Source: Alphaproteobacteria bacterium (GTDB lineage Bacteria; Pseudomonadota; Alphaproteobacteria; Bin98). Taken from it: DNA of 64,000 nucleotides. Made by a program: the position numbers and the translations under genes. Numbering within the stretch: position 1 is the stretch's first letter; the number at the start of each line of letters is the position of its first letter. Below, piece after piece: positions 1-64,000 of this stretch. The notes beneath the pieces are model-generated. The model did not search any database and was not told the origin of the DNA. It saw nothing but the letters and a program-made list of their open reading frames with translations. The stretch covers positions 57,046-121,045 of the forward strand of contig OZ253461.1 in the NCBI GenBank assembly GCA_965261615.1. Direction: 5' to 3'.

Positions 1-678
1 TAGCCCTTTGCCTTCACTTGCACCCTCTATTAAACCAGGAATATCTTCAAAGATCACCTCTTGGTAATCATATACCACCATGCCTAAATTGGGGTACAGG
101 GTTGTAAAAGGAAAGCTCGCCACACGAGGTTTTGCACGCGATATTGTGCGTAAGAAAGAAGATTTACCAGCATTTGGTAAACCGACAAGCCCCACATCCG
201 CCAACAGGGTTAGCTGCAAATGGACCGACAGTCCACAACCTTCTCCTGGCTCCGATGTTTGACGGGTTCTTTGGTTAGTGGAGCTTTTAAAACAAGCGTT
301 TCCGGCTCCTCCACGTCCGCCAGCTAACACCAAGCAGCGTGGAACATCTGGAGAGACTTCTGCTAAAACACTTTCGCGAGACTCATCCAACACTTTAGTG
401 CCATACGGAACTTTCAAAAGAACAGGCTTAGCATCCGCACCTGTACGGCGCTTACCCATCCCTGCTTGACCATCTGCACCTTTCCAGGCTTTTTGATAAC
501 GATAGTCAACTAGCGTGTTCAGGTTTGGATCTGCGACAAGCCACACATCCGCACCTGCTCCACCATTGCCACCATCCGGGCCACCAAAGGGGTTATACTT
601 TGCTCGCAAAAAACTTACACAGCCACGACCACCAGAGCCGCTTTGTATATAAATGCGAACATCATCTACAAATTTCAT
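1..678 (-). CDS. obg: GTPase Obg/CgtA, N-terminal ~225 aa; C-terminus runs off the window edge
   Basis: Reverse-complement translation from the ATG at 676-678 reads [50 protein letters not shown]...[39 protein letters not shown]. This is the glycine-rich Obg fold followed by the G1 P-loop. Its ATG overlaps the rpmA stop (ATGA). Confidence 0.9.
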
Positions 679-935
679 GCAGACATCGGGTCAATAGCAA
701 CAAACACACGATTGTTTGCGCCTCGACGGAACTTCACAGTTCCGTTATGCTTAGCAAATAACGTGTGATCACGACCGATCCCCACGAAATCTCCAGCTCT
801 CATTTTAGTACCTCGCTGACGCACAATTATAGATCCTGCAAGAACAAACTGTCCGTCACCACATTTTACTCCCAACCTTTTACTGTGGGATTCTCGACCA
901 TTTCGGGAACTACCGCCCGCTTTTTTCGTAGCCAT
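675..935 (-). CDS. rpmA: 50S ribosomal protein L27
   Basis: The 86-aa [47 protein letters not shown]... is a canonical L27. It sits in the conserved rplU-rpmA-obg order. Confidence 0.95.
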
Positions 936-937
936 AC

Positions 938-1510
938 CTACTCCTTCTTCTCAGCAGCATCAGCTTTTGTCACTGTTTTTTTAGCTGCCGGCTTTTTAGC
1001 TGCTGGCTTTTTAGGAGCCGCTGCTTTCTCTTCTTCTTTTTTCGCTGTACTTGCTTTTGTTGCCGCTTTCGGCTTATCTGCAGCCTGTGCTTTTGCAGGG
1101 GCCGCTTTTGCACTTGGCGCACCACCTAAAACCGCAACATCCACAGCTCCAGAAACTGTACCAACTTCACAAACCTTTTCCTGATTAGCATCAAAGTCTA
1201 CGATAAAGCGCAAAACCTCTAGCCTTGTTTGATCGGCACGAAAACCCTTCAAACGCTTATACCCTTGACGACGCTTCTTTTTAAAAGCAAAAACCTTTTT
1301 GTCACGAGCATGCTCTTGAACACGAACCACAACTCCAGAAGTCGCATCAAACGGCTCTCCCAAACGAAAATCTGCCTCATTAACAAAAAGGGCAACTCTT
1401 CGTATCAAAAAAACATCCCCTACTTCATACTGCAATCTATCTACCCAAAAACAATCTCCGTCAGACACTGAAAATTGCTTACCAGATATATCTATAATTC
1501 CTAACGCCAT
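938..1510 (-). CDS. rplU: 50S ribosomal protein L21 with a ~70-aa Lys/Ala/Pro-rich C-terminal extension
   Basis: [26 protein letters not shown]...[29 protein letters not shown] matches the L21 core. The start is probably the internal Met at ~1510 (MALGII) rather than the ORF start at 1537. The C-terminus [45 protein letters not shown] is a low-complexity, histone-H1-like tail. Confidence 0.85.
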
Positions 1511-1606
1511 AACGCTCCTTATCCTGAATTGTACCATAACTGATCCAACATCTCAACTCCCGCCGCCCATCTCTTCCAAATATACGACAAAAGCTATCAA
1601 ACAGGA

Positions 1607-2485
1607 CTACACTTTAGCAAAAAACTCTTTCTCAACCGCCTCTTGGCCACGCAACCAATTTACGCTACCACACAATCGCTGGTTTTGCATAAGATCTGTC
1701 AAGACAGCGGTTGTCGTACATACCGGCACAGTAATTATAGAAGGCATATCATAAATGCTCTCATCAGATAACATCTGCAAAGTCATTTTCCCATGAACTT
1801 CTACGAACGACATACTATGGATTAAAGGGCTAAAAACCCCCACCGGGACATTTCGGTGCGCTTTTAAGAACACATCTTTTATCTTCCCTGAAAAAAACAC
1901 ATTTTCCCTGTCCACTCGAGCCATATAACGGCCTTTTGATGCCATCGTAAAGTCTACACAAAAAGACTGCTTTATGGCCTTTATATCAAAATCCCAGGCC
2001 ATAGCAAAGCGCAAAAAGGAGACCCCCTCTTCCACCACTGAAATCGCATTCATGAAGGAGACCTCTGTTTCTGAGTAAGGCCGGTTTTGCTGCGCGGCCT
2101 TAATGGTTGCGGGATTCAATCGACCCACTGTCTGTATTTTTTCTATGCTTCTTTCTGGCAAAAAGGCCAGCAAGAACCGTCTCAAATTGCTGGCCTGCTC
2201 TGCGTCCAATTCAAACCGTGTCGAGGCTGGCAGTCTCACCGGCAACGGCCTAGGCACCGCAGAGCTACGGTCTTGCCACCACTCTGCCACAAACCGGACA
2301 CACATGCTCAAGGCCGTGCCCACACTTGGACTAAATACCAATAATGTCACAGCACGCACACCAACATCTGCTACGTCTTCTAAATCACTCGTCTGCAACT
2401 CTCCACGCTGAAAGGCTCCAGCACTTAGGGGGCTTGCGCTCCAAAACATCACACAAAAAAGCAGACTAACAACTCTCTTCATCAC
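1607..2485 (-). CDS. Hypothetical secreted protein (N-terminal signal peptide)
   Basis: 292-aa ORF. The N-terminus MMKRVVSLLFCVMFWSASPLSAGA looks like a Sec signal. No motifs recognised. Confidence 0.5.
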   Translation of the reverse strand: MMKRVVSLLFCVMFWSASPLSAGAFQRGELQTSDLEDVADVGVRAVTLLVFSPSVGTALSMCVRFVAEWWQDRSSAVPRPLPVRLPASTRFELDAEQASNLRRFLLAFLPERSIEKIQTVGRLNPATIKAAQQNRPYSETEVSFMNAISVVEEGVSFLRFAMAWDFDIKAIKQSFCVDFTMASKGRYMARVDRENVFFSGKIKDVFLKAHRNVPVGVFSPLIHSMSFVEVHGKMTLQMLSDESIYDMPSIITVPVCTTTAVLTDLMQNQRLCGSVNWLRGQEAVEKEFFAKV

Positions 2486-3869
2486 CCCACCTTATGGAAA
2501 CAGTCTCTGAAGCAAACTCTTTTGACACAGTTACGCCCAAAGGAGCCCCCAGAATAAGGGCCTCATACGCATAGCAAATCGTTGGCAATACAATCTGCGG
2601 GCCATACCGCACCCTTATCTTCGAAAAATCGTGGTTTGCCTCCACCTTGTCTATAGAGCCAACCAACACTGCCCGCAGATCTGCCAAAAAATCTTGCAGA
2701 CCATTTACATCTCTCGGCTGCACATGATTATCAAACACACTCTTTATTCGTTTAACCCTAAAGTCCAAACCAATGCATTGTTGCATCCATTCAAACCCCT
2801 TAGAGCACCCCATGAGGTATGATAGTACATAGTCTCTATCTAAAGGAACCTCCTCCCCCAAAAGAACAGCCTTCTCAGCATTTTTTGACCAAAACAGTAA
2901 CAGCGCATCATAAAAGTAATATAAATAGGGATCTTTGTCCTTTAGTTTGTGGCGCACAGTTTGGTCGTTAGCAGGCAAAATATAAAACATTGAGTGGGGC
3001 AAAATTGGCACAGCAGCCACCTTCAACGGCGTTGCATCCCCATCCAAAGGGCTCTTCACATCTAAAACTTCAGCATTTGGAAGAGACTGAAATGACGCAT
3101 CTATTGCATCCTCGTGCACACTCCAAAGCAAAAGAGAGTCTACCGCATGCTCTACTGCCATTGCAACAAATGTTGCAATGGGCTTTACTGTGTTAAAAAC
3201 AATAACACGCTTATTCCCAGAAAGTACACGATGCGACCCCACAGTCGGCTCTGGCAGTTCGGCCTCAAGCAACAAGTAACACTCTACAAAAGACTTAGTT
3301 GTTGTCAAAAACTTTGGAACAGAAAATAAGGCCTGAAATTTCTGAATACCCTCCATCTTTACCCCAAACAGCTCCTTTATAAAGCCACGGGATCGGGAGC
3401 TTTCCTTTGCAGCAGCAAACAAACTATTGTCCGTCAAGTTTTGTCCTGATAGGCACTGAAAGTCGCTGCGTGCTTTAAACAGATCAACCATAACTCCTGC
3501 CATATCCCGCTCTAACCCCACATACATCAGCTCATCATAAGATTTTGAGTAGCGCAGATAAATGGACTTGCCCTTTAGCTTCTGTGACTCTGGCAAAGGC
3601 TTGACCATTTTTGCTACGTGCCCGGCCTCTGCATCCAAACCCTTTGTTTTCAAAACCGCCACCAAAGACAGCACACAAGGCAAAATTGTATAAGGGTCAA
3701 GCCAACCAGGCAGTCGTCCACTAACCCAAGACACAGGAGATGCGGTGCCATTAAGCCAATCAGTCTCATTACCTGCCTGCAAACTTTGGGATCCCCACAA
3801 ACCAACAAACAGCACAAAACAAAACTTACCCATAATAGTGACTTTACTGAGGATAGAACAAAAAATCAA
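2466..3869 (-). CDS. Hypothetical secreted protein
   Basis: 467-aa ORF with a hydrophobic N-terminus (MGKFCFVLFVGLWGSQSLQAG; the true start may be ~3833). No recognisable catalytic motifs. Confidence 0.5.
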   Translation of the reverse strand: MIFCSILSKVTIMGKFCFVLFVGLWGSQSLQAGNETDWLNGTASPVSWVSGRLPGWLDPYTILPCVLSLVAVLKTKGLDAEAGHVAKMVKPLPESQKLKGKSIYLRYSKSYDELMYVGLERDMAGVMVDLFKARSDFQCLSGQNLTDNSLFAAAKESSRSRGFIKELFGVKMEGIQKFQALFSVPKFLTTTKSFVECYLLLEAELPEPTVGSHRVLSGNKRVIVFNTVKPIATFVAMAVEHAVDSLLLWSVHEDAIDASFQSLPNAEVLDVKSPLDGDATPLKVAAVPILPHSMFYILPANDQTVRHKLKDKDPYLYYFYDALLLFWSKNAEKAVLLGEEVPLDRDYVLSYLMGCSKGFEWMQQCIGLDFRVKRIKSVFDNHVQPRDVNGLQDFLADLRAVLVGSIDKVEANHDFSKIRVRYGPQIVLPTICYAYEALILGAPLGVTVSKEFASETVSIRWGDEESC

Positions 3870-4035
3870 CTCGACCTTAATAGGTGGAGGGTTTTCTCTG
3901 TCTTTTGTTGCGCTCGAACAACTTTTCTGACAACCTGTGCCAGAACGGCATCGACACGTCCATTTACACCTCTCTTATGAAAGCTATCTCTTGTGCCTAA
4001 TTGCCGCATCACGCTAATATGTTTTTGGAGGTTTA

Positions 4036-4668
4036 ATGCACTTATTCAAGTCTTTTTGCAGCGCCAGCCTTTTAGAGCAGGTGCTAGCTATTACATTATC
4101 GAGCATGTCAATTATCAGCTGGGGAATTGCGATTTTCACCTATCGTGTACTGCTCTCTCTACAGAAAGAGGCTCACAAACTCCAAAGTTTGACAAAAAAC
4201 CCAGCCGGTTTAGAGCAGCTGTACACAATCTCACAAAACGGACGGTCTCTTAACTGCTCAACTCTACAAAGCTTTTTTGAATTGTGGAAACAGTGCCAGA
4301 ATAAGGCAAATTTCGTTAAGGATTCCACAGACTTGCTCGTTCAAGAAGCCGCCACGCGCGCATCCGCTTTTGTGCCCTGGCTCGCAACTATTGCAAGCTC
4401 CGCCCCATTCATAGGGCTGCTAGGCACTGTTCTCGGCATTATGGAAAGCTTTGAATCAATTGCTAACGCGCAAAACACCCAACTTTCTGTTGTTGCCCCC
4501 GGAATCGCCGCTGCACTAGCCGCAACCGCACTAGGACTTATTGCCGCCATTCCCGCCTCTATTTTATATAATGCCTTATGCGCAAAAACAGATGTGTTTG
4601 AACAAAACTTACATCGAATAATCTTTCTCTGCCAACAGACTTTACAACAAAAACAATCTAATGCCTAA
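4036..4668 (+). CDS. tolQ: Tol-Pal system proton channel TolQ (MotA/TolQ/ExbB family)
   Basis: SSAPFIGLLGTVLGIMESF...APGIAAALAATALGLIAAIPASILYN is the MotA/TolQ/ExbB signature. TolR, TolA and TolB follow it. Confidence 0.85.
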   Translation: MHLFKSFCSASLLEQVLAITLSSMSIISWGIAIFTYRVLLSLQKEAHKLQSLTKNPAGLEQLYTISQNGRSLNCSTLQSFFELWKQCQNKANFVKDSTDLLVQEAATRASAFVPWLATIASSAPFIGLLGTVLGIMESFESIANAQNTQLSVVAPGIAAALAATALGLIAAIPASILYNALCAKTDVFEQNLHRIIFLCQQTLQQKQSNA

Positions 4669-5062
4669 AAAACGCACTTTACAGTCCTCTATTAACGTGA
4701 CTCCTTTCATTGACGTCATGTTAGTCCTTCTTGTTGTTTTTATTATTACAGCGCCACTCATAACGTCACAGCTAGACCTGTCGTTACCTCAAAGTCATGG
4801 ACCTACTGTAGAAACTAAAGACGGCATTATAACCATATCTATGGATCGTCACGGAGACATTTTTTATGAAAATAAAAAAACCTCTTTAGAAAACCTCCTC
4901 AGTATATTGCGTTCAATTGTAAAAAACAACCCGCAGGTTCAGTGCTCTATTGAGGCACACAAAAGTTTATCGTATGAAAAGGTTTTATCCATTCTTGACC
5001 ACATTAGTCAGTTAGGACTGCTCAATGTTTCACTCATCACTCAAACAGCACACGCCTCATAA
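4661..5062 (+). CDS. tolR: TolR/ExbD biopolymer transport protein
   Basis: NVTPFIDVMLVLLVVFIITAPL is the ExbD/TolR TM motif. It overlaps the tolQ stop by 8 nt (operon). Confidence 0.8.
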   Translation: MPKKRTLQSSINVTPFIDVMLVLLVVFIITAPLITSQLDLSLPQSHGPTVETKDGIITISMDRHGDIFYENKKTSLENLLSILRSIVKNNPQVQCSIEAHKSLSYEKVLSILDHISQLGLLNVSLITQTAHAS

Positions 5063-5918
5063 AACAATTTCGCTTATTCACTGCATCGGGCTCGCAGCTT
5101 TAATCGAGATTACCGTTGCTATCCTTATGGCTTGCAAATTTCCCTCCATGCCAGTGGAACCTAAAATTTTAGTGCCTCCCAAAAGTGTAACGGTAATGAT
5201 CAAAGCACCCATCCAAGAAAAAACTAGCACCCCCGATCATACTCCTCTTACTCCCCCTCAGGCCCCACCCTCAAAATCTGAGCAAGCCCTGAAGCCAGCA
5301 CCATTTATCGGAAGCACCACCCCACCCTCACAATCCAGTCCAGCCAAAAAGGACTCTGCCCCAAAAAAGAAAAAAAAATCCCCAAAGCCACTATCCCCCA
5401 AAAACAACACACCCAAACCATCAGTCACACCTGAGCCCAAAGCGCAGCAGAAAGACCCCGATCCATCTGCTTCAGCAAGCCTTCCTAACAAAACACCAGC
5501 GTCTGAACAGTCCTACGAAGAAGCCGCACCTCTCCTTAAAAACCTAGCCGCACCTACGCCTCCAGAAACGGTTCCAGAAAATCCATCCCCAGAACCACAT
5601 GATCCAGAAGACATTTCCAAAGCACTCTCTATTTCTGAGCTTGATGCCTTTAAAAAGCAGCTAGCACGCTGCTGGATTATGCCCGCCTCCGCAGCGGACA
5701 AAGCCATCGCAGTAACCTTAGAAGTGCAAGCGCTTCCTTCCGGAGCCATCTCTAAAGTCAAAGTGGTTGCTCCCAAAACAAAAAGTCCAGCGACACGGCG
5801 CGTTATAAAAAGAGCAAAAGCCACATTTTCTCACCCTGACTGCGCCACCCTTTTTCTACCTAAAGATCGTTATGATCAATGGCAATCTTTTCTTATTACA
5901 TTTTCATCGGAGAATTAA
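5025..5918 (+). CDS. tolA: TolA-like protein (TM anchor, Pro/Lys-rich spacer, TolA/TonB-type C-terminal domain)
   Basis: An N-terminal membrane anchor, a long Pro/Lys/Ser-rich low-complexity region, and a C-terminus (FKKQLARCWIMPASAADKAIAVTLEVQALPSGAISKVKVV) that resembles the TolA C-terminal domain. Its position between tolR and tolB supports the call. Confidence 0.6.
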   Translation: MFHSSLKQHTPHKTISLIHCIGLAALIEITVAILMACKFPSMPVEPKILVPPKSVTVMIKAPIQEKTSTPDHTPLTPPQAPPSKSEQALKPAPFIGSTTPPSQSSPAKKDSAPKKKKKSPKPLSPKNNTPKPSVTPEPKAQQKDPDPSASASLPNKTPASEQSYEEAAPLLKNLAAPTPPETVPENPSPEPHDPEDISKALSISELDAFKKQLARCWIMPASAADKAIAVTLEVQALPSGAISKVKVVAPKTKSPATRRVIKRAKATFSHPDCATLFLPKDRYDQWQSFLITFSSEN

Positions 5919-5919
5919 C

Positions 5920-7203
5920 ATGCTTTTCTTACTTTTAATTACAGTTGCTTCTTATACCCTTCAAGCCTTGTCCGTCTCTCTTAACGCCGGACGCGCACCA
6001 TCCTTTAACTTTACCGTGATTCCCACACAAAAACCACACACAACTATCACGGATATACTCTGCGATGACTTAAAATCTACTTCATTTTTTGCAGAGCACG
6101 CCGCGGTGATCGAAAATGTAGCATACCCCAACCCACCACAATTTAACTTGTGGTCAGCAAATAAAACACACTATGTCGTTTCTGCTAATGTAACTCAGTC
6201 AGAAAAAAACACCTTTGATGTAAGTTATAAAGTTTGGGATATTTTAGGTCGTCAGGTGCTTTTTTCTGGAGCCCTTCAAACAGAAGAAAAGTTTTTACGT
6301 CGAACGTCCCACATTATTGCTGACCGTATTCATGAGCAGGTAACAGGGCTTCCCTCCTGCTTTGATACACAAATCACCTTTATTCACGAAGAGCAGCAAG
6401 GCAATAAAATCATAAAGCGACTCGCAATTATGGATCAAGACGGTCATAACTGCAGACTACTCACTCCACCAAACCTACACGTGCTTGCCCCTGTTTTTGC
6501 CCCGGACCCACGCTATATTTGCTTTACCAGCTTTCGTAAAGGTATGGCCATGGCATATATTTTTGACCTAGAAACGGGAAAAGTCCAATTTTTAACAGAC
6601 TTTCCTGGCATCTCTTATGCTCCACGCTTTTCCCCCGACGGAAAAAAACTCATTTTTAGTGGTGCGCGAGAGGCAGCTTCCAACATTTTTACATACGACA
6701 TTAACTCCAAAAAAATAAACCAGCTCACAACAACAAACTTAACAGAAACATCCCCTTGTTACTCCCCTGACGGTGAAAGCATTGTCTTTACTGCCGGACA
6801 AAACTCAACGCCCCACCTTTTCATTATGGACAAATACGGAAAAAACAGAAAACAAATCACGTTCTCAAAAGGTGGATATAGCGCCCCTGCATGGTCTCCT
6901 GATGGACGCACCATAGCCTTTACCAAATACTACAAGGGACGCGCTTATTTAGGTGTTATTCTCCCAGACGGATCCGGTGAGCGTCTTATCACAGAAGGGT
7001 ATATGATTGCCGGACCTCAGTGGTCTCCAGATGGCCAAAGTATTGTTTTTTGCCGAAAAGAAAAACGCTCAGGCAAACAAATCAATTCTAGCAAAATTTG
7101 CTGTATTGACCTTACAGGGCACAAAGAGCGCACTATTAAAACAATTAAGTTTGGCTCTGACCCTTCTTGGTCCACTCGCCTTCCCGTTCAAACGAAAGAA
7201 TAG
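5920..7203 (+). CDS. tolB: Tol-Pal system beta-propeller protein TolB
   Basis: Repeated SPDG beta-propeller blades (FSPDGKKLIFSG, YSPDGESIVFTA, WSPDGRTIAFTK, WSPDGQSIVFCR). The start is taken at ATG 5920, which is preceded by GGAGAA and lies immediately after the tolA stop. Confidence 0.85.
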   Translation: MLFLLLITVASYTLQALSVSLNAGRAPSFNFTVIPTQKPHTTITDILCDDLKSTSFFAEHAAVIENVAYPNPPQFNLWSANKTHYVVSANVTQSEKNTFDVSYKVWDILGRQVLFSGALQTEEKFLRRTSHIIADRIHEQVTGLPSCFDTQITFIHEEQQGNKIIKRLAIMDQDGHNCRLLTPPNLHVLAPVFAPDPRYICFTSFRKGMAMAYIFDLETGKVQFLTDFPGISYAPRFSPDGKKLIFSGAREAASNIFTYDINSKKINQLTTTNLTETSPCYSPDGESIVFTAGQNSTPHLFIMDKYGKNRKQITFSKGGYSAPAWSPDGRTIAFTKYYKGRAYLGVILPDGSGERLITEGYMIAGPQWSPDGQSIVFCRKEKRSGKQINSSKICCIDLTGHKERTIKTIKFGSDPSWSTRLPVQTKE

Positions 7204-7235
7204 ATAAGCGCTTGTTAACCAGGCGGGCTATTACT

Positions 7236-8516
7236 TTAGCCCGTCACCTTCACACCCCATGACGCCCAGTCCTCTCCTACTGGAACACCACTTTCGTCAG
7301 CAGACAAAATAACGCAGGTTCCAAGCGAAGACAAAATGTCAGCAGCAACCCTCCTCACCTCATCTTTCGTCGTTGCACACAGCTCCTTCACCCTTATAGC
7401 AGAGTCAAATATCTCACCTTTATGTAAGTAAAACTCCGCAATGGATCGCGCACGACTACCGCTAGACTCCCAACGCATGAAGCTTTGAGCATATATCTGT
7501 TTGCGCGCCTGCTCCATCTCCTCATCTGTTGGACCGTTTTCTGCTAAATCACGTACTTGCTCAATGGTCAAACGCAGAACTTTTTTTATTTCCTCGTTAG
7601 AGGTCCCTGCATACATACCCCACAAACCAGCTTCTTTAAACGCAGAATAAAAAGTACTAATTGTATACACTAAACCAAATTTTTCACGAACTTCGTACAC
7701 CAGTCGAGAGGACATTCCTCCACTCAATAAAATATTAGTAAACATCCATGCATCCGCCAGTGGTGCACCTATTTTAGGTGCCCGACAGCCCCAAATTAAC
7801 TGCGCCTGCTTCATCTCTTTTCGGCAGTAATGGTGCGTGCCCCCTTGGTGTATGGGCTCTTCACTGTCACTCAAAGGCAACTCATTCGGCGGAATGCTGT
7901 AACTCTTTTCGATGTAGCTCACAATAGTATCATGATCAACATCTCCAGACGCCACCATTACAGTACGACTAGGGCTATAGTATCTCGTAATAAACTCCCT
8001 CAACACTTCTGGCGTCATGGCTTTTATAGTTTCTTCAGAGCCCAAAATAGGCCGAGCTAAGCTATGTTTTCCAAAAACATGCTCTTGAAAATAATCAAAT
8101 ATAATGTCGTCTGGTGTATCAATTGACTGCATCAACTCTTGCAAAATAACAGTACGCTCACGCTCCATTTCTTCTTGGTCGAGGGTAGAATTTTGTAGCA
8201 TATCACTTAACACGTCTACCAGAACATGTGCATCGCTTGACAGAACCTTTCCATAGTAGGCGGTTACTTCTCGTGAAGTATAGGCGTTAAAATACCCCCC
8301 TAGCCTCTCAATTTCTAAAGAAATATCTAACGCACTTCTTTTCTCTGTGCCTTTAAACGCCATATGCTCAAAAAAATGAGCAGCTCCATTATTAGCATCT
8401 TGCTCACAAACGCTCCCAGCTTTAATCCAAAACCCAAGGGAAGCTGTCTGAACTTCTGGCATTTTATCGGTAATAACCACTAACCCATTTTTTAATTTTG
8501 TTTTTTGTATACTCAT
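7236..8516 (-). CDS. M16-family zinc metallopeptidase (insulinase/pitrilysin-like)
   Basis: An inverted zinc motif HFFEH, then ...ERLGGYFNAYTSREVTAYY, which is typical of M16 peptidases. 426 aa. Confidence 0.85.
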   Translation of the reverse strand: MSIQKTKLKNGLVVITDKMPEVQTASLGFWIKAGSVCEQDANNGAAHFFEHMAFKGTEKRSALDISLEIERLGGYFNAYTSREVTAYYGKVLSSDAHVLVDVLSDMLQNSTLDQEEMERERTVILQELMQSIDTPDDIIFDYFQEHVFGKHSLARPILGSEETIKAMTPEVLREFITRYYSPSRTVMVASGDVDHDTIVSYIEKSYSIPPNELPLSDSEEPIHQGGTHHYCRKEMKQAQLIWGCRAPKIGAPLADAWMFTNILLSGGMSSRLVYEVREKFGLVYTISTFYSAFKEAGLWGMYAGTSNEEIKKVLRLTIEQVRDLAENGPTDEEMEQARKQIYAQSFMRWESSGSRARSIAEFYLHKGEIFDSAIRVKELCATTKDEVRRVAADILSSLGTCVILSADESGVPVGEDWASWGVKVTG

Positions 8517-8585
8517 CGCTTTATTTAAATACTACTACAAAACCCTCGATTTTACCTTAAAAGATATAACAGCGTAAACGATTTT

Positions 8586-9179
8586 CTACAAGAACTTTTC
8601 TCTCAGCAACTGCGCAGCCCTATTTCCCACGCAATAGCTCATTCTTACAAGCATCTTATTTTCGGCCCTCAGCGGCAGTGCACATTCATATCTCTCCTCA
8701 CTATACACACTCTCCCAATACTGCTTTGCCTTATCTAAAAATTTACACTTTACGTCTGCACTTGCCTTGTCCCAACTGCACACATCCTCACCCTCTAAAA
8801 GCTCTGCCAAATTATGTACCCATTTTTTTTCTAGCCGCACAGGGCGACTACTGTTCAAAACGTAGTCCAATCGTGTAAGCGTTTCTCCAGATTGAAAAGA
8901 TTCGTCTTTCAGATTTTCCAATGTCGCGTACGCCTCTTCATCAATCCGGGGCGATTTGATGAAGCCCTCTAAAAGGCGCACTCGTTTTACTGTGGCTTCC
9001 CTTGCATTCTCATACGCTTTCAAATCAGCTTCACACAGCCACTGGCTTACTGCAGAAGAGTTCACTAAAACCTCCTCACCTTTTTCCAGTTTTTGATACA
9101 AACCTAGCTCGTCTTCCCTAAGAAAACCAGCTGAATACACACTACTGGCAATAATTAATACACACAACGCTTTAAACAT
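8586..9179 (-). CDS. Hypothetical secreted protein; paralog of 10422..11021
   Basis: Signal peptide MFKALCVLIIASSVYSAG. It shares LVNSS..QWL and a C-terminal Cys-containing region with the 199-aa ORF at 10422..11021. Confidence 0.5.
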   Translation of the reverse strand: MFKALCVLIIASSVYSAGFLREDELGLYQKLEKGEEVLVNSSAVSQWLCEADLKAYENAREATVKRVRLLEGFIKSPRIDEEAYATLENLKDESFQSGETLTRLDYVLNSSRPVRLEKKWVHNLAELLEGEDVCSWDKASADVKCKFLDKAKQYWESVYSEERYECALPLRAENKMLVRMSYCVGNRAAQLLREKFL

Positions 9180-9186
9180 AATTCAC

Positions 9187-10314
9187 CTATTTTTCTTCAT
9201 CCCAAAGGAGCTTCTTTTCTTGAATTTTTCCCAGAATCACCCGGGCCCAATCCAACACAATCAACATCTGGTTACTCCCATACGCTCGACGCACTGTTGC
9301 TGAAGAGTGCGATAAAGCCAGGTGCCAAAACAAAGTCGATAGAGCTTTCGCATGCTCTTTGACACCACTCGACAAATAAGCATCACTCCTTTGCACCATC
9401 GTGCGCACAGAACTCAAGACACTATATACTGAATCGTCTAAACACCAAGCAGAACTTTCATACAAACCTCTCAGCTCTTCGACATACTGCTCCAAAAGAT
9501 CTTTCTGTGCACTATCAACGCACAACAACTCAGGGCCTTTAAGGGCCTGAATCTGATCCAACACCTTCTGGCAAACACTATATGGCGCCTGCCCTCTAAA
9601 CCACGCAAGCAAATTACCATCTCCACTTTCTGCACATACATCAGACAAGTCCCACTCTTTTTCCTTCTCTGAAAACAAGTTGCAAAATGCAGTAGGAGCA
9701 ACATCCTTCTTCTTTAATAAACTCTCAAAAAAAGACGTATTCTTCAATCCTATCGCACTCACTGCGCCACTATCCGCACCAGGAAATTGAATCCTAGCAC
9801 TTTTCACTGCCTTTACCAAACTCTGGTAAATTTCTCCACTAGACTGTTTTTCGTTCATAACAAGCTTCGGAGCCTCGCGCTCCAGCCTCTTCACCCGCTC
9901 AATAGCATGACTGTCTGCAAAGGGTCGGGAATGGGGTGGGCAAATAACCGGACAATCAACCTTCAAAAGTGATGTTCTCTCCATTTCCAGAGCTCGCCTT
10001 TTTTTAGACGCGACAGCACAAGCAAATAGACGTTGTGCCACCACATCTGCCTCACCTTCATCAACCTTTTCCCACGATTTAGTACGATCCACCGCTTTTT
10101 CTAAAGCGTTTTTATGTTCATGAAAGACACCTTCCCACGTCTTGAGATCTTGCCCAACAACAGCCAGCCGCTCTTGTGCAGCATTGAACGCTAACCTCTG
10201 CTCCTCTATACGCCGACGCCTTTCCAAGGCTTTCGTCAACTCTTCATCTGCTGCAATTGCAACTACACTCACCATCAGCATTACGAATACTTTCATCACA
10301 TATCTCCAATACAC
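9187..10314 (-). CDS. Hypothetical secreted protein; paralog of 11018..11998
   Basis: Signal peptide MKVFVMLMVSVVAIAADEELTKALE. It resembles the N-terminus and overall layout of the 326-aa ORF at 11018..11998. Confidence 0.5.
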   Translation of the reverse strand: MYWRYVMKVFVMLMVSVVAIAADEELTKALERRRRIEEQRLAFNAAQERLAVVGQDLKTWEGVFHEHKNALEKAVDRTKSWEKVDEGEADVVAQRLFACAVASKKRRALEMERTSLLKVDCPVICPPHSRPFADSHAIERVKRLEREAPKLVMNEKQSSGEIYQSLVKAVKSARIQFPGADSGAVSAIGLKNTSFFESLLKKKDVAPTAFCNLFSEKEKEWDLSDVCAESGDGNLLAWFRGQAPYSVCQKVLDQIQALKGPELLCVDSAQKDLLEQYVEELRGLYESSAWCLDDSVYSVLSSVRTMVQRSDAYLSSGVKEHAKALSTLFWHLALSHSSATVRRAYGSNQMLIVLDWARVILGKIQEKKLLWDEEK

Positions 10315-10421
10315 TATTTGCCTTATCTAAAAATCACTCACAACAGAAAGTCACTACACGACCCTCTCATACACAACTTTGTACCTTTAACCTCACTCTA
10401 ATACAGTTACCAAAGAAACAC

Positions 10422-11021
10422 CTAATGCCGTTTCAGCAAATCCTCTAGCTTGTCTTGCACACTCCCAGCCAAGTCTCTCCAGAGACGATTTTCCTCAGCC
10501 ACCTCCACCCAACGCCGGTCTTTTCTTTGATCCAAGGCGCACTGCCAGACCTCCTTGGCAAAATCTGCACACCTACCCTTTATTTCTGGACTCGCATCAT
10601 CCCAGAAGGTGTCACTATCACCCAACAGTAAGCTCAACTCCTTGCGCCAATTTGGGTTTAACTCTCGAGGGCTATGAAGTTTCACAATCGTCTCCATATT
10701 ATAAAAACATTGGCAATCCAGCTTAGAGGCTATTTCTTCCGCTGTCGCACGCATATCGCCCACTATTTGAGCAGCGTTACTGTGCTCCTCTGCAAATGTC
10801 ATTCCTTGTATTGTCAATGCCTTTGCCTTTTCATACTCTTCAACCTCATCTTCCTTAAGCCACAGCCTTAACTCAGAAGAGTTGAGAACTAGCCCCTCAC
10901 CACGCTGCACCTTATTAAAAAAAGCCATCTCTCGCTCTTGGCGAATTCTGGGATCACACCACCAAGAAGCAGACTGAACGCAGCTGGCTATCACTAACAA
11001 TACACTAAGTAACTTAATCAT
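10422..11021 (-). CDS. Hypothetical secreted protein; paralog of 8586..9179
   Basis: Signal peptide MIKLLSVLLVIASCVQSASW. LVLNSSELRLWLKEDEVEEYEKAKA aligns with the 8586..9179 product. Confidence 0.5.
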   Translation of the reverse strand: MIKLLSVLLVIASCVQSASWWCDPRIRQEREMAFFNKVQRGEGLVLNSSELRLWLKEDEVEEYEKAKALTIQGMTFAEEHSNAAQIVGDMRATAEEIASKLDCQCFYNMETIVKLHSPRELNPNWRKELSLLLGDSDTFWDDASPEIKGRCADFAKEVWQCALDQRKDRRWVEVAEENRLWRDLAGSVQDKLEDLLKRH

Positions 11022-11998
11022 ATAACACCTACTCTTTTCTGGCTTAACACAGAAGCTTTGCTTCCCTTTTGCAGTTTATGATCACAGGCTTTAATACGCG
11101 ACATCACACCCCGAACCTGCAATAACGCATGCTCTCTCAGCTCTTCTTTTGAGCGAGCTACAACATACTGAAAAAACTCATCGGCCATTTCGCGCGCCCT
11201 CAGCACCCTCTTATCCGATTTTACTTCAAGCAGTTCTTGCCAAGCAGTCACCACACGGCCTTCCTTATCCCGCTTCAAATCAGCGCCCGAGGAATCCATT
11301 ATGTTCTCCTTACTACACATATGTGCTAAACTCTCTCTTTTATCTTGAAGCTCTCTTTGCACATTACTAGCCAAAGAGCTCACATCACAGCGCTCTATAC
11401 TCTGCACCACTGTCAAGGCATCGCGATAATAGCTGTGTATCGCATGACTTTCAAATCTCTGCTCCATCTCTTGTGGGGACTCTACGCATGCCGCTCGAAA
11501 ATCCCACGCGCTCTCTTGTGCTGCAAGCTCTTCAAAAATCTCCCCTTGAAAAGATGAAATGTCCCCGCTTCTAGCACGGGAAATAGCCTCGCCCACTGTC
11601 TGAGGCTCATGACCGTTCAAAGAGCTCTCTCCTGCAGAGGCATGAGTGTCGCCTTTACGCAAAAACTCAAGCAAATCATCTCTCTGACTTAAAAGATTTT
11701 GCTTCTTTCTTTCAGCAACAGCACAATAAAAAACAGCTGCACTTATTTCATTAGCACAATCAGAATCAAGATCCTCCCACGCTAGAGATAAACCCAATGT
11801 ACTATCCACAACTGAATGTAACGAACCCTCGTAACCCTCCACGGCAGATGTCCATTGCATAATTTCTTGCTCAACAACATCAAGAGAGACCTGGTCTCTT
11901 GGTCCGCCCAAAACAAGGCGCGTTTCCAGCGCCTTCGCCAACTCTTCTTCTGCTGCAGTTGCAACTATACCTATCAGCATAAACACTACGGTTTTCAT
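11018..11998 (-). CDS. Hypothetical secreted protein; paralog of 9187..10314
   Basis: Signal peptide MKTVVFMLIGIVATAAEEELAKALE. It contains the AWDFRAACVESPQEMEQRF block that is also seen in 14010..14591. Confidence 0.5.
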   Translation of the reverse strand: MKTVVFMLIGIVATAAEEELAKALETRLVLGGPRDQVSLDVVEQEIMQWTSAVEGYEGSLHSVVDSTLGLSLAWEDLDSDCANEISAAVFYCAVAERKKQNLLSQRDDLLEFLRKGDTHASAGESSLNGHEPQTVGEAISRARSGDISSFQGEIFEELAAQESAWDFRAACVESPQEMEQRFESHAIHSYYRDALTVVQSIERCDVSSLASNVQRELQDKRESLAHMCSKENIMDSSGADLKRDKEGRVVTAWQELLEVKSDKRVLRAREMADEFFQYVVARSKEELREHALLQVRGVMSRIKACDHKLQKGSKASVLSQKRVGVI

Positions 11999-12354
11999 CC
12001 AACATCTCCAATAAAGCTATTTTACCTTATCGAAAAATTTACTCCAAACACCAAGGGATTAGACGGTCTCTTGATAGCCTAAGTTTGTGTTGCGAGTGTT
12101 ACAGTCAAAAATACAAGCACAAATAATAAGCGAAAAATGCTGAAAAGCTCAGCACTCTGCATTAATTACTTGCCATCGTACGTGGGCCCCTTCAGTGAAC
12201 TGAGCCCTCTTAACACAGCTAAAAATTACTCTCACTTCTTTAGCTCGCAATCACAGCTTCTCTCTGATCGACCCAAATACACACTCTATGCTGCTGCCAT
12301 CTCGGAGCATCACCCCTACCAAGCCAAGACCTTTGCATCTCAAGTGAGGGCTTT

Positions 12355-13638
12355 CTACATTTCAAAATAAACGTCTTGCATCATAGCTGCTATCTCGGAA
12401 CAGTCTTCTTCTAAGTGTGGTGCACTAAAAGCCACTATTATTTTTTTAGACTGCTCTAAGCTCAATGTAGCAAACTGCCCAACACTTTTTGTTATCCGAG
12501 GCAAATGCTCCTTTATAAAATCTTTACGTTGAAGGTTCTGAGTATAAGACCTTGCCTGATCTGCCAGCAAGAGAAGTATTATCTCATGATTTGCATCTTC
12601 GCGTTGGTTGTATATAGGTGCAAGGGCATCCATCACACTAAATATTTTGGTCAAAGATAAGGCACTTAGGTTTTTTAAATCCTCTGATTTTGCAAATGTG
12701 TAGTCCAGCCACTCCACACCTTCCTCTGGACGCACTTCCCTTATATATTGTTGCGCGACGTAAAGCTCCCTTTCCGCCCAATAAGAACCCACATCCTTCG
12801 CCTCTGCCCTCCAAAGATATACTATACCAGGCAAAACTCTATCAACCTGAGCATAAGCTACAAACCGCCCAAACTTCTTCTTCCACTCAACTTCTTGTAC
12901 CGTCTTGATGCAAGTTGCAAGCCTTGTGCCATCCTTCACGTCCTCACAAGTTAGAGCTCTCAATAATCCCCATAAAACAGAAGACAAGTGAACTGTTATC
13001 TTCTGATCTCTCCAAATCTCTACCCCCACCACTTCTTGCAAAGCGTCAGGCTTATTTTTCTGTTTCGCCACGTAGTCTATTAAAAATTGCATCGGTGGCG
13101 TCTGTGTAATTTCACAAACATGCTTGGCGACTTCACCCTCAAAATTTGGAAAGATTGGAGACAACCATGGATTCTGATTCAATGCCACACGAAACAATTG
13201 TATCTGCCCAATAGCAGAGCAAACCTTCGTCAACTGACGAAGAGAGACAGCAAGCTCCCATCCTGGCAACAAAGGCCCCGGAAGCTTAAGCTCCTTATTT
13301 TGCAGCAAGGCCTTTTGCAACCTATCACATGGTAGGCGATAGTTCTGTTCCCACTTGTTAAAGGAGGAGGGCAACACACCCACAGCGTCAGGAACCTCAT
13401 ATTGCAAAGCTGTCTGCACTATATCAAAAACTTGTCCCATATAACCATAAAATTGCTCCGTAAAGGCATCCGTTGCCAGAGCGTTGGATTCAAACAGATC
13501 CATTACCGTTAAAACTCTTTTTATTTGCGATAACATGTCACTAGAAAACACGTCACTGTGGAAAGACGCCGCTTTTGCTCCACACACGCACCATATCATT
13601 ATTATAGAAAAAATTCTCTGCATGTCATACTCTATCAC
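12355..13638 (-). CDS. Hypothetical protein (427 aa)
   Basis: Long ORF with a hydrophobic N-terminus and no recognisable motifs. Confidence 0.45.
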   Translation of the reverse strand: MIEYDMQRIFSIIMIWCVCGAKAASFHSDVFSSDMLSQIKRVLTVMDLFESNALATDAFTEQFYGYMGQVFDIVQTALQYEVPDAVGVLPSSFNKWEQNYRLPCDRLQKALLQNKELKLPGPLLPGWELAVSLRQLTKVCSAIGQIQLFRVALNQNPWLSPIFPNFEGEVAKHVCEITQTPPMQFLIDYVAKQKNKPDALQEVVGVEIWRDQKITVHLSSVLWGLLRALTCEDVKDGTRLATCIKTVQEVEWKKKFGRFVAYAQVDRVLPGIVYLWRAEAKDVGSYWAERELYVAQQYIREVRPEEGVEWLDYTFAKSEDLKNLSALSLTKIFSVMDALAPIYNQREDANHEIILLLLADQARSYTQNLQRKDFIKEHLPRITKSVGQFATLSLEQSKKIIVAFSAPHLEEDCSEIAAMMQDVYFEM

Positions 13639-13904
13639 AAAAACTTAAAAATTCCCATCCTAGCTTAAACAACCAGAGCACAAACCACATGTAGCGCCAC
13701 AGTCTTTTCCAAGTTGCGACCCATAAGCGTTGCAACTGCGCTTGCCCCGCACTTATATTAGGGAACAATGTTTGGTCGTCCTCTTAATTACTCCGCAGAC
13801 ACGTTTTGCAAAATTTTTCCACCCAAGCCTAGAGTTGCGCAACAACATTTTTCGTAACCGCCGGACCTTAATCAAAACGCTCCCGCAAACAGGCCATGCC
13901 GCTT

Positions 13905-13962
13905 CTGGCTATACGGTCACAACTACACTCACCATCGGCATGACTAATATTTTCGCCCGCTC
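13905..13962 (-). pseudogene. Decayed 5' remnant of a secreted-protein paralog (signal-peptide fragment only)
   Basis: The reverse complement reads ...KILVMPMVSVVVTV*. The DNA caccatcggcatgactaatattttc resembles the start region of 9187..10314 (caccatcagcattacgaatactttcat). No downstream ORF follows. Confidence 0.3.
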
Positions 13963-14009
13963 ATAAGGAGTCCCCCCAATCATCAAATGGCTATATAGCG
14001 CCTCTATGA

Positions 14010-14591
14010 TTAATCGACAGCAGCCACATTGCTTTTAACATTGCCTCCGGCTTTAACACGCAAACGCATGTCCTCCACTTGACCTAATGCATATTGATTC
14101 AACTCATTTTCTGAGCGCACAAACACATAAGTAAACAGCTGAATCGCCACTTCACGCACCATCAACTCTCTGTCACTCCCTGATGCACAAAAGCTTTTCC
14201 AAGCAGCTTCCAAATGGCTCTCTCTATCTTGCAAAGATACAGGTTTGCCCAATGCCTTTATACAACAATCCAGTTTGGCGTGCAGCTCCTCTTCCTTTTT
14301 TTGAAGTTGCGCAGAACCCAGAGTGTCTGTTTCTATTTGCCGCACTAACGCCCAGGCCTCCTGAAACGTGCGGTATATTCTCTCCCTCTTAAATCTCTCC
14401 CGAAGCTCGTGTGGTGGCTCTACACATGCAGCACGAAAATCCCATGCACTCCCTATCTTAAGAAGAGCTGTAAAGTGGCCTGGGTAAACGTCGACTTTTT
14501 CACTGGTTCTAGCCGCACGAATGTCGTCCTCTATTGACGAGCATACAGCTGTCACTGTCCATACCATTAGCATCAATATTATTTTCATCAC
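14010..14591 (-). CDS. Hypothetical secreted protein; paralog of the C-terminal half of 11018..11998
   Basis: Signal peptide MMKIILMLMVWTVTAVCSS. GSAWDFRAACVEPPHELRERF matches ESAWDFRAACVESPQEMEQRF in 11018..11998. Confidence 0.5.
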   Translation of the reverse strand: MMKIILMLMVWTVTAVCSSIEDDIRAARTSEKVDVYPGHFTALLKIGSAWDFRAACVEPPHELRERFKRERIYRTFQEAWALVRQIETDTLGSAQLQKKEEELHAKLDCCIKALGKPVSLQDRESHLEAAWKSFCASGSDRELMVREVAIQLFTYVFVRSENELNQYALGQVEDMRLRVKAGGNVKSNVAAVD

Positions 14592-14619
14592 TCCCCCTTA
14601 TAAAGCTAACGCAACCGCC

Positions 14620-14988
14620 TTACACTGATCCGGTTCGCCGCTTCTCTAAAGCCTCAGCTAACCGTTCATCCCAAAACAGTCCTGCAGGCTTTTGTTGCAA
14701 GCGCGCTATTTCCTCATTCAGGGACACAAGATCCAGGGGGTGAGCTATCTCTCTGATGCGCTGATCAACTACTCTTCGCTTCTCTAAAGCCTCAGCTAAC
14801 CGTTCATCCCGAAACAGTCCTGCAGGCTTTTTTTGCAAGCGATCTATCTCCACGTTCAAAGGCACAAGTTTCTGCTTCTCTTGCGCTATTTGCGCGTCAC
14901 GCTCCTTTTGATCACATTCTTCATTAGATGCAGCAACCGCAGCCACACTCACAAACATCAACGCTAATATTTTCATTAAATTCTCCAT
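14620..14988 (-). CDS. Small secreted coiled-coil protein with an internal ~40-aa tandem repeat
   Basis: Signal peptide MKILALMFVSVAAVAASNEE. Two copies of L(Q)KKPAGLF(R/W)DERLAEALEKRR are encoded by a ~120-bp direct repeat (approx. 14625-14705 and 14765-14845). Confidence 0.5.
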   Translation of the reverse strand: MENLMKILALMFVSVAAVAASNEECDQKERDAQIAQEKQKLVPLNVEIDRLQKKPAGLFRDERLAEALEKRRVVDQRIREIAHPLDLVSLNEEIARLQQKPAGLFWDERLAEALEKRRTGSV

Positions 14989-15211
14989 TGTTTAGATTAT
15001 AGCCCAAAACCTCACACACGACAATACAGAAGATAAGCGCTACTTTGATCGACCTATATCACCCAGGTAAACACCCTCCAAAAACACAAAGGCAATCTCA
15101 TGCACCCATGTTTTTGTGTCTTCTTTCAACCAATCGGGCCCTTTAGTGCGCGAGACGATTGCACCCAACGAAACAATCTACACGCCATCAAGCAAAAGGT
15201 GCATTTGCTGC

Positions 15212-15292
15212 TCTAGGTCCATTTTGACAATAGTTTTTTTCTGATGCCGCAACTGCTGCTATACTCACTAGCATCAATAATATTATTTTCAT
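15212..15292 (-). pseudogene. Truncated remnant of a small-secreted-protein family member
   Basis: The reverse complement from ATG 15290-15292 encodes MKIILLMLVSIAAVAASEKKLLSKWT* (26 aa). This matches the family signal peptide but stops immediately afterwards. Confidence 0.35.
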
Positions 15293-15328
15293 CAAAATCT
15301 CCTTATGTCTTTAAAAACCAAATACACT

Positions 15329-15727
15329 CTAATCGAGGGCCTTTTTTACGCACGCTAATCTCTCCTGTGTCGCTTTCAACTCCTCTTTTTTCTCTTTTAG
15401 ACGTTGGTTCTCGCCAGGCTGTGTCTCCCAGAAGCTTACATCTTTTTGCAACAACTGGGCAATCTCGCTAGCGATCTTAAAATCATTAAGCATTTTTACG
15501 CGCCCACTCCACATCTTCCGTTCTTCTTTCTTCCCCTCTAGCCTTGCCCGCTCTTGAGGCAAATCCCCCAAGTATTTTATATCTGCGTCAAGCAAATCAA
15601 TTGTATACTTTACATCTCGCATTTCAGTCATTCTTCGATTGTATTCTTGCTGCTCAAAATACTGCAACCCTTCATCCTGTGCTGCAGCCGCCACTATACT
15701 CACTATCATCAATAATATTATTTTCAT
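15329..15727 (-). CDS. Small secreted coiled-coil protein (family with 14620, 15766, 16010)
   Basis: MKIILLMIVSIVAAAAQDEGLQYFEQQEY...; the likely start is the Met at ~15727. The C-terminal part is charged and helical. Confidence 0.5.
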   Translation of the reverse strand: MKIILLMIVSIVAAAAQDEGLQYFEQQEYNRRMTEMRDVKYTIDLLDADIKYLGDLPQERARLEGKKEERKMWSGRVKMLNDFKIASEIAQLLQKDVSFWETQPGENQRLKEKKEELKATQERLACVKKALD

Positions 15728-15765
15728 AACTATCTCCACTCTCATTAACTGCCCGCAATGCCACG

Positions 15766-15963
15766 CTAGAGGATCTCATTAAGCGCTGCCCGCAACTCCT
15801 TTTCCTGCCACGCTAAACTTTGGCTCTGGATGGGCCTTTCCCTCAAAATGCTTATATCTCTTTTAAGAAGCCAAATCTCAGCTTCCTTGAGCTTCACCCA
15901 TGCAACACCTTCATCCTGTGCTGCAGCCGCCACTATACTCATAAGCATCACCATTACTATCAT
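15766..15963 (-). CDS. Small secreted protein, same family (65 aa)
   Basis: MIVMVMLMSIVAAAAQDEGVAWVKLKEAE... shares the signal peptide and QDEG motif with neighbouring genes. Confidence 0.4.
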   Translation of the reverse strand: MIVMVMLMSIVAAAAQDEGVAWVKLKEAEIWLLKRDISILRERPIQSQSLAWQEKELRAALNEIL

Positions 15964-16009
15964 CTAAAGCCTCCGCTAAACTATGTCCTAACTCAAAGCA
16001 CTCCAAGTC

Positions 16010-16279
16010 TTAGTCTGTTCCGCCTGAAGAAACAAAAGTCGTCAACACATCTAAGCGCGTTTTCCACCAACCCAGATCCTTTAGCTTGGCCTCTAGCCTT
16101 GACCACTCTTTAGGATTACCCTTCAAGAGTTTTACATCTTCCTCAAGCAAAGTAACCATATGTTGCGCGTCCCGCATCTCCACCATTATTTGAGCTTTTT
16201 CTTGCTCAGCCCACTGCAACCCTTCATTCTGTGCTGCAATCGCCGCTATACTCACAATCATAAATGCTAATGTTTTCAT
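16010..16279 (-). CDS. Small secreted coiled-coil protein, same family
   Basis: MKTLAFMIVSIAAIAAQNEGLQWAEQEKAQIMVEMRD... has the same layout as 15329..15727. Confidence 0.5.
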   Translation of the reverse strand: MKTLAFMIVSIAAIAAQNEGLQWAEQEKAQIMVEMRDAQHMVTLLEEDVKLLKGNPKEWSRLEAKLKDLGWWKTRLDVLTTFVSSGGTD

Positions 16280-16483
16280 CAAAATCTCCATTATCCAGAT
16301 TGTATCCTATGTAAAAAAATCCCACAAACTACAACACCAATCCGCCAGAGATCCGCGACTCAATCTGTATCATATAAGTAACTAGCAGACGAACCCATGC
16401 CATCAGACTTTAGCGCTACTCTTTAAGCCAAAAGACTATTAGCCAAAGTGGTGCGTTTTGAGGGGGTTCACTTACACACCCGT

Positions 16484-16687
16484 CTAAGTTTTATAAGCCA
16501 GACAATCCTGAAGCTCTTTCAGATCTCGCCAATACAAGTGAACTCTTGCTTGCACCATCTCGCTTTGAGGCTGCTTCTTCCAATACTCAATGTTTGCACA
16601 AACGTGTCGTATCTCCTTTTCCACTTGCGAAACCGTCATACTATCCCAATCAAATGCCATCGCCGCTACACTCACCATCACCAACAC
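16484..16687 (-). CDS. Small hypothetical protein (67 aa), possibly related to the family
   Basis: MLVMVSVAAMAFDWDS... has an N-terminus in the same style. Support is weaker. Confidence 0.3.
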   Translation of the reverse strand: MLVMVSVAAMAFDWDSMTVSQVEKEIRHVCANIEYWKKQPQSEMVQARVHLYWRDLKELQDCLAYKT

Positions 16688-16755
16688 GAATAGTTCACCT
16701 TACACCACCCCCAAGCTCGCATCCTAAGGCCTTCTTGTCCACCCGTTACATTCAA

Positions 16756-18033
16756 TCAGCTATACACAAATTGTATCAAAATGTGCTGCTTCTTCCCACA
16801 CCTTACGTGCAAAAGTCCACGTCCAACGACATCTCGGGTAATCATAAAAAGCTCATCTAAAATTTTGTCCCCATTCAAGCGCAGACCACCATCACGCACC
16901 ATCCGACGTAAACTTCCTTTAGACATATCTGGACGCACAGCATGAATCACATCGATTAGCGACTGCGGCTCCTCTAAGGAGCTTATACTTTGCTGAAAAA
17001 CAGGGAGCTCCGAGGTTACTTTCAAGTTCCCTTTTTCATCAACACCATCTACTATAAAGGGCTCTGATGACTGCTCCAACTGCACAACCATCTTACGAAT
17101 TTCCTGCAGAACTTCCGGACCATGCAGCAATCCAGTAGCTTCATCGGCTAGAATTTTTTTGGCATCATTCGGGTTTTCATTTTGAGTAACACGAGAAATC
17201 TCCTCCAAAGACAGCATGGTAAAGAGCTTTAAGAAACGCTCTATATCCTCATCCATCACATTACGCCAATACTGCCAGTAATCATAAGGATTTAATTTTT
17301 CTTTAGACAACCAAACGGCCCCTTGCGCGGTTTTTCCCATTTTTTCCCCTTTGCTATTTTGCAAAAGAGGAACCGTAAACCCAAAAGCTTGCTTACTCAG
17401 CTTCCGGCGAATCAGGTCTATTCCACTTACAATATTTCCCCACTGGTCCGAGCCTCCCGCTTGCACTAGACACTCTTGCTCCTTCGCTAACACATAAAAA
17501 TCATACGCCTGACAAACCATATAGTTAAACTCTAAAAAAGATAGAGGCTGGTCGCGGTCAAGGCGTCGCTTTACGCTTTCAAAAGACAACATTGCATTGA
17601 CAGAGAACAGAGCTCCAAACTCACGCAAAAAAGGCAGATATTTCAAATGAGGAAGCCATTCCTTGTTGTTAAGGACTGAAATCTCCCCAAGGGGCAAAAC
17701 TTGCCCTATGCTTTCACGAATACCTTCGGCAAAAGAATCAATTGTATCCTCTTGAAGCATTTTTCGCGTTGCATCCTTTTCTGAAGGGTCTCCCACCTGC
17801 GTGGTTCCCCCCCCCAACAAAAGTATCGGGTGGTGTCCACACTCTTTTGCCCAGCGTAACACCATAAGTGGCAGCAGGCTGCCCACATGCAGGCTATTGG
17901 CAGTTGCATCAAATCCAATATACATTTTTCGAGGCTGTGCAAAGTACTCCTGCAACTCTTTTTTATGAGTACACTGGTACAAAAAACCTCTTTCTTCAAG
18001 AATTTGTAAAAAATCCCCCGGGCATTTTTCCAT
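16756..18033 (-). CDS. tyrS: Tyrosine--tRNA ligase
   Basis: Class I HIGH-type motif (GFDATANSLHVGSL), a KMSKS-type motif (GEKMGKT), and a C-terminal S4-like region. 425 aa. Confidence 0.9.
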   Translation of the reverse strand: MEKCPGDFLQILEERGFLYQCTHKKELQEYFAQPRKMYIGFDATANSLHVGSLLPLMVLRWAKECGHHPILLLGGGTTQVGDPSEKDATRKMLQEDTIDSFAEGIRESIGQVLPLGEISVLNNKEWLPHLKYLPFLREFGALFSVNAMLSFESVKRRLDRDQPLSFLEFNYMVCQAYDFYVLAKEQECLVQAGGSDQWGNIVSGIDLIRRKLSKQAFGFTVPLLQNSKGEKMGKTAQGAVWLSKEKLNPYDYWQYWRNVMDEDIERFLKLFTMLSLEEISRVTQNENPNDAKKILADEATGLLHGPEVLQEIRKMVVQLEQSSEPFIVDGVDEKGNLKVTSELPVFQQSISSLEEPQSLIDVIHAVRPDMSKGSLRRMVRDGGLRLNGDKILDELFMITRDVVGRGLLHVRCGKKQHILIQFVYS

Positions 18034-18124
18034 GCTATATTTTACCCTATCCCTCTCACAAGAACAAGAGACGCCCTCTGCTTAGGCGCAGCAAAACTCA
18101 GCTCGCCTGTTTTGCATTACCGAA

Positions 18125-19768
18125 CTATTGCCAAGGCACTCCCTTAAAGAAAATCTCCTCCAAAGCACCGCATCTATTCAAACGCAGCAGCGGTTTGCCC
18201 GGAACAGGAATCTCAGCAGAACAGTTAAACCTTAATTGCCAATCTTCCCAGGAAGGCACACCCTTCACCCACGATAAAGAGCTCTCTTTCTGTGCGCTTT
18301 GTTCAAAAAGCGCATCTGTTTGCCCAGTACAAAAAAGCGCATGCCGTAATTTCTCTCTCTGAAGTGGACTCAAAACATCACGCAGCGGCACCGCACTAAG
18401 TTGCGCGCTAATATCCGTAAAGTATGCAAATGTTGGGCAGAACTTTTCTTTCCAAAAACCAGAAGAAGTCAGCCTAGACAGTTCCTCAGATCTCACGCTA
18501 GAGATTGCACTCCTGAATGCAGCAACCGTTTCCTCGCCTAACGGTAGGCGAAAGGAGCAACTCACTTTAGCCTGTTTATTGTCATCATAGCCTATCTGGT
18601 ATTTTACATAAGGTTCCGGCACTAACATCACACGTCGTGCTTGTCCTTGCGTCTTCCAAAAGCGATCTAACACAAAAGCCATTATATCAAGCTCATGTTC
18701 TCTCAAAACATCATCCTTCTGAAACAGCAAGGCAACCTGCTTCAAGTAATGCCGAAAACTCCCTAAGTCACACAGCTCAGGCTGCCAGGTGCGCTCCTGG
18801 TTTTGATCCACTGTACTGAGCGTCCGTCCAAAAGCACGCGCCATATTACAAATTACAGGACTCCGAACAGCGTCCAGCCACCCCTTTAGCATGCCCCATG
18901 GATCTACACCACAATTTACTGCCGGCCCATACCAGGAAAATACACGCTCTACCTCCTTGCTTATCCATTGCTCTCGTTTTTTCCATAAACTGTCTATTAT
19001 CTCTACAATCTCTGGCGCCACTGTGCACAGCACGCCTCCCCACATCTCAGGCGTATCCGGCTCCTGACATCCTATTGCAAATATATCGGCCACCACATGC
19101 AAAAACTGGCTCACCCTCAAAGCGAATATATTCTCTGATCTATGCTCCACGCTGCCCCACACTTGCGGCACCAGCTTTTGCACCCTCCAGTAAGCATCCA
19201 CAGCAGCCCACATTGCTAAGCAATTAATTTGCCGCCTCAAGCACGGCAAATGTAAATCACAAAACCACTCAGGGCACAACGACACAGCGTTATTTTGCAC
19301 CATTTCTCCAACACTTATACTGTCATCAGCATATCCCACGCTTAAATCCGGGCTATTAGCGTTTTGCATCATTTCTTCCAGCAACACACAAGCCCCACCA
19401 CAGCGCACGAGTGTTGTAAGCGCATTCGCAAACTCCCGCACCACTGACTCTGGCACACAAACCTGCTCTGTGTATGCATGTAGTTCAGAGCACAAGGGAC
19501 CTGCGCTACAGTGTGAACTCAAAACACTCTCCCCCAGCCCATTCGACCGCAAATCGGCACACGGGCTACCCTGCACTGGCGCAGAAAGTTGAGGCTCCCT
19601 GTACCCAAGAGCTCCCGCAATTTTTTCATTAAACAAATTAGTAACGGGCCTATAGGCGGCCCCACTCACCACATAACGTAAAATGGAGGTTTCCAACGCC
19701 TCAGCAGGGATCAAACCCGAACTAGAGGCAAAAACCGCACCAGAAATAACCAAGATTAACAAATTCAT
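18125..19768 (-). CDS. Hypothetical secreted protein (547 aa)
   Basis: Signal peptide MNLLILVISGAVFASSSG. No recognisable motifs. Confidence 0.5.
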   Translation of the reverse strand: MNLLILVISGAVFASSSGLIPAEALETSILRYVVSGAAYRPVTNLFNEKIAGALGYREPQLSAPVQGSPCADLRSNGLGESVLSSHCSAGPLCSELHAYTEQVCVPESVVREFANALTTLVRCGGACVLLEEMMQNANSPDLSVGYADDSISVGEMVQNNAVSLCPEWFCDLHLPCLRRQINCLAMWAAVDAYWRVQKLVPQVWGSVEHRSENIFALRVSQFLHVVADIFAIGCQEPDTPEMWGGVLCTVAPEIVEIIDSLWKKREQWISKEVERVFSWYGPAVNCGVDPWGMLKGWLDAVRSPVICNMARAFGRTLSTVDQNQERTWQPELCDLGSFRHYLKQVALLFQKDDVLREHELDIMAFVLDRFWKTQGQARRVMLVPEPYVKYQIGYDDNKQAKVSCSFRLPLGEETVAAFRSAISSVRSEELSRLTSSGFWKEKFCPTFAYFTDISAQLSAVPLRDVLSPLQREKLRHALFCTGQTDALFEQSAQKESSLSWVKGVPSWEDWQLRFNCSAEIPVPGKPLLRLNRCGALEEIFFKGVPWQ

Positions 19769-19967
19769 ATTACAGAATTATATCACACAAAAACTATCTC
19801 CTAAGATAACCGCCACACAATATGCCGCCCCCGCAAAGGAAGAGCACAACCTTGCCTGGCAAGGTGTGCCACGTGCTGTAGCACACGGTTAAAGGCTCCT
19901 ACCTCCACGCCGTTGTCACCTTCGCCTCAAAGGAAAAAACTCGCACACCACCGGAAATCAAGAGAAA

Positions 19968-20013
19968 TGATAAAAACATAAATTCTGTAACGATAAAAAC
20001 ATAAATTCTGTAA
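19968..20013. repeat. 2 x 23-bp direct tandem repeat (gataaaaacataaattctgtaac) upstream of the first family-A gene
   Basis: 19968-19990 and 19991-20013 are identical apart from the last base. Confidence 0.7.
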
Positions 20014-20045
20014 TTCTAAAGGTTTCTGTGATATATTAAGTAACG

Positions 20046-20927
20046 ATGAATTTTATCCTTATTTTCACTCTATGCATATCAACCTACTCGATTGGCGCTA
20101 GTTCTCACGCAACCACTTCTATTTGGAATGAGTGGAGCGTGGAAGAGCTCGCCTACTTTTTGCAATTCAACAGTGCTATTGTAGAGAGTTGTTCAACCGC
20201 CTTGCAGTATAACTATAAAAGCACTCACGAGACAAGAATCAAGACAGCTCTAAGTCACTTACACCAGCAATACACCGAAGCAGTCGTATCTTGTGCTGAA
20301 GCATTTTATGACGCTTTATACCCCCAGGAGCACGCTAAGGCAAGTGACACAGAGCCTCTCAGCTATCAATCACTGCCCTCCTTCAGGAAAAGTGCGCTCT
20401 TCCAGAACGACAAGTTCCACCCCGAATTAGCCCGTTTAATAAAAAAGCATGCTAGCAAAGACGGCCCAACCTGGAACACCGACCTCCCCAGTGACTATTT
20501 TCCCTTCGCAATCCTCTCTGAAAATAGTTTTGGTAGCATTACACACATCACAATCCCACTTTATATTGCAAAAAAGGGCAGCCTTCAACAAACACACATA
20601 CACAAACATGACGCAGAGGTCTTGATCCCCACAGACAGCACATTAGCCTTAAGCAAACACGCACTACTGACCATAGAAACCGGAGCCATATTTATATTTG
20701 CAAAAATCGCCATTTCCCCTTTAACTAAAGCCCTGTCTCAGAAGCTATCTTTTACCGCATACGAAACAAAAAGATCGCCCACATCACCCTTAGAAGCACG
20801 TCCGCGTAGTCAACAGATAGAGCTCTGTCTCGCACAGCTCTATCAGCATCGCCCAAAGTCTTCTCCAAGCGCAACACCTGACCTTATAAGACCGGAGCCA
20901 CCCACAGCTACACTTATAAAATTTTAA
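20046..20927 (+). CDS. Family-A secreted paralog 1 (293 aa)
   Basis: Signal peptide MNFILIFTLCISTYSIGASSHA. Conserved blocks SCAEAFYDAL, LFQNDKFHPELARLIKKH, IPLYI, HIHKHDAEVLIPT, GAIFIFAKI, SFTAYETK, and a C-terminus IRPEPPTATLIKF. Confidence 0.7.
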   Translation: MNFILIFTLCISTYSIGASSHATTSIWNEWSVEELAYFLQFNSAIVESCSTALQYNYKSTHETRIKTALSHLHQQYTEAVVSCAEAFYDALYPQEHAKASDTEPLSYQSLPSFRKSALFQNDKFHPELARLIKKHASKDGPTWNTDLPSDYFPFAILSENSFGSITHITIPLYIAKKGSLQQTHIHKHDAEVLIPTDSTLALSKHALLTIETGAIFIFAKIAISPLTKALSQKLSFTAYETKRSPTSPLEARPRSQQIELCLAQLYQHRPKSSPSATPDLIRPEPPTATLIKF

Positions 20928-21084
20928 TAGATAATTTGGAAGGAAGCTACCCACCCTGTATACCCCCCAGATAAGGCCCCTACTGACAAGCCTTTTAGGT
21001 TTGAAAGCTTGCGCACACCGCCGGATATTCAGAGGCAGCGATAAAATAAGTTCCTTAACAGAGCTTTCTGTGATAAACTGCGTA

Positions 21085-22050
21085 ATGATGAATTTTACCC
21101 TTATTTTTACTCTATGCATATCAACCTACTCAATTGGCGCTAGTTCTCACACAACCACTTCTGTTTGGGATGGATGGGGCATAACAGAACTCGCAACCTT
21201 TTTGCGATGCAACAATCCTTGTCTCAAGTGTTTTTCAGCCGCCTTACAGTATAACTACAACAGTAAGCACGAAGACAATATCAAAGAGGCCCTAGGGCAC
21301 GTACACCGGCAGATCACCGAGGCGATAGAATCTTGCGCTAAAGCATTCTACAATGCTTTACGCCACCTCCCGGCCCCAAATACGGGAACCGCCTCTACTG
21401 AACACACCGCATTACTCTCCCGTCAACCATTGTCCGCCCATCAGTCATTGCCTGACCTCGAAGCAAGAGAGCTCTTCAAAAGTGGCATGATCCACCCAGA
21501 TTTAGATCGTTTAATAAAACAATATGCTAAAATACAGCCTTCTTGCTGGAACTCACGCCTCGACAACTTAACAAAATACTTTGAGTGCATAAAGTTCGAG
21601 CGAAGTAATGCTGAAAACATTTTACACATATCGCTTCCACTTTATATAGTAGACACGAACGACCATCAGTTAACACAAACACACATAAGCAAACGTGACG
21701 CAAACACCTTAATCCCCACAAACAGCACATTAGTTTTTAACTCAGACGCACTGCATGCCGCAAACACCGGAGCTATATTTGTATATGCAAAAATTACCGT
21801 TGACTCTCTATTGAGACTCTTGGGTAAGAAACTATCTTTTATCGCATATGAGACAAAAGCATCGCCGACATCACCTCTAAAAGCAAGACCAGAAGACGCA
21901 AAGTTTGCCCAAAGGATACAGGAAGAGTGCGAATACCTAACCCAACTCAGCACCCCCCCAAAGCACTCCCTCAAGGAAGCACCAGAGCAAGCATCGAACA
22001 CCACCAGGCAGGAGCCACCAACAGATACACTGATAGCCATTGACTCTTAG
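21085..22050 (+). CDS. Family-A secreted paralog 2
   Basis: MMNFTLIFTLCISTYSIGASSHT... with SCAKAFYNAL, LFKSGMIHPDLDRLIKQ, LPLYI, THISKRDANTLIPT, GAIFVYAKI, SFIAYETK, and a C-terminus TRQEPPTDTLIAIDS. Confidence 0.7.
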   Translation: MMNFTLIFTLCISTYSIGASSHTTTSVWDGWGITELATFLRCNNPCLKCFSAALQYNYNSKHEDNIKEALGHVHRQITEAIESCAKAFYNALRHLPAPNTGTASTEHTALLSRQPLSAHQSLPDLEARELFKSGMIHPDLDRLIKQYAKIQPSCWNSRLDNLTKYFECIKFERSNAENILHISLPLYIVDTNDHQLTQTHISKRDANTLIPTNSTLVFNSDALHAANTGAIFVYAKITVDSLLRLLGKKLSFIAYETKASPTSPLKARPEDAKFAQRIQEECEYLTQLSTPPKHSLKEAPEQASNTTRQEPPTDTLIAIDS

Positions 22051-22185
22051 ACAGGTTTCCCCCATACACCTCGTCCTGCAAGGGACGGCCTGTTCTCCAT
22101 GCGACATCTCGGGCATCACAACAAACCGCATATCCCAAAACACATATAAACTTGACTTTCTGTGCGTTTAAAGTATAATAAGGTT

Positions 22186-23151
22186 ATGATGAAATTTATG
22201 TTTATTGTTACACTACTCATTTCTACTTGCTCTGTCGCAGCTAGTATAGAGCCCCCCTCGTCAAAGTGGGAAGGGTGGGACCTACCAAATCTAGCTACAT
22301 TTTTAAAAACATTCGCAACTCCCGTTACGGCTCTTTCGCACGCCTTGGAGCATCCCAGTTTAGAGGCCTCCACTTCAGAGCAAGAGGGATGGGGTTTAGT
22401 CAATCTAACTACGAGTTTAAGACAATACGCACCTCCCATTAATTATCTGTTGGACTCACTGGGTTGCCCCAATCAGTCTAAGCACTCGAAAAACATAAAA
22501 GAAGCACTCACAGCTCAACTCCAGTGCACCACCCAGTATGTAGAATCCTGCGCCAAAGCATTCTATGCTTTATACCTCCAAACACAGTATAAAAACTCCT
22601 CTAATGAAACAACACCATTACTTACCGGTCAACCATTGATAGCCTTAGATGAGAGTGAACTCTTCAAAAATGCTGAGCTTCACCCAACACTCTCCAATTT
22701 AATTGAAGAGTACGCATGCCCAACGTTTACTGACGTCAAGCCACACCCCGCCCAATTAGGAGACCCCTTTCCTTGCGTAAGATACTGTAGCGATGCAAAG
22801 GCTCAAACCGCAAGCATCGGAGTCCCTCTGTATATATTAGAAAAACACATACTCTATCTACAAAAAACCCACCTAGATATACAAACGGCAGATGCCTTGA
22901 TTCCCACAAGCAGCCCTCCCGCAACTATCGAGAGCGCGCTCTGCTCAGTATACTCCGGTGCCGTATTTATATATGCAGTTGTCCCCATTGCGCCCCGCTC
23001 TTCCATATCGTTTATCGCATACGAAACACAACCTCATCCTGAATCACCTCTACATGAAATCTCTGAAAACCACACAGAATTCAGAAAAGCAATAGAGCGC
23101 TGTGTACAGTCCCAGCATCAGATTTATGTATCTCAATTGAACCACCAATAG
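22186..23151 (+). CDS. Family-A secreted paralog 3 (divergent)
   Basis: MMKFMFIVTLLISTCSVAAS... with SCAKAFYALY, LFKNAELHPTLSNLIEEY, VPLYI, GAVFIYAV, SFIAYETQ. Confidence 0.65.
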   Translation: MMKFMFIVTLLISTCSVAASIEPPSSKWEGWDLPNLATFLKTFATPVTALSHALEHPSLEASTSEQEGWGLVNLTTSLRQYAPPINYLLDSLGCPNQSKHSKNIKEALTAQLQCTTQYVESCAKAFYALYLQTQYKNSSNETTPLLTGQPLIALDESELFKNAELHPTLSNLIEEYACPTFTDVKPHPAQLGDPFPCVRYCSDAKAQTASIGVPLYILEKHILYLQKTHLDIQTADALIPTSSPPATIESALCSVYSGAVFIYAVVPIAPRSSISFIAYETQPHPESPLHEISENHTEFRKAIERCVQSQHQIYVSQLNHQ

Positions 23152-23347
23152 TTATACTTATCGGACTCTAATTGAATAGTCTGGGGCGTTTCCCCCCGTT
23201 TAATGGTGGGTACGCCCTAGATCAGGCTCCCACTGCCAAGCCTTTTTGATTTGAAAGCTTGCGCATGCTACCGAAAGGATGAGCAAATACAGCAAAAATA
23301 TAAACTAAGTAGGGGGCTAGCATTTTTTGTGATATAACTACTGTACG

Positions 23348-24187
23348 ATGAAATTTATACTTATATTTACACTATTCATATCAGGCTACTCTGTCGCAGC
23401 TAGTTCAGACGCATACTCTTCAGTGTGGACAGGATGGGGCGTCGCAGATCTCGCAACCTTTTTAAAATACAACAGTGGTTGTGTAAACAGTTTGTCAGTC
23501 GCCTTACAACATAAATATAACAGTGATCATGAATCAAACATCAAGGAAGCTCTAACGCACTTACACCAGCAATACACCGATGCAGTAGTGTCTTGCGCTA
23601 AAGCATTTTATGACTCTTTATTCCTCCAAGAGAAGACTACACTCAGCTACCAACCACTACCTTCCTTCAAGAAAAATGATCTTTTTAAAAACGACAAATT
23701 CCACCCGGACTTAGAGCGTTTAATAAAAAAACACAGCACAAAGAGTCCAGTGTGGAACCCTCGCCTCAACGAATTACAAGACTACTACCACCGATTAAGG
23801 GTCTATCGAAATACTTTGCGCGAGGTGACACACATCGAGATTCCACTTTATATAGAAAGCAAGAGCAACCATCAGTTAACGCACAGACACATAAGCAAAC
23901 GTGACGCAAGTGCCTTGAACCCGACATCAAGAACATTAGCTTTTACAAAAGATGCACAGCTTACCGCACACAACGGGGCTACATTTATATTTGCAAGAAT
24001 CGCCGTCCACCCTATGAGTTTTTCTCTGCGGTTTAAACGCCTTTCATTTACCGCATACGAAACACAATCTCAGCCTGAATCACCCCTAAAGGCAAGCCCA
24101 GAAGACATAGGGTTTTGCAAACTAGTCGCACAAGAGTGCGAAGCACTAGCGAAGCACAGCAAAACCACAAGTCGAATCTACAGATAG
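23348..24187 (+). CDS. Family-A secreted paralog 4
   Basis: MKFILIFTLFISGYSVAASSDA... with SCAKAFYDSL, LFKNDKFHPDLERLIKKH, IPLYI, RHISKRDASAL, GATFIFARI, SFTAYETQ. Confidence 0.7.
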   Translation: MKFILIFTLFISGYSVAASSDAYSSVWTGWGVADLATFLKYNSGCVNSLSVALQHKYNSDHESNIKEALTHLHQQYTDAVVSCAKAFYDSLFLQEKTTLSYQPLPSFKKNDLFKNDKFHPDLERLIKKHSTKSPVWNPRLNELQDYYHRLRVYRNTLREVTHIEIPLYIESKSNHQLTHRHISKRDASALNPTSRTLAFTKDAQLTAHNGATFIFARIAVHPMSFSLRFKRLSFTAYETQSQPESPLKASPEDIGFCKLVAQECEALAKHSKTTSRIYR

Positions 24188-24364
24188 GCACTTATAGGCA
24201 TTTAATTGGATAATTTGGGACATTTTCCCCCCGTTTAGTGGTGGGTACGCCCTAGATCAGGCTCCCATTGCCAAGCCTTTTAGCTTTGAAAGCTTCATAG
24301 GATGACAAGCACATCAAATACATTATGTGGACTTTTAGAGTGTTCTATGCTATAAGTTGTTACT

Positions 24365-25243
24365 ATGAAGCTGATCCTTATATTGACACTATTTATATCT
24401 ACCTATTCTATCGGCGCTAGTTCACACGCAGCCACTTCAGTTTGGAGTGGGTGGAACATAGAAGAGCTCGCCTCCTTTTTACAAAGCAAACAGGCTGTAC
24501 TAAAGAGTTGTTCAGCCGCCTTGCAGTATAACTATGAAAGTGATCACGGGCCAAACATCAAGGAAGCCCTAAGGCACTTACACAGGCAATACACCGAAGC
24601 CGTCGTATCTTGCGCTAAAGCATTTTATACTGCATGCACCCAAGAACAGGAGGGCAAATCTTCCACCACTCACAGCACGTCGTTACTCCCCCGCAAGTCA
24701 TTACCACGCTTAGAGGAAAAAGAACTCTTCAAAAATGGCAAGTTCCATCCCGCCTTAGCCCGCTTAATACAGGCACATGATATCCAAGAACACGAGTCTT
24801 GGAACGGGCGCCTCGACCACTTAACTGACCATTTCTCAGCCATGTCTTTCATTACAGATGGTTTTGACGACATTACGCACATCTGTATTCCACTTTACAT
24901 AATAGACAAGAGCAGCCACCGGTTAACGCAAACGCATATAAGCAAAAGTGACGCAAACATCTTGCTCTCCATAAAAAGCCCATTAGCCTTTAACAAAGAA
25001 GCGCTGCTTACCGCACACACCGGTGCCGTATTTATATATGCACAAATCGCCGTTAACTTTTGGCATAGAACCCTGTGTAAGCGCCTGTCGTTTATCGCAT
25101 ACGAAACACAACCTCATCCTGAATCACCTCTACAGGAAATCTCTGAAGACGACACAAATCGTCGCCAAGAAATAGAGAAAGAAGTCCAACATCTAAGAAA
25201 GATCAGAGACGCCTCAGAGCCACCCACAGATGCACTTAATTAA
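24365..25243 (+). CDS. Family-A secreted paralog 5
   Basis: MKLILILTLFISTYSIGASSHA... with SCAKAFYTAC, LFKNGKFHPALARLIQAH, IPLYI, THISKSDANIL, GAVFIYAQI, SFIAYETQ. Confidence 0.7.
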   Translation: MKLILILTLFISTYSIGASSHAATSVWSGWNIEELASFLQSKQAVLKSCSAALQYNYESDHGPNIKEALRHLHRQYTEAVVSCAKAFYTACTQEQEGKSSTTHSTSLLPRKSLPRLEEKELFKNGKFHPALARLIQAHDIQEHESWNGRLDHLTDHFSAMSFITDGFDDITHICIPLYIIDKSSHRLTQTHISKSDANILLSIKSPLAFNKEALLTAHTGAVFIYAQIAVNFWHRTLCKRLSFIAYETQPHPESPLQEISEDDTNRRQEIEKEVQHLRKIRDASEPPTDALN

Positions 25244-25284
25244 CTTCAGTTAGATTAAAATTTTCTGTGATATAATCTCACACG

Positions 25285-26235
25285 ATGAAATTTATACTCA
25301 TATTTACACTCTTCCTCTCAACTTATTCTATCGGTGCTAGTTCACATGCAGACGATTCTGTTTGGGAGGAATGGAGTGTAACAGAACTCGCCAATTTTTT
25401 GAGGGACAAAAGCAGTATGCTGAACTGCTTTTCAGTGGCCTTACAACGTAGCTATGCAAATGATCACGAGGATAATATCAAGCAAGCTCTGACACACCTG
25501 CATCAGAAACATACCCAAGCGTTAGAGTCGTGTGCTGGAGCGTTCTACCGTACTTTACTCCTCCAAAATCCAAATACGACAACAAACTCTTCTGCACACT
25601 CAACATTACTCCCCCGCAAACCACTGCCGCTCTTAGACGAAAGTGAGCTCTTCAAAAACGGTAAATTTCACCCCGATTTCGCTCGCTTAGTAAAAAAACA
25701 TTGCAGCAGAGAGCGCTCTACCTACAACACACGCCTTATCCACGAACAAGACTACCTGCCCTTCATTGCCTGCATCCGCAATATTTATGGCGAAATTATA
25801 TACATGGAAATCCCTCTTTATATAATAAACAAGAGCAGCCATCAATTCACACACACTCACATAAGCAAACGTAACGCAAAAACTTTAATCCCCAAAGAGG
25901 GCACACCGTCTTTTCTAAAAAGCGCTCTATCCACAACACACACCGGGGCCATATTTATATTTGCAAAAATCTCCTTTCGCTCTCTCTTTAACACTCTATC
26001 TTTTAGCGCATATGAAACAAAGGCATCACCTACTGCACGCCTCAAAGCACGACCAAAAGACAAGGAATTTAGCAAAACAATAGAGCAAGGGCTCGACTAT
26101 CTAGCAAAGATGTTAAAAAAAGCAGAAACATCGAGCCCTCAGAAACACCCAGGGCCTTCTCCCAGCACCACCTCTAAGAAAACACCTGACATCACAAGAC
26201 AAGAGCCACCAACAGGTGTACTTATAAACTTTTAG
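25285..26235 (+). CDS. Family-A secreted paralog 6
   Basis: MKFILIFTLFLSTYSIGASSHA... with SCAGAFYRTL, LFKNGKFHPDFARLVKKH, IPLYI, THISKRNAKTL, GAIFIFAKI, SFSAYETK, and a C-terminus ITRQEPPTGVLINF. Confidence 0.7.
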   Translation: MKFILIFTLFLSTYSIGASSHADDSVWEEWSVTELANFLRDKSSMLNCFSVALQRSYANDHEDNIKQALTHLHQKHTQALESCAGAFYRTLLLQNPNTTTNSSAHSTLLPRKPLPLLDESELFKNGKFHPDFARLVKKHCSRERSTYNTRLIHEQDYLPFIACIRNIYGEIIYMEIPLYIINKSSHQFTHTHISKRNAKTLIPKEGTPSFLKSALSTTHTGAIFIFAKISFRSLFNTLSFSAYETKASPTARLKARPKDKEFSKTIEQGLDYLAKMLKKAETSSPQKHPGPSPSTTSKKTPDITRQEPPTGVLINF

Positions 26236-26271
26236 TTGCCCCCCCCTTTTTCTCTGTGATACACTTATGCG

Positions 26272-27201
26272 ATGAAATTTATACTTATATTTACCCTATT
26301 CATATCAACCTATTCTATAGCCGCCAGTTCACACGCAAACGATTCTATTTGGGAGGGGTGGAGCACAACAGAAATCGCTTCCCTTTTAAGACGCACCATG
26401 CCTTGTGTAGACGCTGTTTCATCCGCCTTGCGGTATAACTATAAAAGTGATCATGAGACAAGCATCAAGAAAGCTCTAGAACACCTCCACCAGCAAAACA
26501 CCAAAATCGTAGAATCTTGTGCTCAAGCGCTCTACGAAACTTTACTTCTCCAAGAGCAAGCAAAGGCAAGCAAAACAACACCTCCCAGCAGCTATCAACC
26601 ACTGCCATCCTTCAAGAAAAGCGATCTCTTCAAAGCGGGCAAACTCCACCCCAGCTTATCTCGTTTCATAAAACAGCATGGGAACAAAGACACACATAAA
26701 TGGAACCCAAAACTCAACCACTTAAGAAACTATTTTAAGGTAGGGTTCACTCCAAACGCTAATGGCGAAATTATAGAAGTGGAACTCCCTCTTTATATAA
26801 TAAAAAAGAACGACTGTCAGTTAACGCAAACGCACATAAGCAAACGTGACGCAAACACCTTAATCTCCACAGACAGCACATTAGCCTTTGTCAAAGACGC
26901 TCTACAAACCACAGAAACAGGAGCCATATTTATATATGCTAAAATCACCCTTCAGCCTCTATTGAGACTGCTGAATGGAACCTGCTCTTTTTCCGCATAT
27001 GAAACAAAACCATCTCCCCTATCACGCCTAAAAGCACGCCCAAAAGACATACAATTTAGCAAAGAAATAGAGCAAGCGTGCGCAGATCTAGCAAAGATCA
27101 GCAAAAAAGAAATAAGTCGGCCCCCCAGCAGAACACCTGAGCCCACGACTGACGTCACAAGGCCAGAGCTACCAACCGGTATACTTATAACTTTTTGTTA
27201 G
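26272..27201 (+). CDS. Family-A secreted paralog 7
   Basis: MKFILIFTLFISTYSIAASSHA... with SCAQALYETL, LFKAGKLHPSLSRFIKQH, LPLYI, THISKRDANTL, GAIFIYAKI, SFSAYETK, and a C-terminus TRPELPTGILITFC. Confidence 0.7.
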   Translation: MKFILIFTLFISTYSIAASSHANDSIWEGWSTTEIASLLRRTMPCVDAVSSALRYNYKSDHETSIKKALEHLHQQNTKIVESCAQALYETLLLQEQAKASKTTPPSSYQPLPSFKKSDLFKAGKLHPSLSRFIKQHGNKDTHKWNPKLNHLRNYFKVGFTPNANGEIIEVELPLYIIKKNDCQLTQTHISKRDANTLISTDSTLAFVKDALQTTETGAIFIYAKITLQPLLRLLNGTCSFSAYETKPSPLSRLKARPKDIQFSKEIEQACADLAKISKKEISRPPSRTPEPTTDVTRPELPTGILITFC

Positions 27202-27230
27202 ATTTAAAATTTTCTGTGATACAGTACATC

Positions 27231-28160
27231 ATGAAATTTATACTTATATTTACCCTATTCATATCAACCTATTCTATCGGCGCTAGTTCACATGCAGCTA
27301 CTTCAGCCTGGGAAGGGTGGAGCGTAACAGAACTCGCAACATTTTTACAATACAACAGTCGTCGTATAAACGGCCTTTCAACTGCCTTACAATATAAATT
27401 TAACAGCACTCATGCGACAAACATCAAGGAAGCTCTAGCGAACTTGCACCGGCAATACACCGATGCGGTAGTGTCTTGCGCTAAAGCATTTTATGATGCT
27501 TTATTCCTCCAAGAAAAGACTGTACTCAGCTATCAACCACTACCTGCCTTCAAGAAAGATGATCTTTTTAAAAACGACAAATTCCACCCGGACTTAGAGC
27601 GTTTAATAAAAAAACACAGCACACAGAGCCCAATGTGGAACCCTTGCCTCGACGAATTACAAGACTACTTCAACCACGTAGGGGTACTCCATAATGACTC
27701 TCACGAGATAACATACATCGAAATTCCACTTTATATAGAAAGCAAGAGCAGCCATCAGCTAACACAAAAACATATAAGCAAACGTGACGTAAATGCCTTG
27801 AGCCCTACAGAACGCACATTAGCTTTTAACAAAGACGCTCTACGAACCACAGACACCGGCGCCGTATTTATATATGCAAAAATCGCGGTCCACCCTATGA
27901 AAATTCTGTTTAAGACCCTGTCTTTTATAGCATATGAAACAAAGCCATCTCCCACATCACCCCTAAAGGCACGCCCAAAAGACATGGCATTTTGCCAAAA
28001 AATGGAGAAAAAGTGCGCAGAGCTAGCAAAGCTCAGCAAAAAAATAAATGAGTCCGCCTCCCAGCAACAACCCGATCCTTCCTCAAAAAGCACAACCCCT
28101 GAGGAAACGTCTGACATCACAAGGCAGGAGCCACCAACAGGTATACTTGTAAACTTTTAG
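27231..28160 (+). CDS. Family-A secreted paralog 8
   Basis: MKFILIFTLFISTYSIGASSHA... with SCAKAFYDAL, LFKNDKFHPDLERLIKKH, IPLYI, KHISKRDVNAL, GAVFIYAKI, SFIAYETK, and a C-terminus ...KINESASQQQPDPSS...SDITRQEPPTGILVNF. Confidence 0.7.
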   Translation: MKFILIFTLFISTYSIGASSHAATSAWEGWSVTELATFLQYNSRRINGLSTALQYKFNSTHATNIKEALANLHRQYTDAVVSCAKAFYDALFLQEKTVLSYQPLPAFKKDDLFKNDKFHPDLERLIKKHSTQSPMWNPCLDELQDYFNHVGVLHNDSHEITYIEIPLYIESKSSHQLTQKHISKRDVNALSPTERTLAFNKDALRTTDTGAVFIYAKIAVHPMKILFKTLSFIAYETKPSPTSPLKARPKDMAFCQKMEKKCAELAKLSKKINESASQQQPDPSSKSTTPEETSDITRQEPPTGILVNF

Positions 28161-29300
28161 TTGGATAATCTGGGGCGTTATCCACCTTGTAATTAACAAG
28201 GTGGAGGCACCTTATATATGACCACACACTTACGGTTTTCATTTCACCCACTGCAAATGCAGAGACCCAACTATAGCCAAAACATAAACTAACTTGTCTT
28301 ACGGCCTGATCTATGATAATATCTCTCCATGATGCAACTTATACTTATATTTACCCTCTTCATATCAACCTATTCTGTGGCCGCCAGTTCACAGGAAGAC
28401 GGTTCTATTTGGGAGGGATGGAACACAGCAGATCTTGCCTCCTTTTTAAGACGCGTCGTGCCTTGTGTAGACGCTATTTCATCCGCCTTGCAGTATAACT
28501 ATAACAATAAGCATGAGCAACACATCAAGAAAGCTCTAACGCACCTCCACCAGCAAAACACCAAAGCCGTAGAGTCTTGTGCTCATGCGCTCTACGATGC
28601 TTTATTCCTCCAAGAGCAAGCCAAGGAAGGTGCAACAACACCTCTCAGCAGCTATCAACAACTGCCCTCCTTCAAGAAAAGTGAGCTCTTCAAAGCGGGC
28701 AAACTCCACCCCAGATTATCTCGTTTCATAAAACAGCATGGGAGCAACAAAAGACATCTGGGCAACCCACAACTCGACAGCTTAACGGACTATTTTTGTG
28801 GGGCATATTTCACTCCAAACGCCGCTGGCGAAATTATAGAAGTGGAAATCCCTCTTTATATAATAAAAAAGAACGACTGTCCATTAACGCAAACGCACAT
28901 AAGCACACACGACGCAAACACCTTAACCCCAGGCACATTAGTCTGGAACCAAGACGCTCTACTAACAACAGAAACCGGAGCCATATTTATATATGCAAAA
29001 ATCAACCTTCCACCTCTGTTGAGACTCTTTAGTGGAACCTGCTCTTTTGCTGCATATGAAACAAAACCATCTCCCACACCACGCCTAAAAGCAAGCCCAG
29101 AAGGCATAAAATTCAGCCAGAAAATAGAGCAAAAGTGCGCATATCTAGCAACGCTCAGCATAGAACAAAGATCAGCAGCACAAAGATCAATGAGTCGGCC
29201 CCCCAGCCACAACCAGACCCTTCCTCAAGAAGCATAACTCCTGAGCAAACGTCTGACATCACAAGGCAGGAGCCACCAACAGGTATACTTATAGAATTTT
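28161..29300. repeat. Copy 1 of a ~1.14 kb near-identical tandem duplication (intergenic element plus a family-A gene)
   Basis: 28161-29300 is ~99% identical to 29301-~30440. The two begin ttggataatctggggcgttatccaccttgtaattaacaaggtgg and ttgaataatctggggcgttatccacctttaattaacaaggtgg respectively. Confidence 0.8.
28329..29237 (+). CDS. Family-A secreted paralog 9, C-terminus frameshifted relative to its duplicate
   Basis: MMQLILIFTLFISTYSVAASSQ... The protein is identical to the first module of 29470..32319 until ~29160. There a ~16-nt deletion inside the 84-bp linker repeat shifts the frame. The ORF then ends ...SMSRPPSHNQTLPQEA*, while the canonical family C-terminus (SDITRQEPPTGILIEF*) lies in another frame and ends at ~29301. 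Confidence 0.6.
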   Translation: MMQLILIFTLFISTYSVAASSQEDGSIWEGWNTADLASFLRRVVPCVDAISSALQYNYNNKHEQHIKKALTHLHQQNTKAVESCAHALYDALFLQEQAKEGATTPLSSYQQLPSFKKSELFKAGKLHPRLSRFIKQHGSNKRHLGNPQLDSLTDYFCGAYFTPNAAGEIIEVEIPLYIIKKNDCPLTQTHISTHDANTLTPGTLVWNQDALLTTETGAIFIYAKINLPPLLRLFSGTCSFAAYETKPSPTPRLKASPEGIKFSQKIEQKCAYLATLSIEQRSAAQRSMSRPPSHNQTLPQEA

Positions 29301-30440
29301 AGTTGAATAATCTGGGGCGTTATCCACCTTTAATTAACAAGGTGGAGACACCTTATATATGACCACACACTTACGGTTTTCATTTCACCCACTGCAAATG
29401 CAGAGACCCAACTATAGCCAAAACATAAACTAACTTGTCTTACGGCCTGATCTATGATAAAATCTCCCCATGATGCAACTTATACTTATATTTACCCTCT
29501 TCATATCAACCTATTCTGTGGCCGCCAGTTCACAGGAAGACGGTTCTATTTGGGAGGGATGGAACACAGCAGATCTTGCCTCCTTTTTAAGACGCGTCGT
29601 GCCTTGTGTAGACGCTATTTCATCCGCCTTGCAGTATAACTATAACAATAAGCATGAGCAACACATCAAGAAAGCTCTAACGCACCTCCACCAGCAAAAC
29701 GCCAAAGCCGTAGAGTCTTGTGCTCATGCGCTCTACGATGCTTTATTCCTCCAAGAGCAAGCCAAGGAAGGTGCAACAACACCTCTCAGCAGCTATCAAC
29801 AACTGCCCTCCTTCAAGAAAAGTGAGCTCTTCAAAGCGGGCAAACTCCACCCCAGATTATCTCGTTTCATAAAACAGCATGGGAGCAACAAAAGACATCT
29901 GGGCAACCCACAACTCGACAGCTTAACGGACTATTTTTGTGGGGCATATTTCACTCCAAACGCCGCTGGCGAAATTATAGAAGTGGAAATCCCTCTTTAT
30001 ATAATAAAAAAGAACGACTGTCCATTAACGCAAACGCACATAAGCACACACGACGCAAACACCTTAACCCCAGGCACATTAGTCTGGAACCAAGACGCTC
30101 TACTAACAACAGAAACCGGAGCCATATTTATATATGCAAAAATCAACCTTCCACCTCTGTTGAGACTCTTTAGTGGAACCTGCTCTTTTGCTGCATATGA
30201 AACAAAACCATCTCCCACACCACGCCTAAAAGCAAGCTCAGAAGGCATAAAATTCAGCCAGAAAATAGAGCAAAATTGCGCATATCTAGCAACGCTCAGC
30301 ACAAAGATAAATGAGTCAGCTCCCCAGCAACAACCAGACCCTTCAAGCATAGAGCAAGAGTGTGCAGACCAAAAGATCAGCAGCACAAAGATCAATGAGT
30401 CGGCCCCCCAGCCACAACCAGACTCTTCTATTTGGGCGGG
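29301..30440. repeat. Copy 2 of the ~1.14 kb tandem duplication
   Basis: See copy 1 at 28161..29300. A third, partial copy follows at ~30428-31230 (tctatttgggcgggatggaacacagcagatcttgcc... matches 28403 onward). Confidence 0.8.
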
Positions 30441-32319
30441 ATGGAACACAGCAGATCTTGCCTCCTTTTTAAGACGCGTCGTGCCTTGTGTAGACGCTAT
30501 TTCATCCGCCTTGCAGTATAACTATAACAATAAGCATGAGCAACACATCAAGAAAGCTCTAACGCACCTCCACCAGCAAAACGCCAAAGCCGTAGAGTCT
30601 TGTGCTCATGCGCTCTACGATGCTTTATTCCTCCAAGATAAGGAAGGTGCAGCAACACCTCTCAGCGGCCATCAAACACTGCTATCCCTCAAGAAAAGTG
30701 AGCTCTTCAAAGCGGGCAAACTCCACCCCAGATTATCTCGTTTCATAAAACAGCATGGGAGCAACAAAAGACATCTGGGCAACCCACAACTCGACAGCTT
30801 AACGGACTATTTTTGTGGGGCATATTTCACTCCAAACGCCGCTGGCGAAATTATAGAAGTGGAAATCCCTCTTTATATAATAAAAAAGAACGACTGTCCA
30901 TTAACGCAAACGCACATAAGCACACACGACGCAAACACCTTAACCCCAGGCACATTAGTCTGGAACCAAGACGCTCTACTAACAACAGAAACCGGAGCCA
31001 TATTTATATATGCAAAAATCAACCTTCCACCTCTGTTGAGACTCTTTAGTGGAACCTGCTCTTTTGCTGCATATGAAACAAAACCATCTCCCACACCACG
31101 CCTAAAAGCAAGCCCAGAAGGCATAAAATTCAGCCAGAAAATAGAGCAAAATTGCGCATATCTAGCAACGCTCAGCACAAAGATAAATGAGTCAGCTCCC
31201 CAGCAACAACCAGACCCTTCAAGCATAGAGCAAGAGTGTGCAGACCAAAAGATCAGCAGCACAAAGATCAATGAGTCGGCCCCCCAGCCACAACCAGACT
31301 CTTCAAGCATAGAGCAAGAGTGTGCAGACCAAAAGATCAGTAGCACAAAGATAAATGAGTCGGCCCCCCAGCCACAACCAGACTCTTCAAGCATAGAGCA
31401 AGAGTGTGCAGACCAAAAGATCAGTAGCACAAAGATAAATGAGTCGGCCCCCCAGCAACAACCAGACCCTTCCTCAAGCACAGCCACCTCAGACTGGGAC
31501 GGGTGGAACATCGCAGACCTCGCCACCTTTTTACAGTGCCACCAACCAACTGCCGCCAACCTTGCAAGGGCATCTAAAAAAAGCTATACAAGTGATCACT
31601 GGAATTATATCGCATACAACCTGACCGCAATACACCAGAGGTTCTCTCGAGCGATATCCTCCTGTGCCCAAGCATTCTATGATGCTTTACAAGACCAATC
31701 TGCGCCACTGCCTGTTTTAAAGCACGATGAACTGTACAAAAATGGTAAGCTTCACCCCGCTTTATCCCGTTTAGTAAAAAAACATGCCAACCGAAGGTAT
31801 AAGATTGGCAATTCACGCACCCGCCGACCGGGAGATCTATTCTCAGTCCTGTATTCCAATCGCAATGGTTGGGGTCTAACCTCACACATATGCATCCCCC
31901 TTTATATATATAAAAGCGATAGCCTTCAATTAACAAGCCCCCACATTAGCAAGTATCAGGAAGCAACCTTACTACCCCCCAGAGGCCCTATTGCTTCAGA
32001 GGCCAATGCACTACTCACGGCTCACGATAGCGCCCTTTTTATATATGCAGAAATCCCTCTTCTCCCCCTATTGGGACCTGTGCGGCTTGTCGCATATCAA
32101 ACAAAACAACAGCCAGGATCACGCTTAACAAACAATGCTGACCACCAAAAATTCACACAACGTATAGAACAGTCTATCCGCGAAATCCCTCAAACGTCCG
32201 CTGCCTCTCATTCAGATCTATTGCCACACCCACTAGCAGCACAAACGCGCACACTGCTGTCTCCACACCAACTAGCAGCAAACGCTATCCGCGCCACATA
32301 TACGCCTGGACAAGTCTGA
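29470..32319 (+). CDS. Tri-modular family-A fusion protein (949 aa): three family-A modules joined by 28-aa repeat linkers
   Basis: Module 1 is nearly identical to 28329..29237. Module 2 (from IWAGWNTADLASFL, no signal peptide) is nearly identical again. 84-bp (28-aa) tandem linker repeats SIEQECADQKISSTKINESAPQPQPDSS follow. Module 3 is divergent (SDWDGWNIADLATFL...SCAQAFYDAL...LYKNGKLHPALSRLVKKH...IPLYIY...PHISKYQEATL...ALFIYAEI...VAYQTK). Confidence 0.6.
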   Translation: MMQLILIFTLFISTYSVAASSQEDGSIWEGWNTADLASFLRRVVPCVDAISSALQYNYNNKHEQHIKKALTHLHQQNAKAVESCAHALYDALFLQEQAKEGATTPLSSYQQLPSFKKSELFKAGKLHPRLSRFIKQHGSNKRHLGNPQLDSLTDYFCGAYFTPNAAGEIIEVEIPLYIIKKNDCPLTQTHISTHDANTLTPGTLVWNQDALLTTETGAIFIYAKINLPPLLRLFSGTCSFAAYETKPSPTPRLKASSEGIKFSQKIEQNCAYLATLSTKINESAPQQQPDPSSIEQECADQKISSTKINESAPQPQPDSSIWAGWNTADLASFLRRVVPCVDAISSALQYNYNNKHEQHIKKALTHLHQQNAKAVESCAHALYDALFLQDKEGAATPLSGHQTLLSLKKSELFKAGKLHPRLSRFIKQHGSNKRHLGNPQLDSLTDYFCGAYFTPNAAGEIIEVEIPLYIIKKNDCPLTQTHISTHDANTLTPGTLVWNQDALLTTETGAIFIYAKINLPPLLRLFSGTCSFAAYETKPSPTPRLKASPEGIKFSQKIEQNCAYLATLSTKINESAPQQQPDPSSIEQECADQKISSTKINESAPQPQPDSSSIEQECADQKISSTKINESAPQPQPDSSSIEQECADQKISSTKINESAPQQQPDPSSSTATSDWDGWNIADLATFLQCHQPTAANLARASKKSYTSDHWNYIAYNLTAIHQRFSRAISSCAQAFYDALQDQSAPLPVLKHDELYKNGKLHPALSRLVKKHANRRYKIGNSRTRRPGDLFSVLYSNRNGWGLTSHICIPLYIYKSDSLQLTSPHISKYQEATLLPPRGPIASEANALLTAHDSALFIYAEIPLLPLLGPVRLVAYQTKQQPGSRLTNNADHQKFTQRIEQSIREIPQTSAASHSDLLPHPLAAQTRTLLSPHQLAANAIRATYTPGQV
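30301..30425. repeat. 84-bp coding tandem repeat, ~1.5 copies (linker between modules 1 and 2)
   Basis: This DNA encodes KINESAPQQQPDPSSIEQECADQKISSTKINESAPQPQPDSS. Confidence 0.7.
31178..31478. repeat. 84-bp coding tandem repeat, ~3.5 copies (linker between modules 2 and 3)
   Basis: Repeated agcatagagcaagagtgtgcagaccaaaagatcag(c/t)agcacaaagat(c/a)aatgagtcggccccccagccacaaccagactcttca, with units starting near 31221, 31305 and 31389. Confidence 0.75.
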
Positions 32320-32438
32320 TTCCAGCACATCCGCCGCGCTCTTCTTGGCCGACCTAAGGTTCCTGAAGAGCGTTTTGCGGATCAGGCTGTTCCTAAATAT
32401 TTTCTAGCAACGTCAGCTTAACCAGAGCATCTCGTTCC

Positions 32439-33140
32439 TTATTCTGCAGGAACGCCATTCTCCCACCAGTTCTTATATTTGCTTTTCTCATCCTTTCCCA
32501 TATGCCGAAGTATCTTCTGAGCGGTGACTTTACCACCCCGACTAGCATATGGCTCAAGAGTCTCTTGCGCATACTGAAGTCGCCACAAACCAAGCTCACA
32601 CTTCTTAGCATACTCTTCACCAGCTGCACAAACACCAGGATCCAGCGGTTCCCCTTTAGTAGCAGCCTGAGCCCCCTTTATAACATCATCATAATCACAC
32701 AAAAAAGAATGCTCTTTTGCTAGCATCAACCGAAAATCTGCCAAATCTTTTGCTAGTACACCGCCAAACCCAGTCTTTAATTGACTTAACAAGCTAAAAG
32801 CCTGTAGGCGGCCTAAGTTTCCTTCCTCATAGATTTTCTGGGCAGAGTCTTTGTCTATATCCTTGTCAAGCACGCTCACATATAGCCGTCTTAAGCTAAC
32901 GGCACTTTCTGTTACAGAACGAGCTGACTCCCATTTTTCACATAACTTATTATAGGCATCAACTACTTCCTTATCGGCCCACCTTAGGTTGATTTCCAGG
33001 CTTTTAAGAACACCATACACTTCCGCAGTCGTGCTCACTTTAAACGCCCCCGCACCAGCGGGGCGCGCCTGATCAGACGCAAGAGCGCTCAAAACACACA
33101 AAAAAACACTGATCCTCCCCCACATAAACTCTGCTAACAT
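32439..33140 (-). CDS. Hypothetical secreted protein (233 aa)
   Basis: Hydrophobic N-terminus (ISVFLCVLSALASDQA). No motifs recognised. Confidence 0.45.
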   Translation of the reverse strand: MLAEFMWGRISVFLCVLSALASDQARPAGAGAFKVSTTAEVYGVLKSLEINLRWADKEVVDAYNKLCEKWESARSVTESAVSLRRLYVSVLDKDIDKDSAQKIYEEGNLGRLQAFSLLSQLKTGFGGVLAKDLADFRLMLAKEHSFLCDYDDVIKGAQAATKGEPLDPGVCAAGEEYAKKCELGLWRLQYAQETLEPYASRGGKVTAQKILRHMGKDEKSKYKNWWENGVPAE

Positions 33141-33214
33141 ATCATAGGTTGGGGAGGCAGCGCGATACTCAGAAGTTATCAGTCTGCTTTAAGGCCGGCA
33201 CTGCTCTTTCAATC

Positions 33215-34102
33215 CTATTCAGCTGGGCCAGTTCGTCGCAAAAGCCTATCCGCACAGAAGCCCATCTTTTTCACGTCCCAAATCAATGCACGAACATTCA
33301 CCCACGCTGCATCCTTATTATGTTCAACATCCACCTTACTCAAGTGGCCCTTTTTCGACGCAATATACTCATCCCAATTATATCGCAAACAAAGAGCCAA
33401 AGAACACTCATAGTCCCTAAGCTCCTTATACATCTGCAGGTGCTGCAAAATTGTTACCGCTTCCTCTGGCGCACTGTACACGCCTACTTTTACTCTGTAG
33501 TTTGGCGTTTTTTGTATGCTCACATCACAAACCTCTCGCAAAGCATCCCCTACCTTTTCTTTAAAACCCTGAAGGTTTCGCAAACGTACGTTCAACATCT
33601 CCGGCAAAGGCTCTAGACCTTCAACGTCTCTTAATGCAAACGCATTACTCGCCCACTTCACACACCACAAGACTCGGTTGATTTCCTGATTAACAGCCCG
33701 CAACACACATTGCAGAACCATTGTTTGAGTCGCCTCATCCTGCAAATAAACAACCGACCCCTCCGCATCTTTTGGCATAGTGAAAAAAGCATCCCCCAGT
33801 AGCGCAATTTGATCGTCACTTAAAGCATCCCCCAATAGCGCAGTTTGCCGGTTACTTGGCGTCGCCCCTTCATTCTGGCAGATCTCCTCCAGGCCTTGTA
33901 TTGTTAAACCAACGGCTTTCCACCACTTTTGACACATGTCTGTCTCATCATTGTTGCTCACACCTTGCTCGTGCAACCTAGCCAAGCCTTGTTGCTTAAG
34001 TTTACGATTTATTGAACTTAAAAGGCTCTCATCTTCTACACAGTTTCCCCGGCACGACACAAACATAATACAAATCAAAAATAATTGTCTCAAGAAATTC
34101 AT
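33215..34102 (-). CDS. Hypothetical secreted protein (295 aa)
   Basis: Signal peptide MNFLRQLFLICIMFVSCRGNC. No motifs recognised. Confidence 0.45.
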   Translation of the reverse strand: MNFLRQLFLICIMFVSCRGNCVEDESLLSSINRKLKQQGLARLHEQGVSNNDETDMCQKWWKAVGLTIQGLEEICQNEGATPSNRQTALLGDALSDDQIALLGDAFFTMPKDAEGSVVYLQDEATQTMVLQCVLRAVNQEINRVLWCVKWASNAFALRDVEGLEPLPEMLNVRLRNLQGFKEKVGDALREVCDVSIQKTPNYRVKVGVYSAPEEAVTILQHLQMYKELRDYECSLALCLRYNWDEYIASKKGHLSKVDVEHNKDAAWVNVRALIWDVKKMGFCADRLLRRTGPAE

Positions 34103-34258
34103 GTAATCAGTGTACGGGTCTTTTAGCCATATGTCTAGTCAAAACTCTGCTAAGAACACAGTTCTTTCAGTAAAAATATAGCGTAAACTAAACATTTCCA
34201 ACCAAAATATCTTTATGGGAGCAAATCTTAATTTTCTATATCAACAAAATATGCTACA

Positions 34259-34930
34259 ATGACAGGGTCAAGAATTATGTCGTTTTTTATTCACACCATA
34301 GGAGACCGTCGCCTTGAAACAAGATTGCGCACATCTCCAGAGCCTACAAGCCCTTTAGTTATTATTGTCCACCCTGACCCGAACCTCGGAGGAAGCATGA
34401 ACAACCCCTCCGTTGTTGCTGTCGAAGATGCCTTCTTTGAGTCCGGGTTTAGCACACTCGCCTTCAATTACTCCAAAAACCCTAATCCGGTTTTAAAAGC
34501 ACACGGCGAGAAAACACCCTTATTTTTGGATGTTTCCCTTGCCCTTGACTGGGTCATGCAAGAACATTCCCAATTTAAACACTTTTGGATTGCTGGTATT
34601 TCTCTTGGGGCATACCTTGCAATGCAGGTTACTATGCGTCGACCTGAAATACTACACTTTGTGGTAGCGTCCATCCCCCTATGGCAACATGATTTTTCCT
34701 TTTTATCGCCATGCCCTGTATCTGGGTTAATTTTAAAAAGCAACCTTGCGGACCGCACATTGCAAACAGCTACGGAAGCTTGGGGAGAAAAACTATCGCA
34801 GGGCGATGTAAAGGTTGAGGTGCGCACCGTAAACGGAACAGACCCAATATTTACACGCAACACAGATCTCCTAAAGACAGAAATTTTAGCTTACTTAAAG
34901 GACATCAACCGCTTTACGGGCAAACCTTAG
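34259..34930 (+). CDS. Alpha/beta-hydrolase fold protein (predicted esterase)
   Basis: VIIVHPDPNLGGSMNN...FWIAGISLGAYLAM carries a GxSxG nucleophile elbow (GISLG) and has the typical ~220-aa size. Confidence 0.6.
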   Translation: MTGSRIMSFFIHTIGDRRLETRLRTSPEPTSPLVIIVHPDPNLGGSMNNPSVVAVEDAFFESGFSTLAFNYSKNPNPVLKAHGEKTPLFLDVSLALDWVMQEHSQFKHFWIAGISLGAYLAMQVTMRRPEILHFVVASIPLWQHDFSFLSPCPVSGLILKSNLADRTLQTATEAWGEKLSQGDVKVEVRTVNGTDPIFTRNTDLLKTEILAYLKDINRFTGKP

Positions 34931-35459
34931 TTAAAAAGCATACGTGCTTATACGTATATATCCGGTCAGCCGCAATCTGCCAACCTTCTGGCAGAACAAG
35001 CTCTTCTTTAGTTTCTTTTTGCACGACTATAACGCCATTATTGTGAAGGTTCGAAGCACAACACGCCACACCCTTTTCAAGCATACCTTTTCCAAAAGGA
35101 GGGTCAACAAACCCCACCTTAGCCTTCCAAGGCAGTGTATAAGGGGAGGTGGCATCCACAGACAAATAGCTTGTTTTTTCTAAAAGCGGTTTGGCTACCT
35201 TTTTGATATTGTTAATGTTTTCCAAACGAATTTCAGCAAAACAAACATGCCGCGCCCCTCGAGAAAGAGCTTCTAGCCCCAAGGAGCCGGATCCCGCAAA
35301 ACTATCGAGAATCTCCGATTCACTCCAATTAACAGCAAAGCGGTGTGCTAATATGTTAAACACGGCTTCTTTCATCCGTTGGCCCATAGGGCGCACAACC
35401 GCTCGATCAGGTAGGGCAATTTTTTTCCCTTTTAACAAGCCTTGACTAATTGTTAGCAC
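34914..35459 (-). CDS. rsmD: 16S rRNA (guanine966-N2)-methyltransferase RsmD
   Basis: A SAM-binding motif (DSFAGSGSLGLEALSRGA) and a DPPF motif (GFVDPPFGKG). 181 aa. Confidence 0.8.
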   Translation of the reverse strand: MLTISQGLLKGKKIALPDRAVVRPMGQRMKEAVFNILAHRFAVNWSESEILDSFAGSGSLGLEALSRGARHVCFAEIRLENINNIKKVAKPLLEKTSYLSVDATSPYTLPWKAKVGFVDPPFGKGMLEKGVACCASNLHNNGVIVVQKETKEELVLPEGWQIAADRIYTYKHVCFLTKVCP

Positions 35460-36657
35460 TTTCGCCCACTAGTTTCTTGCGGTAGGCATCCACATCCCCA
35501 TTGGAAATTTGCGCAACACCTGTCTCCACAGCAGCCTTATATACAGCAGCTGCGATTTCCACTAAAAGCTGCTGGTCTGTAAAAGGCGGAACGATAGTTT
35601 CGTATTTTTCAGCAACCACAGATAGACCTTCTGCTGCAGCCATTCTCATCTCCATGTTGATTGTTGATGCTCGACTATCAAGAGCACCCCGCAACAGGAA
35701 TGGGAAGCAAAGTAGATTATTTACTTGATTCGGGTCATCCGAACGTCCAGTTGCCACAAGAACGTCACTTCGTGCCGCCTTTGCTTTTTCTATAGAAATT
35801 TCTGGAACTGGGTTGGCCATAGCAAACACCACTGGATTGGGAGCCATAGACTGCAGCATCTCTTCTGTCATAAGATCAGCTGAAGACAGCCCTACAAAAA
35901 CATTTGCCCCCTCTAGCGCATCTTTTAAGGTACGCGCAGAAGTTTCTCTTGCAAAAGTTTTTTTAAAGTCGTTCATATTTTCTTGCCGCCCTTTATAAAT
36001 CACTCCCGCTCGATCCACGATCAGCATATTTTCAGAATCAACTCCGCAAGCCACCATAAGGTTGGCTGTTGCCAAAGCACTTGCCCCTGCACCCGAAAAA
36101 ACCACCTTAGCATCTTTAAGAGACAGGCCTTGTTTGGTCGCTGCTTTTTTAAGAGCAGAAACGACACAAACCGCCGTTCCATGCTGATCATCATGGAAGA
36201 CCGGAATATCCAGCAATTCTTGGAGACGCGATTCAATATAAAAGCACTCTGGAGCCTTTATATCTTCTAAGTTAATAGCTCCAAAGGAAGGGCTTAAAGC
36301 CTTTACTATTTCTACAATTTTTTCAGGGTCCTTTTCATCAATATTAATGTCTATGGCATCAATATTCCCATACGCTTTCATCAAAGCAGCTTTACCTTCC
36401 ATCACAGGTTTTGCGGCATAAGGGCCAATATCACCAAGGCCTAGCACTGCAGTTCCATTGGTCACTACCGCAACCAAGTGCCCTCGATTTGTATAGTCAA
36501 AAGATTTTAAAGGGTCCTTCGCTATTTCCAGGCACACATCAGCCACACCAGGAGTATAGGCAAGTTCTAAATCCTCCCGACCTCTTAAAGGTTTAAGGAT
36601 AGACGTTCCAATTTTTCCACCTATTGGCTCTTTATGATATTGTAAGCTTTTCTTCAT
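35446..36657 (-). CDS. NAD(P)-dependent malic enzyme (short form, no PTA domain)
   Basis: LELAYTPGVADVCLEI, VVTNGTAVLGLGDIGPYAAKPVMEGKAALMK, FHDDQHGTAVCVVSAL and VVFSGAGASALA are hallmark malic-enzyme blocks. 403 aa. Confidence 0.85.
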   Translation of the reverse strand: MKKSLQYHKEPIGGKIGTSILKPLRGREDLELAYTPGVADVCLEIAKDPLKSFDYTNRGHLVAVVTNGTAVLGLGDIGPYAAKPVMEGKAALMKAYGNIDAIDINIDEKDPEKIVEIVKALSPSFGAINLEDIKAPECFYIESRLQELLDIPVFHDDQHGTAVCVVSALKKAATKQGLSLKDAKVVFSGAGASALATANLMVACGVDSENMLIVDRAGVIYKGRQENMNDFKKTFARETSARTLKDALEGANVFVGLSSADLMTEEMLQSMAPNPVVFAMANPVPEISIEKAKAARSDVLVATGRSDDPNQVNNLLCFPFLLRGALDSRASTINMEMRMAAAEGLSVVAEKYETIVPPFTDQQLLVEIAAAVYKAAVETGVAQISNGDVDAYRKKLVGESANN

Positions 36658-36710
36658 ATTTCACTTTATCAAAAATAATCTGTCGTGTATACTGTAGTAG
36701 AGAAAACCCT

Positions 36711-37277
36711 ATGTTGTTTGATGTTTTATTGCTTCTAATTGTTGTTTGGGTCGGCTTTCGCCTCTTTTCCGCTTTAGGCCAAAACCCCTTAAGCGTTCAG
36801 GGTGAGGTTGGTTTAAAGGAGCCCAAAAAAGCGCCAATTTTAACCATGGAGAACGAAATCAAATCTCTCCTGCCCTCCTACTCAGAAAACAGTTTCAAAC
36901 AAGGGGCTACTCAAGCCTTTGAGTATATTATCCAATCCTTCACGTCCGGGGAAACTAAAAATCTTGAACCACTCCTTGAAAAAGAAATGTTCGAAACATA
37001 TCAGTTAACCATCCAAAAGCGCCTTGAAAAAAAAATCTCCTGCAAGCTACTCTTTTTTCGTCATATTAGCACCCAGCCTATAAGTTTTAGCCACAAAGGG
37101 AATAAAATTTTCATAAAAGTGCGCTTTCGCTCTGAGCAAACACTTGCGCTGTACGACAGAGACGATCAACTCATTCAGGGCAATCCTGATCAATCCGAGA
37201 TTTTGGAAGATGTTTGGACCTTTGCCTGCACCCTTCCCACAAAAAAGGAAGCTTGGCTATTATCTGCCATTAGCTAA
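36711..37277 (+). CDS. Tim44-like domain membrane protein (alphaproteobacterial type)
   Basis: An N-terminal TM helix (MLFDVLLLLIVVWVGF), then a ~150-aa domain ending ...EDVWTFACTLPTKKEAWLLSAIS. That ending resembles the conserved WTF...W-L C-terminus of bacterial Tim44-like proteins. Confidence 0.5.
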   Translation: MLFDVLLLLIVVWVGFRLFSALGQNPLSVQGEVGLKEPKKAPILTMENEIKSLLPSYSENSFKQGATQAFEYIIQSFTSGETKNLEPLLEKEMFETYQLTIQKRLEKKISCKLLFFRHISTQPISFSHKGNKIFIKVRFRSEQTLALYDRDDQLIQGNPDQSEILEDVWTFACTLPTKKEAWLLSAIS

Positions 37278-37282
37278 TAGTC

Positions 37283-37750
37283 ATGTCTGATAAGTTTGAA
37301 AGCTTTTTAAAGGGCGTGCAGCCTCTCAAAGAACAAAAGCCTCAAGTTAAAGCACCCCGACCAAATAAACCCACATACCCCTGCGCAGACAGACTTCCCT
37401 CCACTCACACCCCAACGATCTTTACTCTCGAAGACGTCTTAACCCGCTCCAAAGTGCTACCTTCACTTCCGCCCATTCGCCGCTCTTTAGACCTCCACAA
37501 CCTGCGATACGAGCTCGCAGAATCTATGACAATCAAATTTATTAAAGAGAGTTTTCAACTCAATATATACTCGATCTGCATTATCACTGGAAAAGGTCTA
37601 AACGGCCAAGGGGTTTTGAAGGAAAGCCTACCTTTATGGGTCCTTTCCCCAGCCATTTCTCCCTATGTTTTACATGCCATCCCCATCCTAGAAAAAAACG
37701 AGTGTTTTGGATCATACCACATTCTGTTAAAAAAACCCACACATCCCTGA
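37283..37750 (+). CDS. Smr-domain protein
   Basis: LDLHNLRYELAESM...ICIITGKGLNGQGVLKESLPLWL matches the Smr (MutS2 C-terminal) domain pattern LDLHG...ITGKG. Confidence 0.6.
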   Translation: MSDKFESFLKGVQPLKEQKPQVKAPRPNKPTYPCADRLPSTHTPTIFTLEDVLTRSKVLPSLPPIRRSLDLHNLRYELAESMTIKFIKESFQLNIYSICIITGKGLNGQGVLKESLPLWVLSPAISPYVLHAIPILEKNECFGSYHILLKKPTHP

Positions 37751-37907
37751 ACCGCAAGGAATATCTCACATACAGCTCGTGGTGATATTGCAACTTTTTG
37801 ATGATTAAAATACGTCACATTCAATGGATTTATATATTTTACCTCAAAAAAACTGTACCTTTGTTCTTAGGGAGGCGACCCACAGCAAAGGGGGTCAAAT
37901 ATTTGTT

Positions 37908-38324
37908 ATGAAAAAAGACTATAAACCGTCAGAAAGTGAGCCGTTTATGAATGTAGATCAGTTAAATTATTTTAAAAGCAAAATACTAACACTTAAAGAA
38001 AAAATCGTTTTGTCCATCGAAAAACTTGAGGACGAAGCAACTGCTGCTGTTTCTCTTTCAGGAGATATAGTAGACCAAGCCACAGAAGTTGCGGACTCTT
38101 CATCTGTTGCTTCACTATTTTTGCGTGAGCAAGCTACCCTCGAGTCTTTAGAGAAAGCTTTAGCACGTATCGAAAATGGTACTTATGGGTACTGTGAAAT
38201 GACAGGAAACCCTATTAGCATTGCCCGTTTAGAGGCACGTCCTACTGCGACATTAAGCATAGAAGCCCAAGAAGCAATGGAAATCCAGGCGAGAATGTCT
38301 CGCGTCAGTCGGGCATCTTCTTAA
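37908..38324 (+). CDS. dksA: RNA polymerase-binding protein DksA, zinc-finger-less variant
   Basis: [28 protein letters not shown] aligns with E. coli [29 protein letters not shown]. Only 1 of the 4 Zn-ligand Cys is retained. A coiled-coil region precedes it. The start is uncertain (37908 or 37947). Confidence 0.75.
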   Translation: [138 protein letters not shown]

Positions 38325-38390
38325 GAGGATCAAGGGTGTTTAACACCCTTGACGGCCCACTTAGTGTAATAGTACACATCTCCCATTGCT

Positions 38391-38424
38391 AAAAGGCCAA
38401 GAGAAATCTCTTGGCCTTTTGTTA
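38391..38424 (+). terminator. Rho-independent terminator after dksA
   Basis: aaaaggccaagagaaatctcttggccttttgtt has a GC stem ggccaagaga/tcttggcc followed by a T-tract. Confidence 0.6.
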
Positions 38425-38452
38425 TTCCAACCTCTAACCTCGAGGGTTAAAA

Positions 38453-39646
38453 CTATACAAGCAAAATACTCCAGTTTTTCTGATAGCCCGCCAGTATGCC
38501 TCTTGGCCCCACAACATGCTTTGAAAGGTCTTTACTCATAACAAACGCCAGAGAACCATCCAAACTCTTCCCTGACCGAGCCACAACCTCCTGCCATGTC
38601 CTTACCAGATCGCCCTGCACTAAAAGATTTACATCCTTAAACACGTTAGGTGTACTCCAGCCTCTTTGCTGATCCACAAAAAAGAGTAGCATCTCACCTT
38701 CCTCACACCCTGACCAAAAGGAAAGCTCTTGACTCGCCGGCACTAAACCAAAGCTGTTGCGCAAAATAGCTACTTGCACAGGCTCATAGCGATACTGAGT
38801 AAGCGGTACACTTATCTTTTTTTCGACACCATCACGCTTTACTATAAACTCAAATTGAGTAAGGTGCGTTGATACAGGGATTTGCCAAGCCTCGCTGATT
38901 TTTTTACCATTTACTTGCAAAATTACATCCCCCACTTCCAGCTCAGGTGGTGCAAATCTTTCTTTTGCAGATAAAATCACCTCTTTTTCTAATTTGCACG
39001 CCTTATTTTTGCTGAAAGAAAGAAACGCACAGCTAGGCAGTACATATTCTTTTTGCTCAACATATGTGCCCTCTACTTTAGCAATTGCACGTTTTAACAA
39101 CGCACGCATGTGCGCTTGCAACACACACACGCCTCCACTAACAACCATAGCAAACACCTCGTCACGCACATTACACAATAGTGTTCCTAAAGAAAACTGA
39201 CCGCTTGTTTCATGCAAATATACAGTTGCTAAGGGACTTAGCATAATAGGCACAGAAGGATCGCGACTCACTACAGCCTGCCTCCCCTTTAATGTTGTTC
39301 CATCCTCGCTAATAGACACTGGATGTAATAACTCGTCAGACGAACCTAAGTAAGCGCTCTGCACATTTGACAGCGCTTCCTCTTTTTTCACCCGCAGAAT
39401 ACAAATACCATGCAAACGATCTACCGCCACAACGTCACAAGGCGATTTGTTCACAGAAAAGCTATCACAACCAAAAGGCCCTTGGTTGTAAGGCGCCAAC
39501 ACCAAACCTTTGTTTTTATCTACACACACCCCAGAAAAAAATAAGTGCCCTCCATTACGGTCATGCTGACTTTGAATCAAAACTAATGATCGAGCCGCCC
39601 ATAACGTCCCTGAACATAAAAAAAGTAACAAAATTTTCTTAATCAT
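38453..39646 (-). CDS. HtrA/DegP-like paralog P1 (trypsin fold + PDZ); catalytic triad degenerate
   Basis: Signal/lipobox-like N-terminus MIKKILLLFLCSG. The Asp region (VVAVDRLHGICILRV, cf. DLAVLRV) is kept, but the His block and the GxSGG block are lost (HETSGQFSLGTLLCNVRDEVFAMVVSGG). PDZ-like LEVGDVILQVNGKKI. Confidence 0.6.
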   Translation of the reverse strand: MIKKILLLFLCSGTLWAARSLVLIQSQHDRNGGHLFFSGVCVDKNKGLVLAPYNQGPFGCDSFSVNKSPCDVVAVDRLHGICILRVKKEEALSNVQSAYLGSSDELLHPVSISEDGTTLKGRQAVVSRDPSVPIMLSPLATVYLHETSGQFSLGTLLCNVRDEVFAMVVSGGVCVLQAHMRALLKRAIAKVEGTYVEQKEYVLPSCAFLSFSKNKACKLEKEVILSAKERFAPPELEVGDVILQVNGKKISEAWQIPVSTHLTQFEFIVKRDGVEKKISVPLTQYRYEPVQVAILRNSFGLVPASQELSFWSGCEEGEMLLFFVDQQRGWSTPNVFKDVNLLVQGDLVRTWQEVVARSGKSLDGSLAFVMSKDLSKHVVGPRGILAGYQKNWSILLV

Positions 39647-40923
39647 TTTGACCTTACCTTACTTGGATAACCCACAACAAAGCAGGGTGACGTCTCTTCT
39701 GGAGTGTAAAACAGCTCAACTGCCTCCGGGTAATTTGAAAAAAAGATGCGCTTTTTCTTGCCAACTATATCATCCAGTCGCACCCTGCTCCCATCCAAGT
39801 TCGATATAGTCTGCGTACGAAAAAACGTCGCCCACTCAAAATTATTTCTTCGACCCTGATAAGAAGACTCCGTATTTTTCCTCAACGGATCTCGAGAGCT
39901 AAGCTGATACACTGGGTTCACTGGAGATCTATTAACGATCCGTCCCTGATACACGCAGACATCCCCTGCACTTTCCAAAGGTTCCTGTGGACTAAAATCA
40001 GAGTCTTGAAGGTCGACTTCTAACACTTCACCGTTTCGCAACACCCTCACACGATTCGTTTGGACAAAAGGACGTCCGCTTCCCCACGCCATCATACTTT
40101 TTGCATTTAAACGGACTGGCTCGTAACGCAATACGTCACCAACCTTTAGAGAGGTTGTGTCGCGATCAAGTGTTAACAAATATCGTGGCATTGCTTCACC
40201 TTTTTCTAAGGCAAGAGCTGCGTCAATTTCCTGAGAGTATTTATTGATAAATATAAATCGGGAAGTTGGAGTAATACGCATTGGAGCCTCTATTCTTTCT
40301 ACCTTGCCTCCCGGAAGTTGAGACTGGGTTAATTGCTGCACAACCTCTTTAATGATATAGCTTGGTACATAAGTCGCCTCGCTCTCTGCAAAACTATTCC
40401 CAGCAAACGCAACGACCTCTTCTGTATTCTTTCTCAAAAAGACTCCCCCAGAAAAGGGCGCAATACCCTTCCAATAGTATTTAACTCCATCAAAATCTTG
40501 CTCACTAAGCGTTACGTGCGTTTTTTGATACCCTTTCACCAAAAATCGTAAATCCGTCGGTCCAGCATAATATTTCGCAGCAAGTTTTGCCTCCTTCACA
40601 TAGGATGGTAGTTTTTTCACTTGTACAATCGCAAACCCCAAAAGTTCACTTGAAAATAGCTTCTTTGCCTCCAAGATAGCAGATTTACCTTCAGGCCCTT
40701 GAATCACCACAGAACAGGACTCAACTATCCCAAAACTCCAAGGGCTCGAGCTCACCACTATATAACCATGCTTTTTAGAGACAACAACACCCAAAGCAGA
40801 AATAGGAGCTTGTGTTGACGCAACAAAGGATAGGCTGGGTGTAGCATGGACCTCCACTAAGCTACGATCCCCCCCACAAAGCACATGTCCGATCAATATA
40901 AGCAAACCTAGAAATATACTCAT
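39643..40923 (-). CDS. HtrA/DegP-like paralog P2; triad partly degenerate
   Basis: MSIFLGLLILIGHVLCG signal. GFAIVQV (Asp→Phe) and IAPFSGGVFLRKNTEEVVAFAGN (the Ser of a GxSGG-like block is retained, but the canonical His block is absent). PDZ-like LKVGDVLRYEPVRLN. The stop overlaps the P1 start. Confidence 0.55.
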   Translation of the reverse strand: MSIFLGLLILIGHVLCGGDRSLVEVHATPSLSFVASTQAPISALGVVVSKKHGYIVVSSSPWSFGIVESCSVVIQGPEGKSAILEAKKLFSSELLGFAIVQVKKLPSYVKEAKLAAKYYAGPTDLRFLVKGYQKTHVTLSEQDFDGVKYYWKGIAPFSGGVFLRKNTEEVVAFAGNSFAESEATYVPSYIIKEVVQQLTQSQLPGGKVERIEAPMRITPTSRFIFINKYSQEIDAALALEKGEAMPRYLLTLDRDTTSLKVGDVLRYEPVRLNAKSMMAWGSGRPFVQTNRVRVLRNGEVLEVDLQDSDFSPQEPLESAGDVCVYQGRIVNRSPVNPVYQLSSRDPLRKNTESSYQGRRNNFEWATFFRTQTISNLDGSRVRLDDIVGKKKRIFFSNYPEAVELFYTPEETSPCFVVGYPSKVRSK

Positions 40924-42266
40924 GTTACATCCTCCACAAATGCTTTTTGAGGCTCCATACCCTCCGCGCACTCTATTCTTTCAAAAAAGGACAGCAAACG
41001 CTCAACCCTATTTGGATGATGCGTAAAGTGCCCTCGTATTTCATCTCGTGGAATCGCAATAGACCAAACTGACACTGACTCTAGCACCATGTCTACTGAT
41101 CCACCTTTAGACTGTCGCAGAATCTGCTCTACTTGAGAAAGGTTCTTAATTTCTTGGCCATTCATTTTTTTGACCTCACTGCTCTCAAACGCGCCCACAT
41201 CATGCTTCTCACACACAATATGTTCTCCCTGTAAATCGGTGAAAATAAAGAATGTGTATGGGCCAAATGTTATTGTGCCTTGAGGGTTGGCTCGCATAGT
41301 ACGAGTGTTCAGCGGCACCTCCACTTCTTGTTCTGCCCCCACACGCATAACCTTTGCCTTAAAAGATTGTGCTCCAGATAGCCACTCCTGCCAAATAGCT
41401 CGAACCACCCCTTCATGAGAAAACACTTTCTTTCCTGCCACTTCTAGAAACACATCCCCCGGCAACAAAACACCTTCACGGCGGTTACAATACCAAGCAA
41501 TCAAAGTAGGCACCTTTCCTAGCGGATAAGATTTTTCCTGCTCTAAAGTCACTTTACGCTGCCAGTTTTCTTCCAATTCACCCAAATTCACAGTCTCTAG
41601 AGCCCACTGCATACGAACTGTATTCCCATTATTCTCAACTTCAGAGTCTAACAGCATGCGCAAATAGTACCCAGGAATCATCTCCATCGTCGCACGATAG
41701 CCCCCAAACAACGCCCCCACAATAGCATTTGTTTCCACATCCAGCACAGGAGATCCGCGCACAACTGTCCTCAACAATCCAGAACACTCCACAAGCGGAA
41801 CACACCCAGCAGCAGTAGCGAAGGAGTTTATTTCCCCGCCATCCCATAAAAGCTTTTCCTTTTCCACAATCCAACGCACTTTCTGGCAAGGGGTCAACTC
41901 TTTTTGTGAAGAACTTATGTCAAACTGGTGCAAACCCTGCAATAAACCTTTGTCCTCATCACAGACATAAAGAAAATTAATGCCATAATAAGTAACGACC
42001 TTTGAGCAGCGAATATGGATGCCCTTTGCATGGCTTAAAAAGGCCTCCGCCTGCACTTGCTCATTCGGAGAAAAAGAGAAGTTGCTCGAAACATATAGAA
42101 AAATTCCCCTTTTTTTATCAACTAAAAAAGCGACGCCATCTTCATAAAAAATATTTTTCGTCTTCCCTTGCTTAACATGCATTGAAACATTAAATATGCC
42201 TGTTTCATATCCAAAGGCCGCACTTGTTAGCCCCCCCAAAAATATACAAAAAATTATGAAGAGCAT
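40920..42266 (-). CDS. HtrA/DegP-like paralog P3; triad degenerate
   Basis: Signal MLFIIFCIFLGGLTSAAFG. GVAFLVDKKRGIFLYVSSNF (no His), VRGSPVLDVETNAIVGALFGG (GDSGGP lost). PDZ-like GDVFLEVAGKKVFSHEGVV. Confidence 0.55.
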   Translation of the reverse strand: MLFIIFCIFLGGLTSAAFGYETGIFNVSMHVKQGKTKNIFYEDGVAFLVDKKRGIFLYVSSNFSFSPNEQVQAEAFLSHAKGIHIRCSKVVTYYGINFLYVCDEDKGLLQGLHQFDISSSQKELTPCQKVRWIVEKEKLLWDGGEINSFATAAGCVPLVECSGLLRTVVRGSPVLDVETNAIVGALFGGYRATMEMIPGYYLRMLLDSEVENNGNTVRMQWALETVNLGELEENWQRKVTLEQEKSYPLGKVPTLIAWYCNRREGVLLPGDVFLEVAGKKVFSHEGVVRAIWQEWLSGAQSFKAKVMRVGAEQEVEVPLNTRTMRANPQGTITFGPYTFFIFTDLQGEHIVCEKHDVGAFESSEVKKMNGQEIKNLSQVEQILRQSKGGSVDMVLESVSVWSIAIPRDEIRGHFTHHPNRVERLLSFFERIECAEGMEPQKAFVEDVT

Positions 42267-43597
42267 GACTCGTCCTCCTTGCCCAATGGCTGAATCTTCT
42301 GCACTGTTAGCTCCCCTGTTTTTTCATTCAGGTTAGACTTATAGCAAAACCTCAAGTTAGCGTGCGGGGCTTGATAGGCGTAGCTTATCACTATCTGACG
42401 TATCGGCCATACGCTCTCATCCGCCAAAACTTCCCAAAGAGCCGGTTCCCATAAACTCTTACTCAAAGCTTGCTCTAAATCATCTATTGTATAAATCTCT
42501 TGGCCTTTTATGGACTTTAATATACCGACCCTATGGCCACGTTCCCTGAAAACCACTCTATACCGCATATCACCTAGCAAAAGGCTCTCTGGCATTTCAA
42601 AAAAGTCTATATCTCCATAAACAATAAAGCGCGACACACCTGCGTTAAGTTTATCAAACTTTTTTTGCACATCTAGAGTATGCCCATAACGAAAAACCTT
42701 CAAAACTATATGATCTTTACTCGTCTTTTGAACTTCATCATACAAGGTCAAAAAGCTTCCTTTCACAGGAACACCATTAGCCTCAAGAATAATATCCCCA
42801 ACCTCAAGGCCACTTTCATCATCTCGATTCAGCTTACTTTCAAGCTGCAGCACTTTATCACAGCCCTTAAAATCATCTAAAGGTGGAAGGTCTAGCGCCC
42901 ATACCGCCATTGGGAAAAAGCCATAACCCCTAAAACCACGGTGCATCCAATCATCAGCAGGGTTATCGTACTGCGCACGAGCTCGATTCAAAAACGACCT
43001 TACATGCGTCAAGGTAACCGCCCCTGTCGTGCCTATATTAAAAGATAAGGCAATCACCCCTATAAGCTCCCCTCGGTCATTAACAAGAGGAGAGCCACTA
43101 GACCCAGGAGCGCATAAACTTGCCAGCAAATATATTGACTCTAGACCTAAAAAACCTGTATTTGGCTTTTCACGCAGAAAGTGTCCTCTTCGGCTGACAA
43201 AACCACGCCCATCTTCATTACCCAAGAAAAAAACCTCATCACCAGGACATGGGCTTCTCTCGGCCACTTTAACCTCAACCATACCTTCTAGAAACTGTGG
43301 GTCTACCCTGAGCACCGCTAAATCAGCATCCGTATCTGAAAGTAAAATATGTGCTGGAGCACTCTCTCCTTGATGGTTTTGCAAGCGAAATGTTTTTCGC
43401 CCCTGCTCCATCACCACATGTAGGTTGGTCAAAACAAGACCACGCTTCTTGTCTACCACAAAACCACTTGCAGTTCCTTGGTGGTGCGCCACAAACACGT
43501 CTTGCATATTAATCACAACAAAGGATTTTTTCAAATCCACCATCTCTGCTTTTAAGGCAAAGACGGCAAGCAGCATTGCATAAATCGGCCTCATCAC
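42254..43597 (-). CDS. HtrA/DegP-family serine protease P4 with an intact catalytic triad and a PDZ domain
   Basis: His block GFVVDKKRGLVLTNLHVV, Asp block DADLAVLRV, Ser block CAPGSSGSPLVNDRGELIGV, and PDZ GLEVGDIILEANGVPV. Signal peptide MMRPIYAMLLAVFALKA. Confidence 0.75.
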   Translation of the reverse strand: MMRPIYAMLLAVFALKAEMVDLKKSFVVINMQDVFVAHHQGTASGFVVDKKRGLVLTNLHVVMEQGRKTFRLQNHQGESAPAHILLSDTDADLAVLRVDPQFLEGMVEVKVAERSPCPGDEVFFLGNEDGRGFVSRRGHFLREKPNTGFLGLESIYLLASLCAPGSSGSPLVNDRGELIGVIALSFNIGTTGAVTLTHVRSFLNRARAQYDNPADDWMHRGFRGYGFFPMAVWALDLPPLDDFKGCDKVLQLESKLNRDDESGLEVGDIILEANGVPVKGSFLTLYDEVQKTSKDHIVLKVFRYGHTLDVQKKFDKLNAGVSRFIVYGDIDFFEMPESLLLGDMRYRVVFRERGHRVGILKSIKGQEIYTIDDLEQALSKSLWEPALWEVLADESVWPIRQIVISYAYQAPHANLRFCYKSNLNEKTGELTVQKIQPLGKEDESCSS

Positions 43598-44892
43598 ACT
43601 CCCACTCCTTTTTTGACAAAAAGCATGCCAGATCCTGAGTATGGAAAAGCCCTACGTGACACAAGAAGCTGATTTGTTTGCGTCTCTAACATACTCTTAA
43701 CGTCTAGTATAGTCATGGTCTCTGGCGTATGCTGCAAAAAAACATCTCCCCTCATCACATTATCTAGTGGACGAATGGCGGTCATATGGTTGCTTTTTGC
43801 AAAAAAGGCCAATGTCCCTATGCTGTAATTGGGGAAAAACAATGACTGCAAAAACGGAGTAAGAAACACAGCCACAAAGGACGGGTGCACCAACAAACCC
43901 ACCTTATCTTCAGGAAAAGTGGACGTCTGAACCTTAACAGTTTGGCGTTCTGCCTTTCGCACCACATCTAAGCTTAACTCCTGCATATCCCGGCCTTCTT
44001 TTTGCAAGCTACCCAAACCAACATCCTTTCCGTTCATTTTTAGAATCACATCTTCTGTTTCTAGGCCATTTTTATTTTCTATCACAACAAGCACTGTGTC
44101 TTGTTTAATCTCACGAATATGCTCTTTATTGAGCAACCCTGAATACATCAGCGAGCTCACAGATACTTCCCGCACATTTATATCCACAAATCTTGGCTGA
44201 TAGCTTTGCCCTTTTTCGAAGCTTTGCAAAGCTTTACGCATATCTGCTGCACCGACAAAGAACTGGCCTTCCTCAAGTTCTGGACTCACAGTAAACCCAA
44301 CCAGCCGCTGGCTATCTGAAACAAGAGCACCTCGAACGTCAAGCGCTGGGTAATCTTCTTGCGGCACCCACCGCATAAAAGTACGCCCTCTAACCTCATT
44401 AACAAAGTCTACAGTAATTGGCACCCCTTTATTTTCACCTAAATTGTGATACACTCTTCCAGACGTTTCGGTGCCATCAGCAAGCTTCAAAGCCTCCACG
44501 CCCTTTGGAAGCTGCGACACTTGTATCATCGCAATACCCAGCACAACATCTTGATAAACAAGACTACCTTTCTGGCGATCTCCATTATAAAATTCCACCG
44601 TGATTTCTTCAAAAGCACTCGCATATAAAGAAGGGTGCGAAACCATTATTAAGTTCTTCTTTTTACTTACCACAGCACCTAAAACACGCAACGTTGGGCC
44701 TGGCAGCGCACCCTCATGTGTAAAGCTAAACTTATACAACTTGGCCTCTGGGATCAAAATCGAACCATGAGAAAAAACATCTACAAACACAAGGGATTGC
44801 TCTATTTCAAAACCTTTTTTTTGATACAAAGAGCGGATCAAAAACAAAGACGCCACCCCAACACAAATACTTAAAAATAGTTTACGTTGCAT
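43594..44892 (-). CDS. HtrA/DegP-like paralog P5; triad degenerate
   Basis: Signal MQRKLFLSICVGVASLFLI. VLGIAMIQV replaces DLAVLRV, and LDVRGALVSDSQRLVGFTV replaces the GDSGGP block. PDZ-like TEDVILKMNGKDV. Confidence 0.55.
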   Translation of the reverse strand: MQRKLFLSICVGVASLFLIRSLYQKKGFEIEQSLVFVDVFSHGSILIPEAKLYKFSFTHEGALPGPTLRVLGAVVSKKKNLIMVSHPSLYASAFEEITVEFYNGDRQKGSLVYQDVVLGIAMIQVSQLPKGVEALKLADGTETSGRVYHNLGENKGVPITVDFVNEVRGRTFMRWVPQEDYPALDVRGALVSDSQRLVGFTVSPELEEGQFFVGAADMRKALQSFEKGQSYQPRFVDINVREVSVSSLMYSGLLNKEHIREIKQDTVLVVIENKNGLETEDVILKMNGKDVGLGSLQKEGRDMQELSLDVVRKAERQTVKVQTSTFPEDKVGLLVHPSFVAVFLTPFLQSLFFPNYSIGTLAFFAKSNHMTAIRPLDNVMRGDVFLQHTPETMTILDVKSMLETQTNQLLVSRRAFPYSGSGMLFVKKGVGV

Positions 44893-46303
44893 CTTCCCTA
44901 TCCTTTTGTTTTACTTCACGCCACAAACCACCTCGGTTACGTTGAAATCGCGTCATACGCCCTGAAATTGATGTCCTAAAGAGCTGATGCGCTGCAAAAA
45001 GTTGAGGAAAGGGGCCACTCGCCCCACATATCATACGAACAGGACTACATGGCGCCGCAACTAGATCCAACTGCCGCCCTGTATATGTTGTTAAGTATGT
45101 CCAAAGTTCATCTAAGCTTGCCATATACAAACCGTTAATCCGTTCAAGCATAGAGTTTGGACACAGGGACTCTAAAACAGTCCCCTGGCCTACACTGTTA
45201 GCTACCATCATTATTTGCTGTAACCGCTCATCCCAAACAAAACAAATCTCCCCCAAAAACACAACATCTGTATGATAAGGCACCACATCAAAAGCCACCT
45301 CAGCATTTTTCACTTCATTTCCACGCAAAACCTTAACATTAAGGTGGGTTTCCCCACGGTCCAGCGCTTTATGCACAGCACGCGCCCATATGCCATAGCT
45401 CGTGACACGAACGTCCTTGTCTTCCTCCACAGAAACGAGCACATCTCCGGCCTTTACTGTTGTTTTCGGCCGCAAATCAACCCCATAAAACTGCACTCCT
45501 GAAGTACTATCCGGAAAAAGCTCTCGCGTTTTATCTTCCGGAACCCCAGCCTCTCGAGCAACCAACACAACATCCCTTCTAAGGATATTGGCCGTCCCCT
45601 CCCCTAGAGACACGCCAAAACCCTTTTCCTTAATCCGCTCATAATAGACATTAATAACCTCTGAGCGAATTAAGCAGTGCGATTCATCCACAACACCCAC
45701 TACAGTGCCTCTAGCACCCACAACAGGAGTTCCTACACCAGCCACCTGACTGTCTCGATCTCGAAACCGAGCTCCATCTGTACTGTCCTCACGCCACGCC
45801 ACTAAGCCTTCATCACCTTCCAAGCAAATATGCACAGGACCAGAGTAGTTCTCTGCTAAATCAAGAGTCCATTCTTTCACTCGCTGTAAGCAAGATTTAT
45901 CCCCAACAACCTGTGCAAAGGCCAAAGTATTAAAACGGGTGATTAAAAAAGCAACCTCTACCTTTTGCCCATCGACAATAATGAAGTGTCGTAAAGCATC
46001 TTCACTAATACCCCACTCCCAACTGGTTACAAAAATACCATTTTTTCGATCAATTAAAAACGCCTTACGCTCCACACGACAAGCGACACAACCACTTGCA
46101 AGAGCCGACCCCAAAAACTCAGCTCTCATTACAACGGTATCGATAGGATGATCTGTGTCTGCAAAGGCGGATTCCTGCAAACAGACACTAGCGACGATCA
46201 GCAAAAAACTGCTGCAAAAGCCGACACGACTCTTCTGCACACACACCGCCAATAACCTGCTCAGACCCCACTGATTTCCAAACACTTCCATCGCTGCAAC
46301 CAT
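44882..46303 (-). CDS. HtrA/DegP-like paralog P6; triad degenerate
   Basis: NTLAFAQVV replaces DLAVLKV, and GTPVVGARGTVVGVV replaces GDSGGPLV..GEVIGI. PDZ-like VKAGDVLVSVEEDKDV. The start is uncertain: the ORF start at 46303 overlaps the tadA 3' end, and a likely alternative GTG start near 46240 gives a signal peptide beginning (M)CVQKSRVGFCSSFLLIVASVCLQESAFA. Confidence 0.5.
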   Translation of the reverse strand: MVAAMEVFGNQWGLSRLLAVCVQKSRVGFCSSFLLIVASVCLQESAFADTDHPIDTVVMRAEFLGSALASGCVACRVERKAFLIDRKNGIFVTSWEWGISEDALRHFIIVDGQKVEVAFLITRFNTLAFAQVVGDKSCLQRVKEWTLDLAENYSGPVHICLEGDEGLVAWREDSTDGARFRDRDSQVAGVGTPVVGARGTVVGVVDESHCLIRSEVINVYYERIKEKGFGVSLGEGTANILRRDVVLVAREAGVPEDKTRELFPDSTSGVQFYGVDLRPKTTVKAGDVLVSVEEDKDVRVTSYGIWARAVHKALDRGETHLNVKVLRGNEVKNAEVAFDVVPYHTDVVFLGEICFVWDERLQQIMMVANSVGQGTVLESLCPNSMLERINGLYMASLDELWTYLTTYTGRQLDLVAAPCSPVRMICGASGPFPQLFAAHQLFRTSISGRMTRFQRNRGGLWREVKQKDREDAT

Positions 46304-46577
46304 AGCATATCCTCATGACTCTACACCTACGAATAATTGCAGCACACATAGCACATGGCTGTGCTGTAACATAAATACAACTAGTAGAGTCAATCGCCAC
46401 CTGACTTTTTAACACCACTTTAAGCACCTCATGCTCCGCGTGAGCGAGCGGATCACCACAAGACTTCACTTTATTATGAGACTGACATACAAGCTCCCCT
46501 TGATGCCAAAAGCTTGCAGCCACCGGCACCTCACCTTTTGCCACCGCACATCGCGCCACTTCAAGAGTCTGACGCAT
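46188..46577 (-). CDS. tadA: tRNA-specific adenosine deaminase TadA
   Basis: Zinc-binding motifs PLAHAEHEVL and AQPCAMCAAI. The likely start is MRQTLEVARCAVAKGEVPVAASF at ~46577. Confidence 0.85.
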   Translation of the reverse strand: MRQTLEVARCAVAKGEVPVAASFWHQGELVCQSHNKVKSCGDPLAHAEHEVLKVVLKSQVAIDSTSCIYVTAQPCAMCAAIIRRCRVMRICYGCSDGSVWKSVGSEQVIGGVCAEESCRLLQQFFADRR

Positions 46578-46653
46578 TCTTAACTCATGCTGCTCCGGAG
46601 ACTCCAACCAAAAATCAAGGTTCTGTAGCTCGCTATCCCACAATAGTTTGTGC

Positions 46654-47292
46654 CTATTTTCTAACAAGGGCATCCTTTCCAGCCTCTTTCAGTGCACGAC
46701 ACAACCTACCTGCATCCTCAGGCTCAAGATCCACAATAGACAGCACGTAATAGCGACAGCGCCCATCTCTTTCGCAAATTACAGCCTGATCCATATAGTC
46801 TTTAAGAAGTGTTTTATATGGCTCTTTACGTGCAATGTCATGCAACATACGCAAAGCTTGGGCTCTCTCAGTAAATGTTCCTAAATCCAAAGAGGGCCCT
46901 TCTTTTTGAGATCCAGCCCCTTCACTATTTTTAACAGCATCCCGATCACTGCAAATATTCACAACATCAGTATGAATTGTGTAGTAGTGGCGAGACTCCT
47001 TCTCAGCAACACGCACCACCTCTTCTTTTTGGCCCGGAGATCCTTTATCAACGAGCTTATATACGGCATAACCCTTATCATCCGCACGGAACCCCCCTGG
47101 ATCTAACGGAACTGCGCGAACCCCTCCATCAACATTTTTTACATACACGACGCCTCGACTCTCAGGAGGGGATAAAATAAACCACGTCAAGAATACTAAC
47201 AAAAGCACCCCAAGAACTATAGCCAGCCGAACTAACGTTGTCTTGTTGATGTAAATACGGCCTTTCATTCTTTTATCTTTTAAATCTTGCAC
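46654..47292 (-). CDS. SPOR-domain-like membrane protein (possible peptidoglycan-binding/septal protein)
   Basis: An N-terminal TM (LVRLAIVLGVLLLVFLTWFIL). The C-terminal ~75 aa (LGTFTERAQALRMLHDIARKEPY...YYVLSIVDLEPEDAGRLCRALKEAGKDALVRK) follow the SPOR pattern. Confidence 0.45.
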   Translation of the reverse strand: MQDLKDKRMKGRIYINKTTLVRLAIVLGVLLLVFLTWFILSPPESRGVVYVKNVDGGVRAVPLDPGGFRADDKGYAVYKLVDKGSPGQKEEVVRVAEKESRHYYTIHTDVVNICSDRDAVKNSEGAGSQKEGPSLDLGTFTERAQALRMLHDIARKEPYKTLLKDYMDQAVICERDGRCRYYVLSIVDLEPEDAGRLCRALKEAGKDALVRK

Positions 47293-47307
47293 AACACCCC
47301 CTTCACT

Positions 47308-47832
47308 TTAACAAAAATCACTTTTTTTTCTAGTATCCCCCAACAAGAGGCGCATTTTTTCCAGAATCCACTGTGGAGGAAGCGCACACCCCGTGTACCC
47401 GCTCAACCACGCCAAATATAAAGTAGGCATGGGCTCCAAAACGGCAAGCCCACAAATATTATATAAGAGAACACGCAAACATATTTCTAAAAAATAGGGG
47501 TCACGCTCGATGCACTTATCACGAAAAGGGCCTGGGCTAATTTCTAAGGCCCAAAGAAGATTACGAGCATACACTACACGCTGATCACCATCAGGAAAAC
47601 TGTAGTCCCGTATTTCTGCATCCGCAAAAAGCTCTCCAAGGGACAGCGAGTGCGGCTCCACATAAACCACTTCTTGCTCCTCTCTCTGCACAGTCCACCC
47701 AGAAACTGCCAAAAAAGCCTCTAAACCCAAAGATTTTTTGCTCAAGCACAAAAGGTACGAGCCTCTGACCGCGACACAGCAGCCAGAGATCGCACCTTTT
47801 TGTTTTTTTAAAAAATTATAAAAATCAAGCAA
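47308..47832 (-). CDS. Hypothetical protein (174 aa)
   Basis: ORF with no confident motif match. Confidence 0.4.
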   Translation of the reverse strand: MLDFYNFLKKQKGAISGCCVAVRGSYLLCLSKKSLGLEAFLAVSGWTVQREEQEVVYVEPHSLSLGELFADAEIRDYSFPDGDQRVVYARNLLWALEISPGPFRDKCIERDPYFLEICLRVLLYNICGLAVLEPMPTLYLAWLSGYTGCALPPQWILEKMRLLLGDTRKKSDFC

Positions 47833-47849
47833 ATCGAAAAAGCTTTCCG

Positions 47850-48059
47850 TTAAAAGCTTCCGTCTTTCGATGTCCCCTTGTAAGACATTTTGCGAATACG
47901 TCTAAGAGCTTCTGCTTTCAACCGCGCACGCTTCTCTGACGGCTTCTCATAACACTGATGCATCTTGAAGGATTTAAGGATTCCTTCCTGCAAAACACGT
48001 CGCTTAAATATGCGCAATGCGTGCTCTGCCTTGTTTTCCATTACGTAAACTTTTACCAA
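47850..48059 (-). CDS. rpsU: 30S ribosomal protein S21
   Basis: MVKVYVMENKAEHALRIFKRRVLQEGILKSFKMHQCYEKPSEKRARLKAEALRR matches the S21 pattern (ALRRFKR...EKPS..RKR). Confidence 0.85.
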   Translation of the reverse strand: MVKVYVMENKAEHALRIFKRRVLQEGILKSFKMHQCYEKPSEKRARLKAEALRRIRKMSYKGTSKDGSF

Positions 48060-48284
48060 AAAACACCTCTTAATATATGTAATACTAACACAACTGCCCC
48101 TCTAAACTCAAGCGTTGCCCATAAAAAATTTTTGGCGCCTGTACCTTCCCACCCACATTTGTTCAATAAAATGCTTTAAACACCCCCCGCCCCCAACACT
48201 AAATATCAATTTTCTAGTATTATTAACTAGGATGTTATCGTATAACTTGTATAATGAGTTATAAATTCACTACGGAGGTTTGAA

Positions 48285-48764
48285 ATGCTTTTTTTATTGT
48301 TTGTTCTTTTAGTCGGGTTAACAGGGTGTCTCCACAAGATGCACGACACCATAGACTCTTTGCCAGTGGGAGCCTACTCACTTGACAAATCCTTTGAGTC
48401 CGCACCTGAGCCTGTGCGTCCCATAATTGCTAGAATCTTCCAGCGCAAAGGATTTGTGTTAGAGGACATTAACATCAACTCAGATCAAAACCGCGCTGCC
48501 CGTTACCGGTACGTACTCTCAACGAAATTCACCATGGAGCAGTCCGGCTCTGACAGCGTTTTGTGCCTGAAGCTATTAATCACAGCACTGCACAACAGGA
48601 ACGCAAACAGCCTTCTAACGATTCGACGCACTTTGGACCCAAGACTGCCGGTAGAACAAAACATCAAGCTTATGGTCACCGCATTAGAAAACAAATTCCC
48701 AATCTTATCTCAAGCTGGGACAGGATCTAGCACCTTTGAAGTAGGGCCACAAGTCAAGCTATAA
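48285..48764 (+). CDS. Putative lipoprotein
   Basis: MLFLLFVLLVGLTGC has a lipobox LTGC. It is preceded by GGAGG and a TATAAT-like box. Confidence 0.5.
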   Translation: MLFLLFVLLVGLTGCLHKMHDTIDSLPVGAYSLDKSFESAPEPVRPIIARIFQRKGFVLEDININSDQNRAARYRYVLSTKFTMEQSGSDSVLCLKLLITALHNRNANSLLTIRRTLDPRLPVEQNIKLMVTALENKFPILSQAGTGSSTFEVGPQVKL

Positions 48765-48793
48765 CGTCACCCACCATCCAAAGGCTCGCTTTA

Positions 48794-49324
48794 GTGAGCC
48801 TTTTGAAAATGATAATAACTCTCATTTACCTTGCCTCAGCCTTAATGTCTAGTGAGGCGCACGACACTCCCCCTTTATCCAGGGGCCATATTCAGGATTT
48901 CATTCTCTCCCAGGAGCGCTCAACCGCTCGCGAGATTATAAAGCTCATAGATGGCGCACAAAGCAGTGTACTCGTTTTTAGCTATGCATTCACTTCTGCT
49001 CACATTCTTAGAGCCCTTAATAGGGCCGTAAAACGCGGCGTCACCGTCAGCCTCTTAGGCGACAAAAAAACCTTTCAAAAAGATCAAATATGCAAATTGC
49101 GCCACCCACAAATAACGGCCTTTGTCTACACAGGAAAAGGCCTGCAGCATGCAAAGGCTATGGTAGTCGATAACTCAACTGTCATTATGGGGTCCTACAA
49201 TTTCACCGATAAGGCGGAGCACCTAAACAGTGAAGCAACCATTATCCTGCACTCCCCTCAAATAGCAAAAAAAATATATGGTCTTTTTCTCAGCATACCC
49301 AAAGCCCCCTGCCGCATAGATTAG
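48794..49324 (+). CDS. Secreted phospholipase D-family (Nuc-like, single HKD) nuclease/phosphodiesterase
   Basis: HKD motif HAKAMVVDNSTVIMGSYNFTD (HxKx4Dx6GSxN) in a ~176-aa protein with signal peptide MSLLKMIITLIYLASALMSSEA. This is the single-domain Nuc-type layout. Confidence 0.7.
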   Translation: MSLLKMIITLIYLASALMSSEAHDTPPLSRGHIQDFILSQERSTAREIIKLIDGAQSSVLVFSYAFTSAHILRALNRAVKRGVTVSLLGDKKTFQKDQICKLRHPQITAFVYTGKGLQHAKAMVVDNSTVIMGSYNFTDKAEHLNSEATIILHSPQIAKKIYGLFLSIPKAPCRID

Positions 49325-49707
49325 CGAAAGCCTTTTAGTGAGCATACAGTTTTACCTCTAAACCCATTATTAAGTGCTCCCAACAACACCAAGCGGCTGT
49401 ACACGGGCCCACACTTGCCCCTCCAAAATAAAAGCTTTTATGTGCCGCGGAACCAGCTTATAGCATGCAAAAGTTTCTTTTGATGAAGTCTTACAACTTT
49501 GTCTAATAACACGAAACAAAAACCTGTAAAATACTACTCTCTTTTCAGGCGCGTTCAAAAGCCGTACAAATTGACAGTTTATGCCGTCAAACCCCAAAAG
49601 CACATTTAGCGTATAATTTTCTGTCACCTTAGTCGCTCAATACCGCAAGAGTACGCAATATTACTTGTTTTTCAACTGACACTAATATACACTATGCGAG
49701 GAGGAAG

Positions 49708-50262
49708 GTGATGCTGCATATTTTACTAATGCTATTGCTTGGATCTTGCTGTAAAGATCATGGTTTTCAAAAGCCACATTTTATTTTCGAAAAGAGTCAA
49801 ATACCCTTGGCGGTTAAAAAAGTTGTTTTTTCTGTTGACCCTTGCACAGAGGGCGCTACGATTGAGGAAGAAGATCGTATTATGTTAGCCCATTACTTGC
49901 GTCAATGGAGCAAGTCCCGCTTCAAGACCGTCGGTAGTAGCGGTGTTCTTATGATTAACGTGAAGCTAGTTGCTTTGTCTGCTCAAAACCACGGAAAAGT
50001 GAAGAATGCCTTATCTAATCACGCGGTACAGATTAAAGCCTTTGTTCAGGAGTCTGACCTTTACTCTGACCTAGACATAGACATTCAAGCACATCGCTCC
50101 CTCAACACATCTCCGAAGAGCCCGAAAGTCGGAACATCAGAGTGGGCTGAATACTTGAAGAACTTTATTGATACAATAGACACACAGTTTATGTACGCAC
50201 TGCGTCGCTATGGTCCAAAGTTATTGCCAGCAAAACTACAAGAAAAAAATGAGAAAAAGTAG
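49708..50262 (+). CDS. Hypothetical secreted protein (184 aa)
   Basis: Signal peptide MMLHILLMLLLGSCC. No motifs recognised. Confidence 0.45.
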   Translation: MMLHILLMLLLGSCCKDHGFQKPHFIFEKSQIPLAVKKVVFSVDPCTEGATIEEEDRIMLAHYLRQWSKSRFKTVGSSGVLMINVKLVALSAQNHGKVKNALSNHAVQIKAFVQESDLYSDLDIDIQAHRSLNTSPKSPKVGTSEWAEYLKNFIDTIDTQFMYALRRYGPKLLPAKLQEKNEKK

Positions 50263-50280
50263 CACCCTGGCTCATAGAAA

Positions 50281-50310
50281 AAAGGAGAGGGTTTCCTCTC
50301 CTTTTTTTAT
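50281..50310 (+). terminator. Rho-independent terminator
   Basis: aaaggagagggtttcctctcctttttttat has the stem ggagagg/cctctcc and a T7 tract. Confidence 0.65.
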
Positions 50311-50572
50311 GAGCAGAAAACTTTAATAACGGAGCGAGCACCTTAATAAACCCACGCAGCCACAACCTACCTACCCCTTCTAAGCAAGAGACTCTGTGTG
50401 CGCGTACTGTAGGCTCTTCTTCCGCATATTAAAGCGAAAAGCCATTTAGGTCCTTTAATACTGTCTTTGTACACCTCTTTCTATGTTATTTAGTAAGGTG
50501 GCAGCCTCCCATATTAGCGCAGCTTATTCTTTGCACAGCCTGAGAAAGACTCCGTAGCAAAGATTTAAAACT

Positions 50573-50604
50573 AAAAAAGGCCCCTTTTTAGGGGCCTTTA
50601 CAGA
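50573..50604. terminator. Bidirectional hairpin terminator between convergent genes
   Basis: aaaaaaggcccctttttaggggccttta is a palindromic GC stem flanked by A- and T-tracts. Confidence 0.6.
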
Positions 50605-50622
50605 TCTGTCGTTTACACAACA

Positions 50623-51237
50623 TTAATTAATGAAAGGAGCAACCCCTTTCCAAAGGCCTTCTAGCCCATAATATACGATAAGCACCGGCGCGATCTTATT
50701 CGCCTTAATCACCGCACTCTGAGAAAACTTCCGAGAACAAAAGTACGACAAAGAACAAAACATAACATAGCCCAAAAAAGAGCCTAAAATAGAACCTGTT
50801 CCCACGCTCACAATCGGCAGGACACCATTAGGCAACGTTCCTAATCGCGCTGTAATCAGGTTAACTAGCAAAATTGTTGTAAAAGGACACACAAAGGACA
50901 ACAGTGCCGGGTAATAAGTTTTAACTTTACTTATATCCGGGTTTAAGACCAATTTTTTGTTAGCAACAAACATCTGTATAGCTACACCAAGCACAATTAA
51001 CCCCATAATTATTTGAATTATATTCATGTACTCTGTAATGTATTTCTCTATCACTGTAATAGCCACAAGCCCCAAAAAAGCATGCACTCCCACAGAACAA
51101 CTTGTCAACATTCCCGCACGCATAGCTTTAAAAAAACCATACAGCGAAGCCATACGCATATGCAATATGACCACGGGCCCCACTGGAGCCGCAACCATAA
51201 ATCCGATTTTCGCTCCTACTATTAGATTTTCTAACAT
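50623..51237 (-). CDS. LysE/RhtB-family amino-acid exporter
   Basis: A multi-TM protein with the N-terminal AAPVGPVV (PGP-type) motif typical of the LysE family. The start is probably MLENLIVGAKIGF, just downstream of the xth stop. Confidence 0.65.
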   Translation of the reverse strand: MLENLIVGAKIGFMVAAPVGPVVILHMRMASLYGFFKAMRAGMLTSCSVGVHAFLGLVAITVIEKYITEYMNIIQIIMGLIVLGVAIQMFVANKKLVLNPDISKVKTYYPALLSFVCPFTTILLVNLITARLGTLPNGVLPIVSVGTGSILGSFLGYVMFCSLSYFCSRKFSQSAVIKANKIAPVLIVYYGLEGLWKGVAPFIN

Positions 51238-51241
51238 TTTC

Positions 51242-52003
51242 TTACTCCCAATAGCACCAGACAGGTGCATGATCTGACGGCTTCACCTCTTGGCGCAGGC
51301 ATTGCAACACACCATACGCACGAATCAACGAACCTACAGATACCGTAGCAAAAATTGCATCTATGCGCAACCCCTTTTCCGGGAAAGAAGGCGTTCTATA
51401 GTCCCACCACGTATAGCGATCTGTTGTTGCACGCCCCTCAGTCACTATATCGCCTATATCAATCATCTCATGGACAAGTGTACGCAACCACACCCTTTCC
51501 TGAGCGCTAAATAGCAACTGCCTCTTAAATCTTTGAGGGGCATAGCTATCATTTGGACGCCGTGCTATATTAAAATCCCCCATTAAAAGCAGAGGCTCTT
51601 CCTTATAAGGAGCCAAATAATCTGTTAAATCTTGGTAAAACTTTGCTTTATATTGAAACTTTTCACTCGTTAAACTTTCTCCATTGGGGGCATACACATT
51701 CACGATGTGCACCCCACCTATCACCACATGCAAAAAACGCCCTGGCTGATGGCCGTCCATAGGAAGGTCTTGCTGCTTAAGGGTAATGGGATGATCTGAC
51801 AAAATAGCGACTCCATTACGACCTTTATTGCCAACCCAACACCGATAAGGGTGTGTTTCTTCTAAAAGATGATGCGGAAACTCTGCATCAGATACCTTGG
51901 TCTCCTGCAAAGCAATAATATTCGGCCGCAAAGTTTCCACACATTGAGTAATTAAAGGGTAACGCACCCGGACAGAGTTAACATTCCAAGAAACAACCTT
52001 CAT
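51242..52003 (-). CDS. xth: Exodeoxyribonuclease III
   Basis: MKVVSWNVNSVRVRYPLI...IALQETKV is the ExoIII/AP-endonuclease N-terminus. 253 aa. Confidence 0.9.
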   Translation of the reverse strand: MKVVSWNVNSVRVRYPLITQCVETLRPNIIALQETKVSDAEFPHHLLEETHPYRCWVGNKGRNGVAILSDHPITLKQQDLPMDGHQPGRFLHVVIGGVHIVNVYAPNGESLTSEKFQYKAKFYQDLTDYLAPYKEEPLLLMGDFNIARRPNDSYAPQRFKRQLLFSAQERVWLRTLVHEMIDIGDIVTEGRATTDRYTWWDYRTPSFPEKGLRIDAIFATVSVGSLIRAYGVLQCLRQEVKPSDHAPVWCYWE

Positions 52004-52327
52004 TTAATCTTTCCTTGGAATCTGAAAAGATATCCCACAGCCACAACCCGTCTCGACCTTTGGGTTATCAAAGACAAAGTGTGAGTGCATCACCTCTTCC
52101 ACAAAATTCAATGTTCCACCCTCCAGAAAAGCATGACACCTCCTAGCTATCACTATATTTTTACCGTCTGGACCTTCCACCAAAATATCATCTTCTTGCT
52201 GCTCACAAACCTTGAACACATATTGAAACCCATGACACCCGCCACTTTCTATCCCCACACGAAAAACTTGCCCGCTGCTTGTAATACTACCCACCCGATT
52301 CCAAGCACTCTCTGTGACCTTAATCAT
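52004..52327 (-). CDS. erpA: Iron-sulfur cluster insertion protein ErpA/IscA (HesB family)
   Basis: GGCHGFQY...CGCGISF C-terminal Cys motif in a 107-aa protein. Confidence 0.85.
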   Translation of the reverse strand: MIKVTESAWNRVGSITSSGQVFRVGIESGGCHGFQYVFKVCEQQEDDILVEGPDGKNIVIARRCHAFLEGGTLNFVEEVMHSHFVFDNPKVETGCGCGISFQIPRKD

Positions 52328-53450
52328 TCGTCTCTCCTCCTTTATACACCAGTGCCGCTTCTAAAAATACATCGATCTCTCCTTGCAGTACAGCCTCTGG
52401 GTTTTGTACCTCCACTTTTGTGCGCAAGTCCTTTACGAGGCGATACGGATGCAAAACATATGAGCGAATTTGATGACCCCATCCAATGCTTGTTTTTTCC
52501 ACACTTTGCTCTTGCTCTTTTTTTTCCTGCTCCTTTTGAGCATAAAGCCTTGCATGCAGCATCTTCATCGCCTGATCTTTATTCCTGTGCTGCGATCGGT
52601 CACTTTGACACTGTACACTTATTCCCGTCGGCAAATGTGTAATACGCACCGCACTGTCTGTTTTATTCACATGCTGCCCTCCAGCTCCAGACGCTCGGTA
52701 CGTATCTATTCGTAAATCTTTTTCTAAAATTTCAACAGTTATACCTTCCTCCACTATTGGCATAACTAACACGGACGCAAAACTTGTCTGCCTTTTACTC
52801 GCAGCATTAAACGGTGATTGACGCACCAAACGATGTATCCCCGTTTCTGTTTTCAAAAAGCCATACGCAAATTTACCACCCACACGTAAAACTGCATGCT
52901 TTATGCCCGCCTCTTCGCCGTCCATACTATCATCGATTATAGCAGTATGGCCTTGTGTTCCGCACCAGCGCATATACATTTGCAAGAGCATATAGGCCCA
53001 ATCTTGCGCGTCCGTACCTCCCACACCACTTTGAATCAAAAGATAGCATCCTCCACTATCTTCAGGCGCAGACAGCATAATTCGATACACCAACGTATGC
53101 GCGCTCTTTGCGCATTCAGTTACATCTCGATAAACCTCGACCAGCATTTCCCCATCAATGGATTCCTCCAACATACCCACAAGCTCTTGCCCCTCTAAAG
53201 CGCTTCGCTCTAACCCTTGAATGGATTGGTATATTGAGTCCACGCGTGTAAACTCGCGCAAACACTCCTTAGCTGTGTCTGGGTTTTCCCACAAATCCTG
53301 ATCCTCTGTTTTTTGCTGCAGACGACTCCTTTCCTGAATGAAACTTTCCCAGCTTACGTAATCTTTGCACTTTTGAATATCCGATCTTATCGTTGTAAGC
53401 GTCGATTTTATAATAGATAACTTTTCTTTATCGTCCACAGAGCCTCTCAA
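52320..53450 (-). CDS. prfB: Peptide chain release factor 2, contiguous ORF (no programmed frameshift)
   Basis: An SPF tripeptide (VRQSPFNAASKRQTSF) and GGQ (YRASGAGGQHVNKTDSAVRITHLPTGI). The whole protein sits in one frame. Confidence 0.9.
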   Translation of the reverse strand: MRGSVDDKEKLSIIKSTLTTIRSDIQKCKDYVSWESFIQERSRLQQKTEDQDLWENPDTAKECLREFTRVDSIYQSIQGLERSALEGQELVGMLEESIDGEMLVEVYRDVTECAKSAHTLVYRIMLSAPEDSGGCYLLIQSGVGGTDAQDWAYMLLQMYMRWCGTQGHTAIIDDSMDGEEAGIKHAVLRVGGKFAYGFLKTETGIHRLVRQSPFNAASKRQTSFASVLVMPIVEEGITVEILEKDLRIDTYRASGAGGQHVNKTDSAVRITHLPTGISVQCQSDRSQHRNKDQAMKMLHARLYAQKEQEKKEQEQSVEKTSIGWGHQIRSYVLHPYRLVKDLRTKVEVQNPEAVLQGEIDVFLEAALVYKGGETND

Positions 53451-53771
53451 TAATTATACTCAAAATTTCATCAATTGCGAAAATCTAGCCACAAAGATGC
53501 CCTCTAACAAACACAGACTCCTTAATCAGACAAGATCCACCACGCTGCACAACCCTTTATGACACACCTCTCTATGGTTTTTAGTATATCCCGCACCTAA
53601 TGCAAATTCCGCATAACGTCCACATGCTATCCTTCAGCGTACTATAGAGCTCTCTAGCACTCACCAACATCCCAGCCGAAGAGGTTTAATGCAGCCTCTT
53701 ACAATACACTTGTACTCTTAGTCTCACAAACTAGAAGTTGCCAAGACAACGCAAAACATATATAATTTACC

Positions 53772-54878
53772 ATGTTCCTGAAATTCTTGCTTACTGTATT
53801 TCATATTAGCGCAACCAGCCTTATCGCGGCAAACGGTACATCAGATTACGAGTTAACTATACAACCACCTCATTTATGCTCTCAATGCGCGCAGCCAGCG
53901 CTCTCACAGGAGTTCCATAATACTCTAGCTTTCTCCAAACAGCCACTCAAAGTACAAGCTGCCCATCTCTTACTGTACTCCTACCAAGCAGGCATTTTTC
54001 TTCTGCTTGCACAACAGTCACGCACAGATAGACACTGGAAAAACATTCAAAAAGCTCTTGGCTCACTGTATCTCAATGAGCTCGAACTACTCCATGAGCT
54101 TAGCCACATCACTTACGAGCGCTTTTACAGGCGACTATGCCCCGACTCCTTAAAAAACGCCCCTGTTTACAGCGAGCATAACCTTCGCCCAGACTTTTTC
54201 GAGTTTCTAACAAAACATGCCACACACCACTCAGTGAGCCTCTGTGTAAATATTCGTAACGCTCAAAGAATAATTCCTCTTTGGCGCCCTCGCACCTCAA
54301 TATTGGGAAACATCAATTCACTGTGTATTTGTCTGTACACAATAGATGCTGTTTCCGCACAACCCATCATACACTCTGCCCCAGCGACATCAGCACAAGT
54401 AGATCCCGAATCAATCCCCGAAGCAAGCACGCCTGCCACTTTAGCCAGCCTCTTCAGCGCCATAGTTACGCCACCTCCTCACAGCGGGACACACTACACC
54501 CTAGTCGAGGTACCTCTAACCACAAACAGCCCTTTGAACTTTTTTATCATAAAAGAAGGAGAACCTTGCTCATTGCCACGTTGCTTCGCTGACATGCCAG
54601 ACCGCATACGCAACCTGCGTTCCGTATTACAAAAAGACTGGTCTCTAAGCTCACAAAATAGCCACTGTTTTCGCAAACAAATCGACGCAGACGCACCCTT
54701 TACAACCCCTATTAAAACCACAAGTTTTTTTGAAACACCACACACCAACCTCATGCACCAAGAACCCTCTGCCTCCCTTCCTCCCTTTCCGTCTCAAGCG
54801 GTAGTTACTACCACCCTCCCCCAAACTATCTCAGCTAAAGAGTCACAATCTCTACAGCCAGGAGAATTCTGGATTTAA
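53772..54878 (+). CDS. Family-B secreted paralog 1 (368 aa)
   Basis: Signal MFLKFLLTVFHISATSLIAA. It shares QPLK.QA.HLL.Y...A......Q....D.HW..I..AL.SL...E...L..L...TY and RPDF..FL..HA with 56820..57848. Confidence 0.6.
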   Translation: MFLKFLLTVFHISATSLIAANGTSDYELTIQPPHLCSQCAQPALSQEFHNTLAFSKQPLKVQAAHLLLYSYQAGIFLLLAQQSRTDRHWKNIQKALGSLYLNELELLHELSHITYERFYRRLCPDSLKNAPVYSEHNLRPDFFEFLTKHATHHSVSLCVNIRNAQRIIPLWRPRTSILGNINSLCICLYTIDAVSAQPIIHSAPATSAQVDPESIPEASTPATLASLFSAIVTPPPHSGTHYTLVEVPLTTNSPLNFFIIKEGEPCSLPRCFADMPDRIRNLRSVLQKDWSLSSQNSHCFRKQIDADAPFTTPIKTTSFFETPHTNLMHQEPSASLPPFPSQAVVTTTLPQTISAKESQSLQPGEFWI

Positions 54879-54884
54879 TGCACC

Positions 54885-55712
54885 ATGACTATAATCGCCT
54901 TAGCACTCTCACTGCTCTCATCTATCTCCGCTGCCACAACATCAATCTGGGAGGGGAGCAGCATTGAAGCCCTCGCCGCCTGCTTGAGATTCCACCCACA
55001 GTCTGTGGCTAATCTTTCAGCCGCCCTACAGCTCAAACCTACAAATGCTCACGAAATAAACATCAAGAGCAGCCTAACAGCAATACACCAACAATACACA
55101 AAAATGCTCACAAGCTGCGCTCAAGCATTTTATGACGCTTTAGACGCCAATGAGCAAAAGCGGCAAGCTACTCCCACGACCCCGCTGCTCACAAAAAAAG
55201 TAATCCCTGCTTTAGAGTCCAGTGAGCTCTTCAAAAACGACAAAGTTCATCCAGCCTTATCTCCTTTTGTCCAAAAGTATGCAAAAAAAACCGCACCGAC
55301 CCTAAAGACCCCATGGGACCCAAAAGAAATTTTTGATCTCGTATTCTTCGATCGCACTATCTTTAGGCAGCTTTCTCACATAGAAGTGCCCCTATATATA
55401 TTAGATACAAGCGAACATACACTACCCCGCACTATGAGCATGCAGGACGCAAACAACTTAATCCCTCCATCAAGCCCACTAGCGTCTAACGAACTGTGTG
55501 CTCTAAGCGCAGCTCCAACACTTATATACGCTAAAATTCCAGTTTTGTCCCAATCTGAAGCCATAACATTTGTCACCTATGAAATAAACCCACAAACCAC
55601 ATCACGCCTACAGGAACGATCTAAATACACAGCGCGCAGAAAGGAGATTGCACAAACTTGTCAAGGATACGCCAGGTTAGAAAAGCTCTCTAAGGCGACA
55701 CCCCTTCAGTAA
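54885..55712 (+). CDS. Family-A secreted paralog 11 (divergent; no conserved C-terminus)
   Basis: SIWEGSSIEALAACL, SCAQAFYDAL, LFKNDKVHPALSPFVQKY, VPLYI, TLIYAKI, FVTYE. Confidence 0.6.
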   Translation: MTIIALALSLLSSISAATTSIWEGSSIEALAACLRFHPQSVANLSAALQLKPTNAHEINIKSSLTAIHQQYTKMLTSCAQAFYDALDANEQKRQATPTTPLLTKKVIPALESSELFKNDKVHPALSPFVQKYAKKTAPTLKTPWDPKEIFDLVFFDRTIFRQLSHIEVPLYILDTSEHTLPRTMSMQDANNLIPPSSPLASNELCALSAAPTLIYAKIPVLSQSEAITFVTYEINPQTTSRLQERSKYTARRKEIAQTCQGYARLEKLSKATPLQ

Positions 55713-55813
55713 AATGCACCTCTGGCTAATGGTCCTTAAAACTCATCAATTTTGCAGAAAGATAGCCGTATATTAAAAGTTTGACAATGGACACAGGTGT
55801 GATATAATTTTAT

Positions 55814-56629
55814 ATGGTTATGTTTGTATTTACATTCACGCTACTGACATCTATCAGCTCTATCGCTGCAACTTTAGTTTGGTCAGGATGGAGCGCTTCA
55901 GAAATGGCCTCCTTTTTAAGCAATCAACAAGCTGTTATCTCTCATTTGTCAGCGGCGATGCAGCATGACTACAAAGGGGTCCACCGGGCCAACCTCCACC
56001 AAACCCTAACTGAACTACACCAGAAGTACACCACACCAACGACATCTTGTGCCAAAGCGTTCTATACCACTGTATACCGCCAAGAGCAGGCCATCGCTAA
56101 CCTTTACGCCGAGGAGCACACGCCTCTGCTCCTCCCCAATAAGCTCCCACATATAGCACCCTGCGACCTCTTCAAAAATGATAAGTTTCACCCAATTTTA
56201 GATCATTTAATAAAAGAGCATCCCCTAACACAACGTTTCCTAAATCCACGCCTCTACAGCCTCATAGGGCCCTTCAGCATCACAATCACCAATAGGCAAG
56301 ATGGGCGAGACTCACATATATCAGTTCCCCTTTACATATTCAGCAAAGAACACAATCGTTTGGAAAGCCCCTACATTAGCGCGCGTGATGCCGAAACCTT
56401 AATCCCCTCAACAGGCCCCCGATCCTCTGAGGTAAACGCACAAAAAACTGTACATTCTGGTGCTATATTTATATACGCTAGAGTCCCCATTGCAAACTTA
56501 TCTGAAGAAGTGACATTTGTCGCATATGAAACAAAAGCTCAACCTGATTCACTCTTAAACGGAAACACAAAAGCCGCACAAGCGATAGAAGCCGCTGTAG
56601 AAAATTTGCCCCACCCTCCCCAAAGCTAG
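55814..56629 (+). CDS. Family-A secreted paralog 12 (divergent)
   Basis: LVWSGWSASEMASFL, SCAKAFYTTV, LFKNDKFHPILDHLIKEH, VPLYI, YISARDAETLIPS, GAIFIYARV, TFVAYETK. Confidence 0.6.
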   Translation: MVMFVFTFTLLTSISSIAATLVWSGWSASEMASFLSNQQAVISHLSAAMQHDYKGVHRANLHQTLTELHQKYTTPTTSCAKAFYTTVYRQEQAIANLYAEEHTPLLLPNKLPHIAPCDLFKNDKFHPILDHLIKEHPLTQRFLNPRLYSLIGPFSITITNRQDGRDSHISVPLYIFSKEHNRLESPYISARDAETLIPSTGPRSSEVNAQKTVHSGAIFIYARVPIANLSEEVTFVAYETKAQPDSLLNGNTKAAQAIEAAVENLPHPPQS

Positions 56630-56819
56630 CCCCTCTCTCAAGCAACAGTTGCCAACATAACACCCTCAACCCCAAGAGGTTTCTCGAAAAAGGGTTTTCA
56701 CCATCATGCACAACCGTCTCTTTTTAATATTGAGCGCCGAACACCTGTCAAGACTTATCACGCATTAGCAAAAGTGATATAACCCTTGATTTTAATTAAA
56801 AAATTATATATAATTTCCT

Positions 56820-57848
56820 ATGTTTATTATATTCGTTATTGCAGCAATAAGCCTTACTTCACTTTGTGCAGCCAGCGCTCCACACGACTTTACTCCCCAT
56901 ACGTTTGCGCAGCTACCTCTTAAAACTCAAGCCTACCACCTCTTGAGCTACGCGCAGGAGGCACAGCGACTTGACCAGCTTGCCGCACACCATCATGCAG
57001 ACCCCCACTGGCCCCTAATCCACCAGGCCCTGTGCTCATTAGCTAAAAACGAAATGCTTGCTCTTCAACAGCTAGGTACCGTCACTTATAAAATGCATTA
57101 TGAGAGCAAGTGCCCAGAGGCACACAAGCTTCAGACCTGCATTAACGACTATCATATACGCCCAGACTTTGCTGCATTCTTGAAATCACACGCCGCAAAT
57201 GACGGGCCCACTCCACGAGCAAAAATTGGTGACGCCCAAGGCTTTATGCCCGTTACAGCATACCAATTCAATTGGTTTGGGTCCTTCAAGTCTTTCTGTT
57301 TTTGCCTCTACCACCTAAGCAGCACAAGTGGTAAAGAAATCATAAACAAAATACCCCCAGCCACAACAGCCATCAAAGGAACTGACATCCCCACCTCAAG
57401 CACTCCCGCGACCTTACTTCACTTTTTTTCCACAGAGGTTAATCCGCCATCCCACAAACGACCTTATTATATACTAGCCGAAGTCCCATTCAACGCCAGC
57501 AGCCCTATAAACTACTTTATCGTAAAAGCCCACGCACCAGCCACACTACCAAGCGCTTTTGCTAAAATGCCTCAGGACATACACCTCATGCATACGCTCA
57601 TTAAGAAAAAAGGGGAAGTTTCAGACAAAAAAAAGGGAGTTCAGATACGCTACCCAGCAAAACCTAAACCTAGCTCAATCCACCAGACTACGTTACATTC
57701 AAACGCTTTAGCTATCCCTGCAACAGCTGAACCGAGCGAAAAACAAAAAACTCACCCCAAAAGATTCCCTCCGGAAAAAATACACACTTACCTGATCACC
57801 CCCAAGGATAACAGTGATCAAGATTCGCTCACGGCCACTTTCGTGTAG
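56820..57848 (+). CDS. Family-B secreted paralog 2 (342 aa)
   Basis: Signal MFIIFVIAAISLTSLCAASA. Paralogous to 53772..54878. Confidence 0.6.
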   Translation: MFIIFVIAAISLTSLCAASAPHDFTPHTFAQLPLKTQAYHLLSYAQEAQRLDQLAAHHHADPHWPLIHQALCSLAKNEMLALQQLGTVTYKMHYESKCPEAHKLQTCINDYHIRPDFAAFLKSHAANDGPTPRAKIGDAQGFMPVTAYQFNWFGSFKSFCFCLYHLSSTSGKEIINKIPPATTAIKGTDIPTSSTPATLLHFFSTEVNPPSHKRPYYILAEVPFNASSPINYFIVKAHAPATLPSAFAKMPQDIHLMHTLIKKKGEVSDKKKGVQIRYPAKPKPSSIHQTTLHSNALAIPATAEPSEKQKTHPKRFPPEKIHTYLITPKDNSDQDSLTATFV

Positions 57849-57872
57849 CTACATCAATTAGATGGAAATACA

Positions 57873-57910
57873 AAAAGCCCACTGCAATGCTATCGCAGTG
57901 GGCTTTTATC
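57873..57910. terminator. Hairpin terminator (aagcccactgcaatgctatcgcagtgggctttt)
   Basis: A 10-bp GC-rich inverted repeat agcccactgc/gcagtgggct with an A-tract upstream and a T-tract downstream. It sits between the convergent genes 56820..57848 (+) and 57958..58383 (-). Confidence 0.7.
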
Positions 57911-57957
57911 AAAAACTTTTGATCGGCAGAAGCTTTGCCGCACAGTCAAAAGCTCAC

Positions 57958-58383
57958 TTAAACCTGAAGATTTTCGCACGATTTTTCGTCAGCACTACAT
58001 TCAGGATTAACAAAATCACAACCTTTTAGCTCCTCCGTAGAACATTCATCCTCGTCGAGAATCGATTCGTCACCAGAACTCCACTTAGGCTCAACAGGCA
58101 CGAAAACCAGTCCCTCTGTCTTCTTCCTCTCCTCTATAACACGCTCAGCGTTTTGGAGATCCTGCAATTGCGCTTTCAGCGCTTTAACCTGACAAACCTT
58201 TTCCGCAAAAGCATAACTGTTCAAGCCTACACTTTTTACTAAGCAGTCCCTTTCTTTATCTAAACGCCCTTGTACAAGAGCGATCTCAGAAGCTAGAGCT
58301 TCCTCACTCCACTCTTCCGCATGCCCAGCAGCGCTGACTTGCGCTCCCAAAAGTATCAGCATCACACCTAACATATTCATCAT
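57958..58383 (-). CDS. Small secreted acidic Cys-containing protein
   Basis: True start MMNMLGVMLILLGAQVSAAG (signal peptide). The upstream MKWKF... extension in the ORF track runs through the promoter region. Confidence 0.5.
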   Translation of the reverse strand: MMNMLGVMLILLGAQVSAAGHAEEWSEEALASEIALVQGRLDKERDCLVKSVGLNSYAFAEKVCQVKALKAQLQDLQNAERVIEERKKTEGLVFVPVEPKWSSGDESILDEDECSTEELKGCDFVNPECSADEKSCENLQV

Positions 58384-58402
58384 AAAGTTTTCTCCTATGA
58401 TG

Positions 58403-58430
58403 ATTGTATCATAAGTCAAACGTCTTGCAA
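58403..58430 (-). promoter_or_regulatory. Sigma-70-like promoter TTGCAA-N16-TACAAT with AGGAGA RBS, upstream of 57958..58383
   Basis: Minus strand: ttgcaa (58425-58430), a 16-nt spacer, tacaat (58403-58408), AGGAGA (58391-58396), then ATGATG at 58378-58383. Confidence 0.55.
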
Positions 58431-58454
58431 ACAAACAAAAGCTAAACTTCCACT

Positions 58455-59171
58455 TCATGATTCTGAATTTTTCAAAATATCGAATAGCATTTCTTTGATT
58501 TTTTTCCTTTTAAGTAAATGCCCATCTATCGCGCACTGCACCAGGTCCATAAACTCTCCACCCGTCATATCATATACTCCATCCTCTAGACGGAGTGTAC
58601 TGTCAGAAAGCATGAGCTCTGGGTGCCCCTCAAGAATCTCACACAACTTGTTTACCTTCTCCTGCAGTAAAAAACTTTTCCCATATTCCAGATTCGTTTC
58701 GCATAAGGTCTTGTGCATTTTTCTCTTTTTTTCAAATAATTTGTCGTAGGCGACCGACTCGTTACGCAGTAAACCAATCTCTACATTCTCCTTGCTTTTC
58801 ATTAAACCACCTCGAGCTTCAAGTTCTACACTCGCTTGCTCGTGCCTCGATAAACCTAATGTTGAATCTGCTATTTCTATATACTTGATAATTTGGTCCT
58901 CAGCCGCTTGCCATGCCTTCAAAACTTCCTTTTGTATTTGATCAACGGCCTCCTGTCCTTGCAAAACCCTGGAATTCAAGGCGCGTATCAGATCTTGCCA
59001 CAAAGCCTCCTCTCGAGTTCTATCAACAGCCGCCTGCGTCTGCATAACCTCTAAGGATGCAATATTGAGCTGTCCTCGTATTTCGTCTACACCCTCTGCA
59101 GCGCTGCACACAAACGGCAAAACACACGCGCTCACCAAAAGTATCAGCATCACACCTAGCATATTCATCAT
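58455..59171 (-). CDS. Secreted coiled-coil protein (approx. 238 aa from the MMNML start)
   Basis: Start MMNMLGVMLILLVSACVLPFVCSAAEG (signal peptide). The body is charged and helical. Confidence 0.5.
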   Translation of the reverse strand: MMNMLGVMLILLVSACVLPFVCSAAEGVDEIRGQLNIASLEVMQTQAAVDRTREEALWQDLIRALNSRVLQGQEAVDQIQKEVLKAWQAAEDQIIKYIEIADSTLGLSRHEQASVELEARGGLMKSKENVEIGLLRNESVAYDKLFEKKRKMHKTLCETNLEYGKSFLLQEKVNKLCEILEGHPELMLSDSTLRLEDGVYDMTGGEFMDLVQCAIDGHLLKRKKIKEMLFDILKNSES

Positions 59172-59190
59172 AAAGTTTTCTCCTATGATG

Positions 59191-59218
59191 ACTGTATCAT
59201 AAGTCAAACGTCTTGCAA
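59191..59218 (-). promoter_or_regulatory. Second copy of the TTGCAA-N16-TACAgT promoter cassette, upstream of 58455..59171
   Basis: ttgcaa at 59213-59218, a 16-nt spacer, tacagt at 59191-59196, AGGAGA, then ATGATG ending at 59171. The surrounding ~80 nt are identical to the copy at 58381-58458. Confidence 0.5.
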
Positions 59219-59242
59219 ACAACCAAAAGCTAAACTTCCACT

Positions 59243-59900
59243 TCATGATTCTGAATTTTTCAAAATATCGAATAGCATTTCTTTGATTTTTTTCCTTTTA
59301 AGTAAATGCCCATCTATCGCGCACTGCACCAGGTCCATAAACTCTCCACCCGTCATATCATATACTCCATCCGCTAGACGGAGTGTACTGTCAGAAAGCA
59401 TGAGCTCTGGGTGCCCCTCAAGAATCTCACACAACTTGTTTACCTTCTCCTGCAGTAAAAAACTTTTCCCATATTCCAGATTCGTTTCGCATAAGGTCTT
59501 GTGCATTTTTCTCTTTTTTTCAAATAATTTGTCGTAGGCGACCGACTCGTTACGCAGTAAACCAATCTCTACATTCTCCTTGCTTTTCATTAAACCACCT
59601 CGAGCTTCAAGTTCTACACTCGCTTGCTCGTGCCTCGATAAACCTAATGTTGAATCTGCTATTTGTATATACTTGATAGTTTGGTCCTCAGCCGCTTGCT
59701 ATGCCTTCAAAACTTCCTTTTGTATTTGATCAACGGCCTCCTGTCCTTGCAAAACCCTGGAGTTCAAGGCGCGTATCAGATCTTGCCACAAAGCCTCCTC
59801 TCGAGTTCTATCAACAGCCGCCTGCGTCTGCATAACCTCTAAGGATGCAATATCGAGCTGTCCTCGTATTTCGTCTACACTCTCTGCAGCGCTGCACCAG
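59243..59900 (-). pseudogene. Duplicate of 58455..59171 inactivated by a nonsense mutation and a diverged 5' end
   Basis: 59243-59880 is ~98% identical to 58455-59100. gcttgccatgcc (Trp) in copy 1 becomes gcttgctatgcc (amber) in copy 2 at ~59695. Only the C-terminal 115-aa ORF (59243..59590) stays open. Upstream of ~59880 the sequence diverges. Confidence 0.6.
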
Positions 59901-60271
59901 TCCCATAAACTCTCTGCCCGATCCGCACTACAGAGTGTGGTCTTCTATAAGCGACTGCCCAGCAGCCGGCGGCAACCCAGAACTCTGTGAAACCTTTACC
60001 TATATCGGCTTATTGCGAATTATCCAATTTAGAGGTGTATTCCAGGGTAGAGTCCTCTATGCGCGCGATCTCTGCAGACCTCACCGCATTTCAACACAAC
60101 ACCCTCCATCCACTAAAGTTTTTTGCTATACAACTTAATCGTTCACCTTACAAGTGCAGCACTAATCTGCAAAAAACCCACTGCGAAACCTTAACAATGG
60201 GCCTAAAGTCAAAGGTCAGGAGTAAGCGAGGTCTACGCCCCATCCTCAACCATTGCCCGCGAAATATTCGC

Positions 60272-60718
60272 TCAAGAAGATAACACTTCTAGACCGCCAA
60301 GCAGAGCACCGCCAAAACCCTCCCTCCAGGCTTTTACCGGATTTCCCATGGTGGCTTGTTTTACCTGGGACTCCTGACTTGCTTGGTGCTGTGCGCGACT
60401 AGGGTCCATCTCTAACAAAATTGAATTTGACAGCCCTTTTTGGTTTATATGACACTCCAAGCTTTCTTCGCGCAATGCGTTACTAGAATGCTCTTGCAAT
60501 GAAAAAAGATGCCCCCTTATTTTCTCCTCACGGCTCAGCTCTGTTTTCAAATCCACAAGAAGTTCTGAAATCTTTCGATGATCAATTTCCTCAGATGGCA
60601 ACACTTTTTGTTGCTGTTCCTTGAATAACGTAATCTTTTCATCATCTTTCTCTTGCGCCCCATACATTAGCTGCACTCCACAAAACATTAGTATAAAATA
60701 AAACGGTTTTTTAAACAT
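60272..60718 (-). CDS. Family-C small secreted protein
   Basis: Start MFKKPFYFILMFCGVQLMYGAQEKDDE (signal peptide). The body is charged. Confidence 0.5.
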   Translation of the reverse strand: MFKKPFYFILMFCGVQLMYGAQEKDDEKITLFKEQQQKVLPSEEIDHRKISELLVDLKTELSREEKIRGHLFSLQEHSSNALREESLECHINQKGLSNSILLEMDPSRAQHQASQESQVKQATMGNPVKAWREGFGGALLGGLEVLSS

Positions 60719-61023
60719 ACTTACCCCTATATCCTCTATATTTATCACAGAACAAATAATTTGTCACTAAAATATCTTTTGTGTTAGTGGTCTCTTTTTG
60801 CTCAATTAGGTCATGCACCATTTTAGCTTTGAGGCCAAATGCGCCCAACTGAACTCCCCTTTTACAACAAAAATCGACCAATAAAAACCCACTGCAAACT
60901 TTATTACAGCGGGTCTTACAAAGTAAGGAGTAAAGGCAGCCTATGGCTCTATCTTCGAGCATTAGCTCGTCAAATAGTTCCAGCGCTTCACAAACCTTAC
61001 TTAGAGTGTGGTACAAGTGTACT

Positions 61024-61356
61024 TTAATTTTGTTTTTTTACGCTTTCTATAAAATCTTGCGACGCTTTTAAAGTCTCTGCTTGTGTTCGCAGGGATTCAT
61101 GAAGTCTTTCCACGAGGGCTTTACTAGGCTCCTTCCTTGACAAAAACAATTCTCCTAATAGGTTGAAAGAATCGTTCAGCTCTTCTTGCACTTCCACTAA
61201 AAAACCTGCAGCCGCTATAGATTCTGCCTCTGTATATGGCGACACCTTTTGCTGCTGTACCTGTGCCTGTGCCCTCTCAACGTCTTGCCCATCCGCACCA
61301 TACATTGACTGGATTCCACAAAACATTAGTGTAAAATAAAAAGATTTTTTAAACAT
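61024..61356 (-). CDS. Family-C small secreted protein
   Basis: Start MFKKSFYFTLMFCGIQSMYGADGQDVE. It is preceded by AAGGAGA and a tacaat box. Confidence 0.5.
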   Translation of the reverse strand: MFKKSFYFTLMFCGIQSMYGADGQDVERAQAQVQQQKVSPYTEAESIAAAGFLVEVQEELNDSFNLLGELFLSRKEPSKALVERLHESLRTQAETLKASQDFIESVKKQN

Positions 61357-61535
61357 AATTTTTCTCCTTGTTAGGATTGTATTACAAAAAAAACCATTTG
61401 TCATTAAAAAATAATTTTTTGAGTTAGCGCTCTCTTTTTGCTCAATTAGGCCATGCAAGTTTTTAGACTTGAGGCCAAATGCATCCAACTACACGCACCT
61501 GTTTACAACTTGCAACAAAAATCAACCAATAAAAA

Positions 61536-61570
61536 AACCCACTGCAATCACAGTGGGTTTCTTTAGATTT
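61536..61570 (-). terminator. Hairpin terminator downstream of 61603..62255
   Basis: On the minus strand: aaacccactgtgattgcagtgggttttttt (stem cccactg/cagtggg plus a T7 tract). A weaker related copy lies at ~60886-60915. Confidence 0.65.
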
Positions 61571-61602
61571 AGCGCTTTTAACTTAAAGCTCTTGCTAGCA
61601 AT

Positions 61603-62255
61603 TTACGCTTTGCGGACACGCAAGAGGCCTTGCACATCCTCAAAAGCACTCTGGAGCCTCTTTTTCGCACTCCGCACTTCTACTGCCGTCCCATTTTTAC
61701 ATCCGTAATTTAGAGCGTCATACGCCTCACACAAAGCACCGTGGGCCTTACGTAAATCCCCCGGATCCTGCGTCAAGGCAAATGACTGTACATCCGCTGC
61801 CTTAAACCTTTCGTCTAAATTCAATAGAGCTGGGATAAGATTACGCACCCCTTCTACCTCGCTCACCAAGTTGTTTATTTCCACCTTCTCTGGAAATGGA
61901 AAACCGTCTAAGTGTGGACTGCTAAATCGTGAATGGACCGACTCCACAATCTCCACCTCTCTTGTAAGAGCCTGCGAACTCCGAATATCCCCTTTGGGAG
62001 CCTCAATATTTTGCGGCTTTTTTTTACGCAATTCAAAACTATAGCTCCCATTATCTCTCTGAGCCGTTTGAAAAGGCCCCTCACTAATTCTTGGTGCTAG
62101 ACTCAACTCAATCCCATTAGGCCCCTGTTTCGGAACAACCCTGAAAGGTACGGACCTACCTTCTTTACCGGTCAGGTCGAATTCGCTTGCCTTAGAAGCA
62201 GCGCCTGCCTGTGCTCCCACAAGGACAAGTTTAAATATAATGATCTTTTAAACAT
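61603..62255 (-). CDS. Family-C secreted protein with an apparent 1-nt frameshift in the signal-peptide region
   Basis: ATG at 62253-62255 gives MFKRSLYLNLSLWEHRQ..., but the long ORF (from GTG 62220: VGAQAGAASKASEF...) is in the +1 frame. The paralog at 62265..62615 reads MFKRSLYLTLVLFGAQVSAAS in a single frame. Confidence 0.4.
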
Positions 62256-62264
62256 ATAAGCCTC

Positions 62265-62615
62265 CTAGCTGTTCTGCTTCTCCAGAGCCTCTCCCACAAC
62301 CCTTTTTTCCAAAGCGAGGGCGTTTGCTTTTTGAGTGCACGTTTGGTAATCCGCATGCTGAAATGCAGGAATTTTTTGTTCCCGGGCTTGGAGGAGAACA
62401 TTCGTTAGGTCTATCACAGATTGATCGTGCTGTGCTTTTACCTCAGAATATCGCGTCTCTAGCTGTTCTGCAGAAAGGTTTGCAACACCTTGCTGCAAAG
62501 TGATCAAGCGCACGTTACCAGCTTCTTCAGTAGGTGCTGACACTTCTGAGCTAGCAGCACTTACCTGTGCCCCAAAAAGGACAAGTGTTAAATATAATGA
62601 TCTTTTAAACATATT
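62265..62615 (-). CDS. Family-C small secreted protein
   Basis: MFKRSLYLTLVLFGAQVSAASSEVS... The start is taken at the internal Met of ORF 62265..62720. Confidence 0.5.
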   Translation of the reverse strand, partial: NMFKRSLYLTLVLFGAQVSAASSEVSAPTEEAGNVRLITLQQGVANLSAEQLETRYSEVKAQHDQSVIDLTNVLLQAREQKIPAFQHADYQTCTQKANALALEKRVVGEALEKQNS

Positions 62616-62729
62616 AAATCTCCTTGCTGTCATTATACCACACAAACACCCCTCTTGCAAACAAAAATGCGCTGGACCTCTGCGCCATACACTACCCACG
62701 AACCATAACGCTCTTATCAAGCATCTGCT

Positions 62730-63497
62730 CTAAAGGTTTTCACACCTGTTCATTACGATTTTGATATACAACAACAAAGTCTCAGCGTTGCTTTGCTTTT
62801 CTAAAGCTTGCATCAAAGATGAGTAAAGCCTACTCTGTATACCGAGCATATCATCTATACGAGTATGAGCTTTTGCCATCGTCTGATCCGCAAGAACAAA
62901 GCTTTCCTTCACCCTTTCGTCTGCATGTTTTGAACTTTGTTGGCAAGCAAGATAAAAATCGCTCTTTCCTTTGCAAACTGACTCCTTTAATAATTTCAGC
63001 TCCTGCATCTCCGAGTCTTTTTTCTCAATCCCAGATTCCAAACTCTTCCGATGTTTTGGTAAAAGCTGTAACCTTGCTTCAACATCTCGCAATAACCGGA
63101 CAACTTCTACGTCTCTCAGCTTTTGCTTTTCTTCAGCCCCTATCTGATCTAAACCAGAGGCTCCACGCACCCCTTGAACAACTTGCACCCAGGCAACCCT
63201 TACTTCTGTTAAGTCTTCGTTGCTAGAACTCGCCACAATGTCAGAAAGGGCTATCTCTTTGCCAAGGCCTTCACTTAGCTTACCCTCCTCTATAGCAGCA
63301 AGGTAGCCCTTCCAATGCTCCTCCAGGCAGTCTATCTCCACTTTTGTGCCGTCTTCACCTATAGCGGCAATTTTCCGGCCAGCTTGAACCATGTCCTCTT
63401 GAAATTTCTCCATAAAGTCCTCGCCTACATACCCCGCAGCATTGCTTACAAACGGCACGCAACAAACACTCAGAATACAAACTGTCATTTTTATCAT
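62730..63497 (-). CDS. Hypothetical secreted protein (255 aa)
   Basis: Signal MIKMTVCILSVCCVPFVSNAAG. Charged helical body. Confidence 0.45.
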   Translation of the reverse strand: MIKMTVCILSVCCVPFVSNAAGYVGEDFMEKFQEDMVQAGRKIAAIGEDGTKVEIDCLEEHWKGYLAAIEEGKLSEGLGKEIALSDIVASSSNEDLTEVRVAWVQVVQGVRGASGLDQIGAEEKQKLRDVEVVRLLRDVEARLQLLPKHRKSLESGIEKKDSEMQELKLLKESVCKGKSDFYLACQQSSKHADERVKESFVLADQTMAKAHTRIDDMLGIQSRLYSSLMQALEKQSNAETLLLYIKIVMNRCENL

Positions 63498-63635
63498 AAA
63501 ATCTCCACTAACAAAACCCTTTATTATTCCACAAAAATCTAAAGAGCTTATCTGGCAAGCCGGTTTCCTAACAATGAAAACACCCCCAAAATTGGTATGT
63601 GCTACGCCTGATTACTCTTTATAAGCGCACAACCA

Positions 63636-63950
63636 CTACTGAGTTTCCTGTGCGGCAGCGCTAAGTATTTTCACCACAATTAGCTTTTGGCAATCATCAC
63701 TCTGAAAAATAGGATGTTTCTGTTCTTTTGCCTCCTCTAACGCAGCTTTTAATTCTTGAAGGTTTTTAGCTTGCACAATGGATGCCCCTGTTTTTTTTGC
63801 ACTTAGGTCCTTCTCTGAAAGGTATTCATTTTCTGGTCGCAAAAACTCCACAAACGCAGTGTCGGATTGCCCAGGTAGCCCATCCTTGTTAGAAGCACTT
63901 GCCTGTACTACAAAAAGTACCATTGCGAAATATAATAATTGTTTAAACAT
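63636..63950 (-). CDS. Family-C-like small secreted protein
   Basis: MFKQLLYFAMVLFVVQASASNKDGL... has the same leader style (ttgtttaaacat upstream). Confidence 0.45.
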   Translation of the reverse strand: MFKQLLYFAMVLFVVQASASNKDGLPGQSDTAFVEFLRPENEYLSEKDLSAKKTGASIVQAKNLQELKAALEEAKEQKHPIFQSDDCQKLIVVKILSAAAQETQ

Positions 63951-64000
63951 ATAATTTCCTTTTAATTTCCTTTAAAATCATTTTATCATCCACAAATTCT

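Follow-up and report, generated by a model that had tools for sequence, protein, structure and literature searches.

An orphan-gene array with predicted signal peptides and an old tandem duplication of a long/short gene pair

Two adjacent units of about 1.7 kb, each holding a long and a short gene, are old tandem duplicates, and they belong to an array of about 8.2 kb (8586-16687) made up of twelve orphan open reading frames and fragments, all on the minus strand. The original prediction for this 64-kb window (the whole stretch of DNA that was analyzed) had described a duplicated two-gene module; the duplicated pair is real, but the frame was too narrow, since the pair is only one part of the orphan array. 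Taken as a whole, the explanation we consider probable is that of a lineage-specific orphan array that evolves by birth and death and includes exported partner proteins. We are highly confident of the anatomy and evolutionary history of the array. The functional part of this explanation, namely export, paired action and a role at the envelope or toward a host, is predicted from sequence and is put forward tentatively.

The duplicated long/short unit

All four open reading frames of the predicted pairs were found on the minus strand: L375 (9187..10296) and s197 (8586..9179, 197 aa) in unit 1, and L326 (11018..11998, 326 aa) and s199 (10422..11021, 199 aa) in unit 2. Instead of the predicted 375-aa start of L375, ATG 10296 is the most likely one (369 aa, MKVFV...), as in the public annotation; more generally, the array reading frames that start with MK are those annotated publicly. 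The repeat of the pair was borne out by BLASTP and by shuffle tests, the latter on mature parts only. The short proteins are 27% identical over 204 columns, that is, over their full length (E 3e-19, z 23), and the long proteins are 34% identical over their first 116 aa only (E 2e-14, z 12). L375 consists of a signal peptide (MKVFVMLMVSVVAIA, followed by AD), an N domain and a C half that has diverged, and L326 of a signal peptide, an N domain and a C domain. The short proteins start with signal peptides of their own (MFKALCVLIIASSVYS followed by AG in s197, MIKLLSVLLVIASCVQS followed by AS in s199). The Cys-rich tail ascribed to them earlier was overstated, as there are 5 Cys per mature protein and their positions do not align.

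Homology between the two units extends over the leader, the long gene, the coupling junction and the short gene. The L375 leader (10297..10421, minus strand) carries the motif GATTTTTAGATAAGGCAAA at 10317-10335 and the ribosome-binding site GGAGAT, and the homologous L326 leader (11999..12130, minus strand) has the motif at 12021-12039. In both copies the junction reads TAGGTG(A/T)(A/T)T(T/A)ATG and is of the translational-coupling type. In unit 1 it is a 7-nt spacer (9180..9186, minus strand), with an AGGTGA ribosome-binding site that overlaps the long gene's TAG stop, and in unit 2 it is a 4-nt overlap in which the L326 stop lies within the s199 start (ATGA). Despite divergence to about 30% identity, the long and short genes are intact in both copies.

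It had also been proposed that the long and short proteins work together. What speaks for this is that they were duplicated as one unit with a coupling junction, that the genes have stayed intact, and that all four proteins share Sec-type N-termini; what weakens it is that adjacency after a tandem duplication is partly trivial and that the number of pairs is two. No terminator-like sites were seen in the intergenic gaps of the array, where a promoter/terminator scan performed at chance level. Together, the duplication as a unit, the junction, the intact genes, the lack of terminator-like sites and the Sec-type N-termini argue that the two genes are co-transcribed, that their products are made in a fixed ratio and that both reside outside the cytoplasm. 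Each pair would be carried on one mRNA and translated at a constant ratio, with the long and the short protein probably acting together in their extracytoplasmic location, for instance as a heteromeric complex. Such pairing is not general in the family, because ten of the twelve array reading frames or fragments have no short partner. AlphaFold models behind the all-alpha prediction were of low or moderate confidence: the best L326 model was all-alpha with two domains (pLDDT 68, the other four 46-51), and the model of the short pair was unusable (pLDDT 39.5). Fold searches with AlphaFold models returned generic helical hairpins only.

A ribosome-binding-site and signal-peptide cassette

The array is held together by a cassette consisting of a ribosome-binding site and a signal peptide, which occurs in exactly 10 copies between 10240 and 16696 and nowhere else in the 64 kb. 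By inspection, its N-termini read MK, 13-15 hydrophobic residues, A-x-A and then acidic residues, which is the tripartite organization of Sec/SPase I signal peptides. The Kyte-Doolittle maximum lies at the N-terminus only, with no hydrophobic segment further in. We infer that the array N-termini are cleavable Sec signal peptides, which would direct the products to the periplasm, the surface or the medium. A lipobox ([LVI][ASTVI][GAS]C) was absent from the cassette proteins; a lipobox-like IAS-C was present in s199 only, and s197 has Ser in place of its Cys.

The same cassette precedes at least four mature parts that are unrelated to each other. Those of the long, S122 and S138 groups are mutually unrelated (shuffle z about 0), and that of P193 is related only to the L326 C domain. 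P193 (14010..14588, minus strand, 192 aa) joins the cassette signal peptide directly to this C domain and lacks both the N domain and a short partner. Its match covers L326 residues 134-304, the C-terminal 170 aa (34% identity, E 5e-22, z 30). Of the two long genes, only L326 is the source of the AWDFRAACVE block that this gene was said to re-use; against L375, BLASTP gave nothing significant. In S122 (14620..14976, minus strand), the cassette is combined with a 46-codon stretch that is duplicated internally in tandem (89% nt identity) and that resembles the N-terminal EELxKALExR segment of the long genes (z about 4). A further set, also on the minus strand, is formed by S138 (15329..15727, 132 aa), in which the cassette precedes a coiled-coil-like mature part, its paralog S93 (16010..16279, 89 aa, 46% identity) and S65 (15766..15963), a shortened paralog with the altered start MIVMVML... 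Apart from all of these stands M422 (12355..13623, minus strand), an orphan of 422 aa whose signal peptide is a different one (MQRIFSIIMIWCVCGAKA followed by AS) and which is unrelated to the other members.

Truncated and dead copies lie among these genes, all again on the minus strand. A signal-peptide-only fragment, seen in the original prediction, is real: at 13902..13965, GCG stands in place of ATG, and the codons AAA ATA TTA GTC ATG CCG ATG GTG AGT GTA GTT GTG ACC GTA TAG read KILVMPMVSVVVTV* as first quoted, with a stop after 14 sense codons and no open reading frame behind. This remnant was detected by nhmmer as a cassette copy (E 1.8e-11), and over ATGC(T/C)GATGGTGAGTGTAGTTG it agrees with the DNA encoding the L375 signal peptide at 21/22 nt. 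A truncated cassette gene of 34 aa lies at 15188..15292, and a possible but marginal remnant (IVSLGAIVSRTKGPDW, z 4.2) at 15118..15177. S67 (16484..16687), whose start is frameshifted and whose signal peptide is truncated, is a cassette copy that is probably decaying. Across the array, then, the cassette is attached to unrelated or rearranged mature parts, with P193 as cassette plus C domain, S122 as cassette plus a duplicated N-terminal-like segment and S138/S93/S65 as a third set, besides the truncated and dead copies. Signal-peptide orphan families crowd the whole window, and several of them lie outside the array.

Synonymous divergence is about three-fold lower in the cassette (pS 0.08-0.23) than in the mature parts (0.28-0.68), and no conserved RNA structure was found in the cassette. 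One bolder reading would turn this pattern into an effector nursery in a diderm alphaproteobacterium, where the cassette is repeatedly joined to new or rearranged segments to yield exported, host-directed proteins. Gene conversion or selection at the nucleotide level would keep the cassette uniform, and each long/short pair would form an obligate two-component exported factor (an effector with an extracytoplasmic partner, or a toxin with an immunity protein). The pair leader would moreover derive from part of the coding region of the short gene; codons ~145-157 of s197 (8706-8746) are a near-match to the leaders of both long genes. Taken with all of these parts, we regard this reading as unlikely, though less so than the alternatives below.

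Among the closest known systems are the sequence-variable mosaic (SVM) effectors of phytoplasmas, reduced-genome bacteria in which a conserved signal-peptide motif is found on otherwise unrelated, small, fast-evolving secreted proteins (PMC8026896). The array shares with the SVM effectors (SAP11, SAP54; PF12113) the arrangement of a conserved signal peptide in front of unrelated mature proteins. Unlike them, the array proteins have no PF12113 match (hmmscan against Pfam-A, E<=1, 10 proteins), they are encoded in one chromosomal tandem array rather than in potential mobile units, and two of them have a coupled short partner. In addition, Sec export alone would reach only the periplasm, because the organism, unlike the SVM hosts, looks like a diderm alphaproteobacterium with Tol-Pal.

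Genomic setting, relatives and selection

The array lies on a 1.47-Mb contig from a small, alphaproteobacterium-like genome. From contig size and gene content only, a host-associated lifestyle may be inferred. On the minus strand, an M16 peptidase gene (7236..8516) begins 69 nt downstream of s197, with tolQRAB adjacent beyond it, and tyrS (16756..18033) lies 68 nt upstream of S67. The original prediction had proposed a search for the module in relatives, and in the nearest relative found, the metagenome contig L081, the array was absent by both tblastn (zero matches for its genes) and synteny. This contig keeps tolQRAB, the M16 gene and tyrS (identities of 54% for M16, 56% for TyrRS, 49% for TolB and 61% for Obg), and its tyrS and M16 genes overlap by 4 nt (ATGA) with nothing between them. 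Because of this overlap, the array reads as a lineage-specific insertion between the two genes.

Scans of ten array proteins against Pfam, NCBIfam, PADLOC and PHROGs gave nothing above noise, and tblastn against plasmids and phages gave no relative. A profile of the short pair found only self matches among 5.8 billion proteins (word-indexed search), and with full HMMER the short-family profile found only the two window proteins and two spurious repeat proteins among 1.84 billion representatives; in the public protein collection, s197 stands as a singleton with no name. Among PDB sequences, neither the short-family profile nor the C-domain profile had a match. M422 and L326 likewise matched only themselves among the 5.8 billion proteins, the L326 result being a weak negative because the same search missed its in-genome paralog P193. 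A metagenome pattern scan also found no relative of L326. For the long family, "no homologue" comes from this word-indexed search that missed P193 and from searches of Pfam, NCBIfam, PDB, plasmids, phages and metagenome patterns, all of which were negative. Neither Rfam nor a tRNA scan gave a match in the window, and TRF reported no tandem repeats.

The composition of the array is that of the resident genome (GC 0.43-0.48, GC3 skew +0.37 to +0.76), with an RSCU correlation r of 0.72 between the array and same-strand housekeeping genes. Recent horizontal transfer was rejected on this composition, a phage or defence island on the negative PADLOC and PHROGs results, a lipoprotein array on the restriction of the lipobox-like motif to s199, and a beta-barrel outer-membrane-protein array on the lack of a Pfam match and the helical predictions.

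The array proteins could instead be housekeeping components of the periplasm or outer membrane, such as lineage-specific envelope scaffolds linked to Tol-Pal, and not directed at a host. They look exported and all-alpha or coiled-coil, the array stands in line with housekeeping genes so that read-through from tyrS is possible, and tolQRAB is close by. Against this, the nearest relative keeps tolQRAB, M16 and tyrS and is missing the array, and such rapid divergence and copy turnover are atypical of structural housekeeping proteins. We consider this alternative rather improbable.

Amino-acid constraint in the array is weak. For mature parts, pN/pS was 0.69 for the long pair (p<0.001), 0.89 for the short pair and 1.36 for S138/S93, the last two not being distinguishable from 1, and values near 1 in the short pair and the small paralogs are also expected of decaying genes. 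These ratios would fit evolutionary debris, that is, non-functional or barely functional reading frames drifting neutrally under weak purifying selection, in which the pairing has no functional meaning. So would the dead or truncated copies (13902-13965, 15188-15292, 16484-16687 and possibly 15118-15177), the lack of relatives of the short family in the two large protein collections, and a GC3 skew above that of the housekeeping genes, as expected if mutation bias dominates. However, open reading frames of 192-422 codons have stayed intact although synonymous divergence is saturated, and the small paralogs keep their frames open at dS of about 0.3. The long-pair ratio is significantly below 1, and ribosome-binding sites, signal peptides and the coupling junction are conserved. 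Debris is an improbable account of the array, slightly more so than the housekeeping one.

Comparison with known systems and significance

Of the alternatives weighed here, we give least weight to a polymorphic toxin/immunity system, which would make the long protein an exported toxin, the short protein its periplasmic immunity protein and P193 an orphan C-terminal module. Polymorphic toxin systems are reported to diversify their C-termini by recombination with standalone cassettes (PMC3482391). As in those loci, the long proteins have a better-conserved N-terminal part (116 aa) with C halves that can barely be aligned, a small gene follows directly downstream (7-nt spacer or 4-nt overlap), and the C domain is reused separately in P193; predicted export signals on both partners would suit a toxin acting in the periplasm. 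Unlike in those loci, the candidate immunity proteins are homologous to each other, the orphan module is headed by a signal peptide of its own, and neither recognized domains nor a sharp recombination boundary are present. The N-terminal part is itself only 34% identical, and similarity declines gradually: a gapped Smith-Waterman alignment of the long pair extends to residue ~270 in the 375-aa reading frame and to residue ~220 in L326, collinear similarity of the C halves around W-D..C.ES is weak, and the C-terminal ends and the junction are still alignable. The short proteins are homologous over their full length, while the long C halves are marginal (hhalign E 0.008). P193 lies upstream, not downstream, has its own ribosome-binding site, start and signal peptide, and lacks an immunity-like partner. 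Pfam, NCBIfam and PADLOC returned no domain of a toxin, pre-toxin or immunity protein, and PDB sequences were also negative; neither a catalytic motif nor a hydrophobic pore-forming hairpin was seen, and dedicated secretion genes were not found nearby.

The overall layout of the array resembles that of the OMP-1/P28 and Msp2 superfamily of the Anaplasmataceae, in whose small alphaproteobacterial genomes same-strand signal-peptide paralogs, including truncated copies, stand in tandem between housekeeping genes. The OMP-1/P28/Msp2 proteins are beta-barrel porins of the Pfam family Surface_Ag_2, whereas the proteins studied here are predicted to be all-alpha, have no match to that family and are far more divergent. 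Paralogous surface families of Borrelia and Mycoplasma also have conserved leader and signal-peptide regions, and there as here the DNA of the 5' untranslated region and signal peptide is more conserved than the mature coding part. Those proteins are lipoproteins with a lipobox, unlike the array proteins with the s199 exception noted above, and no inversion or expression-site architecture was seen in the array. The pairs also differ from the chaperone-effector pairs of type III and IV secretion, in which the chaperone is small and cytoplasmic, since both short proteins carry N-terminal signal peptides.

Small genomes commonly carry tandem families of rapidly evolving signal-peptide proteins, and the pattern recurs within the same window, so that the array alone opens no new mechanism. 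It is a clean example of the birth and death of orphan genes inside a former operon junction. In the birth-and-death explanation, the array would supply fast-changing, exported alpha-helical proteins for the envelope or for interaction with a host. If its products are indeed expressed and exported, the array would mark a place where proteins of the surface or of the secreted fraction are created and lost in this poorly known lineage, and it would be a useful entry point to the interaction of the lineage with its host or environment.

The duplicated long/short unit

The original prediction proposed a duplicated pair of genes, and all four ORFs were found where it had placed them on the minus strand: the long gene L375 (9187-10314, 375 aa) and the short gene s197 (8586-9179, 197 aa) in unit 1, and L326 (11018-11998, 326 aa) and s199 (10422-11021, 199 aa) in unit 2. 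The start given for L375 needs correction, as the ATG at 10296 is almost certainly the real one (369 aa, as publicly annotated). The predicted similarity between the pairs was borne out, with the short proteins aligning end to end (27% identity, E 3e-19) and the long proteins clearly similar over the N-terminal ~116 residues (34% identity, E 2e-14). The 193-aa gene P193 (14010-14591), put forward as a partial-domain paralog, indeed matched L326 residues 134-304 (34% identity, E 5e-22) and has the 10-mer AWDFRAACVE in common with it; no significant match of P193 to L375 was detected. With signal peptides removed, shuffle tests gave z = 23 for the short pair, 12 for the long pair and 30 for P193 versus L326, compared with about 0 for unrelated pairs. 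The C-terminal halves of L375 and L326 showed weak similarity, in a collinear block around W-D..C.ES (hhalign E 0.008); a gapped local alignment extended to residues ~270 and ~220, respectively, and the extreme C-termini could be aligned (K[LI]Q..). The "Cys-rich tail" claimed for both short genes did not hold up, since the cysteines of s197 and s199 are not alignable.

In both pairs the short gene lies directly 3' of the long gene; unit 1 has a 7-nt spacer between the two, and in unit 2 they overlap by the 4 nt ATGA. The junction sequence is TAGGTG(A/T)(A/T)T(T/A)ATG in each case, and the AGGTG ribosome-binding site of the short gene falls within or beside the long-gene end. The regions upstream of the long genes could be aligned over ~125 nt, most strongly over the last 45 nt. 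Since homology spans leader, gene and junction, we conclude that a ~1.7-kb segment (leader, long gene, junction, short gene) was copied as a whole, head to tail. Terminator-like hairpins were absent from every intergenic gap of the array region, and promoter-like matches there were at chance level.

Of note, a 19-nt motif, AATTTTTAGATAAGGCAAA, occurs three times in the 64 kb (0.07 expected by chance), in minus-strand regions of DNA similarity at 8706-8746, 10306-10338 and 12008-12042. Two copies are in long-gene leaders and one is within the s197 coding sequence (codons ~145-157, KFLDKAKQYWES), so that the long-gene leader looks as though it arose from short-gene coding DNA or was converted against it. 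Similarity around the motif (z about 7) continues for some 35-40 nt and reaches the GGAGA ribosome-binding site; the homologous stretch of s199 has diverged.

A common cassette ahead of different mature parts

The GGAGA ribosome-binding site and long-gene signal-peptide codons form a cassette that tblastn and DNA alignment recovered in ten copies, with minus-strand start codons at 10296, 11998, 14588, 14976, 15292, 15727, 15963, 16279 and near 16687, the tenth copy being a remnant. An nhmmer cassette model gave exactly ten matches in 64 kb, all between 10240 and 16696; as it was trained on these same copies, only the absence elsewhere in the 64 kb is informative. The signal-peptide-only fragment that had been reported proved to be a genuine remnant (13902-13965), matching the L375 signal-peptide codons at 21/22 nt, with GCG in place of the start ATG and a stop after 14 sense codons. 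A possible eleventh remnant at 15118-15177 is marginal.

The mature parts borne by the cassette fall into separate groups, of which the long genes are one. In P193 the cassette is fused straight to a C domain of the L326 type. S122 (14620-14976) contains an internal 46-codon duplication (89% nt identity), and the repeated unit is similar (z about 4) to the long-gene segment EELxKALExR. S138 (15329-15727), S93 (16010-16279) and S65 (15766-15963) are mutual paralogs (S138 versus S93, 46% identity, E 1e-20), and further carriers are a 34-aa stub and the frameshifted copy S67 (16484-16687). The signal peptides of s197, s199 and a 422-aa gene (12355-13623) are unlike that of the cassette.

In the same gene pairs, pS was 0.08-0.23 in the cassette versus 0.28-0.68 in mature parts (~3-fold lower), whereas the short-gene signal peptides, unrelated to the cassette, showed no such reduction (pS 0.72). 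This low pS points either to gene conversion or to selection at the nucleotide level for the translation start and export signal as what keeps the cassette uniform. No conserved RNA structure was found in it.

Origin of the array and its orphan surroundings

The array of minus-strand orphan ORFs and fragments (8586-16687) lies between an M16 peptidase gene and tyrS. Its proteins, all encoded on one contig of 1,465,401 bp, are singletons in the public protein collection and returned nothing from Pfam, NCBIfam, PADLOC, PHROGs or PDB sequences. When 1.84 billion representative proteins were scanned in full by HMMER with a short-family profile, no relative outside the window emerged; the matches were the two window proteins themselves and a pair of spurious repeat proteins. 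A word-indexed search with L326 returned only itself, which is weaker evidence to be read cautiously, as P193 was also missed despite being in the collection. Metagenome, plasmid and phage scans returned no long-family relatives. The AlphaFold model of the short protein was unusable (pLDDT 39.5); that of L326 was moderate (pLDDT 68), with two all-helical domains, and matched only generic helical hairpins in a fold search.

The window TyrRS reached at most 47-49% identity to any of 185,579 species representatives, the best matches all being Alphaproteobacteria. Scanning metagenomes with the M16 peptidase from the flank yielded one much closer relative, L081 (contig Ga0209543_1000108; M16 54%, TyrRS 56%, TolB 49%, Obg 61% and malic enzyme 57% identity). 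Gene order is kept there, from Obg, L27, L21, tolQRAB, M16 and tyrS through hydrolase, rsmD, malic enzyme, a Tim44-like gene, Smr and DksA. In L081 tyrS and M16 overlap by ATGA, an adjacency seen only there among 160 loci compared, and no array protein had a tblastn match. The simplest account of the 8.2 kb between these genes is therefore an insertion or expansion, specific to this lineage, at what was once an operon junction; a deletion in L081 recreating the exact 4-nt overlap is less likely. Recent import was rejected because GC content, strand-specific GC3 skew and codon usage equal those of the neighbours (RSCU r 0.72).

The remainder of the window, too, is packed with orphan families that bear signal peptides. 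Between tyrS and an alpha/beta-hydrolase-like gene lies another large orphan block (18034-34258), with a 547-aa gene, the MKFILIF family and two further genes; L081 lacks this block, and there tyrS and the hydrolase gene are 65 nt apart (L081 8656-8720). About 12 plus-strand orphan genes of ~280-350 aa (20046-32319 and 54885-56629) form one family, 32-69% identical and free of Pfam matches, with the common signal peptide MKFILIFTLFISTYS(I/V)(G/A)ASS. Three copies of this family are fused in the 949-aa gene at 29470-32319, whose first 296 aa are 94% identical to the preceding gene (28329-29237). Six tandem minus-strand genes with signal peptides (38453-46303, 397-473 aa) had no Pfam match; two of the six have weak relatives (23-27% identity), tandem at the syntenic place in L081 (4-4666), one of which bears a GSSGSPL motif that calls to mind trypsin-like serine proteases. 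Near-identical repeats (95-99% amino-acid identity) in three adjacent minus-strand ORFs (57958-59590), one copy broken by an in-frame stop at about 59700, look like a recent duplication now decaying. The tolQ-L21 slot holds signal-peptide orphans in both genomes (window 1607-3869; L081 14533-16895) with no detectable similarity between them, a sign that exported proteins may turn over very fast in this lineage. Plus-strand GC skew is uniformly and strongly negative (-0.15 to -0.35 in every 2-kb bin of the window), the sign of GC3 skew tracks the coding strand, and no tRNA, rRNA or Rfam match occurs in the 64 kb.

Selection and possible role

The N-termini of the array proteins carry one Lys, 13-15 hydrophobic residues, A-x-A and then acidic residues, with no hydrophobic segments beyond. 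By sequence rules these are predicted cleavable Sec signal peptides, and the products would leave the cytoplasm. A role in the envelope or in host interaction is our guess, by analogy and from the small, orphan-rich genome; lineage-specific envelope housekeeping is a rival reading.

For mature parts, pN/pS was 0.69 in the long pair (p<0.001 versus 1), and 0.89 in the short pair and 1.36 for S138/S93, neither significantly different from 1. Amino-acid constraint in the array is therefore weak, as might be expected of neutral debris. Yet reading frames as long as 422 codons have stayed open although synonymous divergence is saturated, and start sites, signal peptides and junctions have been retained, a pattern that fast-evolving functional genes with frequent loss fit better than pure debris does.

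The suggestion that long and short proteins are partners is partly supported: as the coupling junction is conserved and neither gene has been lost, they would be made together and probably act jointly outside the cytoplasm. Toxin plus immunity pairs fit only in part, the gene layout agreeing to some extent but with no toxin domain found in Pfam, NCBIfam or PADLOC, no evident sharp boundary and candidate "immunity" proteins (s197/s199) that are homologous to each other.

Most like the array are the phytoplasma SVM effectors, which have one conserved signal-peptide motif in front of unrelated effectors (PMC8026896), just as a conserved signal peptide here sits atop unrelated mature parts; the array falls outside that family, as it gave no match to PF12113. 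Altogether, its duplication history and cassette sharing are demonstrated here, along with its orphan status in the databases searched and, as the simplest reading, its insertion; the array adds new orphan families to a kind that is already familiar.

Follow-up and report, generated by a model that had tools for sequence, protein, structure and literature searches.

On the minus strand, an array at 9.2-16.7 kb of the window (the whole stretch of 64,000 nucleotides that was analysed) contains the same leader of 15-16 residues ten times over, with a separate ribosome-binding site for each copy. We read this array, with a probability of roughly 0.6, as a lineage-specific tandem family of genuine genes whose small, charged, helical products would be exported by means of a short Sec-type signal, and which would have been shaped by duplication and conversion. 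The leader copies head five small genes (65-132 aa), three larger ones (192-369 aa), one frameshifted mini-gene and one dead remnant. When a six-frame translation of the whole window was searched with a leader HMM, seven matches were obtained at E-values of 2.5e-12 to 1.5e-8, together with three degenerate ones; all were on the minus strand at 9.2-16.7 kb and at ORF starts, with none elsewhere in the window. The clustering of the leader in the array is far beyond chance.

A first-pass annotation of this DNA had described five minus-strand ORFs of 65-138 aa that share an N-terminus, and all five were present at these lengths: 14620-14988 (122 aa), 15329-15745 (138 aa), 15766-15963 (65 aa), 16010-16291 (93 aa) and 16484-16687 (67 aa). 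Their true starts are likely to be a conserved ATG-AAA located 5-7 nt past a GGAG(A/G) Shine-Dalgarno sequence, which would give proteins of 118, 132, 65, 89 and 67 aa, and a public protein collection holds records of exactly these lengths for the five genes. With these starts, g16010 (16010-16279, 89 aa) has the leader MKTLAFMIVSIAAIAA (E = 2.5e-12) followed by QNEG and a helical body homologous to that of g15329 (15329-15727, 132 aa, leader MKIILLMIVSIVAAAA), whose mature part is 116 aa long. The leader of g14620 (14620-14976, 118 aa), MKILALMFVSVAAVAA, is followed by two copies of a unit of about 33-46 aa. In g15766 (15766-15963, 65 aa, leader MIVMVMLMSIVAAAA) a TAG occupies the codon aligned to the family ATG, the start having moved by one codon, and the body is marginally like that of g15329 (E = 0.06). 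The most degenerate member, g16484 (16484-16687, 67 aa, on record as P0011), matched the leader HMM only at E = 2.8; it starts with GTG, its leader, (M/V)LVMVSVAAMA, contains no lysine, and its body includes IEYWKKQPQ. The QDEG/QNEG continuation that had been included in the shared N-terminus is found in three members only, with SNEE in g14620 and a degenerate leader in g16484.

The anatomy of the leader is that of Met-Lys, 10-12 hydrophobic residues, Ala-x-Ala and then acidic residues. Lys2 is present in eight of the ten copies (g15766 and g16484 are without it), and the uncharged stretch comprises 12-17 residues with a mean Kyte-Doolittle value of 1.7-2.9. The cleavage sites, read by eye from the sequence, would be AAA/Q, AIA/A-Q, AVA/A-S and AIA/A-D (the slash marking the cut), each followed by acidic residues, with Ala at -1 and -3 and no Pro at +1. 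These n, h and c regions and the Ala-x-Ala site are those expected of a Sec/signal peptidase I signal peptide, and the leader is an unlikely membrane anchor because 14-16 uncharged residues, Ala-x-Ala included, are too few for a stable span; the earlier proposal of one common export leader agrees with this anatomy. An equally short leader (MLFLLLITVASYTLQA) is found on TolB, a bona fide periplasmic protein whose gene also lies in the window. When the lipobox [LVI][ASTVI][GAS]C was sought, no small member had a Cys where the leader ends or close by (an IASC motif occurs only in the neighbouring g10422), and the twin-arginine (Tat) motif S/T-R-R-x-F-L-K was absent, the n-region being merely Met-Lys. 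The g16484 leader, with no positive n-region, counts against our main reading. We propose that SecYEG would export the products and that signal peptidase I would cleave the leader, releasing small, highly charged, all-helical proteins of ~50-116 residues into the periplasm or beyond. Because the host is diderm, Sec export as such would reach the periplasm only.

Conservation was assessed against L081, a single syntenic metagenome contig of 1294 bp that is the sole basis of our orthologue comparison. The g14620 protein was 64% identical to its L081 orthologue, with a dN/dS of 0.04 in the leader and 0.32 in the mature part, and its leader was identical at 15/16 residues despite 5 synonymous changes. 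Signal peptides as a rule change more quickly than the proteins they export. A leader so much better conserved than its cargo is less readily explained as a plain, cleaved Sec signal than as a sequence with a further role, for instance a dedicated sorting step or a retained anchor that makes specific contacts. The second of these roles corresponds to an alternative that we judge unlikely, in which the leader stays uncleaved as a signal-anchor and each small product would span the inner membrane once (a bitopic protein), with a coiled-coil stalk in the periplasm and an FtsB/DivIC-like architecture. Conservation of the leader well above that of the mature parts, in paralogues as in orthologues, is what a functional transmembrane helix typically shows and is rarely seen in a cleaved signal, and residues 15-66 of g14620 gave a weak match to FtsB/DivIC (PF04977; 15.7 bits, E = 0.013). 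However, that score is far under the cut-off of 28.9 and no other member matched; the last 3-4 residues of the already short uncharged stretch are the Ala-x-Ala itself; the Ala residues at -3 and -1, with Gln/Ser-Asp/Asn-Glu after them, form a canonical signal peptidase I site; and the orthologous g14010 leaders have drifted apart freely, in the manner of disposable signals. A dedicated sorting role could also be taken much further, with the leader serving as an address tag peculiar to the family, or as a handle for recombination, by which an uncultured alphaproteobacterium of small genome would place one export or sorting module on unrelated cargo. The array would then be a rapidly diversifying repertoire of small coiled-coil proteins sent to host or partner cells, the diderm equivalent of the phytoplasma SVM effectors discussed below, and the mini-gene (37-47 aa) would encode a secreted peptide; we regard this as decidedly unlikely.

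Beyond the leader, the mature parts are 30-41% charged. An AlphaFold2 model of mature g15329, the only member so modelled, was all-helical (pLDDT 90.9, pTM 0.77), with helices at residues 2-38, 41-85 and 91-115 that break at Pro41 and at TQPGE. Mature g15329 is thus predicted with confidence to form a long three-helix antiparallel coiled coil of generic fold, and the description of the bodies as charged, heptad-like helices holds to the extent of this model and the charge content. The best structural matches to the model were long three-helix coiled coils, generic only; its likeness to the SipB/IpaB N-terminal region (3tul) and to bMERB/BAR-type bundles, at 7% sequence identity, is one of generic long-helix geometry and gives no evidence of relatedness or common function. 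The released proteins would be helix-Pro-helix hairpins or three-helix antiparallel coiled coils.

With the leader removed, only g15329 and g16010 are clearly homologous in sequence (E = 1e-10 to 1e-12). The bodies of g14620 and g16484 do not match that of g15329/g16010: g14620 scored no better than shuffles did (774/1000 scored at least as high), and g16484 was marginal (4/1000). MAFFT aligned a single Pro across all five small proteins; an HMM of the helix-Pro-helix unit as a shared repeat was unsupported for g14620 and marginal for g16484 and the g9187 N-domain, and the small-family profile gave an hhalign probability of 0.2% against the large-protein N-domain.

In the reading that we prefer, the array would grow, shrink and diversify by tandem duplication, by unequal crossing-over or deletion, and by gene conversion, with selection keeping the leader peptide near constant and the mature parts diverging quickly. 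In consequence, one leader would now head bodies whose kinship can no longer be recognised or never existed, those of three larger two-domain proteins among them. The array carries direct traces of recombination, namely mosaic 5' modules, gene conversion in g14620, a gene content unlike that of the relative, and decayed copies. Among the 5' modules, those of g15188 and g15329 are 96% identical over the first 24 nt, those of g15329 and g15766 are 96% identical over the next 24 nt, and g14620 and g16010 are 76% identical upstream. The internal direct repeat reported for g14620 is present (minus strand, copy 1 at 14777-14868 and copy 2 at 14639-14730), but its units, 89% identical, are 92 nt long and not ~120 bp, and they recur every 138 nt (46 codons). 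The two copies share 85% nucleotide identity in the window and 53% in L081, and only the 5' part of copy 1 resembles its own orthologue; the rest resembles copy 2, which has overwritten the 3' two-thirds of copy 1. The repeat is an old duplication that was homogenised recently by gene conversion. As for gene content, L081 has an extra 81-aa member, P0013, that joins the family at E = 7.7e-6, leader included.

The decayed copies are a mini-gene and a leader remnant. A 26-aa stub had been reported at 15212-15292, but the real ORF, 15188-15292, encodes 34 aa as sequenced and reads MKIILLMLVSIAAVAASEKNYCQNGPRAANAPFA up to its stop; the reported tail, SEKKLLSKWT and a stop, belongs to another frame and came from miscounting the A7 run at 15234-15240. 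Rather than a truncated family fragment, as first suggested, this locus (15178-15292, minus strand) is better described as a mini-gene that is intact (47 aa) in L081 and out of frame here. Removing one A from the A7 run gives the reading MKIILLMLVSIAAVAASEKTIVKMDLEQQMHLLLDGV, with a TAG stop at 15178-15180, and the C-terminal end of this reading matches the intact orthologue on L081. The mini-gene body is 78% identical to L081 in nucleotides, against 32-51% for intergenic DNA. The frame difference relative to L081 is a 29-nt indel, and the A7 run is absent from the L081 orthologue, which has GCAGAAGAGCAC there. The lost body was also sought in the ORF at 15040-15168, which showed no significant similarity to any member and is not conserved in L081. 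The dead leader remnant (13912-13960, minus strand, repeat family D2) ends in AKILVMPMVSVVVTV with a stop directly after it; its start has been lost (GCG for ATG), and the leader HMM matched it at E = 0.39.

The suggestion that one export leader had been shuffled modularly onto different cargo accordingly fares well in one half, as the leader does head bodies with no detectable mutual similarity and recombination has left direct traces, but a move onto pre-existing cargo is unsupported. Alternatively, the members may be tandem duplicates in which the leader stayed under constraint and the mature parts drifted, or lost segments, until any kinship could no longer be recognised. A stronger version of the shuffling idea, in which promoter, Shine-Dalgarno sequence and leader form a portable cassette recombined onto varied bodies to make a secreted or surface repertoire after the fashion of mycoplasma variable-surface-protein loci or phytoplasma SVM proteins, with the A7 run as a phase-variation switch, stands at long odds. 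It would be consistent with one leader on at least four body types with no detectable mutual homology, with the mosaic modules and the gene conversion, with a copy number unlike that of L081, and with the position of the A7 run exactly at the mini-gene frameshift. However, all copies are co-oriented and have their own Shine-Dalgarno sequence and start codon, with no inverted repeats and no silent promoterless cassettes. A programmed A7 switch is moreover unlikely because the run is missing from the L081 orthologue, from which the mini-gene differs in frame by an indel, and the array is not rearranging rapidly, since gene order has been kept with the relative at a dS of ~0.9.

The larger proteins at 9-14.6 kb had been said to use the same leader. 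This is so for g9187, g11018 and g14010, but g8586, g10422, g12355 and g18125 have other signal peptides. The window is crowded with other orphan families that also bear signal peptides. Both g11018 (11018-11998, minus strand, 326 aa, leader E = 2e-10) and g9187 (9187-10296, minus strand, 369 aa, leader E = 1.1e-8) have an N-domain and a C-domain. In g14010 (14010-14588, minus strand, 192 aa) the leader, MKIILMLMVWTVTAVCSS, is joined straight to the C-domain common to these two proteins, and it matches the C-terminal half of g11018 at E = 1e-20; g14010 looks like a deletion derivative in which the leader has been fused directly to the C-domain of a g11018-type gene. An AlphaFold2 model of the g14010 domain (pLDDT 59.6) was too poor for a fold search. 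The g11018 gene overlaps the start of g10422 by ATGA (11018-11021), g9187 is followed by g8586, a paralogue of g10422, and g9187/g8586 and g11018/g10422 represent a duplicated, translationally coupled two-gene unit. Such coupled units, the location of the small genes among those of larger orphan secreted proteins in one co-oriented cluster, and decayed and truncated copies like those of orphan-cassette arrays might suggest that the small proteins are periplasmic partners (immunity, inhibitor or chaperone) of the larger ones, as in polymorphic-toxin/effector-immunity cassettes. We find this very improbable, as Pfam and NCBIfam detected no toxin, enzyme or immunity domain in any member, the small genes are not paired one-to-one with the large, and the leader is common to small and large proteins with no alternation.

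The small genes are genuine protein-coding genes, because their codon statistics are housekeeping-like, their GGAG(A/G) sequences are conserved, and orthologues exist in L081 at a dN/dS of 0.29-0.40. In-frame codon-position log-likelihoods were +0.08 to +0.38 per codon (+0.14/+0.30 for g16484), and housekeeping genes of the window average 0.23/0.25. At a dS of 0.86-1.35 against the L081 orthologues, dN/dS was 0.29 for g14620, 0.40 for the C-terminal end of g15329 and 0.38 for the N-terminal end of g14010. Coding and promoter DNA was 70-88% identical to L081, with intergenic DNA at 32-51%. A promoter scan did not rise above chance overall (8 sites, against 5.1 +/- 2.1 expected), and Rfam had no match in the window; a promoter-like site upstream of g14620 (TTGTCG-17-TATAAT, 14996-15024, minus strand) is 70% identical to L081, where its TATAAT and the GGAG are conserved. 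That the small ORFs are non-functional, as decaying pieces of larger paralogues or chance ORFs, is scarcely credible, for although decay is demonstrable in the copies at 13912-13960 and 15178-15292, the starts of g16484 and g15766 are atypical and their coding scores the lowest, and homologues are limited to one genome and one contig, the dN/dS of 0.3-0.4 at a dS of ~0.9 with intact orthologous ORFs, the codon statistics, the conserved Shine-Dalgarno sites and promoter, and the confidently predicted helical bundle all argue for function.

Among the 1.84 billion proteins searched, the family is confined to this genome and one metagenome contig. An exhaustive HMMER search of 1.84e9 representative proteins returned the five query proteins, P0013 and one insect repeat protein (P0012), which we rejected as a spurious multi-repeat match. 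A homologue search with g15329, g11018 and an 8-sequence alignment found only the own genome and L081; this is a weak negative, as known paralogues were missed too, and the HMMER search is the stronger one. The family proteins are singletons in protein clusters and lie on one contig of 1,465,401 bp; exact matching of the window's proteins to a contig index gave no entry. Metagenome contigs scanned with a leader DNA pattern and with g14620 gave no match, the TyrRS is at most 47-49% identical to that of other Alphaproteobacteria, and no syntenic relative was found among the genome contigs scanned. Pfam and NCBIfam scans of family members gave sub-threshold noise only. The CpxP/Spy/ZraP family (LTXXQ) had no Pfam match at E <= 1 and its LTXXQ motif was absent, and the phytoplasma SVM signal (PF12113) had no match at E <= 1 among 10 proteins.

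Several known systems resemble the array in part. The Vsp/Vlp/Vsa proteins of Mycoplasma, lipoproteins with Cys at +1, are switched by poly-A tracts in their promoters or by site-specific inversion. They share with the array a highly conserved 5' region and signal peptide, variable and internally repetitive bodies, clustered genes and homopolymer tracts, which in those families take part in on/off switching (see also PMC9630594), but the array lacks a lipobox and inversion sites, and its A7 run is not conserved in L081. In phytoplasma SVM proteins (PF12113; effectors SAP11 and SAP54), a conserved signal-peptide motif heads small variable secreted proteins, and as here this occurs in a reduced genome and in repeated, rearranging contexts (PMC8026896). 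The two have no sequence relationship, however; our array is a simple co-oriented tandem whereas SVM genes lie in transposon-like mobile units, and the host is a diderm alphaproteobacterium and not a wall-less mollicute. The lpl cluster of Staphylococcus aureus consists of tandem exported lipoprotein-like paralogues in which a conserved common segment is a site of homologous recombination, shuffling variable parts and changing copy number (Tsuru and Kobayashi 2008, PMC2568036). Those lipoproteins of ~260 aa have a central conserved region, whereas here the 5' leader is conserved, the lipobox is missing and the bodies are short and helical; the comparison here covers two genomes only. The SDEs of 'Candidatus Liberibacter asiaticus' are likewise small orphan proteins with classical Sec signals from a small-genome alphaproteobacterium, thought to act outside the bacterium, and a host-directed role is documented for some of them (PMC7662370). 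Unlike our family they are not one leader-sharing tandem family, there is no homology, and a host role here is putative.

We regard the array as a tidy case of a fast-evolving secreted-protein family, with no new mechanism or kind of system. With low confidence, we favour for its products a binding or structural rather than an enzymatic role, most likely in the envelope or outside the cell, where a host or partner would be met; this is suggested by the small genome (~1.47 Mb) and by a window full of signal-peptide orphan families. The secreted-peptide, effector and scaffold roles first suggested are putative. If the products are exported, they would be obvious candidates for action on a host or partner, and together with the other signal-peptide orphans of the window they would account for a large share of the secretome of this poorly known lineage of Alphaproteobacteria. 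The array also offers a clean, small example of a constant leader with diverging cargo, of a concerted internal repeat, and of member gain and loss in a tandem array.

The minus strand from 16.7 to 14.6 kb contains five short ORFs and one stub, exactly where the first-pass annotation had placed them. Counted from the conserved leader start, the products (genes named by start coordinate) are 67 aa (g16484), 89 aa (g16010), 65 aa (g15766), 132 aa (g15329) and 118 aa (g14620), and a public protein collection holds entries with exactly these five lengths. Alignment of the 5' ends revealed a common module: a GGAG(A/G) Shine-Dalgarno sequence, a spacer of 5-7 nt, ATG-AAA, and a leader of 15-16 codons with the pattern MKIILLMIVSIVAAAA. 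Run on the 64-kb window in all six frames, a leader HMM found ten copies and no others. Seven have E values of 2.5e-12 to 1.5e-8, and three are degenerate (those of g14010 and g16484, and a decayed remnant at 13912-13960 that lacks its start and contains a stop); all ten are on the minus strand, from 9.2 to 16.7 kb, at ORF starts. The leader style had also been attributed to the larger proteins at 9-14.6 kb, which held for the minus-strand genes g9187 (369 aa), g11018 (326 aa) and g14010 (192 aa, with its degenerate copy); the other neighbours, g8586, g10422, g12355 and g18125, have signal peptides whose sequences differ from the family leader. The region 8586-11998 (minus strand) is a duplicated two-gene unit (g9187/g8586 and g11018/g10422), in which the large leader-family protein is followed by a ~198-aa protein whose signal peptide is different. 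The overlap of g11018 with g10422 is ATGA; a lipobox-like IASC is present in g10422 and missing from its paralogue g8586.

When 1.84 billion cluster representatives were searched exhaustively with the family profile (HMMER), one further member of 81 aa came to light, P0013, encoded on an ENA metagenome contig of 1294 bp from a relative (L081) that is syntenic with the window. In order, this contig contains the C-end of a gene like g15329, P0013 (170-415, with a GTG start), the stub in an intact form of 47 aa, a g14620 orthologue of 119 aa with both internal repeats, and the start of a g14010 orthologue.

The leader consists of Met-Lys, an uncharged stretch of 12-17 residues ending in Ala-x-Ala, and then Gln/Ser and acidic residues, which is the anatomy of a Sec/signal-peptidase-I signal peptide; it has neither a lipobox Cys nor a twin arginine. 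The leader of TolB, a certainly periplasmic protein whose gene is also in the window, is just as short. The g14620 leader is identical to that of its L081 orthologue at 15 of 16 residues despite five synonymous changes, with a dN/dS of 0.04 compared with 0.32 for the mature part, and among paralogues the leaders remain similar whereas the bodies do not. This degree of conservation is unusual; by contrast, the g14010 leader has diverged freely from that of its orthologue. The best-supported reading is that the array is a tandem family, lineage-specific and evolving fast, whose products are small helical proteins exported through Sec. We infer that they would be exported, cleaved and brought to their final location, where they would probably be binding or structural proteins, not enzymes, of the envelope or at a host/partner interface. 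Alternatively, the small proteins may be periplasmic partners of the larger secreted proteins. Leader conservation is the one point in favor of an uncleaved signal-anchor, for which the uncharged stretch is too short to span a membrane.

The mature parts of the small proteins are 30-41% charged, and AlphaFold2 gave a confident helical model for one member, mature g15329 (pLDDT 90.9, pTM 0.77), predicting three long helices (2-38, 41-85 and 91-115) with breaks at one Pro and at TQPGE. With the leader removed, g15329 and g16010 were clearly homologous (E 1e-10 to 1e-12), g15766 was marginal (E 0.06), and the bodies of g14620 and g16484 had no detectable relation to other members; against a profile of the helix-Pro-helix unit, g14620 scored like shuffles and g16484 marginally better. 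The small-family profile did not match the N-domain of g9187/g11018. Among the large proteins, g14010 consists of the leader and the C-domain found in g11018 (E 1e-20), and both g11018 domains recur in g9187, more distantly related. One and the same leader thus heads at least four body types.

Phytoplasma SVM proteins, which are variable small effectors with a conserved signal motif (PMC8026896), the S. aureus lpl tandem cluster, in which a conserved segment drives recombination (PMC2568036), and the Sec-delivered effectors of Liberibacter (PMC7662370) resemble the array in kind. The array belongs to none of these; it is an orphan family that is new in itself but familiar in kind.

The array has undergone recombination in the past, and its 5' modules are mosaic: the first 24 nt of the leader are 96% identical between the stub (g15188) and g15329, the next 24 nt are 96% identical between g15329 and g15766, and the upstream 25 nt are 76% identical between g14620 and g16010. 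The internal repeat of g14620, annotated earlier as ~120 bp, is 92 nt long at 89% identity with a 138-nt period. Since both copies are present in L081, the duplication is old; because the copies are 85% identical to each other in the window compared with 53% in L081, and window copy 1 resembles the orthologue at its 5' end and copy 2 elsewhere, they carry the signature of recent intragenic gene conversion. L081 has one gene more than the window, P0013, between g15329 and the stub, and at that position the window has no counterpart of it. The DNA directly downstream of P0013 aligns with that downstream of g15329, and therefore the two-unit g15329 of the window may have arisen from two adjoining genes by fusion or deletion.

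The stub (15188-15292, minus strand) reads MKIILLMLVSIAAVAASEKNYCQNGPRAANAPFA followed by a stop; the first-pass annotation had slipped frame in its A7 run (15234-15240). Due to a 29-nt indel relative to the L081 version, its conserved C-end (LEQQMH(L/F)LLDGV and stop; 78% nt identity, dN/dS about 0.4 on 19 codons) is out of frame in the window. Removal of one A from the A7 run restored a 37-aa ORF, and the frame loss may reflect a homopolymer sequencing error, a recent frameshift or phase variation. A programmed variation system using leader cassettes is another reading, but the A-run is absent from the stub in L081, which argues against a programmed switch. Between the stub and g14620, a 42-aa minus-strand ORF (15040-15168) has coding-like codon statistics (+0.19/+0.18); it resembles none of the family members, L081 does not preserve it as an ORF, and it may be a decayed remnant of a gene body since lost.

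A codon-position model, trained on 20 long window ORFs outside the orphan families (several with Pfam-supported housekeeping functions), gave the small ORFs in-frame log-likelihoods per codon of +0.08 to +0.38, relative to 0.23/0.25 for the training genes; their shifted frames scored negatively, and overlapping plus-strand ORFs about -0.09 to +0.17. The L081 orthologues are well diverged (dS 0.86-1.35) and nevertheless constrained, with dN/dS values of 0.29 for g14620, 0.40 for the g15329 C-end and 0.38 for the g14010 N-end. Nucleotide identity to L081 was 70-88% in coding and promoter/Shine-Dalgarno segments compared with 32-51% in intergenic DNA, and a TTGTCG-17-TATAAT site precedes g14620, its TATAAT and the GGAG being kept in L081. 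Four lines of evidence, namely codon statistics, the recovery of P0013 by exhaustive search, synteny and constraint on diverged orthologues, thus show that the small ORFs are real genes, with non-functional fragments as an unlikely rival reading.

No matching family was found in Pfam or NCBIfam, JGI metagenome scans found nothing, and searches of 1.84e9 representatives and 5.8e9 clusters found the family only in this genome and L081. A word-seeded protein search missed same-genome paralogues (g14010 with g11018 as query, g16010 with the family alignment), so its negatives deserve little weight. All window proteins tested were singletons in protein clusters, on a single contig of 1,465,401 bp, and TyrRS was at most 47-49% identical to those of other Alphaproteobacteria. 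The source is thus an alphaproteobacterium that is divergent, has been sampled sparsely and has a small genome. Plus-strand GC skew was -0.15 to -0.35 in every 2-kb window across 1-64000, independent of gene strand, an asymmetry unusually strong and uniform for a bacterial chromosome.

The remainder of the window is crowded with other signal-peptide-bearing orphan families. A second, larger tandem family (20046-32319, plus strand) has about ten paralogues, all in one orientation, that are 280-350 aa long, carry the leader MKFILIFTLFISTYSIGASSH and match nothing in Pfam; in its last gene (29470-32319, 949 aa), three family copies are fused via STKINESAPQPQPDSS-type repeats. Two further members lie 23 kb away (54885-55712 and 55814-56629, plus strand), flanked by two paralogous orphan proteins with signal peptides (53772-54878 and 56820-57848, plus strand; E 3e-51). 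Six consecutive minus-strand ORFs of about 400-470 aa (38453-46303), most with hydrophobic N-termini, may represent secreted proteases in a divergent array: a Trypsin_2 peptidase domain is present in 42254-43597, and only 39643-40971 and 43594-44892 match each other, weakly (E 3e-5). Within 52085-53450, release factor 2 (52320-53450, minus strand; RF-1/PCRF domains), whose gene, prfB, usually has a programmed +1 frameshift, is overlapped by a 185-aa plus-strand ORF.

Follow-up and report, generated by a model that had tools for sequence, protein, structure and literature searches.

In a 64-kb window of bacterial DNA, a short box lies almost against the start codons of many genes. We think it likely that this box is the -10 element of a sigma-70-type promoter that abuts the ATG and yields mRNAs that are leaderless or almost leaderless. 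This arrangement is most likely shared by a family of orphan secreted proteins and several unrelated genes nearby. From the DNA sequence, we infer the use of the box by RNA polymerase, the sites of transcription start, and translation without a leader. A preliminary description of this DNA had suggested an extended -10 element near the ATG, and conservation, the patterns of TG and -35 elements, spacing, the lack of Shine-Dalgarno (SD) sequences, the exclusive use of ATG, low 5' structure, and reuse of the box before SD-containing leaders all argue for it.

The box and where it occurs

By the window, we mean the entire stretch of 64,000 nucleotides that we analyzed, from what is probably a host-associated alphaproteobacterium. 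Table 1 lists 20 box-adjacent genes, which include members of families A, B, and C, along with similar boxes further from the ATG.

The box is real and non-random. Among 76 long open reading frames (at least 100 amino acids, counted from the first ATG), TGNTANNNT ends 5-8 nt (offsets 5, 6, or 8) upstream of the first ATG in 11 cases, versus 0.94 on average for a set of 400 permuted patterns, and it is almost absent at other offsets within 0-60 nt upstream. Across the window, TGTGATATAAT has 8 matches with at most one mismatch (1.05 expected), and TTTYTRTGATA has 32 (7.7 expected). Many copies of the box are paralogous (10 of the 20 cases belong to a single family, with a few others related), so they are not independent.

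The preliminary description listed a perfect extended -10 element before most of its genes. The strings that it quoted are indeed in place, exactly so at 25285 (TTTCTGTGATATAAT-ctcacacg-ATG at 25262-25287) and as degenerate copies before 20046, 21085, 23348, 26272, 27231, and 55814, and TATATAAT does lie 5 nt upstream of both 53772 and 56820. However, a perfect TGTGATATAAT is found only at 25285, 55814, and 19768(-). At 22186, the TTTCTGTG part of the old box is retained, but the box is broken and the -10 element appears to be a different TATAAT, 7 nt downstream, with a TTGACT -35 element; this looks like turnover. The box before 60718(-) is present, but its -10 hexamer ends about 21 nt from the ATG (its TGTGATA core, about 24 nt) with an SD-like AGGGG in between, so we consider this gene to be leadered. 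The list also missed the family members 24365, 28329, and 29470, as well as unrelated genes at 13623(-), 19768(-), 36657(-), 33125(-), 18033(-), 34102(-), and 3833(-). A box close to the ATG is not confined to families A, B, and C; it seems to be a general trait across this genome.

Table 1. Candidate -10 boxes and promoters in the 64-kb window (distances run from the end of the hexamer to the ATG; numbers joined to -35 and -10 hexamers are spacer lengths).
Candidate element	Positions	Strand	ATG	Distance (nt)	Gene and remarks
tgtgaTATATT (TTTCTGTGATATATT)	20027..20037	+	20046	8	Family A
tgtgaTAAACT (TTTCTGTGATAAACT)	21069..21079	+	21085	5	Family A; ATGATG
TTGACT-16-TATAAT	22152..22179	+	22186	6	Family A; full promoter, ancestral TTTCTGTG now in its spacer
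tgtgaTATAAC (TTTTTGTGATATAAC)	23328..23338	+	23348	9	Family A
tatgcTATAAG	24346..24356	+	24365	8	Family A
tgtgaTATAAT	25266..25276	+	25285	8	Family A; perfect extended -10
tgtgaTACACT (TCTCTGTGATACACT)	26255..26265	+	26272	6	Family A; intergenic spacer 36 nt
tgtgaTACAGT (TTTCTGTGATACAGT)	27215..27225	+	27231	5	Family A; intergenic spacer 29 nt
tatgaTAATAT	28312..28322	+	28329	6, all pyrimidines	Family A
tatgaTAAAAT with TTGTCT -35	29453..29463	+	29470	6, all pyrimidines	Three fused family A units
TTGCCA-17-TATAAT	53733..53766	+	53772	5	Family C
TTGACA-16-TGaTATAAT (GTGTGATATAAT)	55776..55808	+	55814	5	Family B; consensus promoter
TTGATT-17-TATAAT	56781..56814	+	56820	5, all pyrimidines	Family C
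tgtgaTATAAT	19777..19787	-	19768	8	Unrelated 547-aa orphan secreted protein; perfect
tgtgaTAGAGT	13629..13639	-	13623	5	Unrelated orphan secreted protein
tttgaTAAAGT	36663..36673	-	36657	5	Malic-enzyme-like housekeeping gene
TTGTTC-17-TAAAAT	18039..18072	-	18033	5	Tyrosyl-tRNA synthetase
TAGACA-17-TACACT	34109..34142	-	34102	6	Orphan secreted protein
TTGATT-17-TAAAGT	3841..3874	-	3833	7	Orphan secreted protein
tatgaTATGTT	33136..33146	-	33125	10	Predicted leader about 4 nt
tgtggTATAAT	62632..62642	-	62612	19	Short leader with AAGGAG
tgtaaTACAAT	61376..61386	-	61356	19	AAGGAG between; leadered paralog of 60718
GTTCTGTGATAAATA	60739..60753	-	60718		SD-like AGGGG between
tatgaTACAAT	58403..58413	-	58383	19	AGGAG between
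Duplicate of the 58383 box	59191-59201		59171		AGGAG between
tatggTACAAT	1528..1538	-	1510	17	Ribosomal protein L21; AAGGAG between

Promoter-like features

The consensus of the box, TTTyTRTGaTAnnnT, fits a sigma-70-type extended -10 element. The hexamer begins with TA at all 20 box-adjacent sites, and 18 have T at -7; the two exceptions, with C or G, are family members. TG at -15/-14 is present at 14 of the 20 sites and at 5 of 11 leadered promoter candidates. In most cases, T and a purine come before the TG (TRTG), as does a T tract.

The -35 element is weak or absent at most boxes. Nevertheless, a match of at least 4/6 to TTGACA lies 16-18 nt upstream at 11 of the 20 sites, versus 12% for all TANNNT in the window (p = 5e-6), and the enrichment persists if families are collapsed (6/11, p = 9e-4). 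The better -35 elements (TTGACT, TTGCCA, TAGACA, and TTGATT) tend to accompany the absence of TG, but this difference between TG and non-TG sites is only a trend (p = 0.17). A generic scan of the array for -35/-10 pairs found no overall enrichment (24 vs. 20.9).

In our model, the box provides the core of a sigma-70-type housekeeping promoter, with a TAnnnT hexamer after TG or TRTG and a T-rich tract. The distance from the end of this hexamer to the ATG is 5-10 nt in all three families (A, B, and C) and in no fewer than seven genes unrelated to them. Since the usual start point of RNA polymerase is some 7 nt past the -10 element, the first transcribed base would be the A of the ATG itself or a base 1-4 nt before it. 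Across bacteria, transcription starts are centered 7 bp past the -10 element (bioRxiv 10.1101/2025.01.23.634641). Counting from the end of the hexamer, this A is base 6 or 7 at 13 of the 20 sites and base 8-11 at the other 7; at 28329, 29470, and 56820, it is the sole purine where the start is expected. Spacings of 8-10 nt at five sites predict leaders of 1-4 nt. Such mRNAs could not accommodate a Shine-Dalgarno sequence, and the ribosome would have to engage the 5'-terminal AUG by the leaderless pathway. Each gene of the tandem array would then be equipped, within the same ~25 nt, with a promoter of its own and a site for ribosome entry, which would explain why the box survives in intergenic spacers of 29-41 nt.

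Translation starts

We found no Shine-Dalgarno sequence upstream of the 20 box-adjacent genes, as judged by pairing with an anti-SD that we took to be canonical (the 16S rRNA gene lies outside the window). The mean pairing energy was -0.8 kcal/mol (median +0.1), versus -8.0 kcal/mol for 28 other genes in the window, whose start codons we picked by eye. This organism does use Shine-Dalgarno sequences, as the 28 genes show, and in this window there are strong ones at internal genes of clear operons. All 20 box-adjacent genes start with ATG. Also, their first 40 nt fold weakly (minimum free energy of -1.16 vs. -3.26 kcal/mol, p = 4e-4, with sites that are non-independent because of paralogy).

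Could the box act in translation instead? It might be an A/U-rich, SD-independent ribosome-binding or enhancer site, such as for ribosomal protein S1, on longer and partly polycistronic transcripts from promoters further upstream. The box is AT-rich and is placed where such enhancers act. Furthermore, three consecutive spacers (25243/25285, 26235/26272, and 27201/27231) are short, at 29-41 nt, and lack the hairpin that is found after other family genes, so read-through transcripts are plausible, and intrinsic terminators are not enriched in the array (16 vs. 14.4). Nevertheless, we consider this explanation improbable. What is conserved is not general A/U richness but specific bases (the TG, T-12, A-11, and mostly T-7), and hexamers resembling a -35 element are enriched at the proper distance. 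The strong Shine-Dalgarno sequences within operons also speak against it. Finally, some of the genes downstream of the box have a Shine-Dalgarno sequence of their own, so the box cannot be the ribosome site there. Because the box lies 17-19 nt before several other genes, with AGGAG in between, it appears to be a general promoter signal rather than a family-specific operator.

Conservation of the box

In 11 aligned upstream regions from family A, T-12 and A-11 are invariant and the TG is highly conserved, while the discriminator varies in both sequence and length (5-9 nt) and there is no alignable sequence upstream of about -22. Mean pairwise identity within the family is 0.76 for the columns of the box versus 0.59 for 4-fold sites. 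Taken alone, this is a modest excess. The conservation is base-specific, and it is lowest in the 5-9 nt that adjoin the ATG (identity of 0.14-0.33 between the box and the ATG), which is not what we would expect for an A/U-rich ribosome-binding site that depends on composition only.

Another explanation, which seems very improbable to us, is that the box has no function and was carried along with the conserved 5' ends of these genes by recent duplication or gene conversion. Neutral sites in the paralogs are unsaturated (5 of 31 of the 4-fold sites are invariant in all nine), the DNA that encodes the neighboring signal peptide is very similar, and the regions upstream of 28329 and 29470 are near-identical. 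But there is a break in conservation between the box and the ATG, and conservation ends abruptly upstream of the box; a simple conversion tract would not produce that pattern. Nor is synonymous identity raised in the first 22 codons (0.54-0.62, versus 0.59-0.68 elsewhere), and non-homologous genes have the same motif at the same distance.

The preliminary description's alternative was an operator for a shared regulator, such as a CRP/FNR-type protein on TGTGA. Such an operator (TTTCTGTGA) of the families, which could overlap a promoter, seems extremely improbable. Operators of the CRP/FNR family have the form TGTGA-N6-TCACA. Conservation of the TGTGA pentamer and of the TTTC(T) tract before it does go somewhat beyond the minimal TGn, and at 25285, TCACA follows TGTGA after 7 nt; but no other paralog has this second half-site, and the resemblance is to the pentamer alone. 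The full palindrome is not enriched in the window (32 matches with up to two mismatches vs. 27.5 expected), and none of the matches coincides with the box. The motif also precedes unrelated genes, including those for L21 and the malic-enzyme-like protein, and so speaks against a regulon. The only ortholog from outside, L081, lacks TGTGA yet has TATATT at the same distance, 5 nt before its ATG. Finally, the bases T-17 R T-15 G-14 correspond to TRTG, which is known as an extension of -10 elements (bioRxiv 10.1101/2025.01.23.634641).

Comparison with known systems

Leaderless genes in bacteria have a published signature, a TANNNT about 12 nt before the start (Zheng et al. 2011, PMC3160421), so the phenomenon that we propose is already known. 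As in those "TA-led" genes, the first T of TAnnnT is 11-16 nt before the ATG here, there is a positional peak at starts without a Shine-Dalgarno sequence, and the promoter would double as the initiation signal. The difference is in how common they are. Of the 117 alphaproteobacterial genomes in that survey, just 2 had detected leaderless genes, which accounted for 4.7-7.8% of their genes, whereas we count ~20 candidates among ~65 genes in one 64-kb window, most of them with TG or TRTG. This seems unusually dense for an alphaproteobacterium, and it may partly reflect enrichment by a single tandem family.

In Caulobacter crescentus, another member of the Alphaproteobacteria but a GC-rich one, about 10% of mRNAs are leaderless (385 vs. 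3632 leadered; Bharmal et al. 2021, PMC8459731). These mRNAs share with our candidates a preference for AUG (95.6% there and 20/20 here), weak 5' structure, and the lack of a Shine-Dalgarno sequence, and what matters for their translation is an AUG start and little structure at the 5' end (PMC8459731). On the other hand, transcription starts were measured in Caulobacter and are predicted here. Several of our genes would have leaders of 1-4 nt, which are penalized in Caulobacter: leaderless translation drops about two-fold with each added nucleotide (PMC8459731).

As to the promoter itself, E. coli galP1 (PMC3488240) and the "-16 region" of Firmicutes (bioRxiv 10.1101/2025.01.23.634641) also have TG one base before the hexamer, with T-17/R-16 forming TRTG, and a -35 element that is weak or dispensable if TG is present. 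Unlike here, such promoters normally precede ordinary leaders. Also, TRTG has been described as typical of Firmicutes, not Alphaproteobacteria.

Implications

If our interpretation is correct, then the true start codons and the promoters of the orphan secreted-protein array are fixed, and each copy in the tandem array is a minimal unit that is expressed independently. Gene finders and models of ribosome-binding sites that are tuned to Shine-Dalgarno sequences would then mis-call starts in this genome. The Alphaproteobacteria would also gain an example in which leaderless genes seem to be dense. Since the mechanism is textbook, the finding is of use for annotation and comparative genomics rather than as a new concept.

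A broader claim would be that leaderless expression is the main mode for the first genes of transcription units in this bacterium, accounting for a third or more of its genes, via a Firmicute-like TRTG extended -10 element, and that the secreted-protein arrays are preferentially leaderless and form a separately controllable translational class. We find this conceivable but rather doubtful. Leaderless genes at the level of a third or more are otherwise reported for Deinococcus-Thermus and Actinobacteria.

A probable promoter for predicted leaderless mRNAs

We think it quite probable that the box, an extended -10-like motif (consensus TTTyTRTGaTAnnnT) just upstream of ATG codons, is a promoter that gives rise to leaderless or near-leaderless mRNAs, as the preliminary description of this DNA proposed. 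The argument comes from the pattern of conservation, an enrichment of -35 elements, the lack of Shine-Dalgarno (SD) sequences, the use of ATG as the start codon, and weak structure at the predicted 5' ends.

The box strings quoted in that description do lie where it placed them. The exact 11-mer TGTGATATAAT is present in 3 copies in the window, or in 8 if up to one mismatch is allowed (1.05 expected), and TTTYTRTGATA with up to one mismatch is present in 32 (7.7 expected). The description was correct that the box recurs before gene starts in the tandem array of paralogs (family A) and in families B and C, but it overlooked the family copies before 24365, 28329, and 29470 (genes are named by the position of their ATG). 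It also missed that the same layout precedes unrelated genes, namely 13623(-), 19768(-), 33125(-), 36657(-), 18033(-), 34102(-), and 3833(-). In all, 20 genes have a TAnnnT hexamer that ends 5-10 nt before the ATG (box-adjacent genes).

The box is concentrated next to start codons within the window, which the preliminary description had named as the property to look for. There are 159 occurrences of TGNTANNNT on the two strands. In 11 of them, the distance from their end to the first ATG of an open reading frame of at least 100 amino acids is 5, 6, or 8 nt; other offsets between 0 and 60 are almost unused. The mean for 400 permuted patterns with the same letters was 0.94, and the few that scored high overlap with the motif itself. 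Even plain TANNNT has its maxima at offsets 5 and 6 (10 and 8 cases, versus about 2 per offset elsewhere).

In an alignment of ten family A upstream regions with that of L081, an ortholog on a 1-kb metagenome contig, conservation sets in abruptly about 25 nt before the ATG, and nothing farther upstream aligns. T-12 and A-11 are invariant, and T-19, T-17, T-15, and G-14 vary little or not at all. The lowest conservation (pairwise identity of 0.14-0.33) is in the stretch that separates the hexamer from the ATG, whose length varies from 5 to 9 nt. The pattern is that of a putative -10 element with a TG (TRTG) extension, as opposed to a ribosome binding site or a dyad operator. Because neutral sites of the paralogs have not reached saturation (identity of 0.59 at 4-fold sites, with 5 of 31 invariant in all nine, versus a mean of 0.76 across the box columns), conservation within the family is supportive but not decisive alone, and the evidence from outside family A outweighs it. 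We also tested synonymous sites in the 5' coding region of family A for extra conservation and found none.

A match of at least 4/6 to TTGACA lies 16-18 nt upstream of the putative hexamer at 11 of the 20 sites, as compared to 12% of all TANNNT in the window (p = 5e-6); if families are collapsed, it is 6 of 11 (p = 9e-4). As expected, the better -35 elements tend to go with sites that lack the TG, but this is only a trend. A generic scan of the family A array for -35/-10 pairs and terminators found no enrichment, but that scan made the -35 obligatory and so misses extended -10 promoters. The preliminary description listed 22186 among the genes with the box, but the putative -10 there is a different TATAAT: the ancestral copy is broken, and a new pair, with TTGACT as its -35, lies 6 nt from the ATG. 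Similarly, L081 has lost the TGTGA and has TATATT 5 nt before its ATG. So the function of the box seems to have been kept while its sequence turned over.

Features in the window, with coordinates
Feature	Position	Strand	Detail
Family B	54885, 55814		related genes
Family C	53772, 56820		second family
Box-adjacent unrelated gene	36657	-	malic-enzyme-like
Box-adjacent unrelated gene	18033	-	tyrosyl-tRNA synthetase
Putative -35/-10	55814		TTGACA-16-TGaTATAAT
Putative -35/-10	53772		TTGCCA-17-TATAAT
Putative -35/-10	56820		TTGATT-17-TATAAT
Putative -35/-10	34102		TAGACA-17-TACACT
Putative -35/-10	22186		TTGACT-16-TATAAT
Post-stop element (~100 nt)	20928-21020		after stop 20927
Post-stop element (~100 nt)	23152-23265		after stop 23151
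Post-stop element (~100 nt)	24188-24295		after stop 24187
Post-stop element (~100 nt)	28161-28258		after stop 28160

Predicted start sites and Shine-Dalgarno sequences

In a comparison of 49 bacterial species, the positions at which transcription begins were centred 7 bp downstream of the -10 (bioRxiv 10.1101/2025.01.23.634641). Counted from the end of the hexamer, the A of the ATG is base 6 or 7 at 13 of the 20 sites and base 8-11 at the others. No purine other than this A falls within the start window at 28329, 29470, and 56820. Where the spacing in family A is 8-9 nt, position 6-7 is an A that precedes the ATG by 3 nt (ACGATG or ACTATG), and in three paralogs and L081 this triplet is itself ATG (ATGATG). 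Given the position of these triplets, we infer that the transcripts of family A begin with AUG... or ACG-AUG...

The organism clearly uses SD sequences where a leader exists: GGAGG-like motifs are present at many genes, including those internal to the putative operon at 38453-46303. (This group on the minus strand comprises five tandem paralogs of about 400-470 amino acids that overlap or abut, each with a clear SD, and they look like one operon; sequence motifs suggest that the products are secreted trypsin-like or PDZ-like proteins.) The 20 box-adjacent genes have a mean anti-SD pairing energy of -0.8 kcal/mol, versus -8.0 kcal/mol for 28 SD genes whose start codons were picked by inspection; we assumed the canonical anti-SD because the 64-kb window has no rRNA genes. 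All 20 box-adjacent genes start with ATG, and the predicted structure of their first 40 nt is weaker than for other genes (-1.16 versus -3.26 kcal/mol). In Caulobacter, leaderless translation has three measured determinants: an AUG as the start codon, an accessible 5' end, and a leader length of zero (PMC8459731). As a weak control, given that those genomes are GC-rich, tyrS in other Alphaproteobacteria has TANNNT 4-10 nt upstream at 1 of 41 loci.

We considered prfB (the RF2 homolog at 52320-53450, minus strand) as another leaderless gene, as it has an apparent TTG start beside a TATAAT. It was excluded from the count, as the start is more likely the GTG at 53438, which lies downstream of the TATAAT and has a GAGAGG SD. 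A programmed +1 frameshift is present in the RF2 gene of many bacteria; here, the gene is one unbroken frame of about 370 codons, so the frameshift appears to be absent.

The box at leadered genes

The box is not confined to leaderless layouts. TGnTAnnnT lies 17-19 nt upstream of the ATG, with AGGAG in between, at the L21 gene (1510) and at 58383, 59171, 61356, and 62612, whose transcripts would begin almost at the SD. The preliminary description had put the box of 60718 close to its ATG, which did not hold up: the distance is about 21 nt from the end of the -10 hexamer or 24 nt from the end of the TGTGATA core, with an SD-like AGGGG in between, and this gene, a paralog of 61356 and 62612, belongs to the leadered class. 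More broadly, nine SD-bearing genes (1510, 4036, 14976, 49711, 53438, 58383, 59171, 61356, and 62612) have a putative -10 just 14-22 nt before the start codon, and their predicted 5' UTRs are minimal (about 10-16 nt), starting almost exactly at the SD.

The alternative that the box is a family-specific operator for a CRP-type shared regulator is rejected because, within the window, the box recurs at leadered genes and at housekeeping genes in the box-adjacent set, and because the CRP palindrome is not enriched (32 versus 27.5 expected) and never coincides with the box.

Comparison with other bacteria

A published signature of bacterial leaderless genes is TANNNT placed about 12 nt ahead of the start codon; of 953 bacterial genomes, 207 showed it, but the figure for Alphaproteobacteria was just 2 of 117 (4.7-7.8% of genes; PMC3160421). 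Later transcriptomics put the share of leaderless mRNAs in Caulobacter at about 10% (PMC8459731). As a promoter element, the TG/TRTG extension is already known and is said to be common in Firmicutes, and in Alphaproteobacteria the 3' end of the -10 is less conserved, which fits the C or G at -7 in two family members (bioRxiv 10.1101/2025.01.23.634641). So the box-adjacent layout is a new instance of a known arrangement, and only its density is unusual: about 20 of the roughly 65 genes in the window, 7 of them outside of families A-C, although many of the sites are related by duplication. A genome-wide rate cannot be derived from one window that is enriched for a tandem family.

The family A array and its surroundings

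Family A comprises about 10 plus-strand paralogs in tandem (20046-32319; 279-349 amino acids, plus one three-unit fusion), all with an N-terminal signal peptide of the MKFILIFTLF type. The fusion, at 29470-32319, encodes 949 amino acids, with tandem peptide repeats (SSIEQECADQKISSTKINESAPQPQPD) linking its units; its first unit and promoter region are near-identical to those of its neighbour 28329, which suggests a recent duplication. None of 10 proteins tested had a Pfam domain. We found no relatives of family A in GTDB species genomes or JGI metagenomes, and a protein database search found only the window's own genes (those of family A are on a single 1,465,401-bp contig) and the ENA contig with L081, so the comparative evidence is this one ortholog.

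A conserved element of about 100 nt (GGATAATTTGGG...CCAAGCCTTTTAGNTTTGAAAGCTTG) directly follows four family A stop codons. Two copies fold as long hairpins (z = -4.1 and -2.0), and a portion of the sequence is also found ahead of the L081 ortholog; a terminator and an extragenic repeat are both possible readings. In the three shortest spacers (29-41 nt), the element is missing and there is little besides the box, so read-through across 24365-28160 is possible. Internal genes on such transcripts would lack an SD, and a private leaderless promoter for each gene would be a sensible arrangement.

The window has a G+C content of 44%, and the closest relatives of its tyrosyl-tRNA synthetase are from Alphaproteobacteria (at most 47% identity). 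Every 2-kb bin of 1-64000 has a strongly negative GC skew (-0.15 to -0.35) regardless of gene strand, which is an unusually large asymmetry for a bacterial chromosome. Two other starts deserve mention. First, 54885 begins 6 nt past the stop of 53772-54878 (54876-54887). It has no box, and the AGGAG 19 nt upstream is not at the right distance for an SD; its translation may depend on termination-reinitiation coupling. Second, at 62220-62270 (minus strand), an ATG that follows a good AGGAGG SD starts the sequence MFKRSLYLNLS..., which resembles the usual N-terminus of the small secreted family nearby. It is out of frame with the long open reading frame at 61603-62220, so either a sequencing error or a pseudogene with a frameshift is possible.
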